34,996 nt of DNA from a virus (lineage: Duplodnaviria; Caudoviricetes), in the IMG/VR virus record IMGVR_UViG_3300017785_001872, positions 1 through 34,996 of that record; one strand, 5' to 3'. A model generated the notes under the pieces. That model made no database searches and was not told the origin of the DNA. It saw nothing but the letters and a program-made list of their open reading frames with translations. Shown in pieces: positions 1 to 34,996 of this stretch. How positions within the stretch are numbered: the stretch's first letter is position 1; each line of letters starts with the position of its first letter. Both the position numbers and the translations under genes were made by a program.

Positions 1-3
1 AAC

Positions 4-246
4 TTGCCTATTGGTCCGGCTACCTATGCTCAAGATTATATTAATCAGTTATTAAACGTCCTACGACTTTACTTTACTCAGGTAGATAACTTTTCTTTAT
101 CTACGGCTACGCCTAATTCTGGAACAACAGCAAATAGACCAACTGAGTTTCTTTTAGTAGGGCAGTTTTACTACGATACAACGCTTGTAAAACCTATTTA
201 TTGGAACGGAACTGTGTGGAAAGATTCCGCTGGAACAACGGTTTAA
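4..246 (+). CDS. Small virion/tail-associated protein, probably 5'-truncated by the window
   Basis: Frame is open from the window edge; the TTANRPT...GQFYYDTTL...YWNGTVW segment resembles phage tail-fibre-type repeats; lies just upstream of the ejection genes. Confidence 0.5.
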   Translation: MPIGPATYAQDYINQLLNVLRLYFTQVDNFSLSTATPNSGTTANRPTEFLLVGQFYYDTTLVKPIYWNGTVWKDSAGTTV

Positions 247-285
247 TATGATAAAATCAACTAACTTTCACACTGCGAGGGCTAT

Positions 286-2487
286 ATGAGCCAGCACTAT
301 ACTGCAAGACAATTAGCTTCTTACGGGCGTGGACCGGATACTGAACTTGTTCACATGTCTAGGAAAGAGATTAAAGGTCTTCAAGAATTAGCTCTGGCAC
401 ATGGTGGCTCTCTAACAATTAACCCAAATACAGGCTTAGCCGAAGCAGGATTTCTTAGCAAGATTCTACCTATGATTGCAGGTGGAGCGCTAATGATGAT
501 TCCGGGTGTAAACGCTTTAGCTGCCGCTGCTATGGTTGGTGGCGGTGTAGGTTTAGCCAAAGGTAGTTTAAAAGAAGGTTTGATGGCTGGACTTAGCGCC
601 TATGGTGGCGCAGGATTAGCATCGGGTTTAGCTGCGGCTGGAACTTCAGCTGCGGTGGATACAGCAGGAGCGGCGGCAGTTGACCAAGCTACAAATGCGG
701 CAGCTACACAAGCTGCAACAGCTACACAAACCGCAGCGGGGGAACAAATAGCGCAAGAAGCTGCTAAAAATGCCGCATATGAAGGTACCGTATTACCCGG
801 AAATTACGCTGAAATGGCAGCAAAACAATCTGCCCCACTAGGTCAAATTCAAGCTCAAAATTATCTGGCAGCTAATCAAGGTAATCTATCTGCCGAAACA
901 ATTAAAGGATTACAAAATGCTATACCCAACGCTCAAAACCCATTAGATATTGTTAGTTCTGCTGGAAAAGCAAGCGCATCTTTAAATCCTAGTGTAGTAG
1001 ACCCAACAACAGGGCAAATTTTTTCTAATATGGGGCAAGGGATAAAAACATTAGCAAATAATCCTTCCCAGCTACCCGGCTTTGCTAGTAGTAATATTGG
1101 AGCTTTAACTAGTTTAGCTTTACCAGTTTTAGAAGGAGATCAAAAGTCTAATGTTCCCGGTTATCAACCTGATGAATACGATAAGCGTTTAGGTAAATAT
1201 CATTTAGCTAGTAACTATAAAGCATACGAAGCGCCACAACCAAACCCATACTACAAAGCACAGTATGAACAGTACGCCAATGGTGGTGTTATAGGTTTAG
1301 CTATGGGTGGTATGCCACCTCGAACAAACTTTGCCAATCCTTCGCAGTCAATAATGGGAACATCGCAATATGATATGCCTACAGACCCAATGAGTGGAAA
1401 TATTGCTCAGCGCATGGCTGGTGGCGGTGTTACAGGTGGCGGAGAAATGCAATTAAACGTACCTATTAATATAGGTGGCGGCGGTGGCGGCAATAGTGGT
1501 TTTGGGGGTAGTGGTGGCTATGGTGGTTATAGTAGCGGAGCAGGTTATGCTCCTCCCGGTGGTCCTCAAGGTGGTTCCGCAGGTTCATTAGCTAGTTTAT
1601 TAAAAGGCGCTCAACAAGTTAAAGAAACTTCACCACTTGGACCACAAGCCCAAGGTGCGCAAATGAATATGCAAGAAAATGCTCAAATGGCTAAGGGCAT
1701 GTCTAACGATGGGCTTAATGGGTTTAGTCCTATACAAACAAACCAAGGAACATTATTAGCTGGACAGTTTTTACAGGGTTTAAGTGGTATGCCACAAGAC
1801 CAACAAGAATCTAGTGGGGCAATGTTTAATCCGTTTGATATGCAAGCCCAGAGTAATAACGCATATGCACAGCCACAACCAACTCTAGGAATGGCCTCAG
1901 GTGGTATTGCTAGATTTGCAGGTAGAGGTAAAAGCCAAGTTATTCAAGATTATTTAGATAGACAACAGAAAAGCGACAATTATTTACCAGAGTCTGTTGG
2001 TGTTCCAAGGACAGGTATATTTAGAGATACTGATATAGAGACGTATAAAAAACCTGCTCTTGAAGCTTCTGTTATTAGACTAGGAAAAATTTACGGTGCT
2101 GCTGGTATTAAACCTGCAAAACTCCCTAAAACTTCTATTAAAGGTTTAGGCGATGTAAGTGGCGCTACTCCTGATACTACAGAAGCTGCTAGAGGGGGCA
2201 CTATGCGTTCTCATTTAGGTGGTTACTCAGATGGTGGGCGTATGCTTAAGGGTCCGGGTGATGGCATGAGTGACGACATTCCCGCTACTATTTCTGGAAA
2301 ACAGCCAGCCCGTTTAGCTGATGGCGAGTTTGTTATTCCAGCAGATGTAGTATCTCATTTAGGTAACGGCTCAACCGATGCTGGAGCTAAAAAGCTATAC
2401 AGTATGATGGCTAAAATTCGTAAAGCTCGTACAGGTAAAAAGAAACAAGCACCTGCTGTTAAAGCAGATAGGTTTATGCCCGCATGA
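286..2487 (+). CDS. Internal virion / DNA ejection protein (Gly/Ala/Gln-rich)
   Basis: 733 aa; GAGG RBS; hydrophobic Gly/Ala helices; C-terminal GPGDGMSDDIPA...LADGEFVIPA segment like those in tape-measure and ejection proteins; repeated xAxGG motifs. Confidence 0.6.
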   Translation: MSQHYTARQLASYGRGPDTELVHMSRKEIKGLQELALAHGGSLTINPNTGLAEAGFLSKILPMIAGGALMMIPGVNALAAAAMVGGGVGLAKGSLKEGLMAGLSAYGGAGLASGLAAAGTSAAVDTAGAAAVDQATNAAATQAATATQTAAGEQIAQEAAKNAAYEGTVLPGNYAEMAAKQSAPLGQIQAQNYLAANQGNLSAETIKGLQNAIPNAQNPLDIVSSAGKASASLNPSVVDPTTGQIFSNMGQGIKTLANNPSQLPGFASSNIGALTSLALPVLEGDQKSNVPGYQPDEYDKRLGKYHLASNYKAYEAPQPNPYYKAQYEQYANGGVIGLAMGGMPPRTNFANPSQSIMGTSQYDMPTDPMSGNIAQRMAGGGVTGGGEMQLNVPINIGGGGGGNSGFGGSGGYGGYSSGAGYAPPGGPQGGSAGSLASLLKGAQQVKETSPLGPQAQGAQMNMQENAQMAKGMSNDGLNGFSPIQTNQGTLLAGQFLQGLSGMPQDQQESSGAMFNPFDMQAQSNNAYAQPQPTLGMASGGIARFAGRGKSQVIQDYLDRQQKSDNYLPESVGVPRTGIFRDTDIETYKKPALEASVIRLGKIYGAAGIKPAKLPKTSIKGLGDVSGATPDTTEAARGGTMRSHLGGYSDGGRMLKGPGDGMSDDIPATISGKQPARLADGEFVIPADVVSHLGNGSTDAGAKKLYSMMAKIRKARTGKKKQAPAVKADRFMPA

Positions 2488-2897
2488 CGTTGACGGTTAA
2501 GCCAGTTTTTACCGATCATTTTCATCAAACATGGCCTTTAGTTGAAGATTTTTTTAAAGCTGTTTTAAAAGTAGACGCAGAAGAATACACAATAGATCAA
2601 ATTAAGGGTTTATTGTCTCAAGGTATTTGGTTATTATTAGTAGCAGTAGACGAACAAAATGAAATTCACGGTGTTGGAACCATTGAGTTTATAAATAAAT
2701 TTAATGACAGGATTGCTTTTATAACTACATTAGCTGGTAAAAACATTGTGAACGAAGATGTGTACAAACAAATGTGTGCTATTGCAAAATTAAACGGAGC
2801 CACAAAAGTAAGATGTGCAGCAAAAGAATCAACCGTACGGCTTTATAAACAGGTAGGTATGAAAGAACGCCACATTATATTAGAGGCAACACTATGA
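2484..2897 (+). CDS. GNAT-fold (acetyltransferase-like) virion-module protein
   Basis: 137 aa; ATGA overlaps with both neighbours; GNAT-like pattern (WLLLVAVD...HGVG...RLYKQVGM); typical position between podovirus ejection genes. Confidence 0.5.
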   Translation: MTLTVKPVFTDHFHQTWPLVEDFFKAVLKVDAEEYTIDQIKGLLSQGIWLLLVAVDEQNEIHGVGTIEFINKFNDRIAFITTLAGKNIVNEDVYKQMCAIAKLNGATKVRCAAKESTVRLYKQVGMKERHIILEATL

Positions 2898-5800
2898 ATT
2901 TAATTAAACTATTTAAAACCTTTTTAATAGATCAATTTGTTTTTAAACTTGGCGGCGATAGCGGCGGTGGGCAACCAACTCAGTCTACTTCTTATAATAC
3001 TAATCTACCTGAGTATGCTAAACCCTATGTTACAAACATGTTGGAGTCAACTCAACGACAATTATTTAATGTTGATGATGGTGGGGGTATAACTGGATTT
3101 AAACCATATAAACCATATAGTTCTGATGTAAATAACTATACTGCTGGGTTTAGTCCTATGCAACAACAAGCTCAAAGAGGAACAGCTAACCTCCAAGTTC
3201 CGGGACAATATCAAGCTGCTACTAATCTAACAAATCAAGCTGCCGCTGGCTCTTTAGCCGCCTCTAATCAAGCAAGTGGTTTACAAAATCAAGCTTTAGG
3301 TTATGGTCAAGCCGGTGCTGCATATGGTGGAGCAGGTGCTCAATATGGTGGTGCTGGAGCAGAACAAGCTCAACAAGCCGCAGCATTAACTGGCGCACAA
3401 GCGGGTATGTACGGTGGGTTAGGTTCACAAGCTGGACAAAGGGCGGCTGATTTATCTAATTTATATGGCGGCTTAGGCGCTCAGTCTGGTCAAACAGCAG
3501 CCGGTCAATCTGCTTTATACGGTGGTCTAGGTGCTCAATCTGGAGAACGCTATGCTGGGCAATCCCTTGGCTATGGTGGTATGGGAGCTGGATTAGGACT
3601 GCAAGCAGCCGGTGTTGGTAATCAGTATGCGCAACAAGCAACAAGTCCTGCGGCAATGCAAGCATATATGAACCCATATGTGCAGTCTTCACTAGCACCG
3701 CAACTTGCTGAGATTCAACGCCAAGCTGATATAACAGGCACACAACAAAGAAGTGGCGCAGCTAAATCTGGCGCATTTGGTGGAAGTCGTGAAGCATTAA
3801 TGTCTGCCGAAAACCAAAGAGCAGCACAGATGGCTAAGCAACAAGCTATTGGTCAAGGTTACGATAAAGCATTCCAACAAGCTCAACAAGCACAACAGTA
3901 TGGCGCTAATTTAGGACTGCAAGGACTGCAAGCTGGTATGCAAGGTACTGCGCAAGGGATGCAAGGGGTTGGGCAAGCTGGCTCACAGGCATTAGCTGGC
4001 TATGGTATGGGGCTACAAGGTGCTAATCAAGCTGGAAATCAAGCTATGCAAGGTTACGGTATGGGCTTGCAGGGTGCTGGACAAGCTGGTACTCAGGCTA
4101 TGCAAGGTTACGGTATGGGCTTACAAGGAGTTGGCGCACAACAAGCTGCGGCTAATTTAGCTTTACAAGGAACAGCGCAAGGAATGCAAGGTGCTGGTTT
4201 AGGTATGCAAGGTGCACAAGCTGGACAACAAGGAGTCCAAGGCGCTATTGGTGCTGGGCAGTATGGGCTACAAGGACTTGGTCAAGCTGGACAAATGGCT
4301 AATCAACTTGCTGGTATTGGCGGGCAACAACTTGCGGCTCAACAAGGAATTTATTCTGCACAGAATGCAATGGGCGCACAGCAACAAGCTCTTGAACAGC
4401 AGAAGATTAATCAAGCTATTCAAGATTACGCTACACAGCAACAGTATCCGCTCATGCAACTTGGCTTTATGTCCAACATGTTGCGTGGCTTACCTATGCA
4501 AGCAACTACTACGCAAGCTTATCAAGCTCAACCTTCAGCACTTAATCAAGGCCTTGGTGTTTTGGCTGGTGCAGCTGGTGCTAAGCAAGCTGGTTTGTTT
4601 AGAGAAGGGGGAACTATCAAGGGTCTAGCTCAAGGGGGCGTTACTGGCTACGCTAATACCGGTATGGTTCAGGGTAATCCTGCTAGTGAAGTAGTAAGTG
4701 GTGTTCAAGCTAAACTACAAATGATGAGTCCTGAGCAGCTTCAACAAGTAGCTAAGACTAGCCCTAGTGAGAAAATACGTGCTATGGCTTTAGAGATGTT
4801 ACAAGAATATAAGATTAGAGAGCAAGCTGAGCAACAAGCCAAGAATTCTATTATGCAAGACCAAAAAGCTATGCCTACTCCTGTATCTCAAGGTGTTGGA
4901 CTACCCGCAGCGCCAGCTCCGTCTTTAGATGGTATGGCTAGTGGAGGCATTATAGCTTTTGCTGATGAGGGACAGGTTTCGTTAAACCCAGACGATGAGG
5001 CTCTTTTACGTCAAAAATATATTACCGCCGCTCAAAAACAACGGGAAGCCCTTGGTCTTGATGCTTCACAAGCACCACGTAAAGAATACTATGCAAAAGA
5101 AGCTGAAGATATAGCAAGGACTAAAGAAGAAAACAAAGGTAAGTACTTAATGGACTTAGGTTTAGGTCTTGCTGGGTCAACTGGTAATTTTATACCCTCT
5201 GTAGCCAGAGCAGCTAGTGTCGCTGGGGTAGCAGCAGAATCAAGAAAAGAATCTGCTAGAAGCCGTGAAGGTCAATTAGCAAAAGGTTTAGCTGATGTTG
5301 CTGAAGGCGAGCGCTTAATAAAACTAGGTGATGTTACCGCAGGTAACGCTATGTACGAAAAAGGTGCGGAGCGTATTAATAAAGTACAAGTAGCGGGAAT
5401 TAAACCAAAAGATACTAATCAAAAAGATTATGCAAATGCTTATGTAGCGGCTGCAAAAGCTAAAGGGGATAAACGGGAGGAAGCTATTATTTATGCTGAA
5501 GGTACTGATAAATATGTAAACGCAGTACAAGCATCAAGATTTGCGCAGGTTGGTGTTGGGGCTACAAATGCTACAACAAATCAACAGGAATTAATGGCGG
5601 GTATTGTAAGAGACGCTAATGCTGAAGTTACAAACCTTTTAAAACCTTTTGGTATGAGTAAGGAATCTAGAATATACAAAGGACTTCAAGAGGCCGACGC
5701 AAAAAATGGCACCAATACTGCTTCTCAATATCAAGACGACTTAATTAAAAAGAGTATAGCTCGTAGAAGTCAACAAAACGCAGCACCAGCAGGGGGAGGA

Positions 5801-5908
5801 AGTAGCGCATCTACTTCGCCAGCAGCTAACCCACTTGTTATGGATGGGTTTTTATTTCCAGATAAAAAAAGTTTAGACGCATATAAAGCAAAAAAAGCAC
5901 AAGGGTAA
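2894..5908 (+). CDS. DNA ejection/pilot protein with Gln/Gly/Ala helical repeats
   Basis: 1004 aa; YMNPY and GAFGGSR motifs common in podovirus ejection proteins; 18-aa and 7-aa repeats. Confidence 0.65.
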   Translation: MNLIKLFKTFLIDQFVFKLGGDSGGGQPTQSTSYNTNLPEYAKPYVTNMLESTQRQLFNVDDGGGITGFKPYKPYSSDVNNYTAGFSPMQQQAQRGTANLQVPGQYQAATNLTNQAAAGSLAASNQASGLQNQALGYGQAGAAYGGAGAQYGGAGAEQAQQAAALTGAQAGMYGGLGSQAGQRAADLSNLYGGLGAQSGQTAAGQSALYGGLGAQSGERYAGQSLGYGGMGAGLGLQAAGVGNQYAQQATSPAAMQAYMNPYVQSSLAPQLAEIQRQADITGTQQRSGAAKSGAFGGSREALMSAENQRAAQMAKQQAIGQGYDKAFQQAQQAQQYGANLGLQGLQAGMQGTAQGMQGVGQAGSQALAGYGMGLQGANQAGNQAMQGYGMGLQGAGQAGTQAMQGYGMGLQGVGAQQAAANLALQGTAQGMQGAGLGMQGAQAGQQGVQGAIGAGQYGLQGLGQAGQMANQLAGIGGQQLAAQQGIYSAQNAMGAQQQALEQQKINQAIQDYATQQQYPLMQLGFMSNMLRGLPMQATTTQAYQAQPSALNQGLGVLAGAAGAKQAGLFREGGTIKGLAQGGVTGYANTGMVQGNPASEVVSGVQAKLQMMSPEQLQQVAKTSPSEKIRAMALEMLQEYKIREQAEQQAKNSIMQDQKAMPTPVSQGVGLPAAPAPSLDGMASGGIIAFADEGQVSLNPDDEALLRQKYITAAQKQREALGLDASQAPRKEYYAKEAEDIARTKEENKGKYLMDLGLGLAGSTGNFIPSVARAASVAGVAAESRKESARSREGQLAKGLADVAEGERLIKLGDVTAGNAMYEKGAERINKVQVAGIKPKDTNQKDYANAYVAAAKAKGDKREEAIIYAEGTDKYVNAVQASRFAQVGVGATNATTNQQELMAGIVRDANAEVTNLLKPFGMSKESRIYKGLQEADAKNGTNTASQYQDDLIKKSIARRSQQNAAPAGGGSSASTSPAANPLVMDGFLFPDKKSLDAYKAKKAQG
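3405..3590 (+). repeat. Intragenic 54-bp (18-aa) repeats, YGGLGAQSG type, about 4 copies
   Basis: GMYGGLGSQAGQRAADLS / NLYGGLGAQSGQTAAGQS / ALYGGLGAQSGERYAGQS / LGYGGMG. Confidence 0.8.
3965..4135 (+). repeat. Intragenic 54-bp (18-aa) repeats, QAMQGYGMGLQG type, 3 copies
   Basis: AGSQALAGYGMGLQGANQ / AGNQAMQGYGMGLQGAGQ / AGTQAMQGYGMGLQGVGA; gctatgcaaggttacggtatgggctt is repeated exactly in the DNA. Confidence 0.85.
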
Positions 5909-5911
5909 CAA

Positions 5912-8900
5912 ATGAACCTTAGCGAATTAGCTGCGCAGTATGGCGGTAAGCCTATTGAACAAGCAAAGCCTAACCTTAATGAGTTAGCAGCTCAGTTTGG
6001 TGGTAAGCCCATTGAAGAAACTGATAAGCTATCTACGCTTGCTGCACAGTTTGGTGGGAAACCAATAAAAGAAACTGAACCTGAATCAAAACCCTCGGCT
6101 GATCTTGCTATGGGAAGTGAACTTGTTAAAGGCGCTAAAAGTGGAGTAGTCGGGATTAAGTCAATGGTTGCTGGCGTTGATTTACTTAAAGATGCAAGTC
6201 TTGTTGGTAGTGCACTTAAAAATCTTAATGTCTATAATCAAATTGATGAAGGCAAAATAACTTCTCTTGCTGATGCTAAAGGCCTTGGTTTACCACAAGA
6301 CCAAATAAGAATGTATTTGGCTGCTAAGACTCCCGAAGCAAAAGAGCAAATGAGACAAAACCAACAAGGTATTATTGATAAACGCCAAGGTTTTATTAAA
6401 GAAGGGTTAAGTTTATTTAAACAATACCAAGCTGATGCCCAAAAAGTTAAAGGTAGAACCCCTGACTTTACAGATATAGGAACAGCTAAAGACTTTGGAA
6501 ACTGGCTTGCTTTTAACGTAGGTGCGGGCGCTGTGCAACTTGCCCCTATTATATTAGCTGCATTAACCACAGGTGGCGCTGGTGCAGCCGCTATTGGTGT
6601 TAGTATGGGTATCGGTGAAACTGTAGGCAACCGCCTAGAGTTTATTCAAAAGAAAGTTAAAGACTTATCACCTGAAAAACAAGCAGATGAAATAGAAAAG
6701 TACATTAGGGATACTGGTGACTCTTCTTTGCTTATTGGAGCGTTGTCAGGGTCATTAGATTTAATAGGCCCAGTTTCTAGTATATTAAAAGCTCGTGCAG
6801 GTAAAGAAGGGTTTAAGTATTTAACTAAAAAAGATGCGCTTAAAGCTGCGGCTGTACAAGCACCGAAAGATATTGCAAAAGAAGGTGTTACTGGTGGCGC
6901 ACAAGAAACTATTCAAATTGGTGGAGAGTACGGACTTAAAGAACAAACCGGTGACGTACTTACTAAAGCAAATAGAAACCGTCTTATTAATGCTTCTACT
7001 GCTGAAGCTGCTGGTAGTCTAAGTGGTATCCCAGTATCTGGCGGTATAAATGTAGCCCAAGCGCAACAAAATCAAAATATAGAAAAAGCAAAAGAAGCGG
7101 CTATAGAACGGGATAAACTAGCAACAGCACTTAGTGACCCCGCAGCAATGGAGAAATTATCCAAAACTTTTCAACAAGAAGTTGACAGGTTAATAGGAAC
7201 TCCAAACCCTAAATACAATGGTACAAAGCAAGAAGGACGATTATATTCACAACAAGAAGCATATGACGCAGCTGGCGATCTTGTTCTAAAAGGAGGAATT
7301 TTAGATGTCGATACAACAACTGACAGTGGAGCAGCTAAATCTAGCGTTTCTGTGTCTGGAGGCCAAAGCACAACCAACACCGGACCTGATGCAACTGGAC
7401 GTACAGACTTGGGACCAGATACTACAACTGCTGTGGCTATTGAAGGGGGAGAAGGAGCTCAGCTCAATACATTAACCCCAGAAGTACGACAAACAGCTCT
7501 TTTAAAGTTAATGTCGTTTCAAGATAATGCTGGAACACCGCCTAAACCTAGAGAGGTTAATGCATTAGCTCGTGACTTAGGCATTAAAGTTAAAAAAGGC
7601 GCTAAGGTGCCTGACACCCTACAAAAAATTCAAAGTGTTTTAGCCCCACCAGAAACGATTAGCGGCGCGGCAGCTGATGTATCTACAGATACTAACGTAC
7701 CTGCAACATTAGAACAAACTGAAGTAGATGTAACAGACTCAAATTCATACTTTAACTACCTTGATGTTCTTAAAGCTAAACTAGATGCGGCATATGATGC
7801 TGGTGATGTCGCTAGTCAAAAATTAGAAAAATTAAATAACACTCCAACTCCAAGCGGGGGTAGAGCATTAATTACCTATGAAGTTGAGTTAGAAGATGCA
7901 GAAAGAATAAGAAAAGAAAAAAGCGAAGAGTTTCAAAATATTTATGCGCAAATGGAAGAATTAAAAGTTGCTAGGGAAAAAGCATTAGACGCACAAGACT
8001 TAGCTGACCAAGAAGTCGTAGACCCAAATTTAGCTACTCAAAAAACTGACCAAGAAGTCGTAGACCCAAACTTAGCTGACCAAAAGACTGGAGCTCAAGA
8101 AGTTGTAGACCCAAACTTAGCTAACCAAGAAGTTGTAGTTGACCAAGAAGCTGAAGCTCAAAATGCCGCAATTGAAAATGTAGAAACTGATGAAGACTTA
8201 GATAATGTAGACCAACTTTTTGGGCAGCCTCCAAAAGGTAAAGGCGGTAGAAAAGCACTTGACCGTACACCTGAGCAACAACAAGCAGCAGCTCAAGTAC
8301 GTAAAGCCCAGCAACAAGCTGGACGAGATTCTATTGATGACATTACTAGAGCCGAGAAACTTTTTGATGGCACAGAAAATATTGACCCTGATACTTTCCT
8401 TGACAAATATCCAACCGAAGAAGCTGCTAGAGAAGCCGTAGCTGCAATAACAGAATCAAGATTAAGTGCATTAACAACAGCTTATGGCTATACAACAGGT
8501 TCATCCAAAAAGAAAAAAGCTGGGGTTAGGGGCGCTGCTTTACTAGCAAAAGCTACACCTGAAGAACAAAACCTTGCTAAGCAACGCTACGAAGACCAGC
8601 AAAATATAGGAAAACCGTCTCGTGCTATGCTGCCTAAAGGGGGCTCAACTAGCGACAAAACCAATCTTGAGTTTGAAAAGTTTAATAATATTAAAGGCGC
8701 AGTTAACTCAATACTTAATAGCAAAACAAGTACCCCATTTGAAAAAATATTAGCTGCACGAATCTTACCGTTTATTAATGGTGTTAAATTCCAAGTAGTA
8801 GATAGTCATTTAGATTTGCCCACAACATACCTTCAAAACTTTATGGAAGGTGCGGCTGGTCTATATGTACCGGCAAGAAGAATTGTTTATGTATTACGAA

Positions 8901-11900
8901 AAGGCGGGTTAAATAATACTATTATATTGCATGAGGCTTTGCACGCTGCTACTGTTTCTAGAATTGATACTTACACTAAGTTAAAAGCCGAAGGTCGCAT
9001 GGTGCCCGAGCAGCTATCTCGAACCATTCAAGAGTTAGAAGAAACAATGGTTATAGCTAAACAGCGTTACGACCAGCTTATAGAAGAAAGAATTATCTCT
9101 GGAGATCGAACCGTTCTTACAGATGACATGCTAGATATTCCTACCGATGCTTTTGATGATATTAAAGAGTTTGTTACTTACGGTATGACTTTTCCTCCAA
9201 TGCAAGATTTTCTTTTACTTACTGAAGGAATATATGCAGGGACAAGTACGGATATTCAAAAACAAGCAAATGTTGTTGACAAGTTATTTACTAAGTTTGT
9301 ACAAAGTATTCGCCAATTATTTAGCATGGACGAGACGCATCAGTCCGCTCTGCAAGACTTAATTATTATTACTAACAAGTTATTATCCCCAGCCATAAGA
9401 AGTGAAATAAGCACCACTAGTACTCCGTCAGCCGCTAAAGCTAAAAAACCACCGGCAGCACCTAAACCCCCTGCCAAACCTAAAACACTTAAAGTTGTTC
9501 AAACTGCACTTAGAAAACTTAAATTTTCTAAAATGGGTTCGGAGTTTAATAAGAGTCTTGGTACTTTGTACATGGAGACTAGAAATTTTGCAGATGCCCT
9601 TAGATTATTAAAGTCTAATTACAACGCTTTAGAAGTAGGTACTATAAGAACAGTACTGCCTGTTCTTACTACAGAAGATATTACTAGATGGGTAGGAGAT
9701 AGGATACAGCCTATAGAAACCATCAATGATGCCGTAAATGACATGGCGGGTATGCGCATTAAATTAATTCGTGAGTTAGCAGAAAAACAAGAACCATGGA
9801 CTAACTTTAATCAAAAGTACCCAGAAGGCGGACAAGCACTTGCGGATGTAATAAACCTGTCTACTATATTAGAAGTTGACCCTACTAAACATTCTGATGT
9901 AACCTCCGCTTTAAAAAATGACGTTAAGTTACAGCGGATTGAAGCCGACATTCTTAACCCACCTGTAGACCCAAAAACAAAAAAACCTAAAAACTTGGCT
10001 AGTCTTAAAAAGGAAAGAACAGAACGTATTGCAAAAATTAAACTTATTTACGAAGGCGGTGTTCTTGATGAAGCTAGTGTACGTCCCGTTAATGGTGTTC
10101 CGGCTAAACAAAAATTTACATTCCAAGGTTGGGATAAATTAGGTAAGTACGGTAAGGGGGAAGGACACGCTATATTTAAAATGGCTAAGGAAAGCTATCA
10201 ATCCATTTTTGATATGCACGAAAAGCTATTGATTGAAAAAATTGCCGCCTCTCAAGTACCGGGAGATGTTAATGATGCCTCTACACCTAAAGGTAGATTG
10301 ATTGCATCTATTACTAAAACTTTCCAAGAAGCAAAACTGTTAGAAATTTATTTTCCATTAATGCGGTATGGTACTTTTTGGTTTAATTATGGTACAGGTA
10401 AATCAGGCGAATTCCATATGTTTGAAAGTGCTACTGCTAGAAACGAAGCAATGGCGGAACGTGTTGCAATGCTTAATGCCGCTGGGGATAACCGTACTTT
10501 AGCAGAACTACAAAAAGATGGAGATATTGACGCTGGAGATGATATTCGAAAGTTAAGGGAAAAAGATTTAGGCGCTACTGATTCTAGCAAAATGCTTAAA
10601 GAACTTTTTTCTATGTTAGACAAAAATAAATTAACTGACATTGACGCTATTAAAGATAATATTTATCAGATGTATTTAATGACTTTACCTGAGCCAGACA
10701 TTCGTCGTAAGTTTACACATCGTCAAGGTAAAACAGGTTTTAGTAATGACGTACTCCGCAACTTTATTGTTACGCACCACACAGCCGCTAATCAATTAGC
10801 TCGATTAAAATACGCCGACAAAGTGCGTGATGGTATTGCAGCAGCGTATGCATCCTTAGCTGGTAATCCTGACAAAATAAAATTATCTGCATTTGTTAGA
10901 GAAATTAGCATCCGTGCATTAAAAGAAATTACTCCTAGCACGCCTAATGACGGTGATATTCCTTGGGATAAAGTTGCTAATACAGCAAACCAAGTAGTAT
11001 TTTATATGTTACTAACGGCACCTAAATCTGCCTTAATACAAATGACCCAGTTGCATGTAGTAGGTTTACCTATGTTAGCAACTAAATATGGGCTTAATAC
11101 TTTTACAACTGCCGCTAGATATTCAATGTTTTGGAATAAATTTGGTTTAACTAAAAAAGATAAAAATGGAGATATAGTAACTGAGTGGGGACAGCCTTCG
11201 ATTGCAGACTCTAGCTATATAAAATACCATAAAAACCCTGTATACAAAAAAATTCTAACGGATGCATGGAACTACGCTAACGATAGAGATGTATTCCAAT
11301 CTACTTATGCAAATGATATGTACTCCATGTCAGCCGTGCCTACTTCAGAATATTATGGAAAAATAAGAAGCGTTGTTAGATGGACAGGTAACTTTACAGC
11401 TGGTGCATTCCACCATGCCGAGCGTATCTCTCGTGAAATTATGTTTATGTCTTCGTTTGAATTAGACTACAAAGCAAATTTAAATAAAGGTATGTCTCCT
11501 GCAAATGCTGCTGAAAAAGCGCAAAAAACGGCTTATCAACTTACAAATGATGCTTTATTTAATTACACAGACTATAACAAACCCCGTGTAATGAAAACTG
11601 TACCGGGGCGTATTGCATTCCAATTTTTGTCATTCGGTGCGCAAATGACATCGCTCTTAGTACGTAATTTTTATGGTCTGTTACCGTTTTTAAATAAATC
11701 TGAAAAGAAAGAAGCTGCTTCCATATTTTTTGGTATTCTTCTTATGACCGGTATGTATTCTGGTGTTACAGGATTTCCTCTTTACTCCTTTATTCTAGGT
11801 GTAGCAGAGGGCGTGCGAGAAGCAATGCGCCCCGGCATGGGAGAAGATGATGAAGATTATGACCTTTACTATGACGAGTCTGAAACTGGAGGGCCGCTTG

Positions 11901-12715
11901 GCAAGCGTAGTTTAGATTTATGGTTTAGAAATTCTTTTATTCCTGAATACTTTGGCCCCAACAGTAGCCTTGCAAAAATGATTGGCTTAACTCCTGAGCA
12001 AGCTAAAACATTATCTCGTGCCGCTGAGATGGGCATAATACCTGCGGTTACTGATTTAGGTATAAGCGGCTCTTTGTCTTTAAATGGACTGTGGTTTAAA
12101 GATGATAAACCAGCAAAAACTTCTCGTGAAGCGTATAACAATTTTTTACTTAGTTTTGGAGGCCCTCTTGTTAGTATGGGCGGTAATATGTATAGCGGTT
12201 TTGATGACATTAATAATGGACGTTTAGATAAAGCAATTGAAAAAAATGTTCCGGCATGGCTTAGAGGAAGTCTTACTGCGTATAGATTAAGTAAAGAAGG
12301 TGCAGTTACAGTTTTAGGTGCTGAAGTTAAAGACTTAGAATTTTACACAACAGGTAAGTTAATAGCGCAAGGTTTAGGTTTTGGTAGTACTGAAGTACAA
12401 CAAATTCAGTACTCTAACTTTAAAGCCAAAGAATTATCAATGAAAATTAATTCAGAAAAAGCAAATATACTTAACCGTTTAAATAATGCGGTTATGGCTG
12501 ATTCCGATAAAAGAGTTATAGACATATTAAAAGAAGTAATGGAATTTAATAAAAAGAATCCAGTAGCGGCATTCCAAGACGAGACGATTGAAAATTCTTT
12601 AGAGGCTCGTGGAAAGATGCGTGCTGGTGCTTATCAAGGTTTAGCCCTTACAGAAAAAGAAGCTGAATACATATATCCATTAGTTAGTGGAACCCGTTCT
12701 GCCGACCGTGAATAA
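5912..12715 (+). CDS. Giant internal virion (polyvalent) protein with zincin-like HExxH domain and probable LPD38-like C-terminus
   Basis: 2267 aa; last gene of the virion arm; HEALH at 8930-8944 with downstream E (DIKEFVTYG); helical C-terminal region with hydrophobic segments. Confidence 0.65.
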   Translation: MNLSELAAQYGGKPIEQAKPNLNELAAQFGGKPIEETDKLSTLAAQFGGKPIKETEPESKPSADLAMGSELVKGAKSGVVGIKSMVAGVDLLKDASLVGSALKNLNVYNQIDEGKITSLADAKGLGLPQDQIRMYLAAKTPEAKEQMRQNQQGIIDKRQGFIKEGLSLFKQYQADAQKVKGRTPDFTDIGTAKDFGNWLAFNVGAGAVQLAPIILAALTTGGAGAAAIGVSMGIGETVGNRLEFIQKKVKDLSPEKQADEIEKYIRDTGDSSLLIGALSGSLDLIGPVSSILKARAGKEGFKYLTKKDALKAAAVQAPKDIAKEGVTGGAQETIQIGGEYGLKEQTGDVLTKANRNRLINASTAEAAGSLSGIPVSGGINVAQAQQNQNIEKAKEAAIERDKLATALSDPAAMEKLSKTFQQEVDRLIGTPNPKYNGTKQEGRLYSQQEAYDAAGDLVLKGGILDVDTTTDSGAAKSSVSVSGGQSTTNTGPDATGRTDLGPDTTTAVAIEGGEGAQLNTLTPEVRQTALLKLMSFQDNAGTPPKPREVNALARDLGIKVKKGAKVPDTLQKIQSVLAPPETISGAAADVSTDTNVPATLEQTEVDVTDSNSYFNYLDVLKAKLDAAYDAGDVASQKLEKLNNTPTPSGGRALITYEVELEDAERIRKEKSEEFQNIYAQMEELKVAREKALDAQDLADQEVVDPNLATQKTDQEVVDPNLADQKTGAQEVVDPNLANQEVVVDQEAEAQNAAIENVETDEDLDNVDQLFGQPPKGKGGRKALDRTPEQQQAAAQVRKAQQQAGRDSIDDITRAEKLFDGTENIDPDTFLDKYPTEEAAREAVAAITESRLSALTTAYGYTTGSSKKKKAGVRGAALLAKATPEEQNLAKQRYEDQQNIGKPSRAMLPKGGSTSDKTNLEFEKFNNIKGAVNSILNSKTSTPFEKILAARILPFINGVKFQVVDSHLDLPTTYLQNFMEGAAGLYVPARRIVYVLRKGGLNNTIILHEALHAATVSRIDTYTKLKAEGRMVPEQLSRTIQELEETMVIAKQRYDQLIEERIISGDRTVLTDDMLDIPTDAFDDIKEFVTYGMTFPPMQDFLLLTEGIYAGTSTDIQKQANVVDKLFTKFVQSIRQLFSMDETHQSALQDLIIITNKLLSPAIRSEISTTSTPSAAKAKKPPAAPKPPAKPKTLKVVQTALRKLKFSKMGSEFNKSLGTLYMETRNFADALRLLKSNYNALEVGTIRTVLPVLTTEDITRWVGDRIQPIETINDAVNDMAGMRIKLIRELAEKQEPWTNFNQKYPEGGQALADVINLSTILEVDPTKHSDVTSALKNDVKLQRIEADILNPPVDPKTKKPKNLASLKKERTERIAKIKLIYEGGVLDEASVRPVNGVPAKQKFTFQGWDKLGKYGKGEGHAIFKMAKESYQSIFDMHEKLLIEKIAASQVPGDVNDASTPKGRLIASITKTFQEAKLLEIYFPLMRYGTFWFNYGTGKSGEFHMFESATARNEAMAERVAMLNAAGDNRTLAELQKDGDIDAGDDIRKLREKDLGATDSSKMLKELFSMLDKNKLTDIDAIKDNIYQMYLMTLPEPDIRRKFTHRQGKTGFSNDVLRNFIVTHHTAANQLARLKYADKVRDGIAAAYASLAGNPDKIKLSAFVREISIRALKEITPSTPNDGDIPWDKVANTANQVVFYMLLTAPKSALIQMTQLHVVGLPMLATKYGLNTFTTAARYSMFWNKFGLTKKDKNGDIVTEWGQPSIADSSYIKYHKNPVYKKILTDAWNYANDRDVFQSTYANDMYSMSAVPTSEYYGKIRSVVRWTGNFTAGAFHHAERISREIMFMSSFELDYKANLNKGMSPANAAEKAQKTAYQLTNDALFNYTDYNKPRVMKTVPGRIAFQFLSFGAQMTSLLVRNFYGLLPFLNKSEKKEAASIFFGILLMTGMYSGVTGFPLYSFILGVAEGVREAMRPGMGEDDEDYDLYYDESETGGPLGKRSLDLWFRNSFIPEYFGPNSSLAKMIGLTPEQAKTLSRAAEMGIIPAVTDLGISGSLSLNGLWFKDDKPAKTSREAYNNFLLSFGGPLVSMGGNMYSGFDDINNGRLDKAIEKNVPAWLRGSLTAYRLSKEGAVTVLGAEVKDLEFYTTGKLIAQGLGFGSTEVQQIQYSNFKAKELSMKINSEKANILNRLNNAVMADSDKRVIDILKEVMEFNKKNPVAAFQDETIENSLEARGKMRAGAYQGLALTEKEAEYIYPLVSGTRSADRE
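5915..6075 (+). repeat. N-terminal triple repeat LxxLAAQ(F/Y)GGKPI
   Basis: LSELAAQYGGKPIE / LNELAAQFGGKPIE / LSTLAAQFGGKPIK. Confidence 0.85.
8000..8150 (+). repeat. Intragenic QEVVDPNLA repeats, 3 full plus 1 partial
   Basis: caagaagtYgtagacccaaaYttagct is repeated in the DNA. Confidence 0.85.
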
Positions 12716-12738
12716 AAAGTCCCCGCACTGGGCGGGGA
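12714..12738 (-). terminator. Intrinsic terminator at the convergence of the two arms
   Basis: Stem tccccgc/gcgggga (12720-12738) with an A-tract at 12714-12718 that reads as a U-tract on the minus strand. Confidence 0.75.
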
Positions 12739-12810
12739 TTAAAGGTTGGAAGGAGCTAACTTCCGAGGAGAAACAGATGTAAGGAGTATCTGTTCTGCCT
12801 AGAGTATAAA

Positions 12811-13005
12811 TTAAATTCTCCAAACCCGTAGTCCTTTTACTCCTTCTTCGATAACTAGTTTAGTTATTATTTTTACTTTTAATCTTTTTGTAACACGTAG
12901 GATAACTTTTTTAGCTGAAGGCGGGTCAAGGCAAGGTATAAAAAATGAATACCCTACCTTAAAATTTCTCCAGTTAATGTTGTAACTAATTCGCTCTACT
13001 AACAT
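12811..13005 (-). CDS. Small basic phage hypothetical protein
   Basis: 64 aa; overlaps the primase stop; pattern (F.VG.SFFIPC...G.RVWR) seen in small phage proteins. Confidence 0.7.
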   Translation of the reverse strand: MLVERISYNINWRNFKVGYSFFIPCLDPPSAKKVILRVTKRLKVKIITKLVIEEGVKGLRVWRI

Positions 13006-15865
13006 TTTCTACAATAGGCGCAACCACCGCATCCATATCAATAAAGTCAGGAACCGAGCAATCAAATATTAGTGCATGAACCCCCGGAGACGTAACCCGC
13101 ATGCCTTTGGACATTTGCTTGGTATCTGCTTTTACGAATACTCCCTTAGCCTTAAGCTCTGTAATCGTATCTTTGTAAGAAGCTTGAGACTCTACGCAGT
13201 CTTTCTTAAAGTGCTTGGCTACGATATACATTAGTTTAGTATCAGGTTCGTATCGTATTATTAACTCGCCTCGTGGCTCTTGCATCGGTGCTGATTGCAA
13301 ATTAGTACGCTTGTCTACTTCGTTGTTTACCACCAACAGGTTTTGTATATTACGGTTTAAGAAGTCACCAATAATACCTGCCGCATTATTAGATGGGGGT
13401 GCAAGCTCTTGGCGTACTACATTTAGCATTTGCATAGACCAAGTGTATATAGCCTTCATATCGTAGTCGTGCAGTCCAAGGGAACGAGCAATCAAACCGC
13501 CTGTTATGTTGCAAGATATAACCGCAGACCAGAACCGCTCCTTGGCAGTTAACCGCATTTCCTTGTCAATCTTTTCTTGAATAGCCATCAAGTTGCTTAC
13601 GGTATCTTCTAAGTTATTAACTAAGTATGAGCAATAAATTTCTCCAGCATGCCCGTAGTTTTCCTTAAGCTGGTGGTCAAACATCTGCTTAGCTACTTGC
13701 GTAGGAATAATATTGCTTGGGTGAATCGAATACTCTAGTAACCGCATAGACTCACCATCAGGACTATTCTTATGCACTCCTAACTTTTCGTAGAAACTAG
13801 CGTTTGAACTTGCTAGAGATGTTGTTTGCCAAGTAGTAGTATTTACTCGCAATTCATTTTTCTGAGACTGAGAACGGTTAGCGCCACGACCTTGGGACAT
13901 ACTGTATGCCAAGGTTGAAAACTCCGCAGGGCTAATGTTGGTAATCTCGTCAATCGTAAAAGGTAAGTTATTCATAATGCCTAAGTGCAACATCTTAGCG
14001 GCAAGCGTATCTTTCCAAATAGCCGCCAGCTTATCAGGGTGCCCATAAACACTATTACACATAAACAATGCAGTAGACTTACCCGTACCTGACTCTTTGT
14101 GGATAAGGTTTATGATTGCTCCGCTATGCCCAGTAAACTTAAGAAGGGGTGAACCAAACGCAGTAAGTGCAGCAAACGCATGGGGTTCTAGTCCCGGAGT
14201 TCCATATAAATTAAATACCTCTTTCCATTTCTCAAATGTACCTAGGGGGTGCATGCTATCAGAAAACTGTTTTGTCATAGAAGATGGAGGACTATGAAAG
14301 ACCCCATCCTTACTAATTTCTTTTTCACCAATAATAAACTTACTGTTTTTATCTGCCCATCCAAACTGTGCTCTCATAAGCTCTGCTTTCTTTTTATATT
14401 GAAGTTCTTTAACCGCTGACATAATCATTACCATCAAAGCATCCATCTGCTTTGGCATGCCAGCCACACCTTTTTTGAGCAGCCCTTCTCGTAACCGCTC
14501 TTTCACCCCTATAGTAGATAAAGGCAAAACAAATTCCTTAATCTCATCTTTGGGTAAATGTAACCGCATTAATATTATTTCCCCAACCTCGGGGTCTGCA
14601 TCAAACATCCTCTTAACAACATACAAATCATGCTCATATACAAGCAAGGGTTCAGTCTCTTCGGTTTCTCTAGAAGTTAAATATATGCCACCGTTCTTCC
14701 CACGGAAATACGGAAAGGGGTATACAGGAGGTTTATATGTTTGTAGTGCTGTATCTACTAAAGTATCTTCAACTACTAGAACATCCTCTACTTCAGCTTC
14801 TTCGGGGTCATCGCCCCGTATTATTTCCTTACCAAGCACTATGGGAGAGCCTATACGACCTTTCCATTTACACCCATTACAACCTCCGGGATTCTGCTTT
14901 TCAAAGTAGCTACAACGCTGAGCAAACTTTGTATGGCTTGCCTTTCGTTCAGTATCCTCAAAGTCATAACCATCGTACCCCTCGGATATTTTATGTATAG
15001 CAACTTCTCTATCTACGCATTGCTGAGCAACCGACAAAGCATTAAACCACATGGGTTCAGTAACTGAGTTTTGGTTTTGATATTGATATAGTAGTTGAGC
15101 GCAACCTTCGCCCTTGGCACTACGAACCATAATCTTGCTAAACCTAGATGCAGTATTAGAGGCCATAGCTTTTTGTAGCTCGCTTAGCTCTTTACGACTA
15201 GAAGTATTAAATGATTCTGCTCTAACACCCAATGTATTTTTAAATGTTTCGTACTCAACATCAGATGCGTCACTTATTACTTCTACTTGCTTAGGTGGAT
15301 TATCTTTAAAGTTAAGGGTCCCGGGCACTCTAAGCACACGAGCCACTTCGAACACGCTTGCATCGACATATAGATTATGTATTACAGATAACTCATTGAG
15401 ACGGTCAGCTACAGGTTGCCATTTCTCCTGAGTAATAGGAGAAGCCAAAGGCCAGTATGCATGTATACCTCTACCTGAACTAACTAGTAGTGGTTTAGGT
15501 AATCCGATTGTTTTGCAAAAGTGTTGCAGTGCAATAAGTCCTGTCCTTTGATCTATGTAGCCATCCGGTCTACCAGTCTTAGGATTAATTTCTGCTTTAG
15601 ACTCCCCACAATCTAAGTCTACCCAAAATGCTTTTAAGTTCTTTACATTTTCCTTCTTGCGGAATTCTTTTTCTTTGTATTCAGCATACTTAGCAACGCC
15701 AAAATATACATCCCACTTTTTATTAAGATAGTCTTCTACAAGAGCATTGAACTCAGGTCTTGTCTCTATAATCTTTTGGTCAGCGTATTTTCCATTCCTT
15801 AACCCTAGCACTACAAACCACCCATCAGGTGATTGCACTCTATTTAATAGGTCAATATTTGTCAT
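12986..15865 (-). CDS. Primase-helicase fusion (AEP/RepB-like primase + Cys cluster + DUF927/Cch-type helicase)
   Basis: AEP motifs WVDLD, SGRGIHAYW and RVLRVPGTLN; C...CNGC cluster; Walker A SGTGKST; Walker B FTIDE. Confidence 0.85.
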   Translation of the reverse strand: MTNIDLLNRVQSPDGWFVVLGLRNGKYADQKIIETRPEFNALVEDYLNKKWDVYFGVAKYAEYKEKEFRKKENVKNLKAFWVDLDCGESKAEINPKTGRPDGYIDQRTGLIALQHFCKTIGLPKPLLVSSGRGIHAYWPLASPITQEKWQPVADRLNELSVIHNLYVDASVFEVARVLRVPGTLNFKDNPPKQVEVISDASDVEYETFKNTLGVRAESFNTSSRKELSELQKAMASNTASRFSKIMVRSAKGEGCAQLLYQYQNQNSVTEPMWFNALSVAQQCVDREVAIHKISEGYDGYDFEDTERKASHTKFAQRCSYFEKQNPGGCNGCKWKGRIGSPIVLGKEIIRGDDPEEAEVEDVLVVEDTLVDTALQTYKPPVYPFPYFRGKNGGIYLTSRETEETEPLLVYEHDLYVVKRMFDADPEVGEIILMRLHLPKDEIKEFVLPLSTIGVKERLREGLLKKGVAGMPKQMDALMVMIMSAVKELQYKKKAELMRAQFGWADKNSKFIIGEKEISKDGVFHSPPSSMTKQFSDSMHPLGTFEKWKEVFNLYGTPGLEPHAFAALTAFGSPLLKFTGHSGAIINLIHKESGTGKSTALFMCNSVYGHPDKLAAIWKDTLAAKMLHLGIMNNLPFTIDEITNISPAEFSTLAYSMSQGRGANRSQSQKNELRVNTTTWQTTSLASSNASFYEKLGVHKNSPDGESMRLLEYSIHPSNIIPTQVAKQMFDHQLKENYGHAGEIYCSYLVNNLEDTVSNLMAIQEKIDKEMRLTAKERFWSAVISCNITGGLIARSLGLHDYDMKAIYTWSMQMLNVVRQELAPPSNNAAGIIGDFLNRNIQNLLVVNNEVDKRTNLQSAPMQEPRGELIIRYEPDTKLMYIVAKHFKKDCVESQASYKDTITELKAKGVFVKADTKQMSKGMRVTSPGVHALIFDCSVPDFIDMDAVVAPIVENVSRAN

Positions 15866-15883
15866 ACGTATCTCTGTTAGGGT

Positions 15884-15908
15884 AAAAAAAGGGGGAGTTA
15901 TCCCCCTT
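15884..15908 (-). terminator. Intrinsic terminator between the HTH gene and the primase gene
   Basis: Stem aaggggga/tccccctt with 4-nt loop, followed by a U-tract on the minus strand (A run at 15884-15890). Confidence 0.7.
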
Positions 15909-15928
15909 AACCTTGCGGTACTTTTTTA

Positions 15929-16183
15929 TTACTTGCGTTTAAAACTGTTGATTAGCCGTGCTATTTCTTTTGCATGAGATTCGTGTGGGTCATGCGCACC
16001 AGTAAACCAATTGTACACAGTCTGCCTACTCACCCCTAGCTTTGAAGCTATGGATACTACAGGGATACCTAGACCAATGCACGCTTTGCCTAATGTAACT
16101 CCAAGGCGGGTTTTGTCCGCCTCTTTGTTTAGCTGAACAGTTCTAAAGCTGTAGCCAATGCTCATTTTTAGTTGTCGCTCCAA
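15929..16183 (-). CDS. Cro/XRE-like helix-turn-helix protein (likely start 16165)
   Basis: IASKLGVSRQTVYNWFTG HTH signature. Confidence 0.8.
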   Translation of the reverse strand: MERQLKMSIGYSFRTVQLNKEADKTRLGVTLGKACIGLGIPVVSIASKLGVSRQTVYNWFTGAHDPHESHAKEIARLINSFKRK

Positions 16184-17061
16184 GCATTAACTACGTCTGC
16201 AAAATTAGCTTTAGGTGCGGTAGGTGACGCATCAGCTTTCTTAGCACGTTTAACAACAGGTTCTTCAATTGGGTCTTCCGGTTCTTCAGCAACTACTGGC
16301 TTTAGTCTTGGGAGATTACTGCTAGGCAACTTAGCAACACCGTCTTGCTGGGCTACAGTTAATTGAATAACTCGTTTGCAATCGGGAGATTGTTGTGCAA
16401 CTTCTACAACATCAATCTCTTCTTCAGTTAAGTGACGCACAGGTGTGAATTTCAAAACATCAGCTGTCTCGTTCTCATCAAAACTAATCTGAGTAACGAT
16501 ACGGTCAATGCTCTCACCGTTAGCTGGCAAAAACTTAATGTAGCTTTCAAACGGATGAGTATTACCTACACCCTTACCAAACAGAGATTTAGCAGGGATA
16601 CTAAATTGGTATATATCACCACTCATATCGTTCTCAAGCACTACTGCTATACGGCGATTAAAGCGACATGCACGACCTTTGCCATTATTACCTGAGCCCT
16701 CTATGTTTTGTGGACATGTGGCGCAGGAGACACCTTGTGGGTTACTAGCCTTGGCATCGGGTACATCACCTAAGTTAGACCAACAGTCAGGCAGAGTTGG
16801 TGCCGCATCAGGGTCATACGAAGACGCATAAAATTGACGAGATACTTTTGGTAACGCATTAATGATAATAGCGTTTAGGAATCCATCCTTAACTCTACCA
16901 GCTTCTTTGCCATTAACAATCCTTCGGAATACTCCCTTAGCCATAGTAATACGACGGGTTGTGGACCCACCACCACTATCTGCTAAAGCTTTAGACAACT
17001 CACTAACTTCACGACCAGCTACAGCCGTTGACTGCTGTTTAAAAATTGATAGATTACTCAT
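16168..17061 (-). CDS. Putative single-stranded DNA-binding/annealing protein with Cys cluster
   Basis: 297 aa in the replication module; CWS...CATCPQN...GRAC; flexible acidic/Pro tail ending in W-S-D-N; AGGAG RBS. Confidence 0.5.
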   Translation of the reverse strand: MSNLSIFKQQSTAVAGREVSELSKALADSGGGSTTRRITMAKGVFRRIVNGKEAGRVKDGFLNAIIINALPKVSRQFYASSYDPDAAPTLPDCWSNLGDVPDAKASNPQGVSCATCPQNIEGSGNNGKGRACRFNRRIAVVLENDMSGDIYQFSIPAKSLFGKGVGNTHPFESYIKFLPANGESIDRIVTQISFDENETADVLKFTPVRHLTEEEIDVVEVAQQSPDCKRVIQLTVAQQDGVAKLPSSNLPRLKPVVAEEPEDPIEEPVVKRAKKADASPTAPKANFADVVNAWSDN

Positions 17062-17456
17062 TCCTTGCTCCTTCTAACGACCACGGTGTATTTGCTGTCT
17101 GCTTGTAAACCAGCAGGTAACAGTTCGGGATTCTCTTCGAGAAACTGCTTGAGGTTAGTTTGATGTATCCTCTTCTCGAGCAGGGGGTATGCATCATGTT
17201 CTTGTATGAACTGATACATAGAATCCCAATCAGTCGTCCAGTACCGTGTATCAACTTTACGAATGATTGTCCCTGCGGGGGTTCTAATACTATCGGCATT
17301 ATTCTCTCGACAAACATCGAGCATTTTTTCTGCCAATAAGTCTTGTTGCGCTTTTAGCTCAGAGTCCTGTACTTCAAACACTTCCTTCATTTCTGCTCGC
17401 TTGTCCCGTATTTTTATATAAATCTCGGCAAGCTTATCTGTTCCAACATTTTCCAT
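17058..17456 (-). CDS. Conserved phage replication-module protein (N-terminal coiled coil)
   Basis: 132 aa; AAGGAG RBS; ATGA overlap with the SSB-like gene. Confidence 0.7.
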   Translation of the reverse strand: MENVGTDKLAEIYIKIRDKRAEMKEVFEVQDSELKAQQDLLAEKMLDVCRENNADSIRTPAGTIIRKVDTRYWTTDWDSMYQFIQEHDAYPLLEKRIHQTNLKQFLEENPELLPAGLQADSKYTVVVRRSKE

Positions 17457-17481
17457 CTTAGCTCCTTCTCAATGAACTTCT

Positions 17482-17510
17482 ACTATACCACATCTTTTGA
17501 CATTGTCAAA
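17482..17510 (-). promoter_or_regulatory. Sigma70-type promoter with a palindrome over the -35 box
   Basis: TTGACA-16 nt-TATAGT with extended -10 TG; TTTGACA-T-TGTCAAA palindrome at 17496-17510. Confidence 0.65.
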
Positions 17511-18900
17511 CTATATTTTCAATTTCTTGTCTATATAAGTCAATTATTTTTGTGTGGTTGGTTATGTTACCTTGCAACATCTTATACAACTTTGCTTCTA
17601 CTTCACTTCCTGTTATATGTACTATAGTCATAGGATTCTTTTGTCCCGGACGGTCAATGCGTGCGTTAGCTTGTAAGTATGTTTCTACGCTAGTTACAGG
17701 AGCATACCAAATAATTACATTTGCGGCTGTTAGTGTTAACCCGTGGGAAGCGGCTTGTGGTTGTATTACTAATACTCTAGTAGTATCTTGTTCTTGAAAG
17801 CGGTTAATAATATCATGCCTTTTATTTATAGACACTTGCCCATTAATAATTTCAGCTACAATTCCACTTTTAGTTAGGTAGTCATGTAGTAAATGTATAG
17901 TATGTGTAAAGGGGACAAACACTAAAACTTTGTGTGATGCTTCTTCAATAACTTCTTTAATAACTTGTAGTCGGTTGGATACATCAAACTGTATAACTTC
18001 CCTAGTATCGGTATAGACCGCACCGCCTGATATTTGCAATAGCTTATTAATATTAGTGGCTGCATTTACAGAAGTTACATGCTCTCCTGCTGCTGACATA
18101 GTCATAAGTTTCTTAAGGGTCCGATAGTATTTAACCTGTTGTGCAGTTAAAGGCGCATCCCGTTCTACAAAAGTTACATCAGGCAAATCTAAGCATTGAT
18201 CTTTCTCAAACCTTATAGCTGGTTGTAATACTGTATGCACAATCTGCTGTGCTTGGGGTTTAGGTAGCCAACGGTAAGTGCCAACTTTATACATAACTTG
18301 GTCACGGAACTGACCGTAGAATTTAGGAGTATTGTCGGGATTAATAATCTTAGCTAAGCCATATGCGTCTACTGGGGACTGAGCCGCAGGAGTACCCGTT
18401 AGCATCCAAACACCCTTAACCGTTTTAGCAATATCTCTAAGTGTTTTCCATCTAGTAGTCTGCGCATTCTTATATGCACTAGCCTCGTCTACTACAATCA
18501 AATCAAAGCCACCGTTTATTATGTCTTCTTTAATAATATCTACACCATCAAAGTTAACAATAACAAACTCAGCGCCTTCGTTAAGTATTTTCTTTCTTCG
18601 CTTAGGTGTGCCGTGGGCTATATCACAAGTGCGGTGTATGGCAAACTTAAATAAGTCTTGTTGCCATGCGGACTTCATAATAGATAGTGGGCAAATTACA
18701 AGCACACGACGAATTAAACCTAACTGCATTAGGTAGTCGACTGCCCATATTACACTAGCTGTTTTACCTGTACCTTGTTCGTTAAAACAAAATGCCCTAC
18801 GGTTAAGCGTTAGAAATTCAGAAGTCTGCTTTTGGTGAGCAAACGGTTTAAACTTTCCGGGCCATCCATAGTCAGTTAAGATACTATTTTTTTGAGACAT
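17506..18900 (-). CDS. SNF2-family (superfamily 2) helicase
   Basis: EQGTGKT, DEAS, LTGTP, HGLTL and QANARIDRPGQ motifs; start at 18900 preferred because the track start (19032) lies deep inside the HNH gene. Confidence 0.9.
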   Translation of the reverse strand: MSQKNSILTDYGWPGKFKPFAHQKQTSEFLTLNRRAFCFNEQGTGKTASVIWAVDYLMQLGLIRRVLVICPLSIMKSAWQQDLFKFAIHRTCDIAHGTPKRRKKILNEGAEFVIVNFDGVDIIKEDIINGGFDLIVVDEASAYKNAQTTRWKTLRDIAKTVKGVWMLTGTPAAQSPVDAYGLAKIINPDNTPKFYGQFRDQVMYKVGTYRWLPKPQAQQIVHTVLQPAIRFEKDQCLDLPDVTFVERDAPLTAQQVKYYRTLKKLMTMSAAGEHVTSVNAATNINKLLQISGGAVYTDTREVIQFDVSNRLQVIKEVIEEASHKVLVFVPFTHTIHLLHDYLTKSGIVAEIINGQVSINKRHDIINRFQEQDTTRVLVIQPQAASHGLTLTAANVIIWYAPVTSVETYLQANARIDRPGQKNPMTIVHITGSEVEAKLYKMLQGNITNHTKIIDLYRQEIENIV

Positions 18901-19168
18901 TCCGTTTAACGGTATGGTCTGAGTTTCTGCTGAATGAACGGTTGTTGCTAGTAGATTTAATTTTGAGATTGCTTTTAGCATTCGTCCCCCCTTTGCTGAG
19001 AGGTTGGACATGATCGACATCTTTTCCATCACCTTTGTGTACCTTTCCTGTTTTCATTAGCTCCGCACGGGCAGAATTACGCTTCGCCCTTTTTTTTATT
19101 TGTTCGGGTGTACCCTGATACTGTTCGTATTCTTTTTTATAAGGTCTTGGTTTGTTTACGTATGGCAT
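18884..19168 (-). CDS. HNH endonuclease-like protein
   Basis: DVDHVQPLSKGGTN...NL...NNR. Confidence 0.8.
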   Translation of the reverse strand: MPYVNKPRPYKKEYEQYQGTPEQIKKRAKRNSARAELMKTGKVHKGDGKDVDHVQPLSKGGTNAKSNLKIKSTSNNRSFSRNSDHTVKRNVSKK

Positions 19169-19544
19169 TTGGTTTTTCCTTGCGAAGTTTCCTATTCACA
19201 TTATCGCTCTTAAGTGCATCTTTAATCAAGTGCATACCCCATTCAGCCGCACATCCGGCATGAAAGTATAGCGTTACAAAGTAATGCTCATATACACCAC
19301 CCCTACTATATTCTTTGGGGTGAGCTTTAATAGCTAGTTTAGCCAATGGAGACACATTCCATTCAAACTCCTCGGTAGGAATATGCACTAAATCCCATTC
19401 AACTGCATCTTCATCCCTAGCTATTTTCCTACTATGGCAACTAGGGTAAGAACATTCTTTTAATTGATCGTCTCCTCTAAGGTCAACTTGCCCTTTGTCA
19501 GGGTCTAGTTTTGTTCCTTTGGGTATGCCCTTACTAAAGCTCAT
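19137..19544 (-). CDS. Hypothetical protein, possible Zn-binding
   Basis: CSYPSC and FHAGC; overlaps both neighbours; GGAG RBS. Confidence 0.6.
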   Translation of the reverse strand: MSFSKGIPKGTKLDPDKGQVDLRGDDQLKECSYPSCHSRKIARDEDAVEWDLVHIPTEEFEWNVSPLAKLAIKAHPKEYSRGGVYEHYFVTLYFHAGCAAEWGMHLIKDALKSDNVNRKLRKEKPNAIRKQTKTL

Positions 19545-20212
19545 CTTCTCTCCCTATAATTGTGACACGTTTTAACTGGACACCACCCACATAGCGGTCC
19601 TGACACTGCATTCCATACACCTGTTTCAATAGCCTTATCTATGCGCTCCAAGTCAAACTTAAACTGATCTAGATAAGCAGTTTTGTGTAGGTAGTTATGT
19701 TCTTTTTTAATAAAGTCTTTGCTAATGACAAACGCTAATGCTGACTTAATAACTTTAATCTGTGGGAAATGGTGCAGGATAGCCGCTGCCACTAAATCTA
19801 ACTGCTTAGTATCGGCATACTTTGCATTCTTGCTAGTCTTATAGTCGACTGAAAAGGCAGAGTCCCCATTAATAATTACTAGGTCAGCAATACCTCGCCA
19901 CCATACATTCTTTGCATCAAAGGCACATGGTTGGTATCTACCATTTACTAGGGAAATCCCTAACTCCACCTCACAATGCTTCTCCCCCGGAATGGCCTTA
20001 AGCGCATCCAGTAACTCTGTTAGGAATAAGAAGTGTGGATGTAAGGGTATGTCTTCCTTAATATAATCCTCAGCGGCTTTGTGCATCTCCTTACCGTAAA
20101 TGGTCGCAGTAGTATCTTCTTGCTTAATATCCTTAGCAATTTTTAAATGGTAGTATTTTTTAGGGCATTGCTGAAACGTCTTCATACTACTGTATGACCA
20201 AGTTACACTCAT
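19541..20212 (-). CDS. PD-(D/E)xK RecB/Cas4-like exonuclease
   Basis: WSYS...CPKKY, GKEMH, GIADL, VDYKT, QLDL, LCGWCPVKTC; GGAG RBS before ATG at 20212. Confidence 0.85.
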   Translation of the reverse strand: MSVTWSYSSMKTFQQCPKKYYHLKIAKDIKQEDTTATIYGKEMHKAAEDYIKEDIPLHPHFLFLTELLDALKAIPGEKHCEVELGISLVNGRYQPCAFDAKNVWWRGIADLVIINGDSAFSVDYKTSKNAKYADTKQLDLVAAAILHHFPQIKVIKSALAFVISKDFIKKEHNYLHKTAYLDQFKFDLERIDKAIETGVWNAVSGPLCGWCPVKTCHNYRERR

Positions 20213-20213
20213 G

Positions 20214-20468
20214 TTAACATCTCCCATCAACGTCAAAATCACGCCAAGCTTTTTTTGGTTGTAGCAAATCGTTTAGCATTTTAACTTGGTATTCCAAGTC
20301 TTTAATCTTGTATTGCATATCAAGAATTCGACTATCCTTATCTATACACTCAGCCTGTAGTTGCCGTAGCTGTGGTGAACAAGTATAAAGTGGAATATGG
20401 TAAATCTCGTCTTTAACCGCACTAAAAAGTAATTCGTTCGATGCCATCCACGCTACTGGCTTAGTCAT
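20214..20468 (-). CDS. Small phage protein of the KPVAW...PLY family
   Basis: MTKPVAW...IPLY plus coiled coil; GAGGGAG RBS before 20468. Confidence 0.65.
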   Translation of the reverse strand: MTKPVAWMASNELLFSAVKDEIYHIPLYTCSPQLRQLQAECIDKDSRILDMQYKIKDLEYQVKMLNDLLQPKKAWRDFDVDGRC

Positions 20469-20677
20469 TTCTCCCTCGCCTTCTTTAATATGGCTCGGAT
20501 ACATTCAATGTGTAGCCAGTCACAGTTCTTCACATCAAAGTGTTCTCCGTAAACTTCTTTAATTTCCTTATCGGTTAACTCACGTATTGCGTACAACGGT
20601 GTTAGTTTAAGTATTGAATCAGGTGGTGACTCTTTAAACAATATACCGCCATCTGATATGTATGCACTTGGCTTCAT
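20465..20677 (-). CDS. Small phage protein of the KPxAx...PLY...LTDxEI family
   Basis: ATGA-coupled; MKPSAY...TPLY...ELTDKEI...RAIL. Confidence 0.65.
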   Translation of the reverse strand: MKPSAYISDGGILFKESPPDSILKLTPLYAIRELTDKEIKEVYGEHFDVKNCDWLHIECIRAILKKAREK

Positions 20678-20916
20678 TTATCCCTCGCTTCCATCATCGC
20701 ATCTGCCATCCCATAAGATATACGTGCAACATAACTCTCCACTTTCTCAGTTCCATCTATTGCATCTAAAAATTCTTCAACAGGTCTTGTTAATAAACCT
20801 TGCAAAGCTTTACTAGCAAAGTAATCTCTTAACTCCATGCCTCTATCTAAAGGATTATTATCCTCATGGTAAGGTTGATTTGCATCAATTGGGTATTTCT
20901 GTGGAAATGCTTTCAT
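20674..20916 (-). CDS. Small phage protein of the LRDYFA...ADAM family
   Basis: MKAFP...GMELRDYFASKALQG...YGMADAMMEAR. Confidence 0.75.
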   Translation of the reverse strand: MKAFPQKYPIDANQPYHEDNNPLDRGMELRDYFASKALQGLLTRPVEEFLDAIDGTEKVESYVARISYGMADAMMEARDK

Positions 20917-21113
20917 CTTTCACTCCTCATAGTTCGTTTAGCTTCTTCACATAACTTAGCGTAGTCTTTAGGCACATCGGGATGCCACCCGCCTAGCAGT
21001 AATTCGCAGTTCAGTTTATAAACTTCTTCTTTACGGCTTGCCTCTGACAAATAAATAATAAATCCACAGAATACAATCCACATGCATACAATCCACACTA
21101 TGCTTAATTTCAT
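20913..21113 (-). CDS. Small membrane-anchored hypothetical protein
   Basis: N-terminal hydrophobic helix; two C-terminal Cys; ATGA-coupled. Confidence 0.65.
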   Translation of the reverse strand: MKLSIVWIVCMWIVFCGFIIYLSEASRKEEVYKLNCELLLGGWHPDVPKDYAKLCEEAKRTMRSER

Positions 21114-21304
21114 TCTTTAGTCCTCCGTTTTTTAATTGCAGCGATACCTAGTTCTTCTTTTTCTGTTGGCATGTGGCGTGTTGCCATCATTTTATCTGCT
21201 ATAAACCAAGCATCTAATTCTTGACCAATACTAACCCCTTCTCGCATTACTATCCCCATTATGGCAAACATAGCAAAGCAATCTCTCAAATCATTCTCGT
21301 TCAT
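21110..21304 (-). CDS. Small phage protein, second LRDxFA...ADxM family member
   Basis: DLRDCFAMFAIMG...AWFIADKMMATR. Confidence 0.7.
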   Translation of the reverse strand: MNENDLRDCFAMFAIMGIVMREGVSIGQELDAWFIADKMMATRHMPTEKEELGIAAIKKRRTKE

Positions 21305-21786
21305 TATGGTATTAGCTCCTGTAAAAGTTTCTCAAATGTTAATGTATTTTTATCTTCTTCAAATTCCACACTCATTAAATATCTAGTGCGTGAAAAGTTT
21401 ACAACCATATGCTCAACCTGATTATTAAATGCGTAGTAGCTTTTTAGTTGGTACTTTAACTCTACAAAAGTATGAGTAGCCTCATCTTTGCCCAACGAAA
21501 ACAAACAATTACTTTCTACATTATTTAATAACATGTTAATGCATACGCCTCGTCTAGTATCCTTATGCCAGTCATACACCACGTTTGGGTCTAGCTTAAG
21601 AATACCAACCGCCAACTTGTGCTTATCCGCAATATTACTTAGCGTAGGGTCACTAAAGGCCAACTCGAACGGCACTTGGGTAGCATGGAAGTTATGGTAC
21701 TTAACCCAAGCGCTTTGACTCATAGCAAACGATAGCAAGTCAGAGGCTATAGTAGACTCGATGGGTAACTTATAGAACGGCAACAT
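21304..21786 (-). CDS. 2-oxoglutarate/Fe(II) oxygenase-like (cupin fold) protein
   Basis: HxD (WHKD), distal His (VEHMVVN) and RxxxS (RYLMS). Confidence 0.65.
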   Translation of the reverse strand: MLPFYKLPIESTIASDLLSFAMSQSAWVKYHNFHATQVPFELAFSDPTLSNIADKHKLAVGILKLDPNVVYDWHKDTRRGVCINMLLNNVESNCLFSLGKDEATHTFVELKYQLKSYYAFNNQVEHMVVNFSRTRYLMSVEFEEDKNTLTFEKLLQELIP

Positions 21787-22765
21787 TACGTTGTTCCTTG
21801 TAGTTACCTACTGCATAATCCTTAATAATCTTACCGTTCTTCTCATCTCCAACTAGCATCGGGTCAATCCAAACCTTCTTGCCTGAGTTCCTCATAGTTC
21901 GCCAATGCCCCCTTCTCCAATGCAACTTAGGAGATGCATGTGTACCTTGTGGGATAGACTTTAAAGTATCATGTTTATTACCGTCAATCGTAATCATGCG
22001 AAACTCAACTAAAGGTTTTTTACCTTTGTTCATACGTTTTCTATTAATAGCAACTTGGTCAGGAGTGGGTGTAGCCATGTATATATCTCCACCCGATACA
22101 GTTAACATATGAATAGCAATAATGGCTATATATGCCATACTAGAAATTGTATTTTCCTCCGCTAACTTATATTTATATTTAGCTTCATCAATAGGAACTG
22201 GCCTAGACAGTTTAATTTGTCCATCTACTAATTGTAGTACGTTATGTGCTACATAATAGTTAGTTCCTATTTCATTTGGCCTACTAAATAAAGCCTGTAC
22301 TGAAATATAATCGTCGTGTTGAAACAAAAAGAAGGACCAAATTAAATTAACCGTACCATCTTGGTCCATAGTTATCCCGTCAAGGTCTATTTTCTCTCCT
22401 GATATTATTGTAATTTTTGGAAAAGGAAGTCGCAAATCACCTAAAGCTTCTAGTTCATCAACAGCCTTATCATAAGCAGACCGGCCTATACTTAAGTGAC
22501 GTTCTACAATTACTTTTGGGTATTCAATAATACAATCAATTATTTCTTTTGCCGTACCTTTATGATCGCCAAAGTATGCATCAAAACATTTACCTTGCTG
22601 AGCTAATTTGACATAATCAGTAAACGCATTTAATACTTTATCTTTTATGCCAGCAGTTTCCATAGCACGCTTGACGCTAGGATAATTATCTCTAGTAGCG
22701 CCGACAGATGCTATTGGATATAACAAGTTTGTATCTTTGTCTTTTTGATAACTAGCAATCGCCAT
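21770..22765 (-). CDS. Hypothetical protein with C-terminal SPxxHxRRGHWR motif
   Basis: 331 aa; HASPKLHWRRGHWR...VWI; overlaps the polymerase stop. Confidence 0.7.
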   Translation of the reverse strand: MAIASYQKDKDTNLLYPIASVGATRDNYPSVKRAMETAGIKDKVLNAFTDYVKLAQQGKCFDAYFGDHKGTAKEIIDCIIEYPKVIVERHLSIGRSAYDKAVDELEALGDLRLPFPKITIISGEKIDLDGITMDQDGTVNLIWSFFLFQHDDYISVQALFSRPNEIGTNYYVAHNVLQLVDGQIKLSRPVPIDEAKYKYKLAEENTISSMAYIAIIAIHMLTVSGGDIYMATPTPDQVAINRKRMNKGKKPLVEFRMITIDGNKHDTLKSIPQGTHASPKLHWRRGHWRTMRNSGKKVWIDPMLVGDEKNGKIIKDYAVGNYKEQRNVAVL

Positions 22766-24575
22766 AACTTTCTCCCATCCCCGACTCGCAATTTAAAGGT
22801 AGCTCCATAGCCCACTTAGGGCGCATTCTCATACACATCTCTATATATTCTTTTCCAATCTCAGCTTCATGCTCAGGTACAACACAAGCAATCGCATCAT
22901 GCACGGTCATCACAACTCTATATTTTTTATTAACCATGAGCATCTGCTCCCCAATAATAATTCGGGCTAATGCTTGGCAGACATTCTCAATAACTTTCCC
23001 ACCGTATATCTTAGTAGGTACAATAGCTTTACCTTTTCTGGTATCGTAAATAAACTCATCCTTACCCTCTTCGTTACGCATCTTGCGTAGGTTTGGATAC
23101 TTCATATACAACCCGTTAGGTAGACGAATACCTTTCCTACCCTCGACAAACAACACACCTGTGCGCCCTAACTGCACAGTTCGGTTTGCAATTATTGCCC
23201 CAAGAGCCAATCCCGCTTGTCTCCAAAGCTGAGGTATCCAATCATAAGTTTCCCTATAGACTCGGATAATACGATCGGCCTCCCCCTCTTCAATTTCCAC
23301 ATTGAATGTTTTGAGCTGTGCTTGGAATTTCTTACTGCCCATGCCGTAGCCACATCCCAATATCGTCGTCTTACCAACGAACCGCTCATCCTTGCTAATT
23401 TCTTCTTGCGCCTTGTTATAAATAGACGATGCCATGATTTTGTATACATCTTCTCCCCTTTCAAATGCGTCAACCAAATCATTCTGTTCTGCCAGCCACG
23501 CTAGAGTCCTTGCTTCTATTTGACTAGAGTCAGAGTCCACAACCACCGATCCCGGAGAAGCCTTAATTGCATACTTAAGAGTCGAGCCTCTTGGTAGGTT
23601 CTGTAAGTTTACTTTATCGTCACCGCCCCAACGACCTGTATGTGCCGCATAGTAGCGTAGTGGTATGGGGAATAAGCCTCGCTGCGCTATTTCAATAAAC
23701 CGCTCAGTCCTTGTTTCTTCTAGGGTAGACTTAACACCAAGACGCGCTCCCGCTAAAAATTGCACCGCTGGATTTTCATGTTCAAGCAAAGCTTTAAACC
23801 CTTCATCGGTCTTAGCAAATGCCCATGTTTCCTTGCCTGTAGCTGGACTTATCTTGGTTGGTGGTACAACATCTAGTACTTGCAATATCTGAGCAAACTT
23901 GTCATTACTCATTAGGTCATCTTTACTACTAGCCACCATTGATAGCAGTCTGTCTTTCTCTGCCGTTATTTCACCTAAGTGGTCATATAGTATATTGCCA
24001 TCGAGCCATAGCTTAGGTTCAGTAAACATACGGATAGTCAGGTCTATTAACCGCAACTCAGTAGCGGGAAAGTCGGCACTTAGTATCTCAAACAAGGACA
24101 TCGTAAGAGCCACATCGTTCTTACAATATTCACCATACTGTGCTAGGTCTTGAGGGGTAAAGTCTATACGATACTTACCCTTGGCATCTGCTACCTCTGT
24201 ACCTTTCACTCCAAGGTTATAGTGTTCAGCAAGCTTAGCTAGACTACCGCCAACTTCTGTACCATGTATCGCCCTAGCCATGGACAAGGTATCTGCAATA
24301 CCCTTAGGTCTAATATCGTATTCCCAATTAAGAATAGCCATATCAAAGATAGCGTTATGGGCTACCACAATATGCTTGTCGAGTTCGAAACCATCAAGGA
24401 ATGCTTTTGTATCTGCTTTAGTACCACTAAACCAAACGGGGCCCGCCCCTTCTTCGCACACAGCCACACCGATAGTCTCAAACTGCTCGCTACGGATATA
24501 CTCTTCCGTAGTCTGTTTGGTTAAGGAGAAGGTTTGGGAATAGTAAGTTTCGAAATCTATGCAAAAAAGTTTCAA
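22752..24575 (-). CDS. polA: Phage family A DNA polymerase with 3'-5' exonuclease
   Basis: Exo motifs IDFET, HNAIFD and YCKND; HTGRW; motif A DSSQIEAR; motif B KTTILGCGYG; motif C VHD; TTG start. Confidence 0.93.
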   Translation of the reverse strand: MKLFCIDFETYYSQTFSLTKQTTEEYIRSEQFETIGVAVCEEGAGPVWFSGTKADTKAFLDGFELDKHIVVAHNAIFDMAILNWEYDIRPKGIADTLSMARAIHGTEVGGSLAKLAEHYNLGVKGTEVADAKGKYRIDFTPQDLAQYGEYCKNDVALTMSLFEILSADFPATELRLIDLTIRMFTEPKLWLDGNILYDHLGEITAEKDRLLSMVASSKDDLMSNDKFAQILQVLDVVPPTKISPATGKETWAFAKTDEGFKALLEHENPAVQFLAGARLGVKSTLEETRTERFIEIAQRGLFPIPLRYYAAHTGRWGGDDKVNLQNLPRGSTLKYAIKASPGSVVVDSDSSQIEARTLAWLAEQNDLVDAFERGEDVYKIMASSIYNKAQEEISKDERFVGKTTILGCGYGMGSKKFQAQLKTFNVEIEEGEADRIIRVYRETYDWIPQLWRQAGLALGAIIANRTVQLGRTGVLFVEGRKGIRLPNGLYMKYPNLRKMRNEEGKDEFIYDTRKGKAIVPTKIYGGKVIENVCQALARIIIGEQMLMVNKKYRVVMTVHDAIACVVPEHEAEIGKEYIEMCMRMRPKWAMELPLNCESGMGESYGDC

Positions 24576-24976
24576 GGTTTCTCCTTGGGGCTACCGCAGT
24601 CAGCTTGCCGAGAAACAGATGATAGTTCTTTACGAGGAGTCATAGGGAGAACAGTAGTAGCACCATAGGTCTGCCAATATGGGTCGTTCATATCTTTGCC
24701 AAGGGTAAGAGTGTCAACACTATCCTGTAGTAGCGTATTCATAATTTGTTTGGTAAACAAGTCCCCTCGAATACTTTGCATCTTAGCCCATAGCTTATTA
24801 ATTTCCTCAGTAGTAAGAAACATTAAACCACCTTGGGCATTTTTATCTTGCACCCTAGCTTGTACGGCATCAAGAGTCTCTCGCCACTTCTTAGGGTATC
24901 TACCCATAACGTCAGGCACAAACTCCTCGGGATTACTGTCCATCCGGCTAAGTAATATCTCTACACCTTTGTTCAT
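24572..24976 (-). CDS. Hypothetical protein
   Basis: 134 aa; AGGAG RBS; overlaps both neighbours. Confidence 0.7.
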   Translation of the reverse strand: MNKGVEILLSRMDSNPEEFVPDVMGRYPKKWRETLDAVQARVQDKNAQGGLMFLTTEEINKLWAKMQSIRGDLFTKQIMNTLLQDSVDTLTLGKDMNDPYWQTYGATTVLPMTPRKELSSVSRQADCGSPKEKP

Positions 24977-25277
24977 TTGTTTCTCCTATTAGCTCTTCAA
25001 AAAACTCACCTAACAATGTTAGGTTATCCTCATTAATTACAAATGCAATACCACCGTTATCACCGATAGCTTTTAGTTCTCTCTCTTGTAGTGGAGTTGG
25101 TTTATTGCTACCGGCCTTGCACTCTATGGCTATGAACTTACCCTTAGCACAACAGATAATGTCGGGAACACCCGACCTACCAAACCCATGCGTTGCAGGG
25201 AAAAAGTAGTATACACCGTAAGACTTTAAAATCTTAACGGCTTTATCTTTTACTTTCTTTTCGGGAGTAGATGCCAT
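24948..25277 (-). CDS. VRR-NUC / Holliday-junction-resolvase-like nuclease
   Basis: TPEKKV...GVPDII...AIECKA...TPLQ. Confidence 0.85.
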   Translation of the reverse strand: MASTPEKKVKDKAVKILKSYGVYYFFPATHGFGRSGVPDIICCAKGKFIAIECKAGSNKPTPLQERELKAIGDNGGIAFVINEDNLTLLGEFFEELIGETNEQRCRDIT

Positions 25278-25283
25278 GCTTAC

Positions 25284-25311
25284 ATAATAACATGTAGTTG
25301 GACTTTGTCAA
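25284..25311 (-). promoter_or_regulatory. Sigma70-type promoter, probably giving a leaderless mRNA
   Basis: TTGACA-16 nt-TATTAT with extended -10 TG; predicted +1 coincides with the ATG at 25277. Confidence 0.6.
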
Positions 25312-25324
25312 GGAGAATTTTTGG

Positions 25325-25476
25325 TAGGGGAGTTGGGAGGAGATGTAGATTCTCTGCCTCCCTCAGAGTTATGGATTCGACTAGCCACAAGATTTCCTTA
25401 GGGGATAGCTAATCGAACAACAAAAGCACTTACATCTACAAGGCTAATGGCTTTTGTTGTGTATGAATTCCCCCTA
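25325..25476 (-). ncRNA. Candidate structured RNA (closing stem, three hairpins, loop-loop complementarity)
   Basis: Stems at 25325-30/25471-76, 25335-40/25357-62, 25376-85/25408-17 and 25418-27/25450-59; loops tgtagat (25344-50) and atctaca (25434-40) are complementary; strand inferred from neighbouring genes. Confidence 0.5.
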
Positions 25477-25482
25477 ACATTG

Positions 25483-26073
25483 TTAGGTCGTGGACAACGA
25501 CCATGAGGTCGTAGAACCATGGTATTTATTATGGAACTCGATAGCCCTATTTAGATACCATTGGGCTTTCTGTAAGTCTTCCATAACCTTACCATCTTTT
25601 AGTCCGGCACGACTGATATATTTAATAACATTACCTAGGTGATACCCTAACTCTTTAGACTCTATATAGTCTATTACTTCTATACCACCGGCCTTGTAAT
25701 GTGGAGGGTGATTAACCATATCTGCCTTAGGAGGTGCTTCCTCAAACCTAGGCATCCTTGGGTCTTGGTCTTGTTTAGCTTTAAGGTCAGCTACTAAATC
25801 TTTTAGCATTTCTGCCGTTACTTTTTTCTTAGCTACTCTACCTACGGATATGTTATGTACCCTCTCTACTAACTTACTTGCCTCTACCCCTGTCAAAGCA
25901 GTCATAGGTAGCTTTGCCATCTTAGTTACAAGATTGTGTTTCTTGTTATGCCTAACTTGATACACCATAGCAGGTGCAATACCTAACGCATCAGCTATTT
26001 CTTTAGGTGTAGCTTTTGGTTGCTTCTGCATATATGAGATAATCTTTGATGTTTTACTTAGTTTCTTCTGCAT
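25483..26073 (-). CDS. HTH + DUF3310 (SaV / T7 gp1.7-like) fusion protein
   Basis: N-terminal TPKEIADALGIAPAMVYQVR; C-terminal DMVNHPPHY...IEVID...GNVIKY..RAG.K...EDLQKAQWYL; AAGGAG RBS before 26073. Confidence 0.8.
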   Translation of the reverse strand: MQKKLSKTSKIISYMQKQPKATPKEIADALGIAPAMVYQVRHNKKHNLVTKMAKLPMTALTGVEASKLVERVHNISVGRVAKKKVTAEMLKDLVADLKAKQDQDPRMPRFEEAPPKADMVNHPPHYKAGGIEVIDYIESKELGYHLGNVIKYISRAGLKDGKVMEDLQKAQWYLNRAIEFHNKYHGSTTSWSLSTT

Positions 26074-26239
26074 GTGTTTCTCCTTGGCTCTTAACATGTT
26101 TGTTTAATACGGCTCTAATTGCATTACTTTTATTAGGCATCGCTGCGAAATAATCTGCCACTTCTCTGCTAACTCTAAGGGATATATAAACCATTGCCGG
26201 TATCTTACCTACCCCCCTACCTTTCTTTACTTCATTCAT
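26054..26239 (-). CDS. Ribbon-helix-helix (BrnA-like) DNA-binding protein
   Basis: GRG...ISLRVSREVADYF...IRAVL; GAGGAG RBS before 26239. Confidence 0.6.
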   Translation of the reverse strand: MNEVKKGRGVGKIPAMVYISLRVSREVADYFAAMPNKSNAIRAVLNKHVKSQGETHAEETK

Positions 26240-26417
26240 ATACTCCTCTCTCGGTTGGTGTGTTTGCATCTCTGTTTAACTTAAATAGATAATCTTCTCT
26301 ATGCTCACTAGGTGGAACGAACCCATGTTTCTTCCATGTCTTCAATACATCTGCTCCACCTGTCCACTTGAATGTGGACTTAAGGTCTGCTAGTAGCGTT
26401 GCTTTTTCTGTTCTCAT
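26232..26417 (-). CDS. Hypothetical protein
   Basis: 61 aa; GGAG RBS; ATGA-coupled. Confidence 0.65.
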   Translation of the reverse strand: MRTEKATLLADLKSTFKWTGGADVLKTWKKHGFVPPSEHREDYLFKLNRDANTPTERGVYE

Positions 26418-27274
26418 ATTTCTCCCTCTTGGCTAACATTGTTAGGTGCTACCAAGAAAATAGATTCGTTTACTCTAATACCGGCATTGGGTATAAGAGT
26501 CCCATCTTCTACTAACTTAAGTAACCCCACGGCTCTACGTACAAAGTCAGGCAATTCTTCGCTCGACTTTATTTCTAAGGGTGTATCCCCTTTCTTTACG
26601 GAGTAGTGTACACCATTTATAAACACAATATAGGTTTCTCTGTTATTAAATTGTTCTTTTAGTTTATTTGCAACACTCATTGCTTCTAAATTAATAGGTA
26701 AGTCGTCAACATAGTGAGCATTAGCCGGTTTAGCATCACCTCCTTCTACTACACTAAGGATAAACGCTTCATAGTTAGCTCCCACAAAACGCATCAAAGG
26801 TTTTTCTAACTTATTCCATGCATGTGATAAATCAAACTCTCGTTCACGCACTACACTTGATAAAGATTCTTTAGTCTTTTGTTCTGCCTCTGCCAACTGC
26901 TCGGTCATAGTTTTCTTACCAAAGTATTTAGCAACATACTTAAGTGCCTTATCAAGATGTATAGTCTTCATACCTCGACCACGCTCTCGTATATCGTTAA
27001 TACGTTGGTTCACTATGCAATACTTAAACCCATCCCTGTGCCAATCCTTATCAAGTTCACCTAGCACTTCTCTCTTATCCATAACTTTGAATCTATAGGC
27101 TTCGTAGTTCTTAGTCGAATGATTAGCCGTCATGTTAGCTTCTACAAAAGTCCATAGTGGATACTTTAGTGCCAGCTTCTCAACTAACTCTTTCATAACG
27201 GGGTCGATAATAGAAAGCTTCTTACCTTCGTTAAACTTGTCATGCTCTTTCAATTCTATATTTGCGTATGTCAT
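26414..27274 (-). CDS. Hypothetical protein
   Basis: Long ORF in the operon; GGAG RBS before ATG at 27274. Confidence 0.75.
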   Translation of the reverse strand: MTYANIELKEHDKFNEGKKLSIIDPVMKELVEKLALKYPLWTFVEANMTANHSTKNYEAYRFKVMDKREVLGELDKDWHRDGFKYCIVNQRINDIRERGRGMKTIHLDKALKYVAKYFGKKTMTEQLAEAEQKTKESLSSVVREREFDLSHAWNKLEKPLMRFVGANYEAFILSVVEGGDAKPANAHYVDDLPINLEAMSVANKLKEQFNNRETYIVFINGVHYSVKKGDTPLEIKSSEELPDFVRRAVGLLKLVEDGTLIPNAGIRVNESIFLVAPNNVSQEGEI

Positions 27275-27291
27275 ATATACTCTCCGTAAAA

Positions 27292-28158
27292 TTACCAATC
27301 AAACTTCTTAAGAATGTCATCAACCTTTGCCTTTACGCTACTACGCACATCAACACTTTCCTTGATAGCATCAATGTCAACACCTAACATTGTTAGTTCA
27401 AGGGAACGTCTTGCCTCCTCTAGCTTAGGGTCTTTGGTTATGTTCAGATGCGTGAGTAACCCACACAAATCCTGTGCGTTCGTGATAAGCGTATCGTGAT
27501 AACGCTTCTTGGTTTTCTCATCAACATCATCGCCATCTTCCTCCGTTAGTTTTTCTGAAATATGAGTAAGGGATTTATGCAACTTCTCCCATGGCTCACG
27601 CATCGCATCTTTAAGTCTGTCTTTGAATGCCGACTCATACTGCTCGCCCAACTCATCCATGTCAGCCTTAGGAATATCCAAACGGAAATCCCCACCCTCA
27701 GGCAATGGACTGAATACCAATCGGAATCCGAACTTGCTACGCAACTCCTCTATACTTGGATAGTCATAAGGGTTGAACAAGTCACCCATATGATGCTTAG
27801 CTAGGTCTATGAGGTCTGCATAGTTTGCATAGAAATCATCAATCATGGTAGTCATGTTGCTCTGATACGCATTCATGTTCTGCTTATAGTCTAAGAACAA
27901 GCTAGTGGGTAGTAGCCTAGCACCTTTGTCCGACCACGATAGCGTAGTCTGATTATGGTATAGCCTAGCCTTAGCAGCGTAGTCAGATATATTTTTACGC
28001 TTGTTAGTTCCAGCCATTAGATTCTTACGCACCTGTGCCGACCCACTACTTGCACTATTACTCGCAAGCACACTATCGGTCGCACCCTTGTCCAACTTGT
28101 TAGCAGTCCAAACACTAATGTTCAACTCTACTAATACTGCACTAGATGAAATACTCAT
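27292..28158 (-). CDS. DUF3150-like protein
   Basis: AVLVELNISVW...TL.W...GARLLP...DYPS.EELRSKF; clustered with the AAA and VWA genes; GAGGAGG RBS. Confidence 0.55.
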   Translation of the reverse strand: MSISSSAVLVELNISVWTANKLDKGATDSVLASNSASSGSAQVRKNLMAGTNKRKNISDYAAKARLYHNQTTLSWSDKGARLLPTSLFLDYKQNMNAYQSNMTTMIDDFYANYADLIDLAKHHMGDLFNPYDYPSIEELRSKFGFRLVFSPLPEGGDFRLDIPKADMDELGEQYESAFKDRLKDAMREPWEKLHKSLTHISEKLTEEDGDDVDEKTKKRYHDTLITNAQDLCGLLTHLNITKDPKLEEARRSLELTMLGVDIDAIKESVDVRSSVKAKVDDILKKFDW

Positions 28159-28331
28159 ACTTCCTCCTCGTTTAATTTTTTGGACAAAGCCCACATCTCA
28201 TTAATCAAATAATTAGCATCTCTTAACGCTTCGTTGAAATGCGTAGTCCTATGATGTTGAGGGCAGTCCTCATCAGCCTGTTCAGCCAACTGCAATAAGC
28301 ACATCCACAATCGTTTTTCTAACTCAGTCAT
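28155..28331 (-). CDS. Hypothetical protein (58 aa, not in ORF track)
   Basis: Hand translation MTELEKRLWMCLLQLAEQADEDCPQ...NEEEV; fills the gap, with ATGA overlap. Confidence 0.65.
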   Translation of the reverse strand: MTELEKRLWMCLLQLAEQADEDCPQHHRTTHFNEALRDANYLINEMWALSKKLNEEEV

Positions 28332-28335
28332 ATAA

Positions 28336-28590
28336 TTAATCCCTTGTTGGTTTACCGGCTAACTTCGCCATTTGATAAAACTTATTAGGTATCAGCTTCA
28401 TATCTACACTTACACCGAACGCACTACTGTGTCCTTCGTTAGCATAGATATGATGCGTATTCTCCTTACCACTACCTTGATACTTGTCCTCGTAAATCTC
28501 AGCGTCACACAACAAGTCCAATAGCTTTACTCCTATCTCAGCATCCACTACAAACTGCTTATACCCAACTGCTACGATTACTTTGCTCAT
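28336..28590 (-). CDS. Hypothetical protein
   Basis: MSKVIVAVGYKQFV...; AAGGA RBS before 28590. Confidence 0.7.
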   Translation of the reverse strand: MSKVIVAVGYKQFVVDAEIGVKLLDLLCDAEIYEDKYQGSGKENTHHIYANEGHSSAFGVSVDMKLIPNKFYQMAKLAGKPTRD

Positions 28591-28594
28591 AGTA

Positions 28595-29851
28595 TTAGTC
28601 CTTAATATGAATTGTTTTACCAACGGAGGCATAACTTGTGTTGCCTCCAACAATAGCCCATAGAATCGGTGCATCCCATTCATCCCCCCAATCACCTACA
28701 TATCCATCCGTCAGCATAATAATTGCTTCGGGTCTTATAGCATTCTCTTTTAGATAATGCATAACACAACAAGGGTCTGTTCCTCCACCACCCTGAGGCT
28801 TAGTCGACCTAACAATGTTAGGCACTTCCGAATAGCTATACTGCTCATGTCCGGCTACTTCGCTATCCCAATAAATCAAATCAACCATCTCAGGGTGAAC
28901 CTCTTGGGCAATACCTTGCACCTCAGCTAGAAACTCAGCTAACTCTCGGCTACCAACTGAACCACTTGTATCAATACCAATAACAAGATGCCCTACCTTT
29001 TCACCTATTAGGCTAGGCATATATACATCACCGCTTAGAAATCTACGGTTTACTCGTCTCCAACTGCTTGCATCTTTTGCGTTACATGTAGCCTTCACAA
29101 ACTCCTTAAGCATCTCCCGCCAATCAACCTTAGGCTCAAGCATCTCCTCTAGTTCTCGGCTCAGTCCACCCTTACCATTACCAATCTTCTTCTCAGCAAT
29201 CAAACCTTGGCGAATTGCTTGGTCAATGTCTCGTTCCAATTCCTTCTTGGTATCTTCGGATAATTCCTTAGCACCATCCCAATCATGGTCATCGAACCCT
29301 CCACCTTCGCCATCACCATCTTCATCTTCTTCACCATCTCCATCGCCATCACCGTCAGCCTTGCCACCCTTACCCTTCTTCTCCTCTTTGAGTAGGTCAA
29401 AGACTTGCTTGGTATTCATACCTCTGAACCGTTCATCAATCAAACCTATCGGTTTGTTGTTACGCTTAGGCATTGCTATTACTAACTCATCCTTATCCAT
29501 ATCTTTAAGTTCAAGATTGATTACATAGTCACACGCTTTGTTAGCTAGGCTATGGTTCTCATCATGCAACTTCTTCCATATAAACAAATGTCGATACGCT
29601 TTGTGCAATGTCTCATGCAACACTACAAAGGCCAACTCTTTGTCATCCAAACTCTTAACAAACTCACGACCATACTTCTCGTCACGACCGTTAGTGCTTG
29701 CAGTATCTATGTCATCTACTACGCTACTCTTACCGACAGTCATCAAGCCCGACCATAACGCATACTTAGGGTTACGCATGATTGCAATCTTTACCTTGCT
29801 CAACCTGCGTTCCTCTCTATCCTTTACTACTATTTCGCTATTACCTAACAT
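28595..29851 (-). CDS. DUF2201-type metallopeptidase + VWA-domain protein
   Basis: HETLH zincin motif; acidic Gly linker; MIDAS DTSGS; GGGGT; LTDG. Confidence 0.85.
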   Translation of the reverse strand: MLGNSEIVVKDREERRLSKVKIAIMRNPKYALWSGLMTVGKSSVVDDIDTASTNGRDEKYGREFVKSLDDKELAFVVLHETLHKAYRHLFIWKKLHDENHSLANKACDYVINLELKDMDKDELVIAMPKRNNKPIGLIDERFRGMNTKQVFDLLKEEKKGKGGKADGDGDGDGEEDEDGDGEGGGFDDHDWDGAKELSEDTKKELERDIDQAIRQGLIAEKKIGNGKGGLSRELEEMLEPKVDWREMLKEFVKATCNAKDASSWRRVNRRFLSGDVYMPSLIGEKVGHLVIGIDTSGSVGSRELAEFLAEVQGIAQEVHPEMVDLIYWDSEVAGHEQYSYSEVPNIVRSTKPQGGGGTDPCCVMHYLKENAIRPEAIIMLTDGYVGDWGDEWDAPILWAIVGGNTSYASVGKTIHIKD

Positions 29852-30023
29852 TGTTAGTTCTCCTTAAGGTATCTAATACATCTTCTGCTTTTAAACCACG
29901 ACTACGTAAATACTTCCTCGCTTTGCGTAAGGCCTTATCCTGAATCTGTCTTACACCCTCTCGGGATATTCCAATAGGGGTAAGCAACACATCAGTTTTT
30001 AACTCTAGCTTTTCCTTACTCAT
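29841..30023 (-). CDS. Stand-alone sigma70 region-4-like HTH protein
   Basis: GISREGVRQIQDKALRKAR compared with RpoD region 4.2 VTRERIRQIEAKALRKLR; ATGA-coupled to the AAA gene. Confidence 0.65.
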   Translation of the reverse strand: MSKEKLELKTDVLLTPIGISREGVRQIQDKALRKARKYLRSRGLKAEDVLDTLRRTNNVR

Positions 30024-31084
30024 AGCAAGTCTTCGTTGCGTTGCACCCAATCAGCAAACTTAGGTGAACTGAATGCAATAGCTTGCTTACTTGTAGACTT
30101 CGCAATGTTGATTGCAAAGCATGCTTGCCACTCGGGTTGGAATCTTTCAATGTAATCCATGAACTTAGGCATAGTCTGCTTATCTACTTTACTAATTGCA
30201 CCGAACACAATAATTGCACATGCACCGGCACTATCGGGGACTAAAGCATTCTTAGGGTTGGCAATTACTGAGTCCCATGTAGGAAGCTGGTCTGAGAACT
30301 CTATGTATGCTTGCATATCCCTAGATGCTGATTCGCCAATAGCTCCTGACATTGCACATATCAAGCTATCCGTATCTAGCTTTGCTCTTGCCCTAACAAT
30401 GTTAGATGCTCTCTCTAGTGAGCGAGGTGAAACAAATGCCATCTGCATCTTCTTTGGGTTGAAGATGTAAGGGTTGTTCGCTTGGTCTGCATCAAGATAA
30501 CTAGCCAATGCATGTGGGAATTGTCTTACCCATGCAATAATCTCAGGTGCGATATCATTCTCAATCGCCCACTCAATCCACTCCTCGGCATCAGGCTTTC
30601 TTACATGTAATGGGATAAGACGATTCCAACTGTGTGCCTTTAGGCTATCGCCCACGCCATCGCTTGATAGATTACCTGTTAGGAAAGTAATACTAGCTGG
30701 GTGTAAGAAGTTATCGCCTAGCCGTGGCTTGACTTCTAGCATCGGATGTAGCATGTTCTTAATTGGGTCTGCACCTTTAGTGAACTCATCTAACATTGTT
30801 ATGACGGGTTTACCGAGATGCATTTTAAATCTACTGTTAGGGTAGTAGGCCGTAGTCTTAGTCTCCCTATCAATGACGGGCATAGCAATATCGCCCAAGT
30901 CCATGTTAGGCACATCAATATAAGATACTTCGTGGTCGGGTAGACTTGCTGATAGCGTCTTAAGGATAGACGACTTACCAATCCCCGGTTCGCCACGCAA
31001 AAAGTAGCGATTCATTGGGGTTGAAAGAATGATGTTACATGCTTGCTTCAATGTAACGGTATTACCAAATTGTATTTCAGCCAT
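30020..31084 (-). CDS. MoxR-like AAA+ ATPase
   Basis: Walker A GEPGIGKS; Walker B MLDEF; TGN sensor; SPRS; AGGAG RBS. Confidence 0.85.
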   Translation of the reverse strand: MAEIQFGNTVTLKQACNIILSTPMNRYFLRGEPGIGKSSILKTLSASLPDHEVSYIDVPNMDLGDIAMPVIDRETKTTAYYPNSRFKMHLGKPVITMLDEFTKGADPIKNMLHPMLEVKPRLGDNFLHPASITFLTGNLSSDGVGDSLKAHSWNRLIPLHVRKPDAEEWIEWAIENDIAPEIIAWVRQFPHALASYLDADQANNPYIFNPKKMQMAFVSPRSLERASNIVRARAKLDTDSLICAMSGAIGESASRDMQAYIEFSDQLPTWDSVIANPKNALVPDSAGACAIIVFGAISKVDKQTMPKFMDYIERFQPEWQACFAINIAKSTSKQAIAFSSPKFADWVQRNEDLL

Positions 31085-31223
31085 GCTGTATTTCTCCTAG
31101 TTAAATAAGACTTCGTTGCTGTGTGATTAAACCTACTACCTCTACTCTGCTACACCTAACATTGTTAGGTTGTTTTTACCACTTATGAAACATTGATACA
31201 TAACTTTATTTAATATATACTAT

Positions 31224-31252
31224 ATTATAACACAGAATAATGTCTAAGTCAA
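31224..31252 (-). promoter_or_regulatory. Strong sigma70 early promoter (copy 2)
   Basis: TTGACT-17 nt-TATAAT with upstream A-tract; near-duplicate of 34769-34797. Confidence 0.85.
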
Positions 31253-31298
31253 GTTTTTTAGGCATGACTTATTATTATTTCGGAACGACCTAACATTG

Positions 31299-32237
31299 TT
31301 AGGCCACCCTCTGCTCATGCAATCTTCTCCACCCATAGCCATAGTATTTGCCGTTTGAGTCTTTACGAACTGCACCCTTAGGTAATTCCTTAGCCTCAAG
31401 AACTTCATCTCTGTGCCAACCAAGGATAAGAGAATACAAACCCTCAACTGCTCGCTTCTCAGTAAGGACATAGCCTTGTTCACCGGTCTTATACATTCGG
31501 TGACCAAAGGTTCTAGCCACTTGCAACAGAGCGTTATAGAACGAATCGTTCCTTGTCTCTGCGTTAGTATCAGTAATCAGCTTGAAGAACTTAACAATGT
31601 CGTCATCCCATCTTGCATACTCGGTTCGGTTTAACTCGGAAGGCCACTTCGCATGTGCCTCTTGCACACCAAGGACTCGTTCATACTCTTCGTCAGGGTA
31701 TGTGCTATTGCCTTTGAGTTTGCATATCCCTTGCATGTAGGTAAAGAACTCTTTGTAGTTTGCCCTAACATTGTTAGCCTTCTTCCGATTGATGACATGC
31801 ACATAGAACGGTTGCTCGTTCAGCACCTCATACTTACCCGTTTTCTTATTACGCTTTAGAAAGCATCCTTCTTTAGGTATTCTAGTATTGATACCTGTAT
31901 AGTCCATACCAATACATAATGAGTGGTCAAATATCCGAGCGTGGATACCTAACACTTCCTCGATAAAGTATGTAGTGGTAACACTATTGTATGAGTCGTT
32001 CTGTATCATCACTTCACCGTTAGGGCGAAAGGTAACAACAGGAGTCTTATACAAGATGCATTGCACCGAACCATCTTCGGTCTTATCAATCTTATAAGAG
32101 TTCACATTGTGCCTATGCCCTAAGGGTCGAACCTCTACTGCTCTGCCACGAATAGGCTTAGTATCCTCCCATCGCTTAAGGGCTTGCTCATAGTCTACTA
32201 TGTTATAAATGCCTGAGTTTCTTTGTTGTCCGTACAT
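31299..32237 (-). CDS. Early hypothetical protein
   Basis: 312 aa; GGAG RBS; stop codon lies inside a palindrome copy. Confidence 0.75.
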   Translation of the reverse strand: MYGQQRNSGIYNIVDYEQALKRWEDTKPIRGRAVEVRPLGHRHNVNSYKIDKTEDGSVQCILYKTPVVTFRPNGEVMIQNDSYNSVTTTYFIEEVLGIHARIFDHSLCIGMDYTGINTRIPKEGCFLKRNKKTGKYEVLNEQPFYVHVINRKKANNVRANYKEFFTYMQGICKLKGNSTYPDEEYERVLGVQEAHAKWPSELNRTEYARWDDDIVKFFKLITDTNAETRNDSFYNALLQVARTFGHRMYKTGEQGYVLTEKRAVEGLYSLILGWHRDEVLEAKELPKGAVRKDSNGKYYGYGWRRLHEQRVA

Positions 32238-32238
32238 A

Positions 32239-32442
32239 TTATTTCTCCCCTAACATTGTTATGGCCTTGGCACGCATAGCATCTGCACCTTGGTTAAATC
32301 CCTCACAGAATATCGCACGCTCAGAGTCGCTAAAGATATTCCCCAACTGCTCATCGAACTCGTAGAACGCATCGTTTGCATCTAATACAGTATCGTCAAT
32401 CTCTTTAACTGTCGCTGCCAAGTCATGTTGTTTAGTTTTCAT
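32239..32442 (-). CDS. Early hypothetical protein
   Basis: 67 aa; acidic; tightly packed with neighbours. Confidence 0.65.
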   Translation of the reverse strand: MKTKQHDLAATVKEIDDTVLDANDAFYEFDEQLGNIFSDSERAIFCEGFNQGADAMRAKAITMLGEK

Positions 32443-32620
32443 TTGCCATATCCCTTATCTTATCTAGTTGTTCGTATAAATCTTCTCTACCACATGAGTC
32501 CACTATCTCTACAAGCCTAGCCATATTTGCAGGACTCTCTCGCCACTTGCGTCTAGAATGCTCACTACCATTTACTGCATGGAATGCTTGCAGTAAAAAT
32601 ATCTTATCCTCCCCATTCAT
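32432..32620 (-). CDS. Early hypothetical protein
   Basis: 62 aa; GGAGGT RBS. Confidence 0.65.
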   Translation of the reverse strand: MNGEDKIFLLQAFHAVNGSEHSRRKWRESPANMARLVEIVDSCGREDLYEQLDKIRDMANEN

Positions 32621-32787
32621 AGGTCTACCTCCTCTATAGCGTATGTGCGTGAACCAAACTTCTTCATGCTTTCTTTTAAGTGGGACATAGTGCTTTCGGC
32701 TATGTCATAGGTTAAAAAAGTGCCTACTACTTCAACATTACCTAGTTCATCAATTTCTACAATCTGAAATGCCTTCTCGTTAGTCAT
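32617..32787 (-). CDS. Early hypothetical protein
   Basis: MTNEKAFQIVE...; GAGG RBS before 32787. Confidence 0.6.
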   Translation of the reverse strand: MTNEKAFQIVEIDELGNVEVVGTFLTYDIAESTMSHLKESMKKFGSRTYAIEEVDL

Positions 32788-33040
32788 ATATTGTTCCTCT
32801 CTTATTGGACAAATAGCCTTCGATAAACATAAACTTATCATGGTCGCTTGGGTTGTTCGGATACTTATACATAATGCTATAAGGGTTGTTAGTCCTAAGC
32901 CATAAGGTGTATGCATTTTCTGCTCTATTGCGTAAGAGTTCTTCTCTCACAATTGCTCTATGCATATGCTTGCTAGAACCTGTAACACCGTGAAGAGTAT
33001 CTTTCCAATCCAACTCTTCTTGCATCTTATTTATATTCAT
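32780..33040 (-). CDS. Early hypothetical protein
   Basis: MNINKMQEEL...; GGAGGAG RBS before 33040. Confidence 0.6.
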   Translation of the reverse strand: MNINKMQEELDWKDTLHGVTGSSKHMHRAIVREELLRNRAENAYTLWLRTNNPYSIMYKYPNNPSDHDKFMFIEGYLSNKRGTIYD

Positions 33041-33207
33041 CGCAACTCCTCCCAATAAGTTAGTGGTATTTCTTGAGCAACCTTTATCGCAGTAACAGGA
33101 CACTCTGCACTAAGGGTAATACGGTAGTCCTTACCATCTACTGTGTTACGCACTTCGTGTAACACTCGCTTTGACCATCTGTTATCTTCAATACATGTTG
33201 CAATCAT
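33037..33207 (-). CDS. Early hypothetical protein (56 aa, not in ORF track)
   Basis: Hand translation MIATCIEDNRWSKRVLHEV...YWEELR; AAGGAG RBS; ATGA overlaps on both sides. Confidence 0.6.
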   Translation of the reverse strand: MIATCIEDNRWSKRVLHEVRNTVDGKDYRITLSAECPVTAIKVAQEIPLTYWEELR

Positions 33208-33416
33208 TTCTTCTCCTTGTCCTGCTCTCGCAGGGTTGGCCTAACATTGTTAGGCTTGGTTGGTTCAGTTAATAAATAGAAAAACGGATTTACTGCTTTT
33301 ATTACTTCTACCTTCTCAGCGAATGTAGCACTAGATAAAATTCTACTCAATAGCGAATTAGCAATAGCCTCTTGCTCTCGCTTTGATAACCTTCGCTTTG
33401 TATACTCCTTCATCAA
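33204..33416 (-). CDS. Early hypothetical protein
   Basis: 70 aa; GAGGGG RBS. Confidence 0.6.
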   Translation of the reverse strand: MMKEYTKRRLSKREQEAIANSLLSRILSSATFAEKVEVIKAVNPFFYLLTEPTKPNNVRPTLREQDKEKK

Positions 33417-33595
33417 TCCCCCTCAAAAGTTTTAATCCAATCAACACGAACTGTAGACAAGTCTAACCACTTCGCTTCACGCTTATGGTCGGGCTTATCT
33501 ATTGGGTAATTTACCAATAACCCATGCTCACCCATACGCACTACCTTATAAAACTCAGGTGCATCGGGCTTGCGATATAACTTCATTACTTTCAT
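33413..33595 (-). CDS. Early hypothetical protein
   Basis: 60 aa; AGGAGGT RBS. Confidence 0.65.
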   Translation of the reverse strand: MKVMKLYRKPDAPEFYKVVRMGEHGLLVNYPIDKPDHKREAKWLDLSTVRVDWIKTFEGD

Positions 33596-33747
33596 TCCAA
33601 CACCTCCTTGATTAATTTCTTGACGGCCTTTTCCAACTTACGCTTGGCTAGTCGCTTAGCAGTAGGCTTACCCCCTCGGTTGCAACAACACCTACAATTA
33701 ATGCCACCACTACCTACAACTGAGAATCTTTTATATATACTTTTCAT
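33592..33747 (-). CDS. Small basic Cys-cluster protein (51 aa, not in ORF track)
   Basis: Hand translation MKSIYKRFSVVGSGGINCRCCCNRGGKPTAKRLAKRKLEKAVKKLIKEVLE; AAGGAG RBS; ATGA overlaps. Confidence 0.65.
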   Translation of the reverse strand: MKSIYKRFSVVGSGGINCRCCCNRGGKPTAKRLAKRKLEKAVKKLIKEVLE

Positions 33748-33950
33748 TCAATCTCCTTTTCGGTATCGTCTTCAAAATTATATGGCTCGTCACGCATATC
33801 CTCATCATGCTCATCACGCAAGTCTTCAAGTTCTCTAAAGTAGATAAGCAATTCTTTTTCTATATACTCAGGTAAACAACTAGCTAAACCCTCGGTCTTA
33901 CCGTCTGACCAAGTAATACTCATTCGCCATGATTTTATTGTTTGCATCAC
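33744..33950 (-). CDS. Early acidic hypothetical protein
   Basis: 68 aa; very acidic C-terminal half. Confidence 0.65.
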   Translation of the reverse strand: MMQTIKSWRMSITWSDGKTEGLASCLPEYIEKELLIYFRELEDLRDEHDEDMRDEPYNFEDDTEKEIE

Positions 33951-34150
33951 ATTGTCCTCTTAGGGTTAGTAAAGCATAAGTCGCTTGGGTTGTGAATATA
34001 CTGATATGCACCTTTCGAGTAAGGTATCTGCACAATGTGCTTAACCTTCTTGGCATTCTTCTCACCACACACCAGACAACTAAAGTAACCTAGGGCTATT
34101 CTCCTATGGTCAATCTCTTCGCCACACTCGCAATCAATTCCATATAACAT
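33947..34150 (-). CDS. DksA/TraR-type C4 zinc-finger protein
   Basis: CECGEEIDHRRIALGYFSCLVC matches the CxxCGxxIxxxR...CxxC pattern (one residue shorter); ATG lies inside a palindrome copy. Confidence 0.65.
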   Translation of the reverse strand: MLYGIDCECGEEIDHRRIALGYFSCLVCGEKNAKKVKHIVQIPYSKGAYQYIHNPSDLCFTNPKRTM

Positions 34151-34159
34151 TGTTAGGCC

Positions 34160-34438
34160 TTATCTTGGTTGGGTTCGTTCGATGATGGACTCCAAGCTTC
34201 TACCTGTTGCCATGCATATAGATAGAATAGTAGGCATATCCTCTTGAAGTAATCCTGCAATGCCACTTAAGAATGCATGCTGAGCATACATATATGCTTT
34301 GGTCTTTGGCTTGAGAGCATTGGCCTTGGCATAACGCATCCATGCATGGGCTACTGTTTGCGTAGTAGACATAACATTGTTAGGGCGAACGGGAGTATTG
34401 TTTGTCCCTGTTGTATCTAAGTCTAGTTGTAATTGCAT
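34160..34438 (-). CDS. Early hypothetical protein
   Basis: 92 aa; GAGGG RBS. Confidence 0.65.
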   Translation of the reverse strand: MQLQLDLDTTGTNNTPVRPNNVMSTTQTVAHAWMRYAKANALKPKTKAYMYAQHAFLSGIAGLLQEDMPTILSICMATGRSLESIIERTQPR

Positions 34439-34441
34439 GGT

Positions 34442-34540
34442 TTAGTCCCTCAAAAGAAATACAGCGATATGAACAAGCATGTAACATACAGTAAGTATGA
34501 ATATTGCAATAGTGAATTTTAAAGAATCAAAGAATTTCAT
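34442..34540 (-). CDS. Small membrane peptide (32 aa, not in ORF track)
   Basis: Hand translation MKFFDSLKFTIAIFILTVCYMLVHIAVFLLRD; GGAGG RBS. Confidence 0.55.
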   Translation of the reverse strand: MKFFDSLKFTIAIFILTVCYMLVHIAVFLLRD

Positions 34541-34683
34541 TTATATCCTCCTAGTTTAATAAGTGCATAGTTGGTGTAGTCTGCATCGTTACCGACTCGG
34601 GCATAGGAAATACGAATGCAATTCCAAGACATAGGGATAATGCTTGCTACTTGGTATATCAGGCTACTGGTCTTTACTAACAT
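34537..34683 (-). CDS. First early ORF (48 aa, not in ORF track)
   Basis: Hand translation MLVKTSSLIYQVASII...KLGGYK; AAGGAG RBS; ATGA overlap with the next ORF. Confidence 0.55.
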   Translation of the reverse strand: MLVKTSSLIYQVASIIPMSWNCIRISYARVGNDADYTNYALIKLGGYK

Positions 34684-34768
34684 ACAATCTCCTTGGTTGG
34701 CCTAACAATGTTAGGTGGTTTACAAAAATATAAATGAGGCCGTTTCTTTATTCTCATATATATCTTAT

Positions 34769-34797
34769 ATTATAACACAATATGTTGTCTAAGTCAA
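34769..34797 (-). promoter_or_regulatory. Strong sigma70 early promoter (copy 1)
   Basis: TTGACT-17 nt-TATAAT with upstream A-tract. Confidence 0.85.
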
Positions 34798-34877
34798 GTT
34801 TTTTGGGCAGAAACCGACCCTCGTTCCGAAACGGATTTCCCCTAGACGCACGGGCTACCACTCTCTTAGGAACTGTC

Positions 34878-34897
34878 ATTTTGGCGAAAGCCAAAAT
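34878..34897. other. Perfect hairpin ATTTTGGC-GAAA-GCCAAAAT
   Basis: 8-bp stem with GAAA loop, 14 bp from the last palindrome. Confidence 0.7.
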
Positions 34898-34919
34898 TAC
34901 CAAGGGAATGACCTAACAA

Positions 34920-34996
34920 TGTTAGGTGTTAGGTGTTAGGTGTTAGGTGTTAGGTGTTAGGTGTTAGGTGTTAGGTGTTAGGTGTTAGGTGTTAGG
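34920..34996. repeat. Terminal tandem array (TGTTAGG)x11, running off the window end
   Basis: 77 bp of perfect heptamer; the first unit is the right arm of the palindrome at 34912. Confidence 0.95.

Follow-up and report, generated by a model that had tools for sequence, protein, structure and literature searches.

A selected array of dyad sites in the early arm of a phage and its candidate first-gene binder

Many-site arrays in described phages

The temperate Streptomyces phage phiC31 has a known repressor and multiple dyad sites, some of them intragenic, and the first-step-transfer DNA of T5 is poor in restriction sites. The repeats of the latter cluster, according to the accessible part of bioRxiv 10.1101/866236, in the untranslated regions of the long terminal repeat. 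For Cluster A mycobacteriophages, the accessible text of PMC9283540 and PMC6550527 describes stoperators (with L5 gp71 and the TipsytheTRex repressor) as about 20 short sites extending beyond promoters, which are asymmetric 13-mers oriented with transcription, belong to temperate phages with a monomeric HTH repressor and have been proposed to block elongation. Cluster O mycobacteriophages carry 17-bp dyad repeats of one motif, in more than 30 copies genome-wide in five near-identical phages and mostly away from promoters, and the part of PMC4351075 available to us reports neither a binder nor a function for them. Here we analysed a window of 34,996 nucleotides, a 35-kb part of a lake phage of about 63 kb, and found an array of sites that is best read as stoperator-like, with an unclassified candidate binder. 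A search of the open-access literature found no paper on the motifs.

Distribution, promoter linkage and selection of the sites

An exact scan of the whole window gave 17 copies of the core TAACAWTGTTA at 25011-34914, eight of which are perfect 15-mers (Table 1), and none in 1-25000, whereas 100 dinucleotide shuffles had a mean of 0.07 and a maximum of 1. Sites are spaced 134-1425 bp apart (CV 0.58), and 11 TGTTAGG units fill the end of the window, starting with the right half-site of the last palindrome. The first-pass annotation, which had given the same counts, fewer than 0.1 chance copies, a spacing of about 130-1430 bp and a terminal half-site array, was thus confirmed. That this tail is an assembly loop was ruled out by eight units at the matching place in the sibling L542; among all loci examined, such a terminal array was seen in only one contig besides the window. 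Contigs of run X1, possibly the source sample of the window, span all 16 sites within 24900-34900 with 0-1 differences per piece and none within sites, and about 560 stored stretches contain the exact 15-mer. Among RNA runs, none gave useful coverage of this region. The centre base on the transcribed strand is A in ten sites and T in seven.

By our own gene calls, 10 of the 17 sites are wholly coding, two lie over a start codon, two over a stop codon and three are intergenic. The earlier claim that most copies lie in genes and not at promoters is not supported as regards promoters, to which the sites proved to be linked: for 140 promoter matches in 58 sequences, a site lies at most 60 nt downstream in 53% and at most 60 nt upstream in 33% (random 7.6% for each), while only 1 of the 140 is overlapped by a site (random 5.4%). 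In the window, six of the eight perfect copies are the nearest flanking sites of three 11-of-12 sigma70-type promoters (P = 0.002, post hoc). Some of the excess downstream may simply reflect the room available in 5' leaders. At P3, visual inspection of 32 rows showed the order last site, hairpin with T-run, promoter in 14 of them, and the window's lineage has one site beyond P3. P3 itself appears leaderless.

Table 1. Coordinates of the sites and associated features in the window
Feature	Position	Strand	Context
Site, perfect	25009..25023		within VRR-NUC gene, next start 33 nt on
Site, perfect	25473..25487		covers HTH-DUF3310 stop; upstream of P3
Site, 1 mismatch	26432..26446		294-aa gene, 3' end
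Site, 1 mismatch	27383..27397		within 300-aa DUF3150-like gene; codons fixed among same-motif relatives
Site, perfect	28808..28822		within VWA gene; column occupied in 41 same-motif rows
Site, 1 mismatch	29844..29858		contains VWA gene ATG, right behind its AAGGAG
Site, 1 mismatch	30392..30406		within AAA ATPase gene; column occupied in 41 rows
Site, 2 mismatches	30789..30803		within AAA gene, codons preceding an acidic pair that we take to be Walker B; 17 rows
Site, perfect	31155..31169		AAA gene 5' leader, ~55 nt downstream of P2 -10 box
Site, perfect	31289..31303		covers 312-aa gene stop; upstream of P2
Site, 1 mismatch	31764..31778		within 312-aa gene; 27 rows
Site, 1 mismatch	32249..32263		at gene end, 312-aa start 12 nt further
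Site, perfect	33240..33254		within 70-aa gene
Site, 2 mismatches	34143..34157		contains ATG of 67-aa zinc-finger gene
Site, 1 mismatch	34370..34384		within 92-aa gene
Site, perfect	34701..34715		~55 nt downstream of P1 -10 box, directly before ribosome-binding site
Site, perfect	34912..34926		upstream of P1
Tandem half-site array	34920..34996		11 units, reaching contig end
P1, sigma70-type promoter match	34769..34797	-	11/12; internal early promoter, first promoter outside window
P2, sigma70-type promoter match	31224..31252	-	11/12; precedes AAA gene
P3, sigma70-type promoter match	25284..25311	-	11/12; precedes VRR-NUC + PolA (replication operon)
Stretch without GATC, GCGC, GGNCC	24441..34996		last copies 23548, 23744, 24440
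AAA ATPase + VWA/DUF2201 genes (N4 gp24-like ATPase)	28595..31084	-	core of array-bearing early module

The palindromes are real dyad DNA sites under selection and restricted to the early arm. End-restricted palindromes, which had been proposed as something to look for in related phages, were indeed present: 271 of the 283 cores in 16 complete relatives (11-27 per genome) lie within the early arm. The conservation suggested for synonymous positions was likewise found beneath intragenic sites, with CTA in 34/34 Leu, ACA in 37/37 Thr and TTA in 37/37 Leu codons of the 300-aa gene in same-motif rows, compared with 3/7, 1/8 and 0/10 in other-motif rows, and with AGG as the Arg codon of the AAA gene in 31/32 same-motif rows vs 1/9 others. 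HTVC023P and DSL-LC04 have the virion module in common with this group, without the early module and without any array, and no array was seen in the 50 of 64 kb of KPP25 examined. Two deposited isolates bear analogous, wider-spread arrays, with 13/25 (Pag-Yong1) and 9/26 (RHph_TM3_14A) sites inside the early arm and further sites in late genes; the motif in RHph_TM3_14A, a phage of Rhizobium etli, is TTACC-N6-GGTAA. A literature search on Pag-Yong1, MinM2 and Pra-JY27 found no paper, and PMC9503304, in its accessible part, deals with a different phage. A Gammaproteobacteria MAG contig carries three sites and has no match to the window's proteins.

Both the spacer (0-3 bp) and the half-site differ array-wide between close relatives, and do so recurrently. 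The spacer-2 label requires at least eight changes on the tree, a one-base spacer change is seen between phages 86-95% identical in AAA, spacer 0 is found in G008, and mixed-motif genomes occur (G003, 11 + 6).

Candidate binders and competing explanations

Because the spacer-2 label changes at least eight times, genomes with mixed motifs exist and hosts show no enrichment, the binder seems to be phage-encoded, and sequence comparison points to the protein of the first gene, gp1, as the likely best candidate. The gp1 gene lies outside the window and has two copies in a sibling of about 98% identity (L542, from 7097 and from ~9040); G005 likewise has two paralogs, at 57558-58070 and 59011-59538. 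In pairs with an AAA identity of at least 0.82, which are not independent of each other, first-gene identity is 0.43 for same-motif (n=60) vs 0.23 for different-motif pairs (n=17); a comparable drop occurs in 0 of 9 other families, and the search for a co-varying gene that had been proposed thus led to gp1 alone. In each of the 38 rows with gp1, a site falls between -400 and +900 relative to the gene, and an exact core is present in that region in 0 of 5 loci with a replacement first gene. G025, 92-93% identical in core proteins, is yet without gp1 and without an array, and the distinct motif of G029 is paired with a distinct first protein in 3/3 non-duplicate loci examined. However, L549 and L552 are without the gp1 family and still keep six and five exact cores, and G025 and L549 have a common first protein (72%) but different motifs. 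Subfamilies of gp1 that are about 25% identical share one spacer (G027/G005, L431/L429), the residual test of gp1 between spacers 1 and 2 gave no signal (p 0.50, four spacer-2 rows), and none of 10,418 columns emerged as a specificity column, the top rows being the codons beneath the sites themselves. Location of gp1 and nearby sites on one exchangeable cassette would yield part of the pattern through linkage.

Structure prediction for gp1 gives an N-domain of helices, among them a conserved W-x-R helix, followed by an acidic linker without order and, at the C-terminus, a hairpin of helices. Should this hairpin dimerise, such an architecture would accommodate spacers of 0-3 bp. No Pfam family matched gp1, and Foldseek against PDB and a viral library returned only generic helical matches, none at E <= 0.001; the best VIA-align result (Z 6.1, rmsd 2.3, 45 residues) covers the C-terminal hairpin only. 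Its Atlas neighbours are unnamed viral clusters, with DUF3102 at 0.88 as a lead only, and no homolog was found among deposited phages. Replacement first proteins align to gp1 with hhalign E of 0.013-0.39, at which homology is not established, and the G025-type first protein also has a C-terminal helical hairpin.

Among the functions listed in the first-pass annotation, a transcriptional roadblock is the best reading. We tentatively propose that the sites are bound by a gp1 dimer, which would impede elongation and thereby turn early transcription down. On the first-entering arm, host sigma70 polymerase would initiate at promoters of the P1/P2 type. The first protein made would be gp1, which would occupy the sites flanking the promoter of its own gene and further ones every ~600 bp, and the resulting roadblock would lower early transcription. 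The replication promoter P3, at the edge of the array, would mostly escape. Speaking against this proposal are the gp1-less genomes with cores described above, and the fact that sites keep clear of the promoter core, which classical operators do not. An extension, which we regard as unlikely, is that the array serves a lytic group as an immunity code without lysogeny, whereby gp1 would coat the 10-13 kb that enter first, both in its own phage and in any kin arriving later, and would silence or stall this DNA. Lineages would then escape through a joint change of gp1 and of the spacing or spelling of 15-25 sites, via mixed-spacer states.

Roles in entry, shielding or tethering are possible, and it is conceivable, if rather unlikely, that the first-entering arm is held, pulled or shielded by a protein every ~600 bp until a second step. 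The early arm adjoins the terminase small subunit junction and would for this reason be packaged last and ejected first. The window's arm has no GATC (24.7 expected) and no GCGC (16.4 expected), the GATC-free gap of G001 (8817-19325) coincides with its sites (8906-18747), restriction words are purged from the arm in the window, G001, G023 and G027, and in 6/12 genomes the sites are spaced more regularly than random placement would give (bounds hand-set); avoidance of promoter cores fits such a role as well. However, zone-specific GATC loss is confined to 4/12 genomes, G002, G004, G007 and G010 have full arrays with GATC near expectation, late genes of Pag-Yong1 and RHph_TM3_14A carry sites, and recurrent switches of specificity would not be expected from a mechanical role. 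Somewhat less probable is a regulatory array read by another phage protein, virion-delivered or early, with gp1 merely co-travelling with neighbouring sites. The cores of L549 and L552 agree with it, and in a whole-protein residual test of 33 families between spacers 1 and 2, in which late-gene families rested on only 3-6 spacer-2 genomes, RHH had the lowest p (0.018), exonuclease having 0.032; once multiple testing is taken into account, none of the 33 families tracks spacer class. RHH and HTH-DUF3310 show no identity drop in different-motif pairs, RHH is near-typical in G025 and G029, a motif-less close relative retains the Cro-like, RHH and HTH-DUF3310 proteins with unremarkable identity, and the array of Pag-Yong1 goes with no match to any of these three profiles, all of which argues against these three among the binders named earlier; the sigma4-like gene, too patchy among relatives, was left out of the binder tests. 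In addition, arrays are thinner where gp1 is absent, and the first promoter of these genomes has no exact core beside it, a state that decay would produce.

That a host protein is the binder, with motif changes reflecting host switches, appears very unlikely. It would account for one half-site being paired with very different first proteins. However, 596 Gb of prokaryote genomes hold about 330 stretches with the motif, below a rough chance figure of about 1,100, with 78 of 80 listed loci being single copies in mixed taxa, and 9 of 401 genomes in the order of a Comamonadaceae MAG have one 13-mer each, no more than the control (12 matches in 11 genomes). The proposed scan of candidate hosts hence revealed no host operator in the genomes searched, and a one-base spacer change at 86-95% AAA identity is hard to reconcile with a host protein. 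A search that covered ParA (PF13614) among partition proteins and tyrosine integrase (PF00589) among recombinases found each in 0/18 relatives; the result for ParA, together with the chance-level host counts, speaks against marking of the parS/matS/Noc type. Least probable of all, in our opinion, is that the repeats are RNA hairpins or recombination joints for gene shuffling: the 15-mer can form a 6-bp stem (-4.4 kcal/mol) and many copies lie at gene junctions, but the would-be loop bases are invariant and dyad-symmetric, the spacer-0 form of G008 reaches only -2.1 kcal/mol, and conserved copies are found well inside genes that look essential and keep a constant order. The repeats had no Rfam match.

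If the roadblock by gp1 holds true, abundant and apparently non-integrating freshwater phages would run their early programme through a DNA-binding family without a known match, the binding specificity of which is re-tuned through half-site spacing. They would thus offer a natural series in which a protein and ~20 sites, many of them intragenic, change together, and might be relevant to Cluster O, whose dyad repeats are unexplained. The question is bench-testable, since two deposited isolates bear analogous arrays.

Comparison with described systems

As in T5, an arm of ~10 kb, here presumably first-entering, carries repeats or palindromes. The window's arm is without GATC, GCGC and GGNCC, but the arms of G002, G004, G007 and G010 are not purged of restriction words. 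Unlike in T5, as far as the accessible account goes, a single motif runs through coding sequence here, the likeness on our side being one of sequence. The array resembles that of phiC31, compared from description only, in its multiple dyad sites, some within genes. With Cluster O, to the extent covered by the available text, it shares 7-bp inverted arms, a short A/T-rich spacer, intergenic as well as intragenic positions and the lack of integrase and parAB, on our side for tyrosine integrase and ParA, but it differs in being limited to one arm and promoter-linked, and in having several motifs and a candidate binder. Measured against the accessible descriptions of Cluster A, which concern temperate phages with an HTH-type repressor, the sites here are dyads whose spacer varies, which keep to the early arm and often lie deep in genes, the relatives have tyrosine integrase and ParA in 0/18, and gp1 has no Pfam match and generic helical fold matches only. 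The two systems nevertheless have in common a site that is repeated many times and not only at promoters, a proposed block of elongation, and a motif and phage protein that diverge among relatives.

A symmetric site array at the early end of the genome

The window comprises the entire record and is a 35-kb fragment of a phage genome; complete genomes of its relatives measure 59-68 kb. The structural genes are on one strand and the early and replication genes on the other, the latter genes beginning next to the terminase small subunit gene. The capsid protein of one relative shares 64-70% identity with its counterparts in HTVC023P and Pag-Yong1. Scanning the window for the core TAACAWTGTTA of the palindrome CCTAACA-W-TGTTAGG gave 17 copies at 25011-34914, eight of them perfect 15-mers, and none in 1-25000, which confirms the end-restricted distribution described in the first-pass annotation; its estimate was fewer than 0.1 chance cores, and shuffled windows averaged 0.07 (maximum 1). 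Contigs of sequencing run X1, which may be the source sample of the window, span all 16 sites of stretch 24900-34900, none of them altered. The contig end is formed by 11 half-site units in tandem. The sibling locus L542 (97.8% identity across a 182-nt overlap) provides the start of the early arm absent from the window, with two paralogs of gp1, the protein of the first early gene, more sites and a half-site array of 8 units behind a terminator-like hairpin. Given this difference in unit number and the absence of such an array from all other loci examined, the half-site array is real, length-variable and lineage-specific.

By estimate, the exact 15-mer occurs in ~560 viral stretches. A repeated palindrome class was found in 79 of 80 loci collected via homology of the early AAA gene, not via the motif, and with duplicates kept in; two of the 79 have the weak class of relative genome G025. 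In 16 complete genomes, ten of which had been reached through motif search, 271 of 283 cores lie between the first gene and VRR-NUC, spanning 9.5-16.9 kb. Across the 64 rows kept after removal of duplicates, particular codons carry a site again and again: two positions in AAA (41 and 17 rows), and others in VWA (41 rows), the 300-aa gene (38 rows), that of 312 aa (27 rows) and VRR-NUC (13 rows). In the proposed test of synonymous-site conservation, codons under recurrent intragenic sites are near-fixed in same-motif genomes and free in other-motif genomes, a contrast that is not a clean p-value, the class labels being partly site-based and the rows related. When 10,418 alignment columns were scanned against spacer class, the top two were amino acids beneath a site.

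Between CCTAACA half-sites the spacer is 0 bp in genome G008, 1 bp in most rows, 2 bp in 11 rows and 3 bp in locus L440, with two spacers mixed within G003, G040 and L426, and other half-sites stand at matching positions elsewhere (CCTGACA in G026, CCTGATAC in G029, ATACTGTC in G030, CTTATA in L452). On a tree of 60 rows, built by a quick method from three early proteins with site codons included, spacer 2 requires 9 changes, of which at least 8 are forced by well-supported branches.

Coordinates of sites and neighbouring features in the window and its relatives
Feature	Location	Observation
2267-aa protein	window 5912-12715	C-terminus matches DarB-like antirestriction family phrog_10089 (E 3.5e-51); weak LPD39 match
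Scarce words	window 24441-34996	CCGC 2 vs 139 in first 25 kb; GTAC 4 vs 79; CCWGG absent across whole window
Replication promoter P3	window 25284..25311 (-)	before VRR-NUC and PolA
Conserved hairpin	window ~25340-25420	(T/G)AATCTACAT loop, upstream of P3, also in many relatives, by eye; no Rfam match
71-aa protein	window 26054-26269	KGRG motif preceding RHH-like segment, presumably resembling BrnA-type antitoxins; no Pfam match; in most relatives
gp1 paralogs	L542 7097-9520	promoter match before each, site after each; duplication also in G005 and close relatives
G-runs, CCCCC-N-GGGGG palindrome, TAGTG(T/A)GTATAG-like word	L542 ~6800-6920; G001 8680-8900; G005 57050-57420	flanked by terminase small subunit gene and first promoter; possible signals for packaging or genome ends
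Outlying sites	G006 18316, 25870; G033 37759; G034 28411; G010 27423; G024 24324	replication region, one or two per genome
Three near-perfect sites	L557 (G050:C17) 8528, 12608, 13634	within 5 kb, Gammaproteobacteria MAG contig; no match to window proteins

Promoters, DNA entry and the candidate binder

The early strand of the window has three promoter matches at 11/12, in a scan that gave fewer matches overall than shuffles and in which only quality and position are informative. Most sites had been described as lying inside genes rather than at promoters, and independence from promoters is not supported: the nearest neighbours of these three include six of the eight perfect sites, and among 140 matches in 58 sequences (a few promoters entered twice) a site lies ≤60 nt downstream in 53% and ≤60 nt upstream in 33%, against 7.6% at random for each, while overlap was seen once (1/140 vs 5.4% expected). 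The last site is usually upstream of P3, with a hairpin and T-run between the two in 14 of 32 rows by eye; the window's lineage has one additional site, within VRR-NUC. From these positions, the array extent corresponds roughly to the early transcription domain.

Alternatively, the early arm might enter first, with the palindromes serving DNA entry. The window's arm is without GATC, GCGC and GGNCC from 23.5-24.4 kb on (24441-34996 is free of all three), and the arm is GATC-free also in G001, G023 and G027, whereas this was not seen in G002, G004, G007 and G010; in 6 of the 12 genomes examined for this, the sites are spaced more evenly than expected by chance. Word loss and even spacing support first entry of the arm, and the palindromes themselves are not tied to it. 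As to what might bind the array over the early transcription domain, a host factor had been among the suggestions, but in the genomes searched the sites are not a host regulon.

For the co-varying DNA-binding gene sought, gp1 was tested as a candidate. In close, non-independent pairs from 40 genomes with the first gene, first-gene identity is 0.23 for different motifs vs 0.43 for the same motif; nine other families have no comparable drop at AAA ≥ 0.82, and at AAA ≥ 0.78 two are weakly lower (0.30 vs 0.32 and 0.58 vs 0.61). A site lies within -400..+900 of the gp1 gene in all 38 gp1 rows, and the exact core does so in none of five loci with a G025-type replacement first gene, two of which end within 900 nt; in one of the five, L552, a copy with two mismatches lies at +809. 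A degenerate TAGGGT-NN-ACCCTA, chosen post hoc, is nearby in 5/5 replacement loci vs 8/38 gp1 rows. Against gp1, cores occur without it in L549 (six) and L552 (five), G025 and L549 have the replacement protein in common but differ in motif, a spacer is shared between gp1 subfamilies of ~25% identity, and residual and column tests for spacer length gave no gp1 signal. The family (367 representatives at 50% clustering) has no Pfam match and a predicted all-helical, two-domain structure with a low-confidence linker (pLDDT 79), its helix 3-4 segment having a median net charge of +3 and a conserved Trp. We lean, if only slightly, towards gp1 as the candidate binder of the sites.

Analogous arrays and known systems

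Arrays in related phages, for which the first-pass annotation had proposed a search, were found in two isolates, although they are not end-restricted. Pag-Yong1 (OL906435), which carries the AAA, VWA and 300-aa genes, contains GTTCA-N3-TGAAC 25 times, in most cases where genes adjoin and once 55 nt upstream of the first gene, and Rhizobium phage RHph_TM3_14A (MN988472), of the same genome plan, contains TTACC-N6-GGTAA 26 times (shuffle expectation 0.02 and 0.06, respectively). Since both arrays reach into late genes and the first proteins have no detectable match to gp1, we provisionally class them as analogues. No array was found in HTVC023P, DSL-LC04 or the 50 kb of KPP25 scanned. OL906435.1, OQ594354.1 and PP438419.1, all 65,014 bp long and equal in match score, were deposited with three different cyanobacterial hosts and OL906435 has 69% GC, so the true host of this phage may differ from those deposited.

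No publication on these palindrome motifs was found in the literature searched. In form, the array is closest to the unexplained dyads of Cluster O mycobacteriophages (PMC4351075). In its putative working, the nearest parallel is with Cluster A mycobacteriophages and their stoperators (PMC9283540; PMC6550527), from which it departs in two defining features: the sites here are symmetric, and tyrosine integrase and ParA are absent from 18 relatives. We describe it as a candidate stoperator-like array with putative roles for sites and binder.
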